NCBI GenBank assembly: GCA_016783155.1
Contig: JADHXB010000002.1
Span: 1 to 58,694 of the forward strand
Source: Dehalococcoidia bacterium
Lineage (GTDB): Bacteria > Chloroflexota > Dehalococcoidia > GIF9 > UBA5629
Reading direction: 5' to 3'
DNA length: 58,694 nt
Below, piece after piece: positions 1 through 58,694 of the stretch; positions within the stretch are counted from its first letter, which is position 1, and every line of letters begins with the position of its first letter. The position numbers and the translations under genes were made by a program. The notes beneath the pieces are model-generated. The model was given only the letters and a program-made list of their open reading frames with translations. It made no database searches and was not told where the DNA came from.

Positions 1-2
1 CT

Positions 3-365
3 TGCTATATGTGCACGGTGCGCTGTCCCAGAGGAATCGTGCCAACCTATATAATGCATGCGCTGGAACATCTGGCCATGCACCATAACGTGAGCACTCC
101 ACGTACACGCACGCCAATCCTGTACAGGGTGTTCAGCGACACTGTCTACAATGATGGTCATATCCCGCGCTTGGGCTGCATGACCAGGTTTTATCTCAAG
201 GTGAACCCGTTTAGCGCCCTGAAAAACATGCCTGTGGCGCTCAGCTTGTTCAGGCACGGGCGCATGCCGATTAAACCCACCAGACTAAAACCTGAGGCAC
301 TAGGTCAGTTCAGAGCTATTCTGGACAAAGCTAAGGCGTTGGAGGCACATCATGAGATATTATAG
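3..365 (+). CDS. hdrC: HdrC-like 4Fe-4S subunit of heterodisulfide reductase, 5' end cut by the window edge
   Basis: The frame is open from base 3. It begins C-Y-M-C-T-V-R-C-P-R-G, the tail of a CxxCxxCxxxCP ferredoxin motif. It overlaps the start of an HdrB-type gene by 14 nt. Confidence 0.55.
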   Translation, partial: CYMCTVRCPRGIVPTYIMHALEHLAMHHNVSTPRTRTPILYRVFSDTVYNDGHIPRLGCMTRFYLKVNPFSALKNMPVALSLFRHGRMPIKPTRLKPEALGQFRAILDKAKALEAHHEIL

Positions 366-1227
366 CTACTTCCCTGGCTGCTGCATGCACGAAGACAGCC
401 GCGCCTATGATACCTCTGCCCAAGCTGTGGCAAAGGTTCTGGATACGGAACTCATCGAGCTTGAGGATTGGAACTGCTGCGGTTCTACACCATACACTGT
501 TGTTGACGAACTGGCTGCCTTTTGCTGCTGCGCCCGCAACTTAGCATTGGCTGAAAAAAGAGGGTTAGACTTAGTGGCAGCTTGTAGCGACTGTTACCTT
601 ATCCTTGCCAGGACAAACCAACACTTCAAGGAATACCCTGAGATTAGAGGGAAAATAAACGAAGCTTTGGCAGCTGGTGGCCTTGAGTATCACGGCACTA
701 TTAAGGTGCGACATATCCTTGATGTTTTCGCCAATGACATCAGTCATGACGAAATTTCATCTAAGGTTAAAGTGGACCTCGGCGGACTCAAAGTAGCCCC
801 TTACTATGGCTGCCAGGTAGTACGGCCTACACCAAGCTTTGACGACCCGGAATATCCTGAATCAATGGACCGCCTTATAGAGAGCTCAGGAGCCCAAGCT
901 GTGCCGTTTCCGCTCAAGACTCGCTGCTGCGGCGGTTCGCTCATCTTATCTGAACAGGACATCGCTTTAGGACTGATACACAAACTCCTTGATAACGCTG
1001 CAAGTAACGGCGCCGATTGCATCGTCACCGTATGCCCATTCTGCCACCTGAATCTGGATGCGTACCAAGGCGTGGTCAACAGGAGATTCAAAACTAAATT
1101 CAATATCCCTATTTTGTTCTTCACCCAGCTTATGGGCATAGCCTTCGGCATCGAGAGCAAAGAGCTAGGCCTACAAGAAAACATTGTTCCGCTAGAAAAA
1201 GTATTAGCCAGCTATATCAAGCACTAA
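352..1227 (+). CDS. hdrB: Heterodisulfide reductase subunit B (two CCG-type Cys-rich domains)
   Basis: 291 aa. It has N-terminal YFPGCC...NCCGS, and later YYGCQ, RCCGG and CPFCHLN motifs typical of HdrB/CCG domains. It is translationally coupled to its neighbours. Confidence 0.85.
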
Positions 1228-1241
1228 TAAGGAGGCCCAAA

Positions 1242-3203
1242 ATGGAGCCGAAAATAGGTGTCTATATCTGCCACTGCGGCGCCAACATTGCTAGTACGGT
1301 TGATGTCGAGCAAGTAACCGAGTTCGCCAAAGGTCTGCCATCGGTAGCTATAGCCCGCGATTATAAATTCGCTTGTTCAGACCCAGGCCAAGAATTGATA
1401 AAGAACGACATCAAAGAACTGGGGCTCAATCGCGTTGTCGTGGCCTCCTGCTCCCCACGATTACACGAACAAACCTTCAGGCGAACTTTGGCTAGCGCCA
1501 GTCTAAACCCGTATCTGTTCGAGATGGCCAATATTCGGGAACACTGCTCTTGGGTGCATGAAGATGGTGGAAAGGCAACTGAGAAAGCCAAGGCACTGGT
1601 CAACGCCGCAATACGGCGCGTTTTCCATCACATACCGCTGGAAACCAAGAAGGTACCGGTCAACCCAAACACCCTCGTTGTTGGCGGAGGCATCGCTGGC
1701 ATACAGGCAACGCTTGAGATCGCCGATTCTGGCCACAAGGTTTACCTGGTGGAACGGGAGCCTTCTATAGGCGGTCACATGGCCCAGCTCGATAAGACCT
1801 TTCCCACCTTAGACTGTTCCGCCTGAATACTGACACCGAAGATGGCCTCGGTGAGGTCACACGAAAGTATCGAGCTCCTGACTTATAGTGAGGTTATAGA
1901 AGTCTCAGGCTACGTGGGCAATTTCAAGGTCAAAATAAGAAAGAAGCCGCGCTATGTAGATGAAATCAAATGCACTGGATGTGGCACCTGCCAGGAGAAA
2001 TGCCCCATGAAGGCAGATAGCGAATTCGACTTCGGCATCGGCAAAAGAAAGGTTATCTATACACCTTTCCCCCAGGCAGTGCCAAACATTCCAGTTATTG
2101 ACCGGGAGCGTTGCACTTATTTCATCAAAGGCAAATGCCGTGCCTGCGAAAAGTTCTGCGAAGCCAAGGCAATCGACTTCGAACAGACAGAGAAGATAAT
2201 TGATTTAGACGTCGGCTGCATCATAGTTACCACTGGCTTCGATTCCTTTGACCCCACCCCAATATCTCAATTCGGTTATGGAAGATATGACAATGTCATC
2301 ACCGGCTTCCAGTTCGAGAGAATGAGCAGTGCCTCGGGCCCAACTGGCGGCAAAATAGTGCTCAAAGATGGCTCAGAGCCACGGAGCCTAGCTATCTTGC
2401 ACTGCATCGGCAGCCGTGACCTCAACTATCACGAATACTGCTCCCGTGTCTGCTGCATGTCTTCACTCAAGTTCGCCCATCTAATAAGAGAGAAAATACC
2501 CGACGCTGAGATATATGACCTGTATATCGACCTCCGTTGTTTCGGCAAGGGCTACGAAGAATTCTACAACCGGCTTCAGGAGGAGGGAGTAAACTTCATC
2601 CGGGGTCGTGCCGGAGAAGTCACAGACATAGCCGAAACCCCTGAAGAGATAGGAAGGCTCGTAGTTCTCTGTGAGGATACCTTAATAGGCCGGCAAAGGC
2701 GGCTTCCTGTTGACATGGTTATTCTGAGTAATGCTCTGGAGCCCCGAGCTGATGCTGGTGAGGTGGCTAAACTATTTTCTATCAGCAGGAGCAAGGATGG
2801 CTTCTTCATGGAAAAGCATCCGAAGCTTGACCCGGTGGCTACCACTACAGATGGTGTTTTTGTCGCTGGCTGCTGCCAAGGACCAAAGGACATCCCCGAC
2901 ACGGTAGCCCAAGCCTCAGCAGCCGCAGCCCGGGTCATGGCCATGATAAGCAAGGGCAGCGTTGAGATTGAGGCAGCTACAGCAATTATCGAAGAGGAGT
3001 TTTGCTCCGGATGTAAGACTTGCATCGCACTGTGTCCATACAATGCCATTTCCTTTAACGAGGAGAGAAAGGTGTCTGCTATCAACGAAGCTCTATGCAA
3101 AGGCTGCGGCACCTGCGCTGCCGCTTGCCCCAGCGGGGCTATCATCAGCAGACATTTCACAACTGAGCAAATTATGGCACAACTAGAAGGAGTGCTAACA
3201 TGA
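1242..3203 (+). CDS. hdrA: Heterodisulfide reductase subunit A, selenocysteine isoform (in-frame TGA at 1824-1826 read as Sec)
   Basis: ORFs 1242..1826 and 1842..3203 are in the same frame. Read-through gives [17 protein letters not shown], collinear with the paralog at 5026..7017, which has [17 protein letters not shown] (TGT at 5641-5643). The FAD-binding GGGIAG motif and several CxxCxxCxxxCP motifs are present. An RBS aaggagg lies upstream. Confidence 0.85.
1834..1853 (+). promoter_or_regulatory. Candidate bacterial SECIS hairpin for hdrA UGA
   Basis: The sequence is caccgaag-atgg-cctcggtg. It forms a 6-bp stem plus a closing G-C pair, with a GG-containing apical loop. It starts 8 nt after the TGA. 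Confidence 0.45.
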
Positions 3204-3607
3204 ACCACGAGCCAAAGATAGTCGGATTCCTATGCAACTGGTGTTCCTACGCTGCGGCTGATCTGGCAGGTACATCTCGAAGAAAGTACGCACCCAATGT
3301 GCGTGTAATCAGGGTCATGTGCAGCGGCCGGGTAGAGCCCACCTTTATCCTCAAGGCTTTTCAGCTAGGGGCAGATGGGGTTCTAGTCTGCGGCTGACAT
3401 CCCGGTGAATGTCATTACCTGGAAGGTAATGTGAAAGAAGCCCGCAGGATACCATTGCTCAAGAAAATGCTGGGGCAACTTGGTATTGAGGAGGAGCGAG
3501 TAAGGCTGGATTGGGTCTCTGCCTCGGAAGCAGACCGCTTTGCTTCCATAGTAGATGAGATGACAGAACAAATAAGAGAGCTTGGACCTTTTAGCCATAA
3601 TAGCTGA
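3200..3607 (+). CDS. mvhD: MvhD-type [2Fe-2S] subunit, selenocysteine isoform (in-frame TGA at 3395-3397 read as Sec)
   Basis: The 65-aa ORF stops at TGA. The same frame continues [11 protein letters not shown]...LGPFSHNS to TGA at 3605-3607. Residue 66 aligns with Cys66 (TGT 7209-7211) of the paralog at 7014..7439, so GUHPGECHY aligns with GCHAGDCHY. Confidence 0.8.
3413..3431 (+). promoter_or_regulatory. Candidate bacterial SECIS hairpin for mvhD UGA
   Basis: The sequence is cattacc-tggaa-ggtaatg, a perfect 7-bp stem with a GG-containing loop. It starts 16 nt after the TGA. Confidence 0.45.
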
Positions 3608-3805
3608 TATTGTCTATTATATTACCCAACAGTTTTCCAGTTTCAAAAAATATCGCTTAGCCCGAGATTCTAGCCTCGTCTAATTTGGCCCTGTTTCGTT
3701 CACAATGACAAAAAAGCGGACGTGGAACCGCCTCTATCAAAATAAGAGCCCGCGTAAAATTACCTAAAATCCTGCCCGAACTAGGCAAAATAGCCGCGCC
3801 TATAC

Positions 3806-3835
3806 TTGCAGAGAATATCCGACTTGTTGTATTAT
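3806..3835 (+). promoter_or_regulatory. Possible sigma70-type promoter of the second hdr/mvh module
   Basis: TTGCAG (3806-3811), an 18-nt spacer, then TATTAT (3830-3835). It sits in the 270-nt gap after the first module and about 40 nt before the RBS of the next gene. Confidence 0.3.
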
Positions 3836-3877
3836 AATGCGGTTTGCCTAAAACCAAGAGGAAAGGAAAGGTCAATC

Positions 3878-5026
3878 ATGGAAATTGCAACCCCGATGAA
3901 AGAGACTACTGATATCATTTTGGAAAAGGGCGGTAACCCTCTTGAATTGTGCTACCAATGTGGTCTATGCACTGGCGTTTGTCCCTGGAACCGGTTAACG
4001 AGCTTCACACTGCGCAAGCTAATTCACAAAAGTCAACTCGGCGTTGTTGACTTTGAGGACGAAGAGTTGTGGAGATGTGTTGGCTGTAACGCCTGTGTTG
4101 ACCGCTGCCCCCGCGATGTAGAGATACCTCACATAATGCGAGCCTTGCGCCGCGTTATCATAGAAGTCGGCGCCGGCATAGTCCCTCACTCACTACGAAT
4201 CTCAGAGAAGAATATCTCCGCCGTAGGGAATCCGCTGGGAGAACCACCAGAAAAGCGAATGGATTGGGCCAAAGACCTCGGCGTCAAGACATTCACCAAA
4301 GGTACTGAGATACTGTATTTCCCGTGCTGCTACCAGACCTACGACCCCCCTGCTCAGAAGACTGCCCTGGCAACGATTGACATCCTGAAAAAAGCCGCGG
4401 TGGATTTCGGTATCCCGGATAACAACGTTGTCTGCTGTGGCGAGAGCATACGCAAGGCAGGCGCGGAAAGCCTGTTCCAACGATTAGCCAAGACCAACAT
4501 CGATATTTTCGCTGAACTCGGCGTCAAGAAGATCCTTGTCACATCCCCCCACTGCTATCACACTTTCAAGGACGAATACCCCGAACTGGGAGCCAATTAC
4601 GAGGTAATCCACTTATCCCAATATCTGGCCGACCTTATCAAAGATGGCAGGATAAAGCTGACTAAGGAATTAAATAAAAAGGTTACCTATCACGACTCCT
4701 GCTGTTTGGGCCGCTATCAAGGGATATACGATGAGCACCGTGAGATATTGAACAGCATCCCCGGTTTGGACTTCGTCGAGATGCCGGAAATGCGTGAATA
4801 TTCCCTCTGTTGCGGTGGTTGCGCTGGGAGACTGTGGATGGAAAGCAAAAAGGGCGAAAGGCTTTCTGAACTTAGACTTGAGCAGGTACTCGAGGTGGGA
4901 GCCAATACACTAGCCATCAGCTGCCCTTATTGCATGGCCAATTTCAACGATGGTGTGATATCCATGGATAAGGCTGGCGTTCTAGAAGTTAAAGACATAT
5001 CAGAACTTGTTGCGGAGGCATTATAA
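3878..5026 (+). CDS. HdrD-like fused Fe-S/CCG-domain oxidoreductase (HdrC+HdrB fusion architecture)
   Basis: Two ferredoxin motifs (CYQCGLCTGVCP and CVGCNACVDRCP) are followed by Cys-rich CCG motifs (PCCY, CCGES, DSCCLGR, CCGGCAG, CPYC). I chose the ATG at 3878 because the RBS aggaaaggaaagg precedes it. The longer 3806 start has no RBS. Confidence 0.75.
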   Translation: MEIATPMKETTDIILEKGGNPLELCYQCGLCTGVCPWNRLTSFTLRKLIHKSQLGVVDFEDEELWRCVGCNACVDRCPRDVEIPHIMRALRRVIIEVGAGIVPHSLRISEKNISAVGNPLGEPPEKRMDWAKDLGVKTFTKGTEILYFPCCYQTYDPPAQKTALATIDILKKAAVDFGIPDNNVVCCGESIRKAGAESLFQRLAKTNIDIFAELGVKKILVTSPHCYHTFKDEYPELGANYEVIHLSQYLADLIKDGRIKLTKELNKKVTYHDSCCLGRYQGIYDEHREILNSIPGLDFVEMPEMREYSLCCGGCAGRLWMESKKGERLSELRLEQVLEVGANTLAISCPYCMANFNDGVISMDKAGVLEVKDISELVAEAL

Positions 5027-7017
5027 TGGCAGAAAAAAAAGTAGCAACGAAGAAAGACACGGAGCCAAAGATAGGCGTATATGTTTGCCACTGCGGCTCT
5101 AATATCGCCGGTACCGTTGATGTGCCGCAGGTAGTTGAGTTTGCTAAGGGACTGCCGGCGGTAGCAATTGCCCGCGAATACAAGTTCATGTGCTCTGACC
5201 CGGGACAGAGCATGATTAAGGATGACATCAAGCAGCTAGGGCTCAACCGGGTTGTGGTTGCCTCCTGTTCCCCACTGCTGCATGAGCCAACCTTCCGCCA
5301 CGCCATTCAAGAAGCCGGTCTCAATCCTTACCTCTTCGAAATGGCAAACATCCGAGAACACTGCTCCTGGACAACCGAGGATCACGGAGAGGCTACAGAG
5401 AAAGCCAAAGCCCTGGTAAGCGCTGCAGTGAAGCGTATTTATCTCCATCAGCCTTTAGAGGTAAGAGAGGTTCCGGTTAATCCAAATACTCTAATAGTTG
5501 GCGGCGGTATTGCCGGGATTCAAGCAGCGTTAGAAATCGCTGATGCCGGGCACAAAGTTTATCTGGTAGAGAAAGACCCAAGCATCGGCGGACACATGAT
5601 ACAGTTCGATAAGACCTTCCCCACTTTAGACTGCTCCGCCTGTATCCTTACACCTAAGATGACCTCTGCAGGCTCTCATCCCAACATCGAATTGATGACC
5701 TACAGTGAAGTGGAGGAAATCGCCGGTTTCATCGGCAGCTTCAAAGCCAAGATTCGTAAAAAGGCTAAATTTGTGGACGAATCTAAATGCAATGGCTGCG
5801 GTGTCTGCATTGAGAAATGCCCGTGGAAAGCAGACAGCGAGTTTGACCTCGGATTAAGCCAGCGAAAAGCTATCTACACCCCATTTCCGCAAGCAGTGCC
5901 TAATATTCCCGTCATAGACAAGGAGAGCTGTGCCTATTTCCTCAAAGGCAAATGCCGTGCCTGCGAAAAGTTCTGCGAGAGAGAAGCCATCGATTTCGAG
6001 CAGCAGGACAAAATTGTCGAGATAGATGTGGGAAACATAATCATAACCACTGGCTATGACCCGTTCGACCCCACCCCCATCATCAAATATGGCTATGGTA
6101 AATTTCCCAATGTTGTCACAGGTCTTGAATTCGAGAGAATCTGCAATTCCGTAGGACCCACCGGTGGCAAAATCGTTCTCAAAGACGGTTCTGAGCCGAA
6201 AAGCATAGCTATAATACACTGTGTGGGCAGCCGAGACGAAAATTATCATAAATACTGCTCACGCGTCTGTTGCATGTACGCTCTCAAATACTCTCACCTC
6301 ATAAAGGAAAAGACAAAAGCCGATGTTTACCAGATGTATATAGATATGCGCTGCTTCGGTAAAGGCTACGAGGAATTCTATCAGCGGCTATCTGATGAAG
6401 GGGTTACCTTCATACGAGGAAAGCCAGCCGAGGTTACAGATAGAGCGATAAGTGAAGAGGAGAAGGGGAAACTAATTGTCGTCGGCGAGGATAGTTTGCT
6501 AGGAACCGTTATCCGAGTCCCGGTTGACATGGTTATCCTGTGCATAGCCCTGGAAGCTCGGGCTGATGCCAAGAACGTTGCTCAGCTGTTTAGCATCAGC
6601 CAAGGCGCCGATGCCTTCTTTATAGAGAGACATCCTAAGCTCGACCCGGTAGCAACTATGACTGACGGTGTCTTTATCGCCGGCTGCTGCCAGGGTCCCA
6701 AGGACATACCTGACACTGTAGCCCAAGCCTCAGCCGCAGCTGCACGTGTATTGGCCTTAATTAGCAAAGGAAAGGTTGAGCTAGAGGCAACCGTCGCAGT
6801 CATCGATGAAGAGAAATGCTCCGGCTGCCGAATTTGCAACCTTCTTTGTCCTTACAACGCTATTGACTTCATTGAGGAAGAAGAGGTGTCCCGAATCAAT
6901 GATGCCCTGTGCAAAGGTTGTGGTACTTGTGTCGCCGCCTGCCCTAGTGCAGCGATTACACATAAGCATTTTACTACCGAAGAAATTATGGCAGAAATAG
7001 AGGGGGTATTAGTATGA
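5026..7017 (+). CDS. hdrA: Heterodisulfide reductase subunit A, cysteine isoform
   Basis: 663 aa and uninterrupted. It is collinear along its whole length with the recoded hdrA at 1242..3203, with high identity in every stretch compared by eye. Confidence 0.9.
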
Positions 7018-7439
7018 ACTTCGAACCAAAAATCGTTGGCTTCTGTTGTAACTGGTGCTCCTATCGGGGTGCCGATTTAGCTGGCACTGCCAGAATGAAA
7101 TGCTCCCCTAACGTCCGCATCATCAGAGTGATGTGCAGTGGTCGGGTGGAACCAACCTTTGTCGTCAAAGCATTTGAGCTGGGAGCTGATGGCGTTTTAG
7201 TCTTGGGCTGTCATGCCGGTGACTGCCACTATTCCGAGGGCAATTATAAGACAATGCGACGCATGCCATTGCTCAAGAAAATGCTGGCCCAAATGGGCAT
7301 CGAGGAGGAGCGAGTGCGTCTCGATTGGGTGTCAGCTTCTGAAGGTGACCGCTTTGTCTCGATAGTTGACGATATGACCGCTAAAGTTAGAGCCCTGGGG
7401 CCCTTTAAAAATAACTCCAAGGAGGCAAAACATGGCTAA
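7014..7439 (+). CDS. mvhD: MvhD-type [2Fe-2S] electron-transfer subunit, cysteine isoform
   Basis: 141 aa with CNWCSY, VMCSGR and GCHAGDCHY motifs. It overlaps the hdrA stop (ATGA). Confidence 0.85.
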
Positions 7440-8391
7440 ACTCAAACTGGCTCTATACTGGGCTTCCAGTTGCGGTGGTTGTGAAATCGCTCAACTCCAG
7501 ATCGGCGACAAAATCCTCAAGCTAGCAGAGGTCGCCGACATCGTATTCTGGCCGGTAGCCATTGACGCCAAGTACAAAGACGTTGAGGCCATGCCCGAGA
7601 AAAGTATAGATGTTTGCCTATTTAACGGAGCGATTAGAACTTCAGAGCAGGAACACATGGCAAAAATGCTACGCGAAAAATCCAAAGTACTGATCGCCTA
7701 CGGTGCCTGTGCCTACGGGGGTGGTATCCCTGGACTGGGCAACATGTTCAACAGGGAGCTGATTTTTGAACGGGCTTACTTGGAAACACCATCGACAGAT
7801 AATAAGGAGAAAGTCCTGCCACAGACAAAATGCAAGGTACCAGAAGGTGAACTTACCCTCCCTGAGTTCTATGACACGGTCAAGACCCTTGGTCAGACGG
7901 TAGACATAGACTATGTTATCCCAGGTTGCCCTCCAGAAGCCAGGACAACCTGGCTGGCTTTGGAAGCCCTGATTGAAGGCAAACTGCCACCTAAAGGGAC
8001 AGTGATTACCCACAATGCCAAAGCGGTATGTGACGATTGCCCTAAGAAGAGAGACGTGAAAAAGGTCAAGAAGTTCTACCGTACCTTTGAGATTATGCCT
8101 GATCCTGAAATATGTCTTCTGGAACAGGGTCTCCTTTGTGCTGGCATCGCCACTCGTGGCGGCTGCGAAGCTCCATGCCCGCAGGCTAATATGCCATGCA
8201 CCGGCTGCTACGGGCCAGTGGACGGAGTAATTGATCAAGGAGCTCATTTTTTGAGTGCGGTAGCTTCGGTGATCGACTCCAATGACCCTGATGAAATTCA
8301 GAGAATTATTGATGGCATCTACGACCCGGTGGGTACATTCTACCGCTACAGCCTACCCGATTCGCTATTAAGGAGGGCAAAAATAAAATGA
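7432..8391 (+). CDS. mvhG: [NiFe] hydrogenase small subunit, group 3c (MvhG-like)
   Basis: 319 aa. N-terminal ASSCGGCE and distal Cys clusters ([27 protein letters not shown]) are present. It lies between mvhD and the large subunit. Confidence 0.85.
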
Positions 8392-9860
8392 AGAAGATAA
8401 CTATAGACCCCATTACCCGGCTGGAGGGTCACGGCAAAATAGAGATATTCCTCAATGATGCCGGAGAGGTGGAGAACTCCTATTTCCAAGTTCCAGAACT
8501 GAGGGGATTTGAGAAATTTTGTGAAGGGCGATTGGCTGAGGACATGCCTCAGATAACACAGAGAATCTGCGGCGTCTGCCCCGAAGCCCACCACATGGCA
8601 TCAACCAAAACCCTCGATGCCCTCTTCCATGTCGAACCACCAAGCCCAGCCAAGAAGCTTCGCGAACTTTTTTATAGCGCCTTCTACGTTACCGACCATA
8701 CCACCCATTTCTACATTCTGGCTGGCCCCGACTTCATCATGGGACCAGAAGCTCCCGTAGCTGAGCGGAATATTCTAGGAGTCATCGCCAAAGTCGGCTT
8801 AGAATTAGGCGGAGCCGTAATTAATGCCCGGATGCAAAATCACCGCATCATCCACATGCTTGGTGGTAGAGCAGTGCATCCTGTCTTCGGTCTGCCCGGC
8901 GGTGTCAGCAAAGGGCTTAACGAAGAGGAACGGAGGGAAGTTGAGCAAATAGCCAAGGACTCTGTGGAATTTGCCAAGCTCTCCTTGAAAGTATTTGACG
9001 ACATCGTCTTAAAGAACAAAGAGTACGTCGATATGATTGTTAGCGACGCTTATACTCACCGCACCTACTACATGGGTCTAGTTGACGAAAAGAACAGAGT
9101 CAATTTCTATGATGGCAAAGTTAGAGTAGTTGACCCTGATGGCAAAGAGTTTGCCAAATATGCACCCCGAGAATACCTCGACCACGTCGCTGAACATGTG
9201 GAGCCATGGAGCTATATGAAATTCCCCTACCTCAAGAAGATCGGGTGGAAAGGTTTTGTCGATGGCAAGGATAGCGGCGTTTTCCGAGCAACTCCTCTCT
9301 CTCGACTCAATGCTGCTGATGGCATGACAACGCCACTAGCCCAGGAAGCCTATGAGAGGTTCTACTCTACACTAGGTGGCAAGCCAGTCCACCATACCTT
9401 AGCAACCCACTGGGCACGCCTCGTTGAACTTCTCTACGCTGCCGAAAGATTGCTAGAGCTCAGCCAGGACCCTGAAATCACCAGCCCTAACATTCGTACC
9501 ATTCCTACAGCTACACCAGACGAAGGTGTTGGCATTGTCGAAGCTCCTCGAGGTACTTTGACCCATCACTATATTACCGACGAAAGAGGTGTGATCAAGA
9601 AAGCCAACCTGATTGTGGCTACAGTTAATAATGCCGCCGCCGTAAATATGTCAGTCAAGAAAGCGGCTATGGCACTCATCAAACCGGGCAAAGAGATAAC
9701 CGAGGGGCTGCTCAACCGTATTGAGATGGCATGGCGTCCCTACGACCTTTGCCTTGCTTGCGCTACCCACAGTCTTCCTGGACAGGCACCAATGGAGGTA
9801 GTTATCTACAACAGCAAGGGAGAAGTTGTGGAAAGGCTCGGGCGACACCTGCTCCCATAA
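8388..9860 (+). CDS. mvhA: [NiFe] hydrogenase large subunit, group 3c (MvhA-like), Cys-type active site
   Basis: 490 aa. It has the N-terminal RICGVCPEAHH motif and the C-terminal DLCLACATH Ni-binding motif, with no TGA. Confidence 0.9.
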   Translation: MKKITIDPITRLEGHGKIEIFLNDAGEVENSYFQVPELRGFEKFCEGRLAEDMPQITQRICGVCPEAHHMASTKTLDALFHVEPPSPAKKLRELFYSAFYVTDHTTHFYILAGPDFIMGPEAPVAERNILGVIAKVGLELGGAVINARMQNHRIIHMLGGRAVHPVFGLPGGVSKGLNEEERREVEQIAKDSVEFAKLSLKVFDDIVLKNKEYVDMIVSDAYTHRTYYMGLVDEKNRVNFYDGKVRVVDPDGKEFAKYAPREYLDHVAEHVEPWSYMKFPYLKKIGWKGFVDGKDSGVFRATPLSRLNAADGMTTPLAQEAYERFYSTLGGKPVHHTLATHWARLVELLYAAERLLELSQDPEITSPNIRTIPTATPDEGVGIVEAPRGTLTHHYITDERGVIKKANLIVATVNNAAAVNMSVKKAAMALIKPGKEITEGLLNRIEMAWRPYDLCLACATHSLPGQAPMEVVIYNSKGEVVERLGRHLLP

Positions 9861-9887
9861 TCAGATAGTTGAGGCGCTTTTAAAAGG

Positions 9888-10355
9888 GTGGGGAAGACGA
9901 AAACACTGATATTGGGGTTGGGTAATTCACTCCTCAGCGATGATGGAGTGGGCTTAACTATTGCCGCTGAACTCAAGAACAGGCTCAATGAATCAGACAT
10001 AACTGTTATGGAGACCAGCGTTGCCGGTCTAAGCCTGTTAGACCTGTTGGTTGGCTACGACAGAGCCATTATCATTGACGCCATACAGACATTGGATGGA
10101 AAACCGGGGCAAATTTACCGGCTTGACCCGGAAGCGTTTGATACCACACGACGCACAATCTCACCACACGACGTTAACTTCACCACTGCCCTTGAGTTTG
10201 GCAAAAAAGTAGGACTTCCTTTACCTCAGGAAATCGTTATCTTCGCCATTGAGGTGTCAGATGTAAGCACCTTCAGTGAGGAATGTACACCTCAAGTTAC
10301 ACGGGCAATCCCCACCTGTGTCGAAATGGTCCTCCAAGAACTAAAAAGGTGGTGA
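9888..10355 (+). CDS. Hydrogenase maturation endopeptidase (HybD/HycI/FrhD family)
   Basis: 155 aa with GLGNSLLSDDGVG, IIIDA and PHD motifs. It lies directly downstream of the large subunit and uses a GTG start. Confidence 0.8.
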   Translation: MGKTKTLILGLGNSLLSDDGVGLTIAAELKNRLNESDITVMETSVAGLSLLDLLVGYDRAIIIDAIQTLDGKPGQIYRLDPEAFDTTRRTISPHDVNFTTALEFGKKVGLPLPQEIVIFAIEVSDVSTFSEECTPQVTRAIPTCVEMVLQELKRW

Positions 10356-10380
10356 CAACTTCTAGGCTATCACCACCTTT
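10345..10380. terminator. Hairpin between convergent genes (possible bidirectional terminator)
   Basis: aaaggtggtga and tcaccaccttt form a perfect 11-bp stem with a 14-nt loop. A/T runs flank both sides. It overlaps the protease stop codon. Confidence 0.5.
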
Positions 10381-10398
10381 CAAAAGGAAGGAAAATTG

Positions 10399-11652
10399 TC
10401 ACCACTTCTCTTGGGTCAGTCTGGAAGTGAGCCATGTGCGTAGTGGTTCATCCAATGTACCAACCCTAGATTCCAGCCAGCGGATATCTCCACTCTCCAG
10501 CGCAGCCTTTGCTTCTGGCGTTAGATTATAAGCCTTGAGAGCCTGATAGGGATTGTCCGCCAGTTTAGCCAAGAACTTAGTGTCATCTCTAGCCCTCGCT
10601 AGCACTGATATCAGAGCCTTGGTCTCCACATCCAGATAGGCGGCCGCTTGTTCAGGCTGCACACGCAGTTTGGAGAGAACACCCTTAAGCCAAGACCTGG
10701 CAGCCACTGCTTCAGTAGCACGTTCCTTACGAAGGTACACAAGCCAATAGATGCTACCTACAAATGTGCCACCCACAATATTGCCCAGAGTAACTGGAAC
10801 CAGATTACCGGTGAAGCCAGCGATATTGAGATTTGCTACCTGGCTTGCAGTCACGCCAGCTATTTCAAGGACTTTGGCCTGTCCTGCCATAGCTATGCCC
10901 ACTGGAATGAAATACATATTAGCGATGCTGTGCTCAAAGCCGCAAGCTACGAAAGCCGTTATAGGGAAGAGGATGGCAAATATTTTATCAATGGTAGTGC
11001 GAGCGCCAAAACAGAGCCAAACAGCTAGACAGACCAGCGTATTGCATAAAATTCCACGGGCGAAAGCCGGCCAAAAAGCCAGGTTAACCTTGGCATTGGC
11101 AATCAGTAAGGCATTAGCACCAACCTTATAAGCATCCAGCGCCCAGAATTGGCTATAAAAAACCACAAGCACTAGAAGTAATGCCCCAACTAGATTGGTG
11201 AAATAAACTATGCCCCAGTTCTGAAACAACTGACCGAGCTTTATCTTACCACTGGCTCGGCTAGCCACCATAAGCGCGTTGCCAGTGAACAGCTCGGCTC
11301 CGGCTAGCACCACGAGAATAAGTCCTAGACAGAACACTATGCCGCCAAGCAACTTACTCAAGCCGAAACCCACCTGAATATCAGTGGTAACCAAGGTGCA
11401 AAACATAGCTCCCAAGCCAATGAAGAACCCCGCCAGTATGCCAAGAAGCGAGATAGTGAAGATATTACCGTTTGCTTTGGTTACGCCTATACCTTCCATT
11501 TTGAGTGCCATCTCTGCCGGTGGTCGACAATCAGGCGTAGCACAACTTTTCAGCTCATCTAACGCAGCCTGAAAGCGGGATACTTCCATCGGTGGAAGCT
11601 TCTCAGACTCTGACCTCTGTATTTCCCTACCCGATAATTTTAGGTTTGCCAC
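10399..11652 (-). CDS. Formate/nitrite transporter (FNT) family channel with N- and C-terminal extensions; C-terminal QEKW-domain fusion
   Basis: 417 aa. The core has six hydrophobic helices and FNT-like segments (TGNA..., FEHSIANMY). The last about 85 aa align with the two small proteins at 11665..11991 and 14883..15209. GTG start with RBS aggag. Confidence 0.8.
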   Translation of the reverse strand: MANLKLSGREIQRSESEKLPPMEVSRFQAALDELKSCATPDCRPPAEMALKMEGIGVTKANGNIFTISLLGILAGFFIGLGAMFCTLVTTDIQVGFGLSKLLGGIVFCLGLILVVLAGAELFTGNALMVASRASGKIKLGQLFQNWGIVYFTNLVGALLLVLVVFYSQFWALDAYKVGANALLIANAKVNLAFWPAFARGILCNTLVCLAVWLCFGARTTIDKIFAILFPITAFVACGFEHSIANMYFIPVGIAMAGQAKVLEIAGVTASQVANLNIAGFTGNLVPVTLGNIVGGTFVGSIYWLVYLRKERATEAVAARSWLKGVLSKLRVQPEQAAAYLDVETKALISVLARARDDTKFLAKLADNPYQALKAYNLTPEAKAALESGDIRWLESRVGTLDEPLRTWLTSRLTQEKW

Positions 11653-11664
11653 GGTTTCACTCCT

Positions 11665-11991
11665 TTACCACTTCTCCTGAGATAGTCTGTACAACAGCCA
11701 GGTTGACAAACGCTTGTCCAGCTTGCCCACCCAACTCTCAATCTTCTGGATATCACCGCTGGATAGAGCCGCTTTCTCCTCCTGAGTCAGTGTGTAATAC
11801 TCCTTGAGAGCTTCATGAGAGTCATCTGCCAGACGGGTCATGAACTCAGGCTCATCGGCTGCTCTAGCTAGCACAGACATTACCGCCCACCTTCCAGCTA
11901 AGCCCTCCTTTGGAACAACTGTGGGTGCATTGACGAGCCCCTCGAGTGTTTCAGCAGTTTCCTCGGTCCTTCCGCGAACTTGCTTAGTCAT
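11665..11991 (-). CDS. Small soluble protein consisting of the QEKW-terminal domain (LigA-subunit-like helical domain, tentative)
   Basis: I chose the ATG at 11991 because the RBS gaaggaggtga precedes it, giving 108 aa. The C-terminal 80 aa are SVLARAADEPEFMTRLADD..LTQEEKAALSSGDIQKIESWVGKLDKRLSTWLLYRLSQEKW. Its stop lies 12 nt before the FNT start. Confidence 0.6.
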   Translation of the reverse strand: MTKQVRGRTEETAETLEGLVNAPTVVPKEGLAGRWAVMSVLARAADEPEFMTRLADDSHEALKEYYTLTQEEKAALSSGDIQKIESWVGKLDKRLSTWLLYRLSQEKW

Positions 11992-12138
11992 TTTTGTCAC
12001 CTCCTTCTCTACTTTCTCTGTCTTAAATGTAGCAACTGCCAAAGTATCCCTCATCGGTCCTCAGTTCTAATTTCAATAGGACTTTGGGCGTGTCCAAAAG
12101 TAGTAGACATCTGGTTGAACTGTTGGCCAGAAGGACAC

Positions 12139-14106
12139 CTAAATCCTCTCCTTCACCAGTACATCAACCACTAACGGGTCAGTCAGAGTGGTTGTGTCAC
12201 CCAATTGCTCTACGTCACCAGCAGCAATCTTGGTCAATATTCGCCTCATAATCTTGCCGCTCCTAGTCTTGGGTAAAGCATCAGAAAATTGAATCTTATC
12301 CGGCGTGGCTATAGGGCCAATTTCCTTACGGACGTGAGCTACCAACTCCTTCTTGAGAGCATCAGCTTTCTCCACACCGGCTTTTAGGGTAACAAAAGCA
12401 TAAATGCCTTGCCCTTTTATTTCATGGGGCATACCAACAACTGCCGCTTCTGTAACCTTATCATGAGACACCAGAGCACTTTCAACCTCAGCTGTGCCTA
12501 TGCGGTGACCCGAAACATTGATCACATCGTCTATACGACCCATCAACCAGTAAAAGCCATCTTCATCTATCCTGGCTCCATCTCCTGTTGTATACACACC
12601 AGGGAACTGAACAAAGTAAGTGTTCTTGAATCTCTCTGGATCACCATAGACCCGTCGCATCAAACCTGGCCAGGGTCTTTTAATCACTAGATAACCCCCT
12701 TCACCAACATCAGCAACAGAACCATCATCCCTTAGCACTGCTGGCTCAATTCCAGGAAATGGCAATGTCGCCGACCCCGGTTTAAGTGGAGTAGCACCCG
12801 GTAAAGGGGTAATTAATACTCCGCCTGTTTCTGTTTGCCACCAGGTATCTAAAACTGGGCACTTACCTTTACCTATTACATTGTAATACCACATCCAGGC
12901 CTCAGGATTTATGGGTTCGCCTACTACACCCAAGATTCGCAAAGAGCTCAAATCATGCTTATCTGGCCAGTCATCCCCTTCCCTCATTATCGCTCTTATA
13001 GCAGTGGGAGCAGTGTAGAAAATACTGACCTGGTACTTTTCCACAATGTCCCAGAATCTATCGGCGTGGGGATACGTTGGCACCCCTTCAAACATAAGGA
13101 CTGTTGCTCCGTAAGCCAGAGGGCCATAAACTATATAGGAATGTCCTGTCACCCAGCCAATGTCTGCAGTACACCAGAAAGTATCTTCTTCCTTCATGTC
13201 AAAAATCCACTTAAAGGTCTGATAGCAGTACAGCAGATAACCTGCTTGAGTATGGAGAACTCCTTTGGGCTTCCCAGTGCTGCCACTGGTATACAATATA
13301 AACAGAGGGTCCTCAGCATCCATAACCTCGGGCTCACACTGTGCCTTAACGCCATCAGCAGCCATCTCATCATCCCACCAGTAGTCACGCCCTTCCTTCA
13401 TAGCTACTTCAATATTAGCCCTCTTGACCACTATCACGTCTTTTAGCTCAGGACAGGCCTGGAGAGCTTCATCTGCATTGTCCTTACTGCGAATAATCTT
13501 GCCGCCGCGATAGTAACCATCTACACAAACGAGCAACGTAGACCCGCAGTCAAGCATCCTATCCCCCAACGCATCAGCACTGAAACCGCCAAAAACAACA
13601 CTGTGTATAGCACCAATCCTGGCACAAGCCAGCATAGCAATCGGCAACTCGACAAGCATAGGAAGGTAAATAGATACCCTATCCCCCTTCTTAACGCCAT
13701 GCTTTTTCAGCACATTAGCGAATTTGCACACCTCTCGATACAGCTGTTGATAGGTGAGTATCTTTCTATCACCAACGTCACCTTCCCAAATCAATGCTGC
13801 CTTATTCCTTCTCCATGTCCTCACATGCCTATCCAAGCAATTGTGGCAAACATTGAGTTTACCCCCCACAAACCACTCATGGTTGCCCTCCTTGAAATCC
13901 TCAACAAGTACTTTATCCCATCTCTTATACCAATCTAACTGCCCAGCCATCTCTCCCCAGAATCCCTCTGGATCATCAATAGACCACTGATAGATATCTT
14001 TATACTCGACCAAACTCCTGATATACGCCCTATCACCTAGCTCCTTCGGAGGACTGAAAACTCTTTTCTCTTCCATCATTGAGCTAATTGCTTTAACATC
14101 TGCCAT
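12139..14106 (-). CDS. acs: Acetyl-CoA synthetase (AMP-forming)
   Basis: It has the [14 protein letters not shown]-binding motif, [24 protein letters not shown] and C-terminal SGKIMRR. I chose the ATG at 14106 (MADVKAIS) after the RBS aaaggag. The longer ORF would overlap the upstream gene. Confidence 0.92.
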
Positions 14107-14149
14107 TGCTAAACTCCTTTCTAAATTTGGGCAATTTCGGATATCTGAC

Positions 14150-14605
14150 TCACACCTGCGAAGTAACACCTAGCAATTGAGCGTATGCCTGGCGCAGCCG
14201 CATTGATACCACACGTGCAATTCCCCTGGATACCCTACAGCCTATCTCAGGCTTGGTGACACACAAAGAGGATAATTCCTGACCGTCAAAGGCTAACACC
14301 TTTGTCTTCTCTAGAGCTTTCACTGTAGCAGTACAGATATATGGGTCGAGCATGGCTGACCAACCAAACACCTCATAGTCAGTTACGGCTTGAACTTGGC
14401 GCTGGGCAAGCGGCCCAACTTCCAGGATAATTCCCACCGCACCATACTCAATTACACAAAGTCTCTCTTCCTTGCAACCCTGCTTGCAGACAATTACACC
14501 GGCCCCAAATTCTTCAGGATTGCACATCTTCTCCACTTCGCGAAGCTGCTTATCATCCAAGGCTCGAAACATGTCACACTTCCTCAGTACATCAAATTTC
14601 TCCAT
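14150..14605 (-). CDS. Stand-alone cyclic-nucleotide-binding (CAP effector) domain protein, no HTH
   Basis: 151 aa counted from [21 protein letters not shown]. This is a typical cNMP-binding domain N-terminus followed by a beta-roll pattern. The RBS aaggggga lies upstream. Confidence 0.65.
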
Positions 14606-14691
14606 TTTTTCGTCCCCCTTTACTTTTATTTGCCTGTACATCAAAAAACCAATCGCTCCTCAGCTGCTACCACAGCTGTGTGTTACTAGCC

Positions 14692-14868
14692 TCAACCCCG
14701 GCAGTCATCTTGGGTTGTCGACCTATATCTTGTGGTGTCAAGTCGCAACCTCAGCACTCTCTGAACAGCACTGCTAATACTATGCATATTCGAATACAAA
14801 ACGATTGCTGCTAGAAACAGACCAGCGGAGATTGCCAGGCCCAGAACCACGATGAGCTGCCATTGCAT
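14692..14868 (-). CDS. Possible small single-pass membrane protein
   Basis: MQWQLIVVLGLAISAGLFLAAIVLYSN forms one TM helix followed by a basic tail. The ATG sits 11 nt after the upstream stop, with aggaga as the RBS. This is the same junction geometry as the paralog/FNT pair. I recognise no homology. Confidence 0.3.
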   Translation of the reverse strand: MQWQLIVVLGLAISAGLFLAAIVLYSNMHSISSAVQRVLRLRLDTTRYRSTTQDDCRG

Positions 14869-14882
14869 TGTTTCTGTCTCCT

Positions 14883-15209
14883 TTACCACTTCTCTTGAGA
14901 TAGTCGATGCCACAGCCAGGTTGACAAACGCTTGTCAAGCTTGCCCACCCAACTCTCAATCTTTTGGATATCACCACTGGCTAAAGCCGCCTTTTCCCCC
15001 TGGGTCAATGTGTAGTACTCCTTAAGGGCTCCATGCGGGTCATCTGCCAAGCGGGACATGAATTCAGGCTCATCAGCTGCCCTAGCCAGCACAGATAATA
15101 TCGCCCAACTTCCGGCCAAGCCATCTCTCGGAACGACAATAGGTGCCTTGATCAGTCTATCGGTTGCCTCGGTAGTTTCTTCAATCTTCCCATTAACCAG
15201 CTTATCCAT
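14883..15209 (-). CDS. Second copy of the small QEKW-terminal domain protein
   Basis: 108 aa from the ATG at 15209 (RBS ggag). The C-terminal 80 aa are nearly identical to 11665..11991, and the DNA is also clearly homologous. Confidence 0.6.
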   Translation of the reverse strand: MDKLVNGKIEETTEATDRLIKAPIVVPRDGLAGSWAILSVLARAADEPEFMSRLADDPHGALKEYYTLTQGEKAALASGDIQKIESWVGKLDKRLSTWLWHRLSQEKW

Positions 15210-15416
15210 TCCTGTCGCTCCATTATCTTTTAACTTGCTTCTCTGTTCTAACTGTAGCAATTAGTAGTTTGACTCTCATCGGTCTTTAGCTCTAATTTAA
15301 ATAGTACTTTGGCCCATATCCCAATACGAGGTATTCGACATGCTTGACCATAATTATTGTTTCTTTTGGCTGATATAGCTTATAATTGGTGTTGAATCTG
15401 CCTGGAGCCATAAAAG

Positions 15417-16106
15417 GTGAAACCGAGGACTAGAATCTTAATCGCCGATGACCATCCTTTGTTGCGCGAAGCGCTATGCCAGGTATTTTCCAGCCAAAAA
15501 GACATGGAGATAGTTGGCCAGGCAGGCAATGGCGAGGAAGCTATTGACCTAGCCTCCCAATTGAAGCCAGATATCCTGGTTATGGATATTATGATGCCCA
15601 AATTTGATGGCCTTGAAGCTAGCCGACAGATTAAGAAGATTGCTCCCAATACAGCCATATTGATTCTCACCGCCTATGACGATGATAACTATGTACTTGG
15701 ACTGCTCGAGGCCGGAGCGACTGGTTACTTGATGAAGAGTGCTAAGGGACAGGACTTAGTAGAAGCTGTGCGGGCTGTACGAGCCGGAGAGTCAGTACTG
15801 CACCCTAAGATTATCGAGAAGCTGCTCAAACAAGCCATGGTTAAACCAGTCGAAACTGCAGAGCATAAGATAAAGAACCTTCTGAGCGACCGGGAGATGG
15901 AAATGCTGAAGTTGCTGGCTACCGGAATGAGCAACAAAAAGATAGCCGAAAAACTATGCCTGAGCCTGCGTACTGTTAAGGCTCACATGTCCAATATCTT
16001 CACCAAGATGAATGTCGCTTCGAGAAGTGAAGCTCTTGTTGAAGCCCTAAGAAAGGGACTACTTACCTTGGAAGATATCAAACAAGCTGGTACCCCAGAA
16101 GACTAG
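15417..16106 (+). CDS. Response regulator, NarL/LuxR family (REC + LuxR HTH)
   Basis: It has ILIADDHPLLRE, DILVMDIMMPKFDG and a C-terminal LSDREMEMLKLLATGMSNKKIAEKL...TVKAHMSNI. GTG start. Confidence 0.9.
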   Translation: MKPRTRILIADDHPLLREALCQVFSSQKDMEIVGQAGNGEEAIDLASQLKPDILVMDIMMPKFDGLEASRQIKKIAPNTAILILTAYDDDNYVLGLLEAGATGYLMKSAKGQDLVEAVRAVRAGESVLHPKIIEKLLKQAMVKPVETAEHKIKNLLSDREMEMLKLLATGMSNKKIAEKLCLSLRTVKAHMSNIFTKMNVASRSEALVEALRKGLLTLEDIKQAGTPED

Positions 16107-16166
16107 AATAGATTGATACTTGAACTAATATTCCTCACAAGTAATTAAAAACAAAGATCCGGGACA

Positions 16167-17603
16167 ATGGCTGATAGATGGCGAATCTTCAATATTTGTT
16201 TCATAACCCTCCTCTTTCTACTTCTGACTCTGTCCCACTACGATGAGCTTTTAGTTGGCATACCTGTAATAGCCGATGTATCTATCACTTCGCTCCTTGG
16301 TTTATCAAGGCATGCCATAGAGCGATTCCTTTATATCTTAATAATAATCTATGCTGGCTGGTCACTAGGAACAAAGTTCGGCATTGCGATATTGTTGGCC
16401 TCTGCTCTCGTTATGCTTCCTCGAGCACTATTTGCCTCCACCAATCCCATAGACGCCATAACTGAGAGCATCGCTGCGCTTACTATCAGCGGCTTAAGTA
16501 TTTCACTAATTCAAATGCACCGCGGATGGTACTGGCAAAAGCAAAAGCTGCGTGGAATCAAAGTAGCCTTAAGAACATCCAAAGAGAGTTACGAGGAGCT
16601 CTTTACTAATGCCAGTGATGCTATCTGGGTTCATGACATGGATGGCAAGATGGTGATAGCCAACAAAGCTTGCGAGAAAGTCACTGGCTATCCGCCAGAC
16701 GAATTAACAGGCAAAAATGTTTCCGAAATTATGTCCCCCGATGCACTGAGCATAGCTCGAGAGATCAAAACCAAGCTCATGAAAGGCCAATCCATAGACC
16801 AGCGCTATGATCAAAGATTTATTAAAAAAGATGGCTCAGAAGCAATTGTAGAGTTATTTACTCGCCTAATCAGAGTCGATGGCAAGCCCTCCGCTTTTCA
16901 GAATATTGCGCGGGATGTGACCGAGGAAAGAAGGCTGAGGGACAATCTCCGCCTTCAAATTCACAAAACTCTAATGGCACAGGAAGAGGAACGAAAGCGC
17001 ATTGCTCGGGAGCTCCATGATGACGTTGCTCAATCAATATTGCTATTATCGCGCCGGCTGGACATCCTTATAGCAGGAGGTACCCATAAGCCACCAAAAG
17101 CCTCAGTAAACGAGCTGGAAGACATACAGGCCATAGCCAATGGGGCCTATAAGAGCTTGCAGCGCTACGCACGTGATTTGAGGCCAAGCATTTTGGACCA
17201 GATGGGACTGATAGCAGCACTGAATTGGTTAGCTGAGGAGCTTGGCAAAGAGCTGGGTATCAAAACTACGGTGAAAGCAGATAAATTGCCCCCACTACCA
17301 TCAGAAACAGAGCTAGCCATGTTCCGCATTGCTCAGGAGGCATTGAACAATGTCCGGAAGCATGCTCAAGCTTCCAAAGTCAAATTCGTAGTGGAGTCGA
17401 GCTCAAGTAATATGAGAATGATTGTCACAGACAACGGCAAGGGTTTCTTAACATCCAGATTGACCGGGAATCTGGCAAAAGAAGGAAAACTTGGCATCTT
17501 GGGAATGGAAGAACGAGCACGTCTTATTGGAGGTAACATACAGATAAAATCCGAGCCAGGCAAAGGCACAATTGTGATTGCCAAAGCACCGATCCAAACT
17601 TGA
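16167..17603 (+). CDS. Sensor histidine kinase (membrane domain + PAS + HisKA_3 + HATPase)
   Basis: It has N-terminal TM helices, a PAS-like segment (YEELFTNASDAIWVHD), the H-box ARELHDDVAQ, and N/G boxes (EALNNVRKHA, DNGKGF, GILGMEERA). Confidence 0.85.
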   Translation: MADRWRIFNICFITLLFLLLTLSHYDELLVGIPVIADVSITSLLGLSRHAIERFLYILIIIYAGWSLGTKFGIAILLASALVMLPRALFASTNPIDAITESIAALTISGLSISLIQMHRGWYWQKQKLRGIKVALRTSKESYEELFTNASDAIWVHDMDGKMVIANKACEKVTGYPPDELTGKNVSEIMSPDALSIAREIKTKLMKGQSIDQRYDQRFIKKDGSEAIVELFTRLIRVDGKPSAFQNIARDVTEERRLRDNLRLQIHKTLMAQEEERKRIARELHDDVAQSILLLSRRLDILIAGGTHKPPKASVNELEDIQAIANGAYKSLQRYARDLRPSILDQMGLIAALNWLAEELGKELGIKTTVKADKLPPLPSETELAMFRIAQEALNNVRKHAQASKVKFVVESSSSNMRMIVTDNGKGFLTSRLTGNLAKEGKLGILGMEERARLIGGNIQIKSEPGKGTIVIAKAPIQT

Positions 17604-17697
17604 TAGAGAGACCCATCCTGCTGTATTCTGAAGCGAAGTTCCTTTCGCTTATATCACAGTAATTTTATACCGCCTATGGTAAAAACAGGACAGAAAA

Positions 17698-18549
17698 ATG
17701 GGATTGTCAAACACCCCGCAAGTTAAACAATTTATTGCCCAGGCTATGGCCGAAGACCTAGTCCAAGGAGATGTGACTACCGAGGCGCTAATACCTAAGA
17801 CCCAGCAAGGAAGAGCATCAATCGTAGCCAAGGCGAGTGGAATCATAGCCGGGGTCGAGGTAGCCAAACAGGTTTTCCTCAAAGTCGACCCTGAATTAAA
17901 GCTAGCCATCCTTATTGAAGATGGGACTGAGGTTAAGCCTGGGGATATAGTAGCAAAAATAGAAGGCAGGGTCGCCAGCATATTAAAAGCCGAGCGTGTA
18001 GCCTTAAACCTCCTGCAACGTCTCAGCGGCATTGCCTCAGAAACAAATCACTACGTCCAAGCCGTCAAGGGACTACCCGTTCAAATCACTGACACCAGGA
18101 AAACTACACCTGGTTTAAGAACACTGGAAAAATATGCTGTACGAGTTGGCGGCGGTAAAAACCACCGCATGCACCTCGGAGATGGTATTTTAATCAAGGA
18201 CAACCACCTGGCAGCACTTCGTCACCAAGGGCTAAGTATAAAGGAAATTGTGACCAAAACCCGCCAGAAAGCATCGCCGAAGCTAAAAATCGAGGTTGAA
18301 GTCAAGACCCCGCGGGAAGCTGTTGAAGCTGCCGGAGCCGGAGCCGATATTATCATGCTGGATAACATGGGCCTTGAGGATATGCGCCAGGCTGCCCAGC
18401 TAATCAAAGGTCGAGCTTTAATCGAAGCATCCGGAGGAATTACTCTAGATAAAGTTAGAGCAGTTGCTGAAACAGGCGTTGACCTTATCTCAATAGGGGC
18501 CCTTACCCACTCCGCCAAAGCCTTAGATATAAGCCTAGAACTAGACTAA
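17698..18549 (+). CDS. nadC: Nicotinate-nucleotide pyrophosphorylase (quinolinate phosphoribosyltransferase)
   Basis: 283 aa with AERVALNLLQRLSGIA, DTRKTTPGLR, GGGKNHR and IMLDNM motifs. Confidence 0.9.
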   Translation: MGLSNTPQVKQFIAQAMAEDLVQGDVTTEALIPKTQQGRASIVAKASGIIAGVEVAKQVFLKVDPELKLAILIEDGTEVKPGDIVAKIEGRVASILKAERVALNLLQRLSGIASETNHYVQAVKGLPVQITDTRKTTPGLRTLEKYAVRVGGGKNHRMHLGDGILIKDNHLAALRHQGLSIKEIVTKTRQKASPKLKIEVEVKTPREAVEAAGAGADIIMLDNMGLEDMRQAAQLIKGRALIEASGGITLDKVRAVAETGVDLISIGALTHSAKALDISLELD

Positions 18550-18564
18550 CCTCCTGGCAACCTA

Positions 18565-19272
18565 TTAATGGGCTAGTCCATAAGTTTTAAGCAACCTAAT
18601 ATCATCCAAGATGTCTCCTTTATCACCATCAGCCACTATCTTGCCTTCATCCATCACCACAATCCTACCACACAAAGCCCTTACCAATTCCAGGTCATGA
18701 GTGGCAATGATCTTGGTCATGGGAAGCTGTTTCAGTAGCTCAATTAAAGACCATTTGCTTCTCGGGTCGAGGTTGCTAGTAGGTTCATCAATGACCAGAA
18801 CCTCCGGGGCCAAAGACAGAACAGTGGCAATAGCAATACGTTTTTTCTCACCAACGCTGAGATGATGTGGTGAACGCTGCTCATATCCCCCCATCTCCAC
18901 CCATTCCAGAGCTTGTGCCACACGCTGTCCCACCTCAGACTCGGCATAGCCCATGTTTATAGGGCCAAAGGCTACATCATCAAAGACGTTCAGCGAGAAA
19001 AGCTGGTCTTCAGGATTCTGAAATACCAGGCCAACTTTTTTCCTTATCTCCTTCAGCTTCTTTTCTTCCACGGCTAAGCCGCAAATCTTCACAGTGCTAT
19101 TGCCACGGAGGATGCCATTAAGGTGAAGCAAAAGCGTTGATTTTCCAGCGCCATTGGGGCCAATCACCGCCACATTCTCACCTGGATAGACAACCAAGTT
19201 AACGCTTATCAGCCCCTGATGCCCATCAGGATAGTTAAAAGAAAGGTTTTTGATTTCTATAACTTTATCCAT
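18565..19272 (-). CDS. cbiO: ECF-type Co/Ni transporter ATPase (CbiO/NikO-like)
   Basis: It has Walker A GPNGAGKST, the signature LSVGEKKR and Walker B VLVIDEP. It is the last gene of the cbiM-N-Q-O arrangement. Confidence 0.85.
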   Translation of the reverse strand: MDKVIEIKNLSFNYPDGHQGLISVNLVVYPGENVAVIGPNGAGKSTLLLHLNGILRGNSTVKICGLAVEEKKLKEIRKKVGLVFQNPEDQLFSLNVFDDVAFGPINMGYAESEVGQRVAQALEWVEMGGYEQRSPHHLSVGEKKRIAIATVLSLAPEVLVIDEPTSNLDPRSKWSLIELLKQLPMTKIIATHDLELVRALCGRIVVMDEGKIVADGDKGDILDDIRLLKTYGLAH

Positions 19273-19283
19273 AGTCTACAATT

Positions 19284-20054
19284 CTACCACCAGATAACAC
19301 ACGGGAAAATGAGCACGAGACAAAAGACTGCACCGAAATAAGCGTCAGCTTGTTTGAAGCTTAGTTTATGCAACGTGCGAACTTGACCATCAAAACCTCT
19401 GGCTAACATGGCAGCATAAATTCTCTCACCTCTCTCATAGCTCCTTATAAAAAGGGTGCCAACCATGTTGCCTATGGTCTTAAGTTGATGCAGTCGGCGG
19501 CCTCCAAAGTTACGGCTATCGCGCGCTTGCTGCATCCGCATTACTTCATCCACAAGAACAAAAATATAGCGATACATAAATGAGAGAATTAATATCATCA
19601 CCTGTGGCACGCCTAATTGCTTCAAGCTTTTTAGCAGGTCGGCAAGCCTTGTCGTCGATGACAGCAGAATCAGAGCTAAAATACATAGCCAGGCTTTCAC
19701 CACCACATTTGCCAGAATAAACAAGCCGCTGTAAGTTACCGAGACCTGCCACATCCAGACGTTATAGCTACCAGCCACTTCTCCTTCTTTGAAAAAGGGA
19801 ATAAAAATAGCGGTCAGCAAAACAAAGGGGAAAATAACAAGAGACCTCTTCATGACATAAATGGGCGGCAACTTGGAAAAGATTAGCAAAGCAACGATGA
19901 TACAGAAGTAGAAAGCAAAAACTCGCCAGTTGCTAGCCGGTGTCAATACCACCGCTACGATGAAAGCCAGGCTAGCGATGAGCTTAGTCCGCGGGTCAAG
20001 CCTGTGGATAAAGCTGTCTAAGCCGCTATATTCGTCAATAAAACTATGCTTCAC
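19284..20054 (-). CDS. cbiQ: ECF transporter transmembrane (T) component, CbiQ-like
   Basis: 256 aa and polytopic. It starts with LDPRTKL, and ARG-type loops follow (RSYERGERIYAAMLARGF). Confidence 0.8.
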   Translation of the reverse strand: MKHSFIDEYSGLDSFIHRLDPRTKLIASLAFIVAVVLTPASNWRVFAFYFCIIVALLIFSKLPPIYVMKRSLVIFPFVLLTAIFIPFFKEGEVAGSYNVWMWQVSVTYSGLFILANVVVKAWLCILALILLSSTTRLADLLKSLKQLGVPQVMILILSFMYRYIFVLVDEVMRMQQARDSRNFGGRRLHQLKTIGNMVGTLFIRSYERGERIYAAMLARGFDGQVRTLHKLSFKQADAYFGAVFCLVLIFPCVIWW

Positions 20055-20328
20055 CTCTTGCCCTCAACAGTTTGGCTAATCCATAACCGATGCCAAAGAG
20101 GATAAGAGTGCCCATTATTCCAGCCAGAATTGTGGCCACAGCTTCATTCGGCACGCCGGGTATCACATAGTCAGGCACAATTTCAAAAAAAGGCTCAAGA
20201 GCTGTGCTAATAAAACCCTTATCCTCAGCCACTTTCTCCAGACCGTCTGGCGACGAAGAAGCTAAAGGAGACAATATCGCCAACAACAAAGCTAAAATCA
20301 GAGCTCCATGCCACCATTTGAATTTCAT
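20044..20328 (-). CDS. PDGLE-domain small membrane protein (CbiN/NikN-position component)
   Basis: It has a signal or TM helix, then SSSPDGLEKV, then a C-terminal TM. I chose the ATG at 20328 after the RBS ggaggtga. It sits between the M and Q components. Confidence 0.6.
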   Translation of the reverse strand: MKFKWWHGALILALLLAILSPLASSSPDGLEKVAEDKGFISTALEPFFEIVPDYVIPGVPNEAVATILAGIMGTLILFGIGYGLAKLLRARGEA

Positions 20329-20345
20329 TTCTGATTTCACCTCCA

Positions 20346-20984
20346 TCAAGCCTTCTGTAGTTCCAATAGATCAGCCCTGGTAGCTAGCACCAAGGCGAGC
20401 ACTGCTGCAGTTATCAGACCTTCACCGATGCCAATAAGAGCATGAACACCTGCCATCGCCGGCAAAGCTACACGCAAGGGCACAGTACCTGATATTGCCA
20501 ACTCAACCGCACAAGCAACTGATGCCATCACCACTGTAAACCAGGCAGCCAGACCACTGCCGACCATTACGCCTAACTTGCGCTTAGGGAAAAGTGAAGC
20601 AATACCTCTATAGAGATAATAACCTACAAAGCAAGGGACAATGCCCATATTGAAAATGTTAGCCCCTAGAGCAAGGAGTCCTCCATCTTGAAAAACTAGG
20701 CTCTGCACAATCAGTACACAAGTCATTACCAGCACTCCCGACCATGGGCCTAGCAATATAGCAGCTAAAGCGGCACCGATAAGATGCCCCGAGGTACCCC
20801 CAGCCACAGGGAAATTCAACATCTGGGCGGCAAAGATAAAAGCCGCCAGCACTCCCATCAGTGGTATTTGCTTCTCCCCCATTTTCTTATTCGTCGCCTT
20901 TACTGCATAGGCAACACTGCCCGCAGCCAGGGCAATCCCGACTGCTGCTACCGGCATACTGATGAAACCATCGGGAATATGCAT
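20346..20984 (-). CDS. cbiM: ECF Co/Ni transporter substrate-capture component CbiM/NikM
   Basis: It has the N-terminal MHIPDGF motif characteristic of CbiM/NikM. It is a 212-aa polytopic protein. Confidence 0.85.
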   Translation of the reverse strand: MHIPDGFISMPVAAVGIALAAGSVAYAVKATNKKMGEKQIPLMGVLAAFIFAAQMLNFPVAGGTSGHLIGAALAAILLGPWSGVLVMTCVLIVQSLVFQDGGLLALGANIFNMGIVPCFVGYYLYRGIASLFPKRKLGVMVGSGLAAWFTVVMASVACAVELAISGTVPLRVALPAMAGVHALIGIGEGLITAAVLALVLATRADLLELQKA

Positions 20985-21016
20985 CGAAATATCTCCTTAA
21001 CAAAGCTATTCAATTA

Positions 21017-21040
21017 AATGCAACTGCAACTAATTGCATT
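21017..21040. promoter_or_regulatory. Operator-like inverted repeat upstream of cbiM
   Basis: aatgcaa-N10-ttgcatt. It shares the 11-mer gcaactaattg with the site at 21508-21536. Confidence 0.35.
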
Positions 21041-21061
21041 AAACCTCAAAACAAAAAGCTT

Positions 21062-21475
21062 CTAGCCACCCTGACATTGAGAACACAGACCGAAAACAGC
21101 CATATGCTTCAAATCAGCTTTAAACTGATACATGTCGGATAAAACTCCTTCTAACGGAGTCAGTGCCGATTCAGGCAAATCAATTATTCGACCGCACTTC
21201 TGGCAAACAAGATGGTGGTGATGCCCCTTCTCCGCAGGATGAAAGCGCACACACCCGTCTCCCAAGGCTATCTCTGTAACCAGCCCGAGTTCCTTCAACA
21301 ATTCCAACGTCCGGTAAACCGTAGAAATGTTGGCATAAGGATACTTGGTGCGGACTTGAGTATAAATCTCCTCAGCACTAACATGCTTATCAGCACCATG
21401 TAGGGCTTCCACCACCATCATCCGCTGCGGCGTCAACCTGTAGCCCATACCTCTAAGCGCCTGACCACAGCTCAT
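21062..21475 (-). CDS. Fur-family metal-responsive transcriptional regulator
   Basis: It has YRLTPQR..VVEAL, ISTVYRTLELL, HHHHLVC..CG and C-terminal GLCSQC motifs. I chose the ATG at 21475 because the upstream part of the long ORF is occupied by a promoter/operator. Confidence 0.8.
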   Translation of the reverse strand: MSCGQALRGMGYRLTPQRMMVVEALHGADKHVSAEEIYTQVRTKYPYANISTVYRTLELLKELGLVTEIALGDGCVRFHPAEKGHHHHLVCQKCGRIIDLPESALTPLEGVLSDMYQFKADLKHMAVFGLCSQCQGG

Positions 21476-21484
21476 ATCATTGAA

Positions 21485-21536
21485 AGTATAGCAAAGGAGG
21501 GACAAAAATGCAATCGGTTGCATCAGCAACTAATTG
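21485..21536 (-). promoter_or_regulatory. Putative promoter plus palindromic operator of the fur-like gene
   Basis: On the minus strand there is TTGCAT (21513-21508), 17 nt, then TATACT (21490-21485), only 9 nt before the ATG. This suggests a near-leaderless mRNA. The -35 element lies inside the palindrome atgcaa-tcgg-ttgcat, next to gcaactaattg. Confidence 0.4.
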
Positions 21537-21540
21537 AAAA

Positions 21541-21993
21541 TCACAAAAACTTGTCTTTGCTGTCAAGGGCTATGGTAACTGGGCCATCATTGTGGAGTTC
21601 CACGAGCATATGCTGCTGAAAGCGTCCTGTTTCTATTTTCAATCTACTCTCCCGAACACGGTCAACAAAAAAGCAAACTAAAGTTTCAGCCTGCTCCGGT
21701 GGTGCTGCCTCCTCAAAACTAGGCCGCCGACCCTTCCGCGTGTCGGCAAGAAGGGTAAATTGGCTGATAATCAAAATCTCGCCTTCGGTTTCCAGTGCCG
21801 AAAGATTGAACTTGCCGGCTTCATCAGTGAAGATGCGGAGATTTATTATCTTATCGGCTAAATAAAGAGCGTCTCTCTCCGTATCCCCCCGAGCTACACC
21901 AACGAGGACAACTAAACCCCGTCCTATCTTTCCAACCACTTCACCACCCACACTTACCGATGCTTTGCTGACCCGCTGCACTAACGCTTTCAA
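21541..21993 (-). CDS. dtd: D-aminoacyl-tRNA deacylase
   Basis: 150 aa with KALVQRV, GLVVLVGV, ISQFTL and GRRPSF motifs. TTG start. Confidence 0.9.
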   Translation of the reverse strand: MKALVQRVSKASVSVGGEVVGKIGRGLVVLVGVARGDTERDALYLADKIINLRIFTDEAGKFNLSALETEGEILIISQFTLLADTRKGRRPSFEEAAPPEQAETLVCFFVDRVRESRLKIETGRFQQHMLVELHNDGPVTIALDSKDKFL

Positions 21994-22125
21994 AACACTC
22001 CAATCCCATAATCCAACTAGTAAAAGCCTACCTCGCTATTTTACGAAAGTAGCCTACTTAAGACAAATTGACAGCCAAAATTCGATAGAGTACAATAATT
22101 TTTGCATATGGCTGGAGGAATGTTA

Positions 22126-22908
22126 ATGATAGAAATGACGATTGACAGCATTCGAGTAAGCCTGATGAATTATCAGCACGTAGTAATCCTAAGAGAGAAA
22201 GAATCAGACCGCTACCTGCCTATCTGGATCGGTCCCGCAGAGGCAGACGCTATATCAATAAAATTGCAGAATGTTGATTTGGCACGACCGATGACCCACG
22301 ATCTGCTGAAAAATGCAGTCTTCGCGCTGGAATCCACTTCGGGAACCGTAGTAAGTAAAATTGTTGTAAATGACCTACGTGCTGACACATTCTACGCCCA
22401 AATTATTTTTGAATCTACCGAGGGGCCAAAGCCGGTCAGCGTAAAGTTCCCCCAAGACAGCAGCTCGCATCGAGGATACGATAATGGATCACAGATATCT
22501 CTCACCTGGCAGGAGAAAGAACATAAACTTAAAATAGTCAGTGAATGGCAAGAATCAGGCAACAGATTCATCGAGGCAATGAATGATGACGGTCTGATGT
22601 TTGAACTTAGCCTTGACAAGAAAACCGAGCAGTGGCTATTAACCAAGATAAAGCTTGATTCCCGTCCCAGCGACGCCATTGCCTTAGCAGTAAGAGTAAC
22701 AGTCCCAATATACGTTGACGAAGCAATTCTGGATAAGGCTGGCATCATACTCGACCGAGAAACAGGAAAACCTATATCTATAGACAAAGGTGCCGATAAG
22801 CCAGGCGGTAAAGATAAGGTTGATGAGCAAGAGTTAAAGAAACTGTCAGCTTACTACGATTTTATTAATACGCTTGACCTGGACGACATAGGCAAGCATA
22901 AATCCTAA
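22126..22908 (+). CDS. Bifunctional nuclease (BFN/DUF151) domain protein with an about 70-aa internal insertion
   Basis: LPIWIGPAEADAI, RPMTHDLL and FYAQIIF are followed only after about 85 aa by DSRPSDAIALAVR..PIYV. I chose the ATG at 22126, 6 nt after GGAGGA. Confidence 0.7.
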   Translation: MIEMTIDSIRVSLMNYQHVVILREKESDRYLPIWIGPAEADAISIKLQNVDLARPMTHDLLKNAVFALESTSGTVVSKIVVNDLRADTFYAQIIFESTEGPKPVSVKFPQDSSSHRGYDNGSQISLTWQEKEHKLKIVSEWQESGNRFIEAMNDDGLMFELSLDKKTEQWLLTKIKLDSRPSDAIALAVRVTVPIYVDEAILDKAGIILDRETGKPISIDKGADKPGGKDKVDEQELKKLSAYYDFINTLDLDDIGKHKS

Positions 22909-23124
22909 AATCGAATGCCCGGCTGCTAAAATCAACCGGGGTCGGCTAGACGATCGCTTTTAGTATAAACGAAAGTCAGTCTTAAGGCCAATGACAACTG
23001 TTTATTATCTGACAGACTGCATGCGGCCGGCCGAGGAGTGCCAAAATGTGGAGGCCTTTTATGGTCCAAGAAGCACTATCACTCGAAAGCTGCATATACT
23101 AAAAAATAGAATGTTAAATACTAT

Positions 23125-23433
23125 ATGACCTTAATTCAAGAGGAAACCTACACTATAGTGGGGCAAATCAAACCTGAGAAACCAACGTCAAAGGAATGGG
23201 CACGTCCCCTGGGGTTCCTTTTTACCGTCGGCTGGTATGTAGCTTTGAGCCTCATCATACCAACTGGCATCGGTTACTGGCTTGACCGCCCACAGGGATT
23301 TGACACCCACCCTCTATATACTCTTGTTGGATTTGGCATAGGCACAGTGATTGCCTTCTACGGTCTTTATCGAATGCTTCGCCGCTTCCATACAGAACAA
23401 AGAGAGCGAGAAAAAGACAAGGAATTGAAATAG
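23125..23433 (+). CDS. AtpZ/AtpI-like small membrane protein preceding the F-ATPase genes
   Basis: 102 aa with two TM helices. The pattern G..LD....T.P..TL.G...G lies directly upstream of atpB. Confidence 0.55.
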   Translation: MTLIQEETYTIVGQIKPEKPTSKEWARPLGFLFTVGWYVALSLIIPTGIGYWLDRPQGFDTHPLYTLVGFGIGTVIAFYGLYRMLRRFHTEQREREKDKELK

Positions 23434-23437
23434 CACG

Positions 23438-24644
<1,207 letters not shown>

Positions 24645-24659
24645 GGAGGATAGAAAGAA

Positions 24660-24770
24660 ATGGAAGATGGCAATCTGCCGGCCTTCATAGGAGCTCTTAT
24701 TGGAGCAGCCATAGTAAGCGGAGTCATTATTTGCATGGGCTTTATCATTATCGCCTTCATGCTCGCCTAG
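24660..24770 (+). CDS. Unannotated 36-codon hydrophobic ORF between atpE and atpF
   Basis: MEDGNLPAFIGALIGAAIVSGVIICMGFIIIAFMLA*. The ATG lies 9 nt after aaggagga, the same RBS string used by atpE. It is below the ORF-track size cut-off. Confidence 0.35.
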   Translation: MEDGNLPAFIGALIGAAIVSGVIICMGFIIIAFMLA

Positions 24771-24851
24771 ACTCAAAAACTCTAAGCCGGAGCAACTCAT
24801 AATCGGCCACACATGCCATAGATAGTCGCTCAAAAAGATCGGGGTGAATAT

Positions 24852-25352
24852 ATGGAAGGTATTGGAATTAACCTACCGCTGTTAATAGTGTTCGTCATAA
24901 ACTTCATTATTTTGTTTGGATTACTCGGCATATTCTTATACAAGCCGGTGCTCAAGACGCTCGATGAGAGGCAAGCTAGGATAAAAGAGAGCATGGAGCA
25001 AGCCGAAAAAATCAGACAGGAAACAGAACGCAGTGAAGAGGAAATTAAAGCTCACTTGGAAAAGGCCCGCAAAGAGGGACAGGCTGTAATAGCCCAGGCG
25101 ACACAAATAGGAGAAAGGCTGAAGGAAGAGGCTAAAGACAGTGCCCGCCAGGAGGCTGAGTCCGTAATTTCCAAAGCACGCACCGAAATACAGCGAGAGA
25201 GGGATAAAGCCATCGAGGAGCTGCGCACCGAATTTGCCGATATAGCCATTTTGGCTGCAGAAAAGGTAATCAAAGAAACAGTGGATAAAAAGAAGCACCG
25301 CAAACTTATTGATGAAGTGCTCAAGGAGAGCACTCCTTTTAAACAAAAATAG
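24852..25352 (+). CDS. atpF: F0F1 ATP synthase subunit b
   Basis: It has an N-terminal TM helix followed by a long charged coiled coil. Its position in the operon fits. Confidence 0.85.
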   Translation: MEGIGINLPLLIVFVINFIILFGLLGIFLYKPVLKTLDERQARIKESMEQAEKIRQETERSEEEIKAHLEKARKEGQAVIAQATQIGERLKEEAKDSARQEAESVISKARTEIQRERDKAIEELRTEFADIAILAAEKVIKETVDKKKHRKLIDEVLKESTPFKQK

Positions 25353-25367
25353 AAGGCTAGTAATCAA

Positions 25368-25907
25368 ATGTCGATAACAACTTCTGTCAAGCGCTATGCT
25401 CAAGCAGTCTTCGAGATTGCCCTGGAAAGCAATAAGCTGAAAGAGTGGCAGTCTAACCTGGGAAAAATTGCTCAACTAGTACAAGATGCTGAATTTACAG
25501 CCCTTGTAGAAAACCCTAAATTACCGTTTGAACCGAAGGCAAAGCTAGTACAGGAAAGACTGGGGAAGATAAATCCTATGGCTCTTAATCTCATTTATCT
25601 TCTCATGACTAAAGGCAAACTCAAAAACGCCAGGCAACTTGCAGACGAATATGAACGTTTATTAAACGACCACTACGGTATAAAAAGTGCCGAGGTTACC
25701 ACTGCTATTGCAATTGATGATACAGAAAGAGAAAGGCTTAGTCACCATATCGAAACAATTATCGGAAATAAAATCAGTATTAAAACTCAAATCGACCCAG
25801 ATATTCTAGGTGGTTTTATCGCCAGAATAGATGATAGCCTTATTGATGGTAGCATCCGCAACAAATTAGAGATGCTAAAGAAAAGTCTTGCTGAAACCAG
25901 AAAATAA
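25368..25907 (+). CDS. atpH: F0F1 ATP synthase subunit delta
   Basis: 179 aa with YAQAVFEIA at the N-terminus and [20 protein letters not shown] at the C-terminus. Confidence 0.85.
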
Positions 25908-25930
25908 CTACCCATAAGGGGGTGAACAAA

Positions 25931-27442
25931 ATGACAACAGGAGGACGAGACATAGTCTCAGTGATTAAAGAGCAAATCAAACAGTTTGGGGCTACTGTGA
26001 CTATGGTAGACGTAGGAACTGTAATCGAAGTAGGTGATGGCATTGCTCGAATTCACGGGCTTAATGGTGCCAAATACAACGAGTTGCTGGAATTCCCCAA
26101 CGGCATCATGGGGCTGGCTCTCAACTTAGAGGAGGACAACGTCGCTGCCGTTGTCCTTGGCGATTACAGCCATATCAAAGAAGGAGACGAAGTCCGCTCC
26201 ACTGGAAGAGTAGTTGAAGTGCCCGTAGGTGATAAGCTTATCGGCCGCGTGGTCGACCCATTAGGCAACCCCCTGGATGCCCTAGGCTCGATCAATAGGG
26301 CTAAGACTCGACCTGTGGAAAGGATCGCGCCAAACGTTGTAATGAGACAGCGAGTGAACACACCAGTACATACCGGCATAAAAACGATAGACGCTTTGAT
26401 TCCAATCGGGAGAGGTCAACGTGAGTTAATTATAGGCGACCGGTCCATAGGCAAATCAGCCATAGCCATAGACACTATCATCAGCCAGAAAGGCGGCAAC
26501 CTTATCTGCATCTATGTAGCTATCGGACAGAAAACGTCCAAGGTAGCACAAGTAATAGACATATTTAAAAAATACGGGGCTATGGAACATACCATAGTGG
26601 TCGCAGCCAACGCTTCTGACCCAGCACCTCTGCAATACCTAGCCCCTTACTCTGGCTGCGCTATCGGCGAAGAATTCATGGAACAAGGGAGGGATGCTCT
26701 AATCGTCTATGATGATTTAACCAAGCACGCCTGGGCTTACCGACAGATATCCTTGATACTCAGACGCCCGCCAGGTCGGGAAGCTTACCCGGGTGACGTT
26801 TTCTATCTTCACAGCCGTCTTTTGGAACGAGCTGCTAAGCTGGACCAAGAACATGGTGGCGGCTCACTCACCGCCCTTCCCATCATAGAAATCCAAGCCG
26901 GTGATTTAGCTGCTTATATTCCAACCAACGTTATCTCCATTACCGACGGGCAGATTTATCTCGAAACAGATATATTTAATAGCGGTGTCCGTCCGGCATT
27001 AAACGCCGGCCTATCGGTATCCCGAGTTGGTGGCAATGCTCAGACCAGAGCCATGAGGCAGGTAGCCGGTAGATTAAGGATAGATATGGCTCAATATCGT
27101 GAGCTGGCTACCTTCGCTCAATTCGGCACTGCCGATTTAGACAAAGCCACCCGAGCCCAACTGGAGCGTGGGCAACGCATCACCGAGATATTGAAACAAC
27201 CTCAATATGCTCCCATGCCGCTGGAAAAGGAGGTAACCATCCTCTATGCTGTGACGAACGGCTATCTGGATGATGTGCCACTGGAAAAAATTGCTGCCTT
27301 TGAGCAGAGTCTTCATCGGTTTATGGAAACGAATCACCCTGAAATAAATCAGCGTATCGTGACCGATAAGGAAATCAAGCCAGAAACTGAAGATGTTTTA
27401 AAGAAAGCAATATCGGAGTTTAAACAAAGCGCAAGCTATTAA
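25931..27442 (+). CDS. atpA: F0F1 ATP synthase subunit alpha
   Basis: It has the P-loop GDRSIGKS and strong F1-alpha similarity throughout. I prefer the ATG at 25931 because it follows aaggggg. The GTG at 25922 is the alternative. Confidence 0.95.
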
Positions 27443-27451
27443 AGAAACGAA

Positions 27452-29714
<2,263 letters not shown>

Positions 29715-29716
29715 CA

Positions 29717-30139
29717 ATGGCAACCCTAAGACTTGAGATTATAACCGCTGAACGTCAAGTCTTCGCTGATGACGTTAATGTGGTGGTCGCCCCGGGCATT
29801 GAAGGAGAGCTGGGCATCCTGCCCCATCACGCTCCCTTAATGACCACCCTCAAACCCGGAGAGTTGCTCATTAGAAAAGATGGCGAAGAAACGTACCTGG
29901 CTGTCTCTGGTGGTTTCCTCGAAATACGCCCCGACAAGGTTATAATCCTTGCCGATGCTTGTGAACGCGCCGAAGAAATCGATATCACCCGCGCTGAAGA
30001 AGCCAAACGCCGAGCTGAAGAAGGACTCAAAACTCATCCACAAGGAGTAGACATGGCACGAGCACAAGCTGCTCTCCTCCGTTCTCTTATTCGCCTTAGA
30101 ATAGCTGAGAGGAGACGTCGAAAATCGAGACCAAGCTAG
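29717..30139 (+). CDS. atpC: F0F1 ATP synthase subunit epsilon
   Basis: LRLEIITAERQVF... is a typical epsilon beta-sandwich, followed by a helical C-terminus. Confidence 0.9.
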   Translation: MATLRLEIITAERQVFADDVNVVVAPGIEGELGILPHHAPLMTTLKPGELLIRKDGEETYLAVSGGFLEIRPDKVIILADACERAEEIDITRAEEAKRRAEEGLKTHPQGVDMARAQAALLRSLIRLRIAERRRRKSRPS

Positions 30140-30233
30140 CAGCTACCGTTCAGCTAAGCATCTCACTATCTATTAGAGATACAGAAGTTTATAATAACAG
30201 GATTGCGAACTTGCGGCGGACCTAACGGATCAA

Positions 30234-30467
30234 CTATACTATCTCAAGCCTAACCCGCACGCCCTCCTTAGTCGCCACCACACGAAGCAGGGTTCGCATC
30301 GCCTCAGCAACACGGCCCTGCCTGCCAATCACTCTCCCTTTATCATCTGTAGCAACTTCCAACTTCACCACCACAACACTCTCGTCATCAGTTTCCTCAG
30401 TCACCTTTACATCGTCAGGTGTGCTAACAATGGATTTGGCGATATACTCTATTAGCTCCTTCATCAT
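30234..30467 (-). CDS. KH-domain RNA-binding protein (YlqC/UPF0109 family)
   Basis: 77 aa containing [18 protein letters not shown]. It overlaps the rpsP stop, which is the usual rpsP-KH arrangement. Confidence 0.8.
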
Positions 30468-30808
30468 GATGACTCCTCAGCAGTTGATTTAGTTTTGGTT
30501 CCGGATGTGGTTTTCGTCTTTCTCGGTCTTGCTACTCGTGTCTTTTTTGTAACAGTTGGCTTAAACTTATCCATTACCCCTGCTTTAGAAAGCAACCTTA
30601 ATGTGGTATCTGTTGGTTTGGCACCATACCTAAGCCACTTCAGCGCTTTTTCTTCATCAACAACAAAAGTCTCTGGCTCAGTCAATGGATTATAGTGTCC
30701 GATGACTTCAATAAAAGCACCATCCCGTGGTGACCGGCGATCAGCCACTACCACTCGATACATAGGTTTATTTCTGGTGCCTACTCGTCGTAATCTTATC
30801 TTTACCAT
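30464..30808 (-). CDS. rpsP: 30S ribosomal protein S16 with basic C-terminal tail
   Basis: [36 protein letters not shown]. Confidence 0.9.
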
Positions 30809-30883
30809 GAGTTATATGTTTAAATCAAGCCTCCTCGCGCATTTTTATAGGCTATTATGCACTAACTTGCTTCACCTGTCAAT

Positions 30884-31642
30884 ATGGCACTACTGCCAAT
30901 GTTGCCACCAGTGAACACAGACGTTATAATCAAGGATGTGAAAATACAGCAGTTGCACAGTTGGCAAATGAGCATTGCTCAGGCTAAACAGATACAACAG
31001 GAGTTAGCCAGCCAGGTGTCATCCAAAAGCGAACCTATTAAGCCTCGCTTTATCGCCGGTATTGATATATCAGCCCCAGATTCCAGAGGGATTGCCCGCG
31101 CTGCGGCGGTCATCCTCGACTACCCCGAGCTCGAGGTGATTGAGGTCAAAACCGCTGAGGATAAACTCAATTTCCCTTATATACCCGGCTTTCTATCTTT
31201 CAGAGAGACCCCATTGGTATTGGCTGCTTGTCAAAAACTATCTACGGACCCCGACCTTCTTCTAGCAGATGGCCAAGGAATTGCTCACCCCAGACGCTTC
31301 GGAATCGCCTCACATCTAGGTTTGCTCCTCAATATACCCACCATAGGCTGTGCTAAATCACGTCTGTGCGGCAAACACGCACCAGTAACTGCCGAGGCTG
31401 GCGCTTACGCCGAACTTACTGACAACGGCGAAATTATCGGTGTTGCTCTGCGGACTAAAGCTGATGTGAGCCCAATTTACGTTTCAATCGGCCATAAAAT
31501 TGATTTACCCACGGCCATCCATTGGGTATTAGAATGTTGTCGCGGCCGGCGGCTTCCCGAGCCATCTCGCTTAGCCCACCTCGCTGCTGGCGGCAAACAA
31601 ATAACCGTACTCCATACTCATCAACAGAAGTTATTAATCTAG
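30884..31642 (+). CDS. nfi: Endonuclease V
   Basis: It has AGIDIS, YIPGFLSFRE and ADGQGIAHPRRFGIASHLG motifs. The exact start is uncertain. Confidence 0.85.
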   Translation: MALLPMLPPVNTDVIIKDVKIQQLHSWQMSIAQAKQIQQELASQVSSKSEPIKPRFIAGIDISAPDSRGIARAAAVILDYPELEVIEVKTAEDKLNFPYIPGFLSFRETPLVLAACQKLSTDPDLLLADGQGIAHPRRFGIASHLGLLLNIPTIGCAKSRLCGKHAPVTAEAGAYAELTDNGEIIGVALRTKADVSPIYVSIGHKIDLPTAIHWVLECCRGRRLPEPSRLAHLAAGGKQITVLHTHQQKLLI

Positions 31643-31684
31643 TCTTTTGACTTAATAAATCTATATGTGAAATAGGAGTTAATA

Positions 31685-32789
31685 ATGCAAGAGGAAAAAG
31701 AAAAACTAGAAGCTCTGCACCACCGAATCTCTGACATAATGGTGCGTCTTTGACATTTCTGCTAAAGAAAAGGAAATCGACAGGTTAGAGGCTAAGACCA
31801 CCAAACCAGACTTCTGGCTCGACCCGGCTAAAGCACAGTCCATCATGCGTCAATTAGTAGCTGCAAAGGGCGTAGCCCAGACCTGGCACCAGATGCAGAA
31901 GGAAATCACTGAACTCCTTGATGTGACAACTCTGGCTATTGAAGAGAACGACCAATCCCTCAGAGAGGAAATTCAGCGCGACATAGAGAAAATAGCCTCT
32001 CATCTCAATGAGCTGGAAACAAGACTAATCTTGAGCGATGAATATGACGACAGAGATGCTATCTTGACTGTCCATGCAGGTGCTGGCGGCACCGAATCAC
32101 AGGACTGGGCAGAAATGCTACTGAGGATGTATTTGCGTTGGGCAGAGCGGCACAAATACAAAACCGAAATACTAGACACCTCCGTTGGTGACGAAGCTGG
32201 CATAAGGAATGCCACCGTGGAAATTAGGGGGGATCATGTTTATGGCTATCTGAAATCAGAACACGGCGTCCATCGTCTAGTTCGCTTGTCTCCCTTCAAT
32301 GCCGACCACGCCCGCCATACATCGTTTGTTCTTACTGAAGTCCTCCCTGAAGCCAAAGAGGAGATAGATATCAAGATAAATCCTGATGACTTGAAAATAG
32401 ATACCTTCAGGTCAAGCGGACCCGGGGGACAGCACATGCAAAAAACCAGCAGTGCTGTCAGAATAACTCACCTCCCCACCGGCTTAGTGGTTAACTGTCA
32501 AAGCCAACGTTCCCAGCATAAGAATAAAGAGAGCGCCTTGAAAGTACTTTACGCTCGCCTTCTTCAACTCGAGCGTGCCAAGAGGGAAGCAGAAAAAGCC
32601 AAGCTTAAAGGCGAACGAATTGAAGCTGGCTGGGGTAACCAGATCCGAAGCTACGTTCTCCACCCATACAGAATGGTCAAAGACCATCGTACTGACTACG
32701 AAACTAGCGATACCACCGCTGTCCTTGATGGAGAGCTCGACGATTTCATCACCGCCTATCTACGTCATAAACTTGGAGAGGGAAAATGA
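31685..32789 (+). CDS. prfB: Peptide chain release factor 2, programmed +1 frameshift (31685..31750 joined to 31752..32789)
   Basis: A short frame-0 ORF (MQEEKEKLEALHHRISDIMVRL) ends in CTT TGA C at 31748-31754. The +1 frame continues DISAKEKEIDRLEAKTTKPDFW... and carries SPF (LSPFN) and GGQ (SGPGGQH) motifs. Confidence 0.9.
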
Positions 32790-33994
32790 TTAAACGGTTA
32801 ATTTTGCTAATCCTAGCTGCCATTCTATTCACTGCGCCGAATTTTACCCATGCTCAGGAACAAATCTCGCTACTTGATAACACTGTCGAGGTATACTTCC
32901 CTTCTGCCTTGGTCTTCAAGGTCAAGGCTGCAAGCCAGAGCGACATCACTAAAATACGCCTTCACTATCAGGTTGATAAAATGAACTATGCTCAAGTTAC
33001 TAGTGAAGCCTGGCCTGATTTCATTCCATCTCCAGAAGTGGAAACAGAATGGGTGTGCGATATGAGGAAAGTCAGCCTGCCCGCCGGAGTCAAAGTCGAA
33101 TACTGGTGGACAATCGAAACCAAAGCCGGCGATAAGCTCGTAACTTACTCCGACATCATTCAATTTGACGACCTCCGCTATTCCTGGAAAAGGCTAACTG
33201 TAGGACAACTAAGCCTCTTCTGGTATAAAGGCAGTCAGTCCTTTGCCGAAGAGTTGATGGCTGCTTGTCAACAGGCACTGGAAAGGCTGGTCGAAGACAC
33301 TGGTGTTTATCTTGAAAAGCCCATAAGTTTATACATCTATGCCAGCACCAGAGACCTCCAGGGAGCCATGATTTTCCCACAAGAATGGACAGGCGGTGTG
33401 GCTTTTACTGAACACGGCATTATCGCCATCGGTGTTCCTCCAGATGAACTAGCCTGGGGGAAAAGGGCTTTAGCTCATGAGCTGGGCCACATGGTAACTC
33501 ACCAAATAACTTTCAGCCCTTACGGAGCCTTTTTACCCATTTGGCTAGATGAAGGCCTGGCTATGCACGCCGAAGGTGAGCCAGACACCTATCTCCAGTC
33601 ATGGCTCAAAAAGGCAATATCTCAGCAAAAGCTTATTTCCGTACGCAGCCTGTCCAGCCCGTTTTCAGCCAAACCTGAAGAAGCCTACATCTCCTATGCT
33701 GAAAGTCAAAGTCTGGTCGAGTTCCTCATCCAAAACTACGGCAAGGATAAAATGCTTCGCCTGCTAAGTTTATTAAAAGAAGGTAACTCCTGCGATGAAG
33801 CTCTGACCGAGGTTTACGGCTTCGACCAGGACGGGCTTGATAAGCTATGGCGAGAATATATAACCGGGCAAAACCATTCCCAATCTGTATTTGAGTATGC
33901 CTCCCTGCAGAAAGTCAATGCAGAAGCGATTCTCTGGGAAGATGTGCTCGCCAAATTGGTAAAGGCAAATATTCTATTAGGGTGCATTGATTGA
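32786..33994 (+). CDS. Secreted MA-clan zinc metallopeptidase-like protein (HExxH)
   Basis: It has a signal peptide (LILLILAAILFTAPNFTHA), the HELGHMVTH motif and a downstream EGLAMHAEG. Its start overlaps the prfB stop (ATGA). Confidence 0.55.
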   Translation: MIKRLILLILAAILFTAPNFTHAQEQISLLDNTVEVYFPSALVFKVKAASQSDITKIRLHYQVDKMNYAQVTSEAWPDFIPSPEVETEWVCDMRKVSLPAGVKVEYWWTIETKAGDKLVTYSDIIQFDDLRYSWKRLTVGQLSLFWYKGSQSFAEELMAACQQALERLVEDTGVYLEKPISLYIYASTRDLQGAMIFPQEWTGGVAFTEHGIIAIGVPPDELAWGKRALAHELGHMVTHQITFSPYGAFLPIWLDEGLAMHAEGEPDTYLQSWLKKAISQQKLISVRSLSSPFSAKPEEAYISYAESQSLVEFLIQNYGKDKMLRLLSLLKEGNSCDEALTEVYGFDQDGLDKLWREYITGQNHSQSVFEYASLQKVNAEAILWEDVLAKLVKANILLGCID

Positions 33995-34677
33995 AGAACT
34001 CCTTTACCGTTCACGACCTGCCTCTTTCTGAGCGGCCTCGGGAGAGACTCTTGAAACTTGGCAGTGAAGCTCTTTCCAGCCAGGAGATTCTAGCCTTGAT
34101 TCTCGGACGAGGAATCAAAGGCGAATCGGTAATTGTCACCGCCCAGAAACTGCTGAGCAGATTCGGAAATCTTAAGAACCTCGCCTCTGCCTCTGTGGAA
34201 GAGCTAACGCAGATAAAAGGCATCGGTCCGGCCAAAGCCGCTCAGATCAAAGCCACCTTTGAATTAAGCAAACGGCTGGAAGACTCCTCCAACGAAGGCC
34301 CAAAAATCACGGTTAAATCTCCAGAAGATGCCATAAAAGCGGCCAAAAGCCTAAAGGGCAAGAGGAAAGAGCACTTCCTGGTGCTCTGCCTGAACACTAG
34401 AAATCATTTGATAAACACTCACAAGGTCTCTATCGGCAGCCTTGATTGCAGCATCGTGCATCCCCGCGAGGTATTCAAAGAGGCCATCTCCTCCACTGCC
34501 GCCTCGGTCATCTTCGTCCACAACCACCCTTCCGGTGATCCTACACCATCAGAAGATGACATCAAGCTAACTAAACGCCTTGTCGAAGCCGGTGAAATCA
34601 TAGGTATCGAAGTCCTCGACCACATAATTGTCTGCGACAGAGACCATTTAAGCATGAAAGCCAAAAATCTATTTTGA
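33991..34677 (+). CDS. radC: RadC-family JAB/MPN domain protein
   Basis: It has an N-terminal HhH region (ELLALILG, GIGPAKAAQIKA) and the JAMM motif HNHPSGDPTPSEDD. Confidence 0.85.
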   Translation: MKNSFTVHDLPLSERPRERLLKLGSEALSSQEILALILGRGIKGESVIVTAQKLLSRFGNLKNLASASVEELTQIKGIGPAKAAQIKATFELSKRLEDSSNEGPKITVKSPEDAIKAAKSLKGKRKEHFLVLCLNTRNHLINTHKVSIGSLDCSIVHPREVFKEAISSTAASVIFVHNHPSGDPTPSEDDIKLTKRLVEAGEIIGIEVLDHIIVCDRDHLSMKAKNLF

Positions 34678-34690
34678 GGTCTAAAAACAA

Positions 34691-36289
34691 ATGAAAAAAG
34701 CCTGGCAATTTACATTACTAGGTGCTCTTATTTGTGCTCTAGTTACCTTGCCTTTCGTCATTAACTGCCCACCGACGGAAATACCCACTCCCTTTCAAGA
34801 AAAGGGAGTTCTCAACCTATGGGATTCCGGCCCCATGACACTTGACCCGGCTATCTCCGGTGAGATGACCTCACATACCTACATCCTGCAAATCTTCAGT
34901 GGCCTGGTCCGCCTCGGTGACGAGGCAAAGCCAGTGCCTGACATCGCCGAAAGCTGGCAAAGAAGCGATGATGGTAAGACCTACACTTTCTATTTACGCA
35001 AAGGAGTAAAGTTCCACGATGGAAAGGAGGTTACTGCCCAGGACTTTAAGTATTCCTGGGAAAGAGCCTGCCATCCTGAAACCGGCTCGCAGACAGCAGC
35101 CACTTATTTAGGTGATATCGTCGGTGTGAAAGATGTACTGAAAGGCAAAGCTACAGAAATCAGCGGCGTTGAAGTCATTGACAATTACACCCTGAAGGTC
35201 ACTATTGACGCTCCTAAGGCTTACTTCCTAGCTAAGATGACCTATCCTACCGCTTTTGTAGTTGATATAGCTAATGTAGAAACAGACAAAAAATGGTGGC
35301 TAAAGCCAAACGGTACCGGCCCCTTCAAGCTTAAAGAATGGAAAGAGGATGAGATGTTAGTGCTGGAGCCAAATGAGCTTTATTATGGTCAGCCCCCCAC
35401 CATCAAAAAAGCCGCCTATCACCTTCTGGCTGGTTTGCCTATGGCAATGTATGAAATGGGTGCGATCGACGTGGCCGAGGTCAACGAATATTACATCGAT
35501 AGGGCGACGGATGAAAACGGCCCTTTCTACAAAGAATTGGCTATATTTCCCGAGCTAAGCCTCTTTTACGTAGGCTTCAATACCCAGAAGCCGCCCTTCG
35601 ATGATGTCAACATCCGCCAAGCTTTTTGCCACGCGGTAAACAAAGAGAAAATTATCAGGCTAATCCTCAAAGGGATGATGACCGAAGCCGATGGCATTCT
35701 GCCGCTGAACATGCCCGGTTATAACGAAAATCTGAATGAGCTTAGCTACGATATAGCTAAGGCAAAAAGCCTTATCACCAGCTCAAAATACGGCAATGCT
35801 GCCAACCTACCACCTATTACGCTTACCACCTCCGGCTGGGGAGGCAATATACCAGAATATTTAGGTGCCATTATCCAAGACTGGCGAGAAAACCTTGGAG
35901 TTGAAGTAACCGTAAGACAGCTTGAGCCAGAGATATTCTCCTATTTCATAAAAGAGGAAGCCGATGAAATGTTTGTTACCGGTTGGATCGCTGACTACCC
36001 TGACCCACAGAACTTCCTGGACGTGCTATTCCACACGGGTGCTGAGTATAACACCGGCAACTACAGCAACTCATATGTAGACACTCTGCTCGACCAGGCA
36101 GGCGTAGAACCGGATCAGACCAAGAGATTTAACCTGTACCAGCAAGCCGAGCAGATACTGGTGGATGAAGCCGCTTGCTTGCCTCTGTGGTTCGGCAAGA
36201 CCTATCTCCTGGTTAAACCTTATGTCAAGAACTATAAGCTAGATGTCCAGGGCATCCCCACTTTAAGCGAAGTCTACCTGGAAGAATAG
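34691..36289 (+). CDS. ABC transporter substrate-binding protein, family 5 (peptide/nickel type), orphan
   Basis: 532 aa with a signal or anchor helix. Typical SBP_bac_5 segments are present (FKLKEWKEDE..., WIADYPDPQNFLD). There are no adjacent permease or ATPase genes. Confidence 0.8.
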   Translation: MKKAWQFTLLGALICALVTLPFVINCPPTEIPTPFQEKGVLNLWDSGPMTLDPAISGEMTSHTYILQIFSGLVRLGDEAKPVPDIAESWQRSDDGKTYTFYLRKGVKFHDGKEVTAQDFKYSWERACHPETGSQTAATYLGDIVGVKDVLKGKATEISGVEVIDNYTLKVTIDAPKAYFLAKMTYPTAFVVDIANVETDKKWWLKPNGTGPFKLKEWKEDEMLVLEPNELYYGQPPTIKKAAYHLLAGLPMAMYEMGAIDVAEVNEYYIDRATDENGPFYKELAIFPELSLFYVGFNTQKPPFDDVNIRQAFCHAVNKEKIIRLILKGMMTEADGILPLNMPGYNENLNELSYDIAKAKSLITSSKYGNAANLPPITLTTSGWGGNIPEYLGAIIQDWRENLGVEVTVRQLEPEIFSYFIKEEADEMFVTGWIADYPDPQNFLDVLFHTGAEYNTGNYSNSYVDTLLDQAGVEPDQTKRFNLYQQAEQILVDEAACLPLWFGKTYLLVKPYVKNYKLDVQGIPTLSEVYLEE

Positions 36290-36323
36290 CCAGACTAAGA
36301 GATCCATAAATCCTATAAGCTAT

Positions 36324-37232
36324 CTACTTGGTCTGGCAGGCAGAGGGATTCGCGGAGCAATACTCGCATTTGCCGTCACAGGGCTCAACATGAATGGTAA
36401 CATTGGTTCGGGGCAATCTCGCCTGTATATCGTGCTCTAACAAATCACATACCCGATGCGTCTGCTCCAGACTGATATTCTTGGCCATTACCAGATGGAG
36501 ATCGATATAGCGCTGGTTTCCAGAGCGGCGGGTGCGCAACTCATGGAAACCAACTATCTGGTTGCCTTGCTCGGCCAAGCAAGATTTTATCACCGTCTGC
36601 TCCGTATGAGGAAGGCTGGCATCCACCAGCCCGAGAAGCGGTTTGTTTATGGCATCATAGGCTATCTTTGCAATGTAAATGGCAATCCCTATAGCAATTA
36701 CCGGGTCAAGAATATTGAGACCCGTGAAACGCACCACCAGCAGTCCAACCAGCACCGCTGCAGTCGAGTATATATCAGCAGTTATATTGCGGGCGTTAGC
36801 CTCCAGTACCACCGAGCCAGTAGCTCGGGAAACCTTTAGCAGGTGGCGCGAAAGCAGAATACTGGCAATCATAGAAACTGCCATCGCTACCATACCTGCT
36901 TCGGCCAGTTCAACAGGAGTCCTGTTTATTATGCGCCAAACTGACGAACAGACTATCAGTACGGCAGCAATAAAGATAAGTATCCCCTGCACCACACCGG
37001 CCATATCTTCCACCTTACCGTGTCCGAAGGGATGCTCCTCATCGGCCGGCTTAGTGGCAACGCGAACAGCAAAAAATGTGACCAGTCCAGCAAAGAGGTC
37101 AAGGAAGCTATCCGCCGACTGGGCAAACACACTAATGCTGCCGCTAATCCAGCCAGCGACAACCTTGAGCAGTATCAGGCTGACAACAACCCCGATTAAG
37201 AGATTAGCAGCGCCTTTTTCAGTTGAAAACAT
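36324..37232 (-). CDS. Cation diffusion facilitator (CDF) family metal efflux transporter
   Basis: It has six TM helices, SADSFLD and HPFGHGK motifs, a cytoplasmic C-terminal domain and a Cys-rich tail (CDGKCEYCSANPSACQ). Confidence 0.85.
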   Translation of the reverse strand: MFSTEKGAANLLIGVVVSLILLKVVAGWISGSISVFAQSADSFLDLFAGLVTFFAVRVATKPADEEHPFGHGKVEDMAGVVQGILIFIAAVLIVCSSVWRIINRTPVELAEAGMVAMAVSMIASILLSRHLLKVSRATGSVVLEANARNITADIYSTAAVLVGLLVVRFTGLNILDPVIAIGIAIYIAKIAYDAINKPLLGLVDASLPHTEQTVIKSCLAEQGNQIVGFHELRTRRSGNQRYIDLHLVMAKNISLEQTHRVCDLLEHDIQARLPRTNVTIHVEPCDGKCEYCSANPSACQTK

Positions 37233-37362
37233 CAGGCAACTTTTCCTTGCAATAGTTCGCTTTTCGGGCTACGAGTTTAACACTTATGCCCCGGTAAAAC
37301 AAATTCGAAATAATAGGCCGCTCACAATCAGTAAACTGTCACTATGAGCCTTTCACCTTATT

Positions 37363-37389
37363 GTCATCCTGATCGAAGCGAAGGATCTC
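37363..37389. repeat. Half-copy of palindromic repeat family A (GTCATYCTGAG...GCGAAG...ATC)
   Basis: gtcatcctgatcgaagcgaaggatctc. The same arm recurs at 41074, 43989, 46851, 47435, 52838, 57419 and 58609. Confidence 0.7.
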
Positions 37390-37425
37390 GACCGGAAAAT
37401 CTCGTTCATGATGTAACCCCATTCG

Positions 37426-37505
37426 TTAGGTGTCACCTGCCCTCAGGTGACCCACCATGCAATACAAACCACGACGGTCACCCGTAGGCGGGTGACACGT
37501 AGGTA
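37426..37505. repeat. 80-bp repeat family C, copy 1
   Basis: ttaggtgtcacctgccctcaggtgaccc...ggtcacccgtaggcgggtgacacgtaggta. It is nearly identical to 46694..46773 and contains two internal palindromes. Confidence 0.85.
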
Positions 37506-37535
37506 CAAAACAAATCCTGAATGAGAGTGCTCGTT

Positions 37536-37602
37536 TGTCATTGCGAGGGGCATTAAGCCCCGAAGCAATCTCAGAGATTGCCACGCTTCGCTCGCAATGA
37601 CA
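37536..37602. repeat. Palindromic repeat family B (TGTCATTGCGAG...GCAATCTC / GAGATTGCC...CTCGCAATGACA)
   Basis: The two arms are inverted copies of each other. The family recurs at 46776-47010, 53018-53130 and 56411-56530. Confidence 0.8.
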
Positions 37603-37706
37603 AAAGGTACAGTATATATTGCTCACCTGAGCCAGCTTTGATATTATATGGGTATTCTTCCCTGACGGATGTCCTGCTGAACAGCTAATTAAGAGACAGA
37701 GCCATA

Positions 37707-38744
37707 ATGATAGTTGGCCTGATTTACGACCCAGTTTATCTCGAGCATGATACTGGCACCCATGTCGAAAACGCCCAGAGACTGGTAGACACAATATCCC
37801 ACCTCGAGGAGAACCACCTGAAAGACAAGCTTTCTTTACTATCACCACGCGCCGCCACAATTGACGAATTAGCGACAGTGCATGCCCCCGAATACATCTC
37901 CCGAATCCAAAGTCAAGCGGAAAGAGGCGGCGGCTGGCTTGACCCTGATACCGTAACATCGCCTGGCTCATACAATGCGGCTATCTATGCTGCCGGTGGC
38001 GCTTTGACAGCAGTTGACGCAGTGATGAACAGGCAGGTTAACAGCGCCTTCGCTTTAGTCAGACCACCGGGACACCACGCCACATGCTGGCAGGCAATGG
38101 GCTTCTGTATATTCAATAATATTGCCATAGCCGCCAAGTATGCCCTGGCCAACTTCGATATCAAGCGAATCCTCATCATCGATTTCGATGTCCACCACGG
38201 CAACGGCACACAGGACACCTTCTATGCCGATCCCCATGTCCTCTACTTCTCTGTCCACGAATATCCCTTCTACCCGGGAACCGGAAGTATCGATGAGACC
38301 GGAGCCAGGGATGGCGAAGGATTTAACGTTAATGTGCCGCTGCTGGCTGGTTGGGGAGATGACGAATATCAGGCAGTCTTCGAAGACATCCTGGCACCGG
38401 TAGCCGAGCGTTTCGAGCCACAACTAATCCTGGTCTCCGCCGGCTATGACGCCCACTGGGCTGACAGCCTGGCCATGATGCAGATGAGTGTCTCCGGCTT
38501 CGCCCGCCTGGCAGAAATCACAAAGACTCTGGCTGATATGTTATGTCAAGGACGTATGGTCTTTACTCTGGAAGGCGGCTACAACCTTGAGGCGCTATCT
38601 CTATCTATAGCCGCCACTCTTGACATGCTTAGGGGAAACCGTCAAATCTCTGACCCTCTGGGCAAACAAGAGGCGAACTCAAGCCCGGTCAACTTTGATA
38701 ACTTCATAAAAATGGCGAGGAAAATCCACCAGATAGAGTCTTGA
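37707..38744 (+). CDS. Histone deacetylase-family (AcuC/AphA-like) deacetylase
   Basis: It has RPPGHHA, DFDVHHGNGTQ and EGGY motifs. Confidence 0.85.
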   Translation: MIVGLIYDPVYLEHDTGTHVENAQRLVDTISHLEENHLKDKLSLLSPRAATIDELATVHAPEYISRIQSQAERGGGWLDPDTVTSPGSYNAAIYAAGGALTAVDAVMNRQVNSAFALVRPPGHHATCWQAMGFCIFNNIAIAAKYALANFDIKRILIIDFDVHHGNGTQDTFYADPHVLYFSVHEYPFYPGTGSIDETGARDGEGFNVNVPLLAGWGDDEYQAVFEDILAPVAERFEPQLILVSAGYDAHWADSLAMMQMSVSGFARLAEITKTLADMLCQGRMVFTLEGGYNLEALSLSIAATLDMLRGNRQISDPLGKQEANSSPVNFDNFIKMARKIHQIES

Positions 38745-38794
38745 TATAGCGTTTGAGACAATTCGACGAGGCTGAAGCCTCGCAGCGATTCCAC

Positions 38795-39703
38795 TTAGGC
38801 GGTACTTGTAGCTGCCTTTTGCCGAGAAGTAAAGCCTTTTTCCCAAACTACCAAAAGCTGCCCGGCAATGCACAGAGAACAATAGATCCCAGTAGCAATG
38901 CCGATGAGAAGCGCCAACACCAAACTATGCGTAGTCACTCCACCGAGCAGATAGAGCGCTACTATAACGAATAGAGTAGCTAGCCCTGTATTTAGAGAGC
39001 GCCCCAGGGACTCGACGATACCGTAATTTACTATCACTTCAAAGTCGCGGCTCACCCCTCGCTTCAAGTTCTCTCTAATACGGTCAAAGACAACCACGAT
39101 GTTATTCACACTTATGCCGACAACCGCTAACACGCCGGTAACAAACAAGGCATCAATCTCCACACCAGCCACCCAACCCAGAATGGAGAACACGGCAATA
39201 ACTATCACCAAGTCGTGTACCAGGGCAATAATGGCACAGGTACCCCAACGGATGGGCTTGGGCATCTTGCGGAATGCCCAAGAGATATATAGCAAAATGC
39301 CTATTGAAGCCACCACGACAGCGATAATAGTGTTACGCACCGTTCCCTTGGCTACCATCGGCGAAACGCTGTAAAGGCTGCTGGTTGTAATCGTAGTATC
39401 TAGCCCCGTCTCCAGACTTTCTTTTAGCTTTGTGGTTTCCTCGGCAGATATCTCAGGGAGACGAACAAAGAAATCACCTCCGCCAGCAGGCTGAACCACA
39501 GCCTCATCATAACCCAGTTCAGTTAACTCCTGACGCAGTTGGCTTAGCTCTACTTCCTTATCGAAAGTCAAGGTCATGGCGGTGCCACTGCTGAAATCAA
39601 CCCCTGGCTTAAGTCCGAAAACAGCCAGCGATATTATGCCTAGGATGATTACAATAGCCGAGATGAGAAAAAACCAGTTTCTTTTACCAACCAAATCAAT
39701 CAT
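38795..39703 (-). CDS. secF: Protein translocase subunit SecF
   Basis: 302 aa. The GVDFSSGT periplasmic domain is followed by the 6-TM SecDF C-domain, and the gene overlaps secD. Confidence 0.9.
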   Translation of the reverse strand: MIDLVGKRNWFFLISAIVIILGIISLAVFGLKPGVDFSSGTAMTLTFDKEVELSQLRQELTELGYDEAVVQPAGGGDFFVRLPEISAEETTKLKESLETGLDTTITTSSLYSVSPMVAKGTVRNTIIAVVVASIGILLYISWAFRKMPKPIRWGTCAIIALVHDLVIVIAVFSILGWVAGVEIDALFVTGVLAVVGISVNNIVVVFDRIRENLKRGVSRDFEVIVNYGIVESLGRSLNTGLATLFVIVALYLLGGVTTHSLVLALLIGIATGIYCSLCIAGQLLVVWEKGFTSRQKAATSTA

Positions 39704-41034
39704 TGCCTCAATACTCCATAAGCAGCCGGGCTTTTTGCCACGCCAAGCCCTACAAATGTACGCATAAAAGTTCTAGTAACAACAACCTGTGTAAACATAC
39801 TCAAAGCCGTGCCGATGAACAGAGTGGTGGCAAAACCTACGACCAAAAAATTGCCGAATGTATTTCCGAGCCAGTAAAGGACGGCACAGACGATGAAGAC
39901 GGTTACATTAGCATCAAAAATAGCTGACCATGATTGGCGGAAGCTCTCCTCTATCGCTGCCCCAAGCGTACGCCCACGTCTCAATTCCTCTTTCAAACGC
40001 TCAGCCACAAGAACATTACCATCTACTCCCATACCTATGGATACAATAAAGCCAGCAATACCCGGGAGCGTCAAAACAACGGGGAGCAGCTTAAAAATAG
40101 CCAGGTTCAATGCCACGAAAACCACCAGCGCCAGGCAGGTCACAAAACCGGAGAAGCGGTAATAGGCAATCATAAACAGAACCACCATGGCTGCCCCGAT
40201 TATCCCTGCCATCAGGCTTTTCCTCAGAGAATCCTCCCCCAAGGTGGCACCGATATCTCTGCGTTCAACTACAGTCAGGGGTACATCCAAAGAGCCCGAG
40301 TTAAGCTGTATAGCTAGCGTCCTGGCTTCGTCTAGATTCAGACCGGTAATAACCCCTCTCTCCTTAATCACGGCTTGTACCGTTGGCGCCGAGATAAGCT
40401 GGTCGTCCAAGAATATACCCAGAGGCTTCTGCAAGTTGCGCTGGGTAATCTGCTCAAAAAGGATGGCGCCTTCAGAATTCCACTCGAAAGCCACCTCGGG
40501 CTCATTTGTCTGCGGCGTTAAATCTACCTGGGCATTCGGCTTCAGATACTTGCCGGTAAGCTCCCTTTCCTGCTCGTCGCTGCCACGGGCTGTAGCCTTG
40601 ACCCACTGCTCTCTGCCTTCCTCATCAAGCACCGGCTTGCCGTCCACATCAAGCACAATCTCTCTGAAATCAAGCTCAGCCGTCTGGCCGATAAGCTTCA
40701 TCGCCTCGTCAATATCCTTGACTCCGGGAAGCTGGACAAGAACGAAGCTACCTCGTTCGTTCCGAATCGTCTGGACTATAGGCTCGGTCACACCATAGGC
40801 ATTAACTCGACGTTCAATTTTGCTTTTCACACCCTCGATAACATCAGCATCTGTCTGTGCCGGGTCTTTCTTGCTTAAGTCGATGCTGTAAATTAAATGA
40901 CTGCCTCCCTTAAGGTCAAGTCCTAATTTAAACTCATCTCTGCCAAATATTCCGCTACCTGGCAATATCACCCACAGGCAGAAGCCAAATAGAATCAGTA
41001 TGAAAATGAGTAGAGGGGTATTTCCTCTTTTCAA
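39700..41034 (-). CDS. secD: Protein translocase subunit SecD
   Basis: 444 aa with LGLDLKGG, a P1 domain and a C-terminal 6-TM domain. Confidence 0.9.
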   Translation of the reverse strand: MKRGNTPLLIFILILFGFCLWVILPGSGIFGRDEFKLGLDLKGGSHLIYSIDLSKKDPAQTDADVIEGVKSKIERRVNAYGVTEPIVQTIRNERGSFVLVQLPGVKDIDEAMKLIGQTAELDFREIVLDVDGKPVLDEEGREQWVKATARGSDEQERELTGKYLKPNAQVDLTPQTNEPEVAFEWNSEGAILFEQITQRNLQKPLGIFLDDQLISAPTVQAVIKERGVITGLNLDEARTLAIQLNSGSLDVPLTVVERRDIGATLGEDSLRKSLMAGIIGAAMVVLFMIAYYRFSGFVTCLALVVFVALNLAIFKLLPVVLTLPGIAGFIVSIGMGVDGNVLVAERLKEELRRGRTLGAAIEESFRQSWSAIFDANVTVFIVCAVLYWLGNTFGNFLVVGFATTLFIGTALSMFTQVVVTRTFMRTFVGLGVAKSPAAYGVLRQ

Positions 41035-41073
41035 CTAACCACCTGTTCCTAATAGCATTAATTGTCTCCAATT

Positions 41074-41097
41074 GTCACTCTGAGCGAAGCGAAGAGC
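41074..41097. repeat. Half-copy of repeat family A
   Basis: gtcactctgagcgaagcgaagagc, between secD and cca. Confidence 0.6.
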
Positions 41098-41126
41098 GCA
41101 GAATAACAAAAATCGTTAGTGAGCCA

Positions 41127-42608
41127 TTAACAGGCCATGCCGCACTGTCGTTTCCCCAATTCCTTGCGCACCAGGGCTATGGCTTCCTCCCGTGTGCTCA
41201 ATTCACCAGCCACTTGAGCCTCACGTACCTCGGTCAGAAGCTCACCAATCAGACGCCCTGGACTCAAGCCAAAGATATCCATTAAATCATGCCCATCGAT
41301 TAGCCTGACCGGCAAAATCTCAGCCTCCTGCTTCACATGCTCAGCCAATATATAGCCAATCAACTGATTATGCTGCTGCCATTCCTCAATGTCAAGCCGA
41401 GGTCCATGAGTAGCCAGATAATCAGCCAGGGCTACAAACAAAACGTCGATACCAGCATCCTCAGTATCACGAAAATACCGATAAACAGCCCGACTTGTAG
41501 GCAAACCTTCGTTAGACATCTGGGCGGGGCGGAGGTGGTGATAAACCAGATTCTCCACCAATCTTATCTCCCGACTGCTGAACCGCAGCCTCTCCAAAAC
41601 TCCGACTGCCATAGCTGCCCCCTGCTTGGCATGTCCTAAAAAACGTGTTCTGCCTGTTTCATCGACTGTCCTGGTAGCTGGTTTGGCAATATCATGCAAT
41701 AATGCCCCCAGCTTAAGCATCAGCCTTCGATTGCTGCCGCTGGACACCTCCTCATCAAAATGCCGACTTATCTCCTCCGACCACGGGGTCACCTTCAACA
41801 AATCCTCTTTACCATATTTCCACAAGCTCTCCCGGAGCAAAAACTCGGCAGCAGCCATCGCCTCCACTGAATGGTCAAAAACGTCCCAATAATGCTCTTT
41901 CGGCTGCTCCGCCCCCTTAAGCTCTTTGAGCTCAGGGACTATCTCGGTGAGCAAGCCTAACTCATCCAGATAGCGCACCATTTCACCGGAGCCGGGCAAA
42001 GCCAGTATCCTCACCATCTCCTCTCGCAGTCGCTCGCCAGAAACCAGCTTAGCCTTTCGACAGTCTCTTCGAATTAAACTTTCGGTTCCAGGCTCAATCC
42101 TGAAACCAAGCTCACCAGCCAGCCTGACACCCCGAAGCAGCCTTGCCCCATCCTCCACGAAAATCCTCTGGTTCACCGCCCGCACCAGCCTCTCCTTCAA
42201 GTCGCTTTCTCCAGAGAAAGGGTCAATAAGCTGTGCAGACCCCGAAATGACGCCTTGAAGCTCCACCGCCATGGCATCAATGGTGAAATCTCGCCGTGCC
42301 AGGTCACTTTGGATACCGTCTGAGAAAGAAGAGAAGTCCAAGTGCCACATCTGTTCATCCGCAACAACCACCCTGGCCACCCTATTGGCTTCATCCAGCA
42401 AAACATACCTGCCGTCAACAGCTTCTGCTACATCCTGAGCTATACTCAAGGCGTCGCCACATACGGCAATGTCAACATCTGCTGTCTGCCTGTCCAGCAA
42501 CCAGTCGCGGACAAAGCCGCCGACTACATAAGCTGGGCAGTTTTGCTGGGTGAGAATAGCGGATACCTTGGTCAGAAAACCGAGCAGGTCTTGATTGATG
42601 TCGGACAT
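41127..42608 (-). CDS. cca: CCA-adding tRNA nucleotidyltransferase with C-terminal HD domain
   Basis: It has the PolyA_pol head (VVGGFVRDWLL..DVDIA), RDFTIDA and the HD region LLHDIAKP. Confidence 0.85.
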   Translation of the reverse strand: MSDINQDLLGFLTKVSAILTQQNCPAYVVGGFVRDWLLDRQTADVDIAVCGDALSIAQDVAEAVDGRYVLLDEANRVARVVVADEQMWHLDFSSFSDGIQSDLARRDFTIDAMAVELQGVISGSAQLIDPFSGESDLKERLVRAVNQRIFVEDGARLLRGVRLAGELGFRIEPGTESLIRRDCRKAKLVSGERLREEMVRILALPGSGEMVRYLDELGLLTEIVPELKELKGAEQPKEHYWDVFDHSVEAMAAAEFLLRESLWKYGKEDLLKVTPWSEEISRHFDEEVSSGSNRRLMLKLGALLHDIAKPATRTVDETGRTRFLGHAKQGAAMAVGVLERLRFSSREIRLVENLVYHHLRPAQMSNEGLPTSRAVYRYFRDTEDAGIDVLFVALADYLATHGPRLDIEEWQQHNQLIGYILAEHVKQEAEILPVRLIDGHDLMDIFGLSPGRLIGELLTEVREAQVAGELSTREEAIALVRKELGKRQCGMAC

Positions 42609-42647
42609 TGCCCCAGATTATACTCTGGGGCAATGAAATTGTAAAGG

Positions 42648-43676
42648 CTATTTTGAGGTTAATGCCTTGTTTACTGCATGAAAAGCGTTGATACGTCCTT
42701 TAACTGCACTGGTGTCAACCGCATCACAGCTACCCTCAATGGCTGCTCTCACCTCATCACTGATAAAACCCTTACTATTCTTATCACTTCTCAGGGCGAA
42801 AAGAAGACCAGCCAACCCAGACACATGAGCTGCAGCCATTGAAGTGCCACTTTTACTGCCATATCGATCACCAGGCAATGTGGAATAGATGTCCACACCG
42901 GGAGCGGCTAAATCTACCCAATCACCCCAGCTCGACCACGAGGCCAAACAATCATTACTGTCAGTAGCTGCCACAGCAAGACAACTGGAGTAATAAGCTG
43001 GATAGGCTATCTTTGTACCTATACAGTTACCGGATGCAGCTATCACAACAACTCCTTTGCTCCAGGCATAGTTAATTGCTTCTTCCAGGTCCCGTGATGG
43101 TTCAGTGCTGAACAGACTCATATTTATAACCTTAGCACCATGCTCCACCGCCCACCTAACACCTTTAGCCGCTACGGAACCATAAAATATACCGTAATCA
43201 TCAGCCACTTTGACATTCATCAAACGACAGTCACACGCCACGCCGGCAATACCTGCACCATTATTTGCCGCAGCGGCAATAATGCCGGCAACATGCGTAC
43301 CATGCCCATATATGTCATCAGCGGTCGGGCTATCAGTGAAATTGACTTCAGCTATCACCTTGCCGACCAGGTCCTCATGCTCACTATCGATCCCAGTGTC
43401 TAAGACAGCGATAACAACGCTTGCCTCTCCCGATGTAACTTCCCATGCCTGAGGCACCATAGTCTTCGGAATAGCCCATTGCCTGCCAGAATAATCATCA
43501 TTAGAAGCTACCGCAAACGATTCATAGCTGGCAGGCTCGGGCTCGGAAGTGATGACAGCCACAGAGCCTCGCTCAGCCTCAGGGCTGCCTGGGAAAGTTT
43601 GAAAGGACAGGAAACTTGCCGCTAAACAGAAGAGGAGGAAAAAAACTGGGAACCATTTAAACTTCGTTCTAGTCAT
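42648..43676 (-). CDS. Secreted subtilisin-like (S8) serine protease
   Basis: It has a signal peptide and the catalytic triad motifs AVLDTGID, HGTHVAGI and SGTSMAAAHVSG. Confidence 0.85.
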   Translation of the reverse strand: MTRTKFKWFPVFFLLFCLAASFLSFQTFPGSPEAERGSVAVITSEPEPASYESFAVASNDDYSGRQWAIPKTMVPQAWEVTSGEASVVIAVLDTGIDSEHEDLVGKVIAEVNFTDSPTADDIYGHGTHVAGIIAAAANNGAGIAGVACDCRLMNVKVADDYGIFYGSVAAKGVRWAVEHGAKVINMSLFSTEPSRDLEEAINYAWSKGVVVIAASGNCIGTKIAYPAYYSSCLAVAATDSNDCLASWSSWGDWVDLAAPGVDIYSTLPGDRYGSKSGTSMAAAHVSGLAGLLFALRSDKNSKGFISDEVRAAIEGSCDAVDTSAVKGRINAFHAVNKALTSK

Positions 43677-43807
43677 ACCAGAGCTAGTTTACATGGCCCA
43701 GCCCGTTTGCGAATCACCTGTAGGTAACGTTCTCATGTAGCATTTAGTCGCCTTTCAAACCAGTATTAGAGTCCTATAACAGCCTTCAAGGAGATGTACA
43801 CGTTAAT

Positions 43808-43888
43808 GGCACATCTATTCAGGCTTTTCTTTGGAGGAGAGAGCTATCCTGAATAGATGTGCCCACGAGGCTTTAGTCTCGTGGGCAC
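43808..43888. repeat. Two adjacent long hairpins
   Basis: ggcacatctattcagg and cctgaatagatgtgcc are 16-bp arms with a 24-nt spacer. They overlap gtgcccacgag-gctttagt-ctcgtgggcac, which has 11-bp arms. Confidence 0.7.
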
Positions 43889-43939
43889 GACCTTAATGGG
43901 CATTGACAAAATATGTTTACACTACATACTCTTGGTAGA

Positions 43940-44016
43940 GATTCTTCGACTCCGCTTGCGCTACGCTCAGAATGACAGTTTCGTCATTGTCACCCTGAGC
44001 GATAGCGAAGGGTCTC
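43940..44016. repeat. Repeat family A arms
   Basis: gattcttcgactccgcttgcgctacgctcagaatgac is followed by gtcaccctgagcgatagcgaagggtctc. Confidence 0.65.
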
Positions 44017-44168
44017 AAGATAGCCTATATATGAACAACGCACACTGTTAACTTAAATAGGACATGACCATAAGGGTCGTGGCTTAAATGGGGGGAATCA
44101 ATCTGCGTGGTACGGACTTATTCGCTGCCGTGTTCAGGAAATGCTTACTCGTCCAGCCTTTCAGCTAG

Positions 44169-44354
44169 CTACTTATTGGCAAGGAACAGGGCAACATCTT
44201 CCCTGCTGAATCTACGGTCGCCTCGCGGACCGATGCGGTAAGCCTTCAGTACTCCCCTCACATCCCACCGTCGCACCGTATTAATGTGCACGTTGAGCAT
44301 CTGGGCTACCTGCCGTGCTGTCAACATTCCATTCTTTCGACTATGCCGCGCCAT
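44169..44354 (-). CDS. Small excisionase-family/MerR-like HTH DNA-binding protein
   Basis: MLTARQVAQMLNVHINTVRRWDVRGVLKAYRIGPRGDRRFSREDVALFL matches the excisionase-type HTH pattern. I chose the ATG at 44354, after aggag. It is divergent from the surface-protein cluster. Confidence 0.65.
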   Translation of the reverse strand: MARHSRKNGMLTARQVAQMLNVHINTVRRWDVRGVLKAYRIGPRGDRRFSREDVALFLANK

Positions 44355-44428
44355 ACCAAAACTCCTCATAACAACTCTAGGTTATCCTATATAAACTTTA
44401 ACTCAACTTAGCTCACTATACAATCACC

Positions 44429-44459
44429 TAAAGGTACCGAACGATGTAGTAGATTAGCC
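44429..44459. promoter_or_regulatory. Conserved upstream site AAAGGTACC-N7-GTAGTA-N3-TAG (copy at locus A)
   Basis: taaaggtaccgaacgatgtagtagattagcc. The same motif, with the same spacing, occurs twice upstream of locus B (47075..47106 and 47166..47197). Confidence 0.4.
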
Positions 44460-44515
44460 TTGAACGATTCTAGGAAAAGGGTACTATAAAGTGAGGTTTT
44501 GTTAGGATAAGTTAC

Positions 44516-44544
44516 TTGACACCTACTACGTTATATGCGATTAT
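44516..44544 (+). promoter_or_regulatory. Sigma70-type promoter A
   Basis: TTGACA, 17 nt, then GATTAT with TG at the extended -10 position. The whole -47 to -10 segment is duplicated at 47217..47258. Confidence 0.55.
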
Positions 44545-44550
44545 GCTTCA

Positions 44551-44695
44551 GCTAAATACAATACGAACGAAAGCTCGCAACAAACCAGCGAGCCAGCGAG
44601 TACATCAAATGGGGAGCGATGAAGCACCGGTCGCAATTTGGCCACTTGGCTGGTGCCGAGCTAGTAGTGAAACCGACCCATAAGGTCGGTTTTTG
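44551..44695 (+). ncRNA. Candidate structured leader RNA / sRNA, copy A (conserved hairpin + intrinsic terminator)
   Basis: The 65-nt core from gcgatgaag (44616) to 44680 differs from copy B at 5 positions, and the terminator follows. An 8-bp hairpin pairs 44625-44632 with 44648-44655. The terminator is at 44670-44695. The coding start follows at 44728. Confidence 0.5.
44670..44695 (+). terminator. Rho-independent terminator A
   Basis: aaaccgacc-cataa-ggtcggttt followed by ttg. The stem is 9 bp, followed by a T-tract. Confidence 0.65.
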
Positions 44696-44727
44696 CTTAA
44701 GTGGGAGTGCTGGAGGCAACGGATTTC

Positions 44728-46563
44728 ATGGTAACTATGAACAAAAGGAACAGGTTGATTACACTGAATAACGTCTTTCGCGGCTTGGTAGCCTTAGTGC
44801 TGGCAATGTCATTCCTATTTCCTTGTTTGAGCCCGATTGCCGCATTTGCCCAACCAACTTGGCCCACCGGCTGGATAAGCATCAGTACAGATGTCAACGA
44901 AGGCGGAGGGGACGATTTCCGCGATGTACTGGAGTCATACTACCAAGCGGACAGTGACTACCTTTATCTGAGACTTAGGACCGTCGAGCCTGCGGCTCTC
45001 AAAACTACTAACAAATATGGTAGATACAAATGGTTTTTTGATACGAATAATGATATGACCTTGCCGGGGAGTTCAGGTGGCACCGTCTATAATTGGGAAT
45101 ACTTGTTTTACGTAGAGGATACAAATGGGGATGGCATTGGGGAAGTTTACCTGGGAACACCTTCAAACCCTGCTGGCGACCTTATCACCGACACGGACAT
45201 AGCCGGCTACAGGTTAAATTCAGGCGGTAACTATGCAGACCTTTATATAAGACTCTACGACATCGCTGACCTGGCCAATTATTGGATAGGATGGTCAACT
45301 GACCCTAAAAATCCAAACTATGACCAGTCACCTAGATTAGACTCGCAAGACTCTACCACGGCCATTCCTATAATTGCAAAGGGCTCCATCACGGTGGAAA
45401 AGGCGGTGGTAGGACCGTCACCAGGCAGTAACTGGCAGTTCAACTACACCGGCCCGGGCACCGTTTCAGGCAATTTCAATATCGCGGCTGGCGGCGGACA
45501 ACAAATACTTAGCAACCTGCCCTTTGGTAGCTACACCATAACCGAGACCACAAAGGCATACTATATTTGTTCGCCGAGTGACACTATCAGTGTAGTATTA
45601 TCAGCAGCTCAGCCCAGTCGCACCGTCACCTTCACCAACACTTTAGCGACGGCACCAACTGTAGATGCCATAGAAATCTATGCCACCCAAGACTGCCTCG
45701 GACCTCCCGTTACTTCAATGGACCCACAAACCACCTACTACGCCAAGGCATCAATTACTTGCGACGATAATCTGAGCTACCTTCAAACAATCCAGGTAAC
45801 CCTCTTCTATGACAGCGCCGGCAACGACCCCATCGCACCGGCAACATCCGGTACCCAGACCTGCGCCATACTCACCTGCACTGTCGGCCCACCACCAAGC
45901 TGGACCATTGAACCCAACAATACTCCTCCTAATCCTCTTACCACCTGGGAAATAGTGCCTGGTGAGTGTGTCCAGCCAGCAAATCTTGATGTCACCAGCG
46001 GCGACTGGATATTCGCCTTCGTACCAGGTAAGGTAGCCACCGAGAGCATCGCGCCGGCTGATTGGGATGCCCAGGGTCTGGCAACCAATAAGGCCGACCA
46101 ATGGGGTGAACTGTATGTCCGCGATAAGGCAATGAACTGGTACGGCGAGATTACTGTGCCCGCGTCAGTGGACTGGGGCGAAGTGCCTCTGGGCTTGACC
46201 TTCGAAACTGTGCCTGAGAATCCAGAGACCGCAAGCATTACATACATCGCCAACGGCGACTACTTTGAGGATATCAGGTCATTAGGCACCTGGACCGGCA
46301 GTGGTGAGAGCGTAACGCTCGATGTGACCGACGGCAACCCACCCCCCGCAAGCATGTTTTCCCTCATGGCAGACAACACCGCTGTCCTGGGTGATGCAGT
46401 TGTTGTCACCACGCTCTACAAACATATAAACGCCAGCGGAAGCCTCACCGGCGAAGACGGCGTTACCGTTACCACCAACAGCTTGTGGCTATCGCTCGGT
46501 GAGACGAGCATCGTCCCGGTGATTTATAGCGGCACCATATACTTCCAGATTGCCGAACGCTAG
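44728..46563 (+). CDS. Secreted multi-domain surface protein (N-terminal beta-sandwich-like domain, SpaA/prealbumin-like fold domain, about 300-aa C-terminal domain shared with 47566..48582)
   Basis: It has a signal peptide ending AAFA-QP. GSITVEKAVVG...FGSYTITET resembles Cna-B/SpaA-type domains. The C-terminal 300 aa are collinear with the next gene. It has no membrane anchor. I chose the ATG at 44728, after GGAGG. Confidence 0.7.
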   Translation: MVTMNKRNRLITLNNVFRGLVALVLAMSFLFPCLSPIAAFAQPTWPTGWISISTDVNEGGGDDFRDVLESYYQADSDYLYLRLRTVEPAALKTTNKYGRYKWFFDTNNDMTLPGSSGGTVYNWEYLFYVEDTNGDGIGEVYLGTPSNPAGDLITDTDIAGYRLNSGGNYADLYIRLYDIADLANYWIGWSTDPKNPNYDQSPRLDSQDSTTAIPIIAKGSITVEKAVVGPSPGSNWQFNYTGPGTVSGNFNIAAGGGQQILSNLPFGSYTITETTKAYYICSPSDTISVVLSAAQPSRTVTFTNTLATAPTVDAIEIYATQDCLGPPVTSMDPQTTYYAKASITCDDNLSYLQTIQVTLFYDSAGNDPIAPATSGTQTCAILTCTVGPPPSWTIEPNNTPPNPLTTWEIVPGECVQPANLDVTSGDWIFAFVPGKVATESIAPADWDAQGLATNKADQWGELYVRDKAMNWYGEITVPASVDWGEVPLGLTFETVPENPETASITYIANGDYFEDIRSLGTWTGSGESVTLDVTDGNPPPASMFSLMADNTAVLGDAVVVTTLYKHINASGSLTGEDGVTVTTNSLWLSLGETSIVPVIYSGTIYFQIAER

Positions 46564-46693
46564 ACCTAGTCGTATAGACAACAATAAAACATGTAGCCGC
46601 GACCTTTTAAGGTCGCCCAAGGTTCTCTCTCCTGGCAGAAAAGAGTTTCACCCTTGTTCTCTCTCCCCCGGCGGGAGAGAGTTAGAGTGATTT

Positions 46694-46773
46694 TTAGGTG
46701 TCACCTGCCCACAGGTGACCCACCATGCAATTCAAACCGCTACGGTCACCCGTAGGCGGGTGACACGTAGGTA
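46694..46773. repeat. 80-bp repeat family C, copy 2
   Basis: It is near-identical to 37426..37505, with a handful of substitutions. Confidence 0.85.
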
Positions 46774-46775
46774 AA

Positions 46776-47010
46776 CTGTCATCGCGAGGGGTGTTTCTTT
46801 TTCCTGTCATCGCGAGGAGCAGAGCGACGTGGCGATCTCATTCTACATCCTGTCATTCTGAGGGAGCGAAGCGACCGAAGAATCTGACTCAGGGTAAACT
46901 CCGTGACTGAAGAATCTCACGTCTTCCCTGCCACTGAGATTGCCACGCTTCGCTCGCAATGACAGGATGAAAGAGGTCGCAATGACAGGTAAAAAGATGC
47001 AATGACAGAG
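46776..47010. repeat. Nested composite of repeat families A and B
   Basis: On the left, ctgtcatcgcgagg occurs twice. In the centre is gtcattctgagggagcgaagcgaccgaagaatc plus cagggtaaactccg. On the right, gcaatgacag occurs three times. Confidence 0.75.
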
Positions 47011-47020
47011 AAAAAGTCGC

Positions 47021-47200
47021 GCCGGCGAGGTTAAAGTCTCGCCGCTACGTCACTCATCCCACCAGACAATCCCCCAAAGGTACCACATTCCGTAGTAAAA
47101 TAGTCCTGACTTCCGGCGGGGCTAAAACCTCACCGCTACGTTGCTCATCCCACCAGACAATCCCCCAAAGGTACCACATTCCGTAGTAAAATAGTCCCGC
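47021..47200. repeat. Tandem direct repeat, 91-bp period, two units with a 54-bp perfect core
   Basis: ctcatcccaccagacaatcccccaaaggtaccacattccgtagtaaaatagtcc occurs at 47053..47106 and again at 47144..47197. Each unit starts with a GC hairpin ending ccgctacgt. Confidence 0.9.
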
Positions 47201-47229
47201 TATGGTAAAGTCCTGATAGGATAAGATAC

Positions 47230-47258
47230 TTGACAACAACAGGACTATATGCGAATAT
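47230..47258 (+). promoter_or_regulatory. Sigma70-type promoter B
   Basis: TTGACA, 17 nt, then GAATAT with an upstream TG. It is a paralog of promoter A. Confidence 0.55.
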
Positions 47259-47264
47259 ATCGCC

Positions 47265-47380
47265 TAGATATAATTTAAATACAACTTTTATTGGGAGGCG
47301 ATGAAGCACCGGCCGTAATTTGGCCACTTGGCCGGTGCCGAGCCAATAGTGAAACCGACCCAAAAATGGGTCGGTTTTTG
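47265..47380 (+). ncRNA. Candidate structured leader RNA / sRNA, copy B
   Basis: It has the same core as copy A. The hairpin is perfect, pairing 47307-47314 with 47330-47337. The terminator is at 47352-47380. The next coding start is 185 nt downstream. Confidence 0.5.
47352..47380 (+). terminator. Rho-independent terminator B
   Basis: aaaccgaccc-aaaaat-gggtcggttt followed by ttg. The stem is 10 bp, followed by a T-tract. Confidence 0.65.
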
Positions 47381-47434
47381 TTTCAGACAAATAAGGAGTT
47401 GATTCACTAAAATAACAAAGAGTGTTTAGTAATT

Positions 47435-47498
47435 CGTCACTTCGAGCGGAGCGAAGAGTCTCCAGATTCTTCGGTCGCTTTGCTCCCTCAGAATGACG
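47435..47498. repeat. Repeat family A, full palindromic element
   Basis: cgtcacttcgagcggagcgaagagtctccagattcttcggtcgctttgctccctcagaatgacg. Confidence 0.75.
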
Positions 47499-47565
47499 AA
47501 AGGCGCTGTTAAAGTACCTGCAATAAAATACCAAATTAACATATAAGGAGGTTAAAATAGGAAAA

Positions 47566-48582
47566 ATGTTCAAAACGAAGTTATCTATCGCAATTGCCTT
47601 AGTGGCAGCTTTGCTGCTGGCGCCAGCAGCTTATGCCGCTGAAGGAACAACCACCGGGAGCTTCGGCGCATCCGGCCTACCACCAACCGTGGACGCAATA
47701 GGAATCTATACCGACATTGGGTGCACCTTACCAGCCACCGACATGAATCCGCAAACCGAATACTACTGCAAGGTAACGGTTGGCTCCATAAATAAACTGA
47801 AGCACCTCAGCACGGTCAAGGTAACCCTATTCTACGATAGCGGCGGCGACCCTGTTGCACCGATCATACCCGATACTCAGACCTGCGCCATACTCACCTG
47901 CACCGTCGACCCGCTAGCCTGGGCGATGTTACCCACCGGCGGCAGCACCACCTGGTCGATAGACTCAGGCGACTGTTCTCAACCAGCAGACCTGAACGCC
48001 ACCACCGGCGACTGGATATTCGCCTTCACGCCAGGCAAGGTAGCCACCGAGAGCATCGCGCCGGCTTATTGGGATGCTCAGGGTCTGGCAACCAATAAGA
48101 CCGCCCAAACAGGTGAACTATACGACCGCGATACGGCAATGAACTGGTTTGGCGAAATCACTGTGAATACCGCCTCAGTTAACTGGGGTGCAGTGCCTCT
48201 GGGCTTGGTCTTCGAGAATGCTACTTACAATCCAGAGACCGGCATAGACGTTAACTACATCGCCAACGGCGACTACGAGGAAGATATCAAGTCAACAGAC
48301 TGGGTCGGCGCTGTCAGCCTTGATACCGTAACCCTTGATGTGACCGGTGGTAATCCACCCGCTGCCGACAGTCAGTTTGCCCTCGAGGCTAATGACACCA
48401 GCGACAATGTTACTGCAATTACTGCCACCAACACCTATAATGCTATAGATAACACCGGACTAATAACCGCAGAAGCCGGCGATACCGTTAACACCAACAC
48501 CTTGTGGCTATCACTCAGTGCCGCAGGCATTGTCCCTGATACTTACAGCGGCAGTATCTACTATCAAATTGCCAACCGCTAG
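47566..48582 (+). CDS. Secreted protein consisting of the about 300-aa domain shared with 44728..46563
   Basis: It has a signal peptide ending AAYA-AE. The protein is collinear with the C-terminus of the 611-aa protein, including GDWIFAF.PGKVATESIAPA.WDAQGLATNK and the terminal YSG.IY.QIA.R. It has no anchor. Confidence 0.7.
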   Translation: MFKTKLSIAIALVAALLLAPAAYAAEGTTTGSFGASGLPPTVDAIGIYTDIGCTLPATDMNPQTEYYCKVTVGSINKLKHLSTVKVTLFYDSGGDPVAPIIPDTQTCAILTCTVDPLAWAMLPTGGSTTWSIDSGDCSQPADLNATTGDWIFAFTPGKVATESIAPAYWDAQGLATNKTAQTGELYDRDTAMNWFGEITVNTASVNWGAVPLGLVFENATYNPETGIDVNYIANGDYEEDIKSTDWVGAVSLDTVTLDVTGGNPPAADSQFALEANDTSDNVTAITATNTYNAIDNTGLITAEAGDTVNTNTLWLSLSAAGIVPDTYSGSIYYQIANR

Positions 48583-48904
48583 GCTTCTTAAATTGTTTAC
48601 CAATGTGGCGGCGAGGCTTCAGCCTCGCCGCCATGACCCCCAAGGGCCGAGGTATAGCTTTAATATCTTGGAGGTTCAGGCTACAGGCGATGACAAATTA
48701 GGTGTAGCCACCAGACTTTAGCCTCGTGACTTCAACATTGTTTTACTTTATAATTATAATGTAGCCCAAGGCCCTCTCCTGAGTACTAGCGAAGGATCAG
48801 CCTCAGGACCTCGACCCTGAAGGGTCGAGTCTACAGGTGACGGCAAGGGTCGAGGCTAAATTGTGTATGGAGCGTTAGTAAATGCGCTCAGAAAAGGATT
48901 TGAT

Positions 48905-50044
48905 ATGGTGGTTTCAATAAAGCAACTGAGGGCAGGATGGCTTGCCCTGCTAAGTCTCCTGTTAATGGCAAGCCTGCTCATGGCGCCGCCAGCTTTCGCC
49001 GGCGGGCTGGCGATGTCAGGCAGCTTCTACCGCCAGGAGTTCGAAATACCGCAGGGTACAAGCCTGAATACACCTGACGTCTATGTGGTTGTCTTCAACA
49101 ACAGCGACGAGGAATTCAATATCAGGATGACCACAGAAACCCCCACCGGCGTGGAGCTGTTGCTTTCGGAGAAAGATTTCCCGCTCAAGGCAGGTGAGCA
49201 GAAAAAGGTGACCATAGGCGTTGATGTCACCGAGGCAGCAGTCCCCGGCGAATACACGCTCAAGGTCACTGCCGAAGCCTATAAGGAAGGTGCCGGCATC
49301 CAGCTTCTGGGGGCTGCCGGGCAAACAGCCAATTTAACCGTTACCGGTGAAGTCGCCTCGGTCGAGGTAACAACTGTCACCCCGGGCGGCGGGCCTATTC
49401 CGGCTCTAGTCAAGTTGTATAAGCAAGCCGGCAGCCAAAAGTTCAATGTCGGCCATTCGGAGACGGGAAGCATCAAGATGAAGGTAGCGCCGGGAAACTA
49501 CCTGGCTGAAGCCTATGTCGCCGGCAAAAAGCTGGCTGATGAAAGCTTCGGCATCGCTGCCGATGAGACCAAGAAAATCACCCTGGAGATAAAAACAGTT
49601 TACTTTGAAGGTTTCGGCATCGTCCCTAATTACAATACCGAGACCAATGAGCTGGCTTTCGCCGAGGTAGTCTACACCGTAAACAATCTGCTTGAGGCAT
49701 TTCCTGAAGCCAAGGTGGTACTGAAAGTAACCAAAGGCGGTGCTCCTTTAGATGAGACCACTCTAGCCACGCTGGCCCCACTGGAAAAAGGCAGAGTCGG
49801 CTTGAACTACAACTATATCCCCGGGGGTGGCTGGCGGAAGGCAAGTTACGGTTTTAAGCTGGAGCTTCATATCGGTGGTGAACCCTATGTCACCAGCAAG
49901 GAAGAAAAGCTGGAGCTGGGCGGAGGAACTACAGCTTCGGCAGGCGGTATCAACTGGCTTCTCATCGGCGGCATAGGTGGTGGGGTGGTGATTTTGATAC
50001 TGATTGTCATCATATTCATGATGCGGAGAAGAAGATACTACTAG
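48905..50044 (+). CDS. Signal-peptide protein with beta-sandwich-like repeats and a C-terminal TM anchor
   Basis: The signal peptide is MVVSIKQLRAGWLALLSLLLMASLLMAPPAFA. NEW3/CARDB-like strand patterns are present (VYVVVFNNSDEEFNIRM, PGEYTLKVTAEAY). The C-terminus is INWLLIGGIGGGVVILILIVIIFMMRRRRYY. Confidence 0.65.
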   Translation: MVVSIKQLRAGWLALLSLLLMASLLMAPPAFAGGLAMSGSFYRQEFEIPQGTSLNTPDVYVVVFNNSDEEFNIRMTTETPTGVELLLSEKDFPLKAGEQKKVTIGVDVTEAAVPGEYTLKVTAEAYKEGAGIQLLGAAGQTANLTVTGEVASVEVTTVTPGGGPIPALVKLYKQAGSQKFNVGHSETGSIKMKVAPGNYLAEAYVAGKKLADESFGIAADETKKITLEIKTVYFEGFGIVPNYNTETNELAFAEVVYTVNNLLEAFPEAKVVLKVTKGGAPLDETTLATLAPLEKGRVGLNYNYIPGGGWRKASYGFKLELHIGGEPYVTSKEEKLELGGGTTASAGGINWLLIGGIGGGVVILILIVIIFMMRRRRYY

Positions 50045-50069
50045 TCACATACTACCAACATGAGAACAA

Positions 50070-51506
50070 ATGAACAAATCCGGGCTGAAATATGGCATCT
50101 TACTGCTAAGCCTGCTGCTATGCTTTTTGCCGGCGGGGGCTTATGCCGGTAACGCCTTAAGCGGCAGCTTCACCGTAGTCAGTAATAAGATTATCCTGGC
50201 GGTGAGCAACCCGACCTACACCAGCCTGACCTTGACCTGGGATTCTCCACAAAATACACCTAACTGGGGACCTGGGACTAAATACGATATCCGCTACTCC
50301 CTGTCCCCTATCAATACCGAGGCCGACTGGCAGGCAGCCACCCAGCTATCGAATCCACCACCCCCCGGACCACCCGGCTCTCCAGAGACACTTATCGTCA
50401 TCGGGCTAAATCCATGCACCGTGTATTACTTTGCTATCAAGGCGGCTGATGGCAGCGGGACATGGACACCGCTTTCCAACAGCCCTAGCGGAAAAACGTT
50501 GTGTTACTCAGGTGGCGGCGGGGGTGGCTTACCCCCAGCATACGCTGCCTGCCCGCTAACGCTGGCGGCAAATATGCAGGGCAACGTAGTCACAGTCAGA
50601 ATGACCACGGACGGCGTGCTCTGTGCAACCTGCCTGGCAAAGGATGCCGCAAACAAATACACGCTCGAAATCGATAAGGATGCCAAGGCAATGCTCGCTG
50701 GCAACGTAGTACCACTGCTGTTGACGTGCCGCGAGTCATCAGCTACACTACCAACTCCCGAAAACACTGTCATAGTCAGCCCAGTTTATGAATTCAACGC
50801 TTACTCCTCCGCACACGAGACAACGCCATCGCCTATCACCATCTTACCATCAGCCAGACTGCTTTTAACTTACGACCCCGATGAGCTACCCCAGAACACC
50901 ATCGAGGTGTTCATCGCCAATTACGATACCGAAGAAGGCTGGCTGGCGCTGACTCCAGTGCCAGGGGCTGTCGCTGAAATCGGCAAAGCACACGGACTGC
51001 TGGCCCATTTCTCGCTTTTCGCTGTCCTGGCCAAGCTGCAAGAGCCAGCACCAGCTAAATTCGAGGTGAGCAATTTGACCGTCAGCCCATCACAGGCTCA
51101 GCTCAACCAGGAGGTTACCATCAGCCTTAACGTGGCTAACACCGGCGGGAAAAGTGGAGACTACAACCTGGAGCTAAAAATCGACGGCACAGTTAAGTCA
51201 ACCACGCAGGTAACCGTTGCCGCCGGGGCAAGCCAGATAGTTAACTTCACCTTAACCGGTGATACCGCCGGCAAACACCAGATAGAAGTAGCTGGTCTAG
51301 CTGGCGAATTTGAAGTGATTAAGTTAGCCAAGACGTCTCAAATCAACTGGTGGTTTATCGGCAGCATTACGGGCATAATCCTGGTGCTAGCCATATGGGC
51401 AATCCTAGGCTGGAGATGGCTTAAAGACCGTAAAAAGGCAGCGCCTGCAGCGGTTGCATCCGCTGATGCGCCTGCTGATACACCCACAGAGACACCCGAT
51501 GAATAG
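50070..51506 (+). CDS. Surface protein: signal peptide, FN3-like domain, shared central region, CARDB-like domain, C-terminal TM anchor
   Basis: The FN3 pattern is SLTLTWDSP...YDIRYS...YYFAIKAAD. The CARDB-like region is FEVSNLTVSPSQ...VTISLNVANTGGKSGDY. The anchor is INWWFIGSITGIILVLAIWAILGW. Confidence 0.7.
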   Translation: MNKSGLKYGILLLSLLLCFLPAGAYAGNALSGSFTVVSNKIILAVSNPTYTSLTLTWDSPQNTPNWGPGTKYDIRYSLSPINTEADWQAATQLSNPPPPGPPGSPETLIVIGLNPCTVYYFAIKAADGSGTWTPLSNSPSGKTLCYSGGGGGGLPPAYAACPLTLAANMQGNVVTVRMTTDGVLCATCLAKDAANKYTLEIDKDAKAMLAGNVVPLLLTCRESSATLPTPENTVIVSPVYEFNAYSSAHETTPSPITILPSARLLLTYDPDELPQNTIEVFIANYDTEEGWLALTPVPGAVAEIGKAHGLLAHFSLFAVLAKLQEPAPAKFEVSNLTVSPSQAQLNQEVTISLNVANTGGKSGDYNLELKIDGTVKSTTQVTVAAGASQIVNFTLTGDTAGKHQIEVAGLAGEFEVIKLAKTSQINWWFIGSITGIILVLAIWAILGWRWLKDRKKAAPAAVASADAPADTPTETPDE

Positions 51507-51570
51507 CTACAGAAACAATTGAAGCAACAAAACCATCTGGGTCGGTTTTCCTTTTAAAAACAGGAGTCAA

Positions 51571-52749
51571 ATGCAAAGCTCAGCCATAATCAGATTAGTG
51601 ATTCTAACCATACTGGTATCATGCACAATGGCGTCAGCCTTGAGCATGATACCAGCCAGTGCTCAATCACCCTGCGAATGGACAGAGTATGGCAATAATC
51701 CGGTATTTGGCCAATGGCCGCCCGGTGGCGCCAAAGCTTATTATCCTAAAGTCATCTATGATGCTAACCAGTTCTCCGGGCACGGCGACAATGCCGCAGT
51801 CTCAGTTAATGTCATACAATGTGGTGGTGTCGGAGGTGGTAGTTTACCCCCAGCATACGCTGCCTGCCCAATAACACTGGCTGCAGATATGCAGGGGCAA
51901 ATAACCACAGTCAGAGCGACCAAGGACGGAGTGCTCTGTACAACCTGCGTGGCAAAGGACGCTTCAGGCAAATATACGCTTCAGCTCGATGAAGGCACCA
52001 AAGTAACCTCCGCTGACAATACAGTGCCACTGATATTGAGATTCCGAGAGACATCCGCCAGACCTCCAACTCCGGAAAACACCATAATAGTCGGGCCAGT
52101 CTACGAGGTCAATGCCTATTCCTCTATACCCCCAACAACGCCATCGCCTGTCACCATCTCACCACCAGCCAGGCTGATTTTGACCTACGAGCCCGATGAG
52201 CTACCCAAGAACACCTCGGAGGTGTTTATCGCCAATTACGATACCGAAGAAGGCTGGATGGCATTGGCATCAGGGCCAGGTGCTGTCGCCGAGGTCGGAA
52301 GAGCACAATGCCTGCTAAATCACCTCTCGCTTTTCGCTGTCTTAGCCAAGGTTACAGAGCCAGAGCCAGCTAAATTTGAGGTGAGCAATCTGACCATCAG
52401 CCCATCCCAGGCTCAGATCAACCAGGAGGTTACCATCAGCCTTAACGTGGCTAACACCGGCAGAAAAAGTGGAGACTACAATCTAGAGCTAAAAGTCGAC
52501 GGCACAGCTATGTCAACCAAGCAAGTAACCGTTGCCCCCGGGACAAGCCAAACGGTGAACTTAACCGTAACTGAAGATACTGCCGGCAAGCACCAGGTAG
52601 AAGTAGCTGGCCTAGGTGGCGAATTTGAAATAGTTAAGACAGCCAAGACATCTCAAATCAACTGGTGGCTTATCGGCAGCATCACGGGCGCAATACTGTT
52701 GATAATCATAGGGTTAATTGCCTGGAGAAGACAGCCTAGAGGCTACTAA
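51571..52749 (+). CDS. Paralog of 50070..51506 with a different N-terminal module
   Basis: From LPPAYAACP to the TM anchor it is collinear and indel-free with the previous gene, at a constant offset of 1315 nt. The N-terminal 85 aa are unrelated (CEWTEYGNNPVFGQW...). Confidence 0.7.
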   Translation: MQSSAIIRLVILTILVSCTMASALSMIPASAQSPCEWTEYGNNPVFGQWPPGGAKAYYPKVIYDANQFSGHGDNAAVSVNVIQCGGVGGGSLPPAYAACPITLAADMQGQITTVRATKDGVLCTTCVAKDASGKYTLQLDEGTKVTSADNTVPLILRFRETSARPPTPENTIIVGPVYEVNAYSSIPPTTPSPVTISPPARLILTYEPDELPKNTSEVFIANYDTEEGWMALASGPGAVAEVGRAQCLLNHLSLFAVLAKVTEPEPAKFEVSNLTISPSQAQINQEVTISLNVANTGRKSGDYNLELKVDGTAMSTKQVTVAPGTSQTVNLTVTEDTAGKHQVEVAGLGGEFEIVKTAKTSQINWWLIGSITGAILLIIIGLIAWRRQPRGY

Positions 52750-52837
52750 CCTCTGTAAAGTATATAGTTCATTCCTGCTCTGGGCGAGGCATAAGCCTCG
52801 CCCAGCATATTTTAATTCTCCACGAGTGTTCATTAAC

Positions 52838-52934
52838 CTGTCACTCTGAGCAAAGCGAAGAGTCTCCAGATTCTTCAGTCGCGGAGTTTACCCTGCGTCG
52901 GATTCTTCGGTCGCTCCGCTCCCTCAGAATGACA
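52838..52934. repeat. Repeat family A, full element with ggagtttaccctg core
   Basis: ctgtcactctgagcaaagcgaagagtctccagattcttcagtcgcggagtttaccctgcgtcggattcttcggtcgctccgctccctcagaatgaca. Confidence 0.75.
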
Positions 52935-53017
52935 AAAAGAATTGCTAAACACTCTGATCTCGTTCAGATAGATGGGTGATACTTTAGGTGATTCTGCCAT
53001 GGAGCGACAGCTTACCG

Positions 53018-53130
53018 CGTCATTGCGAGCCGAAGGCGTGGCAATCTCATTGCAATTGTCGAGGCTGCTAAATTGGAGCGCCGACCTTACCTGGAGATTG
53101 CCACGTCGCTATCGCTCCTCGCAATGACAG
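53018..53130. repeat. Repeat family B, full palindromic element
   Basis: cgtcattgcgagccgaaggcgtggcaatctc ... gagattgccacgtcgctatcgctcctcgcaatgacag. Confidence 0.75.
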
Positions 53131-53209
53131 AAAAATCATGGCGTCACCAATGTACTTGACGAGTACAATTACTTGTCGGCTATCTTTCGCCACGCTATAA
53201 TTAGATGCC

Positions 53210-54322
53210 ATGCGTTATCGGCGTTTGATAGCTAAGTTCGGCACCAACCTGCTCACCGGTGGTACTGACCACCTCGAGCCTAATATTATGTCAAGTCTCG
53301 CAGAGCAGGTGGCTCAGCTTCACCAGCAAGGCCACGAGATAATCATCGTGTCCTCAGGAGCCGTTGCCGCCGGCAGACAAAAATTGGTCACATCCAAAGA
53401 ACGAAAAACCATCCACTTCAAGCAAGTCCTCGCCTCCGTAGGACAAAGTCAGCTTATGAATGTCTATGAGCAGCTCTTCAGTCAGTACAATATAATCGTA
53501 GCTCAGGCGCTCCTGACCAGGTCTGACCTGATTGACCGCGCTGGCTATTTGAACGCCCGCAACACACTGCTAGCCTTGCTTGAATTGGGCGTGATTTGCA
53601 TCGTGAACGAGAACGACGTCGTCGCCACAGATGAACTCGGTGAGCTTACCTTCGGAGATAATGACAACCTTTCAGCCATGGTGGCTAATCTGGTAGATGC
53701 CGACCTTCTGGCACTGCTCACCGACATTGACGGTCTGTATACTGCTGACCCGCAGCTTAATCCTCAAGCCAGGCTTATCCCCAGGGTCGAAAAGATAGAT
53801 GCCGAGATCGAGCGCCTGGGCGGCGACACTGCCAGCTCCTGCGGCGTCGGTGGCATGATAACCAAACTCGAGGCTGCCAAACTAGCGACGGCTTCAGGAG
53901 TAACCGTGGTTATCGCTAATGGACGGAAGCCCGATGTCCTGAAGCAAATCGCACTTGAACAAAGCATTGGCACCATATTTCCATCACGAACCAGCAAGCT
54001 GGAGAGCAAGAAACGCTGGATGCTGAGCCGGCTTGCCTGCAAGGGGAAATTGATAATCGACGATGGTGCCGTCCTAGCCCTCAAGAAGCAGAACCGTAGC
54101 CTGCTTCCAGCCGGGGTTGTCGGTATGGAAGGTGAATTCGAGCGTGGCGACGTCGTGGATATTTTCGACTCGAAAGGCAGCCAAATCGGCTGCGGCATAC
54201 CTAACTACAGCTCACAGGATATCACTAGAATCAAAGGCGCCCAGTCTGAGACAATCACAAGCCTTCTCGGCTACGAATACGGCACCGAGGTGATACACCG
54301 GAATAATATGGTGCTCATATAA
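53210..54322 (+). CDS. proB: Glutamate 5-kinase with C-terminal PUA domain
   Basis: It has VSSGAVAAG, FGDNDNLSA, TDIDGLYTADP and a PUA-like C-terminus. Confidence 0.9.
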   Translation: MRYRRLIAKFGTNLLTGGTDHLEPNIMSSLAEQVAQLHQQGHEIIIVSSGAVAAGRQKLVTSKERKTIHFKQVLASVGQSQLMNVYEQLFSQYNIIVAQALLTRSDLIDRAGYLNARNTLLALLELGVICIVNENDVVATDELGELTFGDNDNLSAMVANLVDADLLALLTDIDGLYTADPQLNPQARLIPRVEKIDAEIERLGGDTASSCGVGGMITKLEAAKLATASGVTVVIANGRKPDVLKQIALEQSIGTIFPSRTSKLESKKRWMLSRLACKGKLIIDDGAVLALKKQNRSLLPAGVVGMEGEFERGDVVDIFDSKGSQIGCGIPNYSSQDITRIKGAQSETITSLLGYEYGTEVIHRNNMVLI

Positions 54323-54332
54323 AGGGGACGAT

Positions 54333-55607
54333 ATGCAATCTGCGATAACTGAACTGGAAGAAAAAGGCAAAGCGGCTAAGGCGGCTTCAAAAAAGCTTGC
54401 CTCCTTGCCTACCGAAGTCAAGAACAGAGCCATACTCGGCATCGCCGACGCGCTCGGGGCCAGACAGAACGAAATTCTAGCCGCCAACAGCCAGGACTAT
54501 AATGAGTCCGAAGCTTCCGGTATGAGTGCAGCTATGCTTGACCGTCTGATGCTGAATCCAAGTCGGCTTGAGGGCATAGCCAATGATGTGAGAACCGTAG
54601 CCGCCCTGGCTGACCCGGTAGGTGAGGTGATTGAAAAGCGCACCTTGCCCAACGGTCTCCATCTCAGCAAGAAGCGCGTACCGCTTGGCGTCATCGGCGC
54701 CATCTACGAGAGCCGCCCCAATGTCACTGTGGACATCTCTGTGTTATGCCTTAAATCAGGCAATGCCGTCATTCTTCGCGGCGGCAAGGAGGCACTACGC
54801 TCCAATCTGGCTCTGGCTAAGGTTGTTCAAGAGGCCGCTTACAAAGCCGGTGTGCCACAGGGCTCTGTGCAGATTATAGAATCAACGGACAGGGCTCTGG
54901 TCGACTATATGCTTAAGATGAAGGGCACTATAGACCTAATAATTCCTCGCGGTGGCACCGGCCTGATCAAGTCTGTTGCTGAAAACGCCGCCATGCCTGT
55001 AGTTACCGGCGGTATTGGCGTCTGCCATACATACGTGGACAAAAACGCTGACTTAAACAAGGCGGTAGCCATCGCCTATAACGCCAAGGTTCAACGGCCT
55101 ACTGTTTGCAATGCTCTGGATACCCTCCTGGTTCATACTGAAATCGCTCCACGGTACTTGCCTTTAATTGCCCAGGAATGGGCAAAGGCTAGTGTGGAAA
55201 TGCACTGCGATAAGCGCGCTTTAACCATTCTCAAGCCGATTACTTCCCTCAAACTCGTTCCGGCAAAAGCTGATGACTGGGGCAAAGAGTTTCTGGCCTT
55301 GATTGCGGCGATTAAGGTTGTCGATTCGCTGGACGAGGCGTTAGAGCACATAGAACACTACGGCTCAGGGCATTCTGAGGCTATAGTTACCGAGGATAAA
55401 TCGGCGGCGGCACGCTTTCTTAACGAAGTGGATGCCGCCTGCGTCTATGCCAATGCCAGCACCCGCTTCACCGATGGCAGCCAGTTCGGCCTGGGCGCTG
55501 AAATAGGCATAAGCACGCAAAAGTTCCATGCCCGCGGCCCTATGGCACTAAGGGAGTTGACCAGCTACAAGTGGCTTATTGTTGGCGATGGACATGTTCG
55601 GCCTTAA
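54333..55607 (+). CDS. proA: Gamma-glutamyl phosphate reductase
   Basis: It has [27 protein letters not shown] and [11 protein letters not shown] motifs. Confidence 0.9.
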
Positions 55608-56332
55608 TCAAGCTCTGCCAAAGCCGCCTTCTGGATTTTGAATAACTGCTTGATGCCCTTTTCAGCAAGTGCGAGCAAAGCATCAATGGTCTCTTTGGAA
55701 AAAGGCGCGCCTTCGGCTGTGCCTTGAAGCTCAACAAACTCGCCCTTGTCAGTCATAACCACATTAAAGTCCACAGCCGCCCGGTAGTCTTCCTCATAGC
55801 AGAGGTCAAGAAGCTCTTCCCTACCCATAATGCCAACACTGGTAGCAGCTACCACCCCATTCAACGGAACTGATGCTAATGTGCCTTGCTTCTTCAAGTT
55901 ATGCAATGCCACAAATAAAGCCACATAGCCCCCGGTTATAGCTGCGGTCCGAGTACCGCCATCAGCCTGCAATACATCACAGTCCACAGTAAGGGTTCTT
56001 TCACCCAAAGCCACAAGGTCGGTAACAGCCCTCAAGCTACGACCGATAAGACGTTGGATTTCTTGATTTCTACCGGCTATCCTCTCAGGAGAGATGCCCC
56101 GCGGAGTGCGAGTGAGCGTAGAACGAGGCAGCATGGCATATTCAGCAGTAACCCAACCAATGCCTTCACCTTTGAGGAAGCGGGGAACCTTCTCCTCCAC
56201 GCTCACAGCACAGAGCACTCTGGTACGCCCTAATTCTATCAATGCCGAGCCTTCAGCAAAAGCCTGATAGCCCAGGCTGATACTCGCTGGGCGAAGCTCA
56301 TCATTAGCACGACCGTCTACTCGTTTCATCAA
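55604..56332 (-). CDS. rph: Ribonuclease PH
   Basis: It has [25 protein letters not shown] and [14 protein letters not shown] motifs. Confidence 0.9.
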
Positions 56333-56410
56333 AACCCCTGCCTCGCTTTCTAATCAACCCAGTATAGCATCGACTTGTCTAGCTTAACAAGGCTAAACGT
56401 GGAGAGTTTT

Positions 56411-56530
56411 TGTCATTGCGATGGATATACGCCCTGAAGCCATCCCTGGGATTGCCACGCGGAGTTTACCCTGAGCGAGAGATTCTTCGCTTGCGCTCAG
56501 AATGACAAGGAGCGAATGGCTTGCAATGAC
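56411..56530. repeat. Composite of repeat families B and A
   Basis: tgtcattgcgatgg...gggattgccacgcggagtttaccctgagcgagagattcttcgcttgcgctcagaatgaca...gcaatgaca. Confidence 0.7.
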
Positions 56531-56588
56531 ATTCGCTACCAGCATTCCTTGACACCCTCTAGGTGGCGGTGATAGACTCCAAAGGCAA

Positions 56589-57416
56589 ATGAAACGGGTT
56601 GGCATTTTATATCACCCCAAGATTGAGAAGGCTAAGGCATTCAGTCAGGAGCTGGAGAAGTTTCTGAAAGCCAGTGACATTCTCCCCTGGACATGCTCAG
56701 CCTGGGAAGAGGATAAGGCGAAGCCCCAGATAGCTGATTCGGAGTTAATGCTGAGTATCGGCGGCGATGGCACCATCCTGCGTACAGTCCGAGCCGTTAT
56801 TCCACATGCAGTGCCTATCGTAGGCATAAATCTGGGGAACTTGGGATTTATGACCGAACTTAAAGCTGATGAGGCTTTTGAGAAGCTACCTCGGCTGCTG
56901 GATGGTGATGGTTGGATTGAGGAGAGGTCGATGCTGGAAGCTGAGGTGCTGTCTCAGGCCAAGGTTTTTAACGTGCTGAACGATGTTTTTGTGGGACGTA
57001 GGAACTCAGCTCGGCTGGTTCAGATTGAAACCAAAGTTGATGGCGAAGTTCTGGCGACCTATCGGGCTGACGGCGTTATAGTGGCTACGGCAACTGGAAG
57101 CACCAGTTACTCACTGGCGGCTGGCGGGCCCATTCTTTATCCACAGGCTAAGGAAATCATATTCAAGCCTGTTTGCCCTCATCTGGCTCTGGACAGAGCT
57201 GTGGTTCTACCGGCTGAAGCCGAAATCCAGATAAAGGTGACTACCACACACGAAGCTATGCTCAGCATTGACGGACAGGTAGAGATGCCACTGCGTAGCG
57301 GGGATGAAGTAAAGGTGAAGCGTAGCCTTCATGTGGCCCGGTTCTTGAGAATTCGCCCTAAGGCTTATTTTTATAGCTATCTAGAGTTAAGGCTCAAAGG
57401 AAAGGGAAGTGTTTAA
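56589..57416 (+). CDS. nadK: NAD kinase
   Basis: It has the GGDGT motif (IGGDGTILR), NLGNLGF and ATGSTSYSLAAGGP. Confidence 0.9.
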   Translation: MKRVGILYHPKIEKAKAFSQELEKFLKASDILPWTCSAWEEDKAKPQIADSELMLSIGGDGTILRTVRAVIPHAVPIVGINLGNLGFMTELKADEAFEKLPRLLDGDGWIEERSMLEAEVLSQAKVFNVLNDVFVGRRNSARLVQIETKVDGEVLATYRADGVIVATATGSTSYSLAAGGPILYPQAKEIIFKPVCPHLALDRAVVLPAEAEIQIKVTTTHEAMLSIDGQVEMPLRSGDEVKVKRSLHVARFLRIRPKAYFYSYLELRLKGKGSV

Positions 57417-57418
57417 TT

Positions 57419-57532
57419 GTCATCCTGAGCGCTAGCAGAGGGTCTGGATTCTTCGCGGAGTTTATCCTGAGCCAGATCCTTCGGTCGCTTCGCTTCCTCA
57501 GGATGACAGCGGCGAAGGGCTCAGAATGACAG
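57419..57532. repeat. Repeat family A, full element plus extra arm
   Basis: gtcatcctgagcgctagcagagggtctggattcttcgcggagtttatcctgagccagatccttcggtcgcttcgcttcctcaggatgacag...ctcagaatgacag. Confidence 0.75.
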
Positions 57533-57562
57533 CAGGAGTATAAGCAGCCTTAAAGGAAAGAT

Positions 57563-58027
57563 ATGATGAAGGTAGAGAAAGCGAAAATAAATGATGTCCA
57601 GCGTATACATGAACTGGTGAATAGCTTCGCCGATAAGGGTGAGATGCTGCCTCGAGCATTGAGCGAGATGTATGAGAACCTGCGCGATTTCTTCGTCATC
57701 AGGGATAGAGATAAAAAGGTTATCGGCTGTGTTGCCATTCATATTACCTGGGCTGATTTATCTGAGATTAAGTCTCTGGCAGTGAGCGACGATAAACAGG
57801 CCAAGGGCTTAGGCTCGATACTTGTTGAAGCCTGCCTCAATGAAGCCAAGGAATTGGGGATTCCTACAGTCTTTTGCCTGACCTACAAGCCGGCTTTCTT
57901 CGAAAGGCATAATTTTCACCAGGTTGACAAGATGGAATTGCCGCGAAAGGTGTGGTCTGAATGCTATCGCTGTCCCAAGTTTCCCGATTGCGATGAGGTG
58001 GCTCTTATCTATCGATTTGAGAAGTGA
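57563..58027 (+). CDS. GNAT-family N-acetyltransferase (short N-acetylglutamate-synthase-like)
   Basis: 154 aa. The acetyl-CoA-binding pattern is LAVSDDKQAKGLGSILVEA. The C-terminal Cys cluster is ECYRCPKFPDC. Confidence 0.75.
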   Translation: MMKVEKAKINDVQRIHELVNSFADKGEMLPRALSEMYENLRDFFVIRDRDKKVIGCVAIHITWADLSEIKSLAVSDDKQAKGLGSILVEACLNEAKELGIPTVFCLTYKPAFFERHNFHQVDKMELPRKVWSECYRCPKFPDCDEVALIYRFEK

Positions 58028-58035
58028 GAAGTGAG

Positions 58036-58569
58036 ATGGAGAAGACTTTATCCAGCCAGCAGATTTACGATGGCCGGGCGGTAAAACTAAGAGTTGACAC
58101 GGTGCTGAAGCCTAACGGCAAGACTACCACCAGGGAAATTGTTGAGCATAGCGATTGTGTGGCGGTGGTGGTTCTAGATTCTAAGGACAGAGTCATCTTA
58201 GTTCGTCAATATCGCAAAGCTGTAGGCAAAACTCTCTTGGAAATTCCGGCTGGCGGCATTGACCCAGGTGAACAGCCGATCGCCAGTGTTCGACGTGAGC
58301 TACAGGAGGAGATAGGCTATTTGCCAAATAAGATAGATAAGCTTGGTGGTTTCTATGCAGCTCCCGGCTATTGCACCGAGTATCTGCACCTGTATCTGGC
58401 TACGCATCTGACACCTAGCCGCCGCGAGGCTGAAGATACTGAGGATATTGAGGTAGTTCGAGTACCTTTATCCCGGATACCTGACCTTATTGCTTCGGGG
58501 GAAATCTGCGATGCCAAGAGTGTAGCCGGGCTGCTTAGAGTTATCTCGCTCGGGCTAAAGGGCAGCTAG
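58036..58569 (+). CDS. NUDIX hydrolase (ADP-ribose pyrophosphatase-like)
   Basis: The Nudix box is GGIDPGEQPIASVRRELQEEIGY. The start could be the ATG at 58036 or the GTG at 58024. Confidence 0.85.
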   Translation: MEKTLSSQQIYDGRAVKLRVDTVLKPNGKTTTREIVEHSDCVAVVVLDSKDRVILVRQYRKAVGKTLLEIPAGGIDPGEQPIASVRRELQEEIGYLPNKIDKLGGFYAAPGYCTEYLHLYLATHLTPSRREAEDTEDIEVVRVPLSRIPDLIASGEICDAKSVAGLLRVISLGLKGS

Positions 58570-58608
58570 ACGCCTATAATAGAAACCAGCTAACAAACAC
58601 TCCCTCAT

Positions 58609-58694
58609 GTCATTCTGAGCGAAGCGAAGAATCTAAAGTTACCCTTACTAGATTTCCTAACGGGATTCTTCGGTCGCTCTGCTCCCTCAGAATG
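58609..58694. repeat. Repeat family A, full element (runs into the window edge)
   Basis: gtcattctgagcgaagcgaagaatc...gggattcttcggtcgctctgctccctcagaatg. Confidence 0.75.

Follow-up and report, generated by a model that had tools for sequence, protein, structure and literature searches.

Two class II c-di-GMP riboswitches overlapping intrinsic terminators upstream of paralogous secreted-protein genes in an uncultured Dehalococcoidia bacterium

The stretch of DNA analysed here, 58,694 nucleotides of contig JADHXB010000002.1 from the Dehalococcoidia bacterium assembly GCA_016783155.1 (below, the window), carries two copies of a riboswitch of the already known class II for c-di-GMP, each overlapping an intrinsic terminator and each located in front of a gene for a secreted protein. 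Judging from the sequence, it is very probable that both copies can be explained in full as leader switches of this class. From the overlap with the terminators, it is most likely that c-di-GMP switches the two related secreted-protein genes on. The aptamers, their P1 helices and the genes behind them are located as follows.

44603-44687, + strand: c-di-GMP-II aptamer, copy A (RF01786, 67.3 bits, E = 5.9e-13, model positions 1-84 of 84)
44609-44613 with 44677-44681, + strand: P1 of copy A
44728..46563, + strand: gene A, secreted protein of 602-611 aa, start at ATG 44728, ATG 44737 or TTG 44755
47285-47369, + strand: c-di-GMP-II aptamer, copy B (RF01786, 77.7 bits, E = 6.9e-16, model positions 1-84 of 84)
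47291-47295 with 47359-47363, + strand: P1 of copy B
47566..48582, + strand: gene B, 338-aa secreted protein with a predicted all-beta fold of Ig-like tandem domains

The class was assigned by a scan of the whole window with Rfam 15 at gathering thresholds, and the E-values given above refer to the whole window. These were the only two Rfam matches in the window, both 14 to 24 bits above the RF01786 gathering score of 53.5 bits, and for both copies RF01786 outscored two variants of the same clan, the weaker overlapping clan matches being removed. A covariance model of our own (R1), built from 11 sequences of relatives, gave 93.7 bits for copy A and 102.7 bits for copy B. No further riboswitch or other RNA family was found at the Rfam gathering score or with model R1 in the whole window, or at E <= 1 in positions 40000-58694; the c-di-GMP-I riboswitch (GEMM-I, RF01051) gave no gathering-score match in the window and none at E <= 1 in positions 40000-58694. 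The initial annotation of this DNA had proposed a candidate novel riboswitch, which is ruled out by the full-length matches of both copies to RF01786 above its gathering score; its suggestion of c-di-GMP among the candidate ligands agrees with the assignment to RF01786, from which this ligand is predicted. The c-di-GMP-II class was described in 2010, and since both copies are annotated by a routine Rfam scan, they are of little importance for RNA biology. The remaining interest is contextual and lies in the Dehalococcoidia host, the uncharacterised Ig-like targets, a C·A mismatch in the pseudoknot and the conserved flanking elements.

Positions 44610-44683 and 47292-47365 were paired by a repeat finder as a direct repeat of 74 nt with 89% identity (family D5). 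The 65-nt core initially described as common to the two copies contains exactly the five substitutions given for it, and its hairpin, caccggYc/ggcYggtg, has a G-U and a U-G pair in copy A and a G-C and a C-G pair in copy B. The proposal that RNA rather than a peptide is conserved here has held, base pairs and not codons being preserved by the substitutions. When the core is placed on the class, GGC...GCC corresponds to P2, the hairpin just mentioned to P3 and UGGG/CCCA to P1, while the strands of the pseudoknot are the loop UUUGGCCACUU and the downstream segment AGUGAAACCG. The consensus nucleotides of the single strands and junctions (GA..C..UGA, GAG, AGU.GUG and AACCG) occur in both copies, with two exceptions: a paired G of the loop is changed to C, and a C of the joining region (J) is changed to A.

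The same element was found in numerous relatives. More than 200 homologues of protein B were retrieved, none of which has a name; wherever an organism is given for the source, it is Chloroflexi or Dehalococcoidia. An alignment of the family served to gather loci: species-representative genomes, all of them MAGs of Dehalococcoidia type, contributed 17 and metagenomes 79. Within the 17 genome loci, Rfam detected a riboswitch of the c-di-GMP-II clan at nine places, and in seven loci the Rfam-matched riboswitch lies 130-270 nt upstream of the orthologue. The covariance-model search for homologues that had been suggested as a check was carried out with model R1, and 36 elements, 30 of them distinct, were found in 97 sources with a total of 382 kb. 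The 30 distinct elements come from Dehalococcoidia MAGs and metagenomes, and nearly all are situated closely 5' of orthologues in the same protein family, so the association of element and gene is conserved. Elements matched by R1 adjoin homologues with about 46% identity or more; none was found near more distant homologues within the flanks examined.

In several loci (L006, L033 and L035-L039) the matched gene encodes an A-type long protein, and the riboswitch is found after it and before a B-type gene. The order in L006 is that of the window, namely riboswitch, A-type gene, riboswitch, B-type gene, indicating that the duplicated arrangement is old. The 89% identity of the two window copies could reflect functional constraint or gene conversion and not a recent copying event. 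The first element of L006, a syntenic Dehalococcoidales MAG, is a degenerate riboswitch in front of the A-type gene (positions 112-197 of that locus): it reads AAUGGU for GAUGAA, UUAC for UCAC, GAA for GAG and AGCCG for AACCG, reaches 56 bits on model R1 and falls below Rfam reporting at the gathering score. It may be either a decaying element or a variant.

The structure is supported by covariation among the 30 distinct sequences. Pairs were counted over the named structure, i.e. a 5-bp P1, P2, a 9-bp P3 and the pseudoknot. Paired cells made up 94.1% of the total, eight pairs were changed on both sides, and 24 additional pair types were seen besides the commonest ones. The covariation score was 0.212, against 0.131 ± 0.008 for shuffled alignments (0 of 500 reached 0.212) and at most 0.069 for slid controls, in an alignment which, being fitted to the model, leans somewhat towards the structure. 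All three helices contribute: the outer pair of P2 (14/62) is GC in 22 sequences, CG in 2, UA in 2, UG in 2 and AU in 1; pair 30/49 of P3 is UA in 16 and CG in 12; pair 8/80 of P1 is UA in 18 and CG in 7. Covariation is present in P1, P2 and P3, the score for the whole structure lying above both shuffles and slid controls. P1 covaries even between the two window copies, with AUGGG/CCCAU in copy A against UUGGG/CCCAA in copy B. The pseudoknot behaves differently in one position. Its consensus is GGGCAC with GUGC..CC, of which the window copies can form five of the six pairs (GG.CAC with GUG..CC); the sixth is a C·A, since in both copies GUGA faces GGCCAC of the P3 loop. U-A stands at this position in 26 of the 30 sequences, the Rfam consensus pair being G-C; C·A is also found in two other lineages. 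The pseudoknot pairs are otherwise almost invariant and hence receive no covariation support in the 30-sequence set.

Some of the relatives score better on a variant of the class, c-di-GMP-II-GAG (RF03169), and the positions which distinguish it are compared below.

RF01786: joining region GUGCAACCG, P3 loop UGGGCAC, three J positions GCA
RF03169: joining region GCGAGACCG, P3 loop CGGuCGC, three J positions GAG
Window copies: joining region GUGAAACCG, P3 loop UGGCCAC, three J positions GAA
Clade-2 relatives (L004, L007-L009, L012, L034 and L040): joining region GUGAGACCG, P3 loop CGGUCAC, three J positions GAG

Two elements of other loci, L007 2736-2820 and L003 6864-6948, score best as RF03169. 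The window copies share the clan and the fold with this variant and have A at the first distinguishing J position, but they differ from it in having GAA instead of GAG and CAC/GUG instead of CGC/GCG, and they score lower on it than on RF01786. They retain the parent A at the last distinguishing J position, together with the parent CAC/GUG pairing. An assignment of the window copies to RF03169 was therefore rejected, RF01786 winning the clan competition and both GUGAAACCG and UGGCCAC differing from the variant consensus. In the clade-2 relatives, a long conserved 5' leader (gctacgctgg...ggagcgtgaccggaggagag...aagggtag) is present between the promoter and the aptamer.

These intermediate features leave a small chance that the Dehalococcoidia elements represent a sub-lineage intermediate between canonical members and the GAG variant (GAA or GAG, several with C·A), maybe with a shifted specificity or affinity, which would be embedded in a three-layer control region of direct repeats, riboswitch and SD-like element over a family of pilin-like surface proteins. 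Shifts in ligand specificity have happened in variants of other riboswitch classes, and it might be supposed that the Dehalococcoidia subfamily keeps the c-di-GMP-II fold and senses another cyclic or linear dinucleotide. The GAA of the window and the GAG of clade 2 at the variant-distinguishing J positions, the two elements that score best on RF03169 (in L007 and at L003:6864) and the C·A in the pseudoknot of both window copies could all be read in this way. Such a change of ligand is nevertheless quite unlikely, as the window copies score best on the parent model and well over its threshold, the A-U pair of CAC/GUG is kept, as are the other upper-case consensus nucleotides (GAUGA, GAG, AGU.GUG and AACCG), and the surface-protein context of the genes is typical for c-di-GMP. 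According to a review (PMC7583470), one guanine of the ligand joins an A-U pair of this kind in a base triple, and the CAC/GUG pair of the window copies would be its counterpart.

Directly at the 3' end of each aptamer an intrinsic terminator is predicted.

44670..44694, + strand: terminator A, 5' arm AAACCGACC (44670-44678), loop CAUAA, 3' arm GGUCGGUUU and U-tract
47351..47379, + strand: terminator B, GAAACCGACCCA / UGGGUCGGUUUU and U-tract

Terminator A has a folding energy of -15.1 kcal/mol (z = -4.4) and terminator B one of -19.0 kcal/mol (z = -5.4), and in neither case did any of 200 shuffles fold as well. Both were found by folding and neither was listed by a simple terminator scan, we think because the A-U extension of the stem uses up the T-run. 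The initial annotation had treated a strong terminator as a third part of the shared module, next to the promoter and the core. The strong hairpin is indeed present in both copies; it is not a separate part, since the aptamer's 3' end forms its 5' arm. The loop difference noted there between the two terminators results in part from the compensatory change in P1.

In both copies the 5' arm of the terminator overlaps the 3' strands of the pseudoknot and of P1. The arm, AAACCGACCC, provides both the pseudoknot 3' strand (CC of AACCG) and the P1 3' strand (CCCAW), and the same geometry is found in all 30 distinct loci, each with a predicted hairpin and U-tract directly 3' of the aptamer and a 5' arm in the AACCGACC(C) segment, which consists of the last two pseudoknot nucleotides and the P1 3' strand. 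Aptamer and terminator are mutually exclusive, since the same nucleotides are needed by both. By nearest-neighbour energies, the terminator fold lies below the aptamer secondary structure alone by 11 kcal/mol in copy A and 17 kcal/mol in copy B; being so much more stable, it should make termination, or OFF, the default state. The cis position of the elements agrees with such a role: the promoter lies 55-87 nt upstream of the aptamer and the gene 33-197 nt beyond the terminator, all on the same strand, and this arrangement is kept in orthologous loci. A cis-acting riboswitch with a terminator as its platform, as proposed initially, is what an RF01786 aptamer overlapping a terminator amounts to. 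The distance of 32 nt reported earlier from terminator A to the start codon is 33 nt if counted to ATG 44728, and 42 nt or 60 nt if ATG 44737 or TTG 44755 is the start; the accompanying idea that the downstream gene requires read-through fits a terminator predicted in its 5' UTR.

Each leader would accordingly combine a sigma-70-type promoter with a short 5' leader, the class II aptamer with P1, P2, P3 and pseudoknot, and the overlapping intrinsic terminator. Without c-di-GMP, the terminator would form and transcription would end at 44694 (A) or 47379 (B). If c-di-GMP were bound during transcription, the pseudoknot and P1 would hold the shared segment and the terminator would be blocked, allowing read-through, in copy A into gene A and in copy B into gene B, probably together with the three genes for surface proteins that follow it. 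In this way both secreted Ig-like paralogues would be turned on by high c-di-GMP. A simple regular expression for the GGDEF motif gave no match in the window's six-frame translation.

The opposite direction, in which the ligand promotes termination, or a translational switch, in which it hides the ribosome-binding site, is very unlikely. The direction of a switch is unreadable from the aptamer alone, and the class I c-di-GMP riboswitches of Clostridioides difficile are OFF switches (PMC6366702). However, the 5' arm of the terminator lies within the ligand-stabilised P1 and pseudoknot in 30 of 30 loci, meaning that a bound aptamer and the terminator cannot coexist and that a separate anti-terminator is unnecessary; an OFF switch was rejected on this overlap geometry. 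Against translational control, the start codons lie 33-197 nt past the terminator and no pairing with the SD sequence was seen.

In some other bacteria, terminated riboswitch transcripts act in trans. Least probable of all is that the core encodes the leader peptide of an attenuator, for which a GGGAG(G/C) followed by ATG in the core might speak, or that the RNA released at the terminator, about 115-145 nt long, works mainly as an sRNA in trans: the ORF from ATG 44619 is not conserved between the copies, its frame having 50 codons in copy A and stopping after 5 in copy B (ATG AAG CAC CGG CCG TAA), the GAUGAA around this ATG is a conserved aptamer element in Rfam, the substitutions keep base pairs rather than codons, and nothing requires a role in trans.

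Transcription of the switches, predicted to act in cis and in the ON direction, would start from the following promoters, which are preceded by further conserved elements.

44406..44515, + strand: conserved region 5' of promoter A, with a AAAGGTACC block (repeat D3, 44406-44463) and a direct-repeat unit
44504-44516, + strand: direct-repeat unit AGGATAAGTTACT, abutting the -35 element of promoter A
44516-44521 and 44539-44544, + strand: promoter A, TTGACA, 17 nt, GATTAT, with TG at -15/-14 (extended -10)
47022-47106 and 47113-47197, + strand: tandem 85-nt repeat, 92% identical (repeat families D3 and D4)
47218-47230, + strand: direct-repeat unit AGGATAAGATACT, followed by promoter B (the whole element spans 47218..47258)
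47230-47235 and 47253-47258, + strand: promoter B, TTGACA, 17 nt, GAATAT, with TGC before the -10 element

The TTGACA-17-GA(T/A)TAT promoter described initially for both regions was borne out by reading and aligning positions 44300-44900 and 47050-47600. Promoter A was also picked up by a promoter scan, and its predicted transcription start is at about 44551. Promoter B was absent from the scan list because its -10 element matches TATAAT at only three of six positions. The promoter layout is kept in orthologous loci.

The conservation extends upstream of the -35 elements. The tandem 85-nt repeat holds the same CCCCCAAAGGTACC block as is found upstream of promoter A, and the spacing of the upstream blocks from the -35 element is the same in about 18 orthologous loci. 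The conserved region before the -35 (44406-44516 and 47022-47230 in the window) also occurs in L003, L005, L006, L024-L031, L036, L037, L039 and L044. In the different species the -35 element is directly adjoined by a unit AGGWWAARRTACT, in most loci with a second copy 32-33 nt upstream; further upstream follows a CCCAAAGGTACC block, which in the window is part of the 85-nt tandem repeat. On sequence grounds, the AGGWWAARRTACT direct repeats look like a transcription-factor binding site, and if they are one, a second control layer would exist above the riboswitch. The promoter-proximal repeat recurs with one mismatch (ATGGGATAAAGTACTTG) at 13905-13921 on the minus strand, inside a 676-aa ORF (12139-14169); this copy is probably due to chance, five matches having been found where 1.5 were expected.

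The statement that the genes behind the two riboswitches encode paralogous secreted proteins with a common 300-aa domain was confirmed, proteins A and B being 58% identical over 307 aa and both having signal-peptide-like N-termini. The ENA gene call for gene A starts at TTG 44755. Protein A has a weak match to DUF5979, and its paralogy to protein B lies in a C-terminal domain of about 300 aa. No family was found for protein B in Pfam or NCBIfam scans. Its AlphaFold model has a mean pLDDT of 92 and consists almost entirely of beta-strands after the N-terminal signal helix; a Foldseek search with protein B gave weak matches (TM about 0.23), at the top of which were the Gram-positive pilins BcpA and GBS80 and other Ig-like adhesins. 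With more than 200 members, the family that comprises protein B and protein A's C-terminal half (45655-46563) is apparently Dehalococcoidia-specific. Gene B is followed by further genes for surface proteins.

48863..52749, + strand: three genes, their products being secreted proteins of CARDB, fn3 and Ig-like type

One of the three has a weak match to a C-terminal transmembrane anchor, below the family cut-off. No terminator-like site was found on the + strand after gene B before 52780-52805, and the three genes and gene B may form one transcription unit. Upstream of riboswitch A, the first large ORF encountered is a subtilase (Peptidase_S8) gene at 42648-43676 on the minus strand; a secreted protease beside surface proteins predicted to be under c-di-GMP control recalls the pairing of PPEP-1 with adhesins in C. 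difficile (PMC6366702). The prediction that follows from this arrangement is that Dehalococcoidia use c-di-GMP to turn on a conserved family of secreted proteins, Ig-like and resembling pilins or adhesins, that has no name. This would provide a first functional handle on the family, pointing to surface attachment or aggregation at high c-di-GMP. The riboswitch can also serve as a marker of the regulon that is searchable in MAGs, which is of modest value for the biology of uncultured Dehalococcoidia.

A similar system is known from C. difficile, in which each of the four riboswitches of class II acts as an ON switch, and they are located upstream of pilA1 and of genes for the sortase-anchored adhesins CD2831 and CD3246 (PMC6366702). 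The window copies belong to the same family, RF01786, as Cdi-2-4 (pilA1) and Cdi-2-3 and Cdi-2-1 (CD2831 and CD3246), with the same P1, P2, P3 and pseudoknot, and they share with them a terminator-type platform, as in Cdi-2-4, a predicted ON logic and secreted or surface targets. They differ in their host, an uncultured member of the Dehalococcoidia (Chloroflexota), in their unnamed target family, in the C·A of the pseudoknot, in an SD-like element after the terminator and in direct repeats 5' of the -35 element. The affinity of characterised class II members for c-di-GMP ranges from 200 pM to 2 nM (PMC7583470, a review). A comparable logic is found on another scaffold in the c-di-GMP-I riboswitch Bc2 of Bacillus thuringiensis, where c-di-GMP lifts termination in the 5' UTR of a collagen adhesion protein gene (PMC4933901): this too is an ON switch by relief of termination before an adhesin gene, but its aptamer fold (GEMM-I) is unrelated, and RF01051 was unmatched in the window. 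In a literature search, the combination of c-di-GMP, riboswitch and Dehalococcoidia was not found, diguanylate cyclases with Dehalococcoidia gave nothing useful, and c-di-GMP-II together with Chloroflex* was found only in a general riboswitch survey.

The leaders contain two further elements between the terminator and the gene, located in the window as follows.

47393..47403, + strand: AAGGAGTTGAT, a degenerate copy of the SD-like AGGAGGTGAT, with a counterpart in leader A at 44710-44716
47436..47500, strand not assigned: REP/MITE-like palindromic element in leader B (family D19)

The SD-like AGGAGGTGAT is near-perfect in 26 of the 30 distinct loci, where it lies 10-20 nt past the U-tract of the terminator, or about 19-38 nt after the end of the aptamer (L003-L044). 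The start codon, with a AAGGAGGT of its own, is found 100-270 nt downstream of it, and no conserved ORF follows the element in the riboswitch loci compared. It may act as a STAB-SD-like mRNA stabiliser or as a ribosome standby site for read-through transcripts. The insertion in leader B also occurs in L005, L022 and L031 and is absent in L003, L025-L029 and L044. REP/MITE-like palindromes (GTCAYTCTGAGSGAGCGAAG... and GCAATGACAGG repeats) fill the intergenic region between genes A and B, and in the window they are located at 46760-47020, 47436-47500 and 41074-41096.
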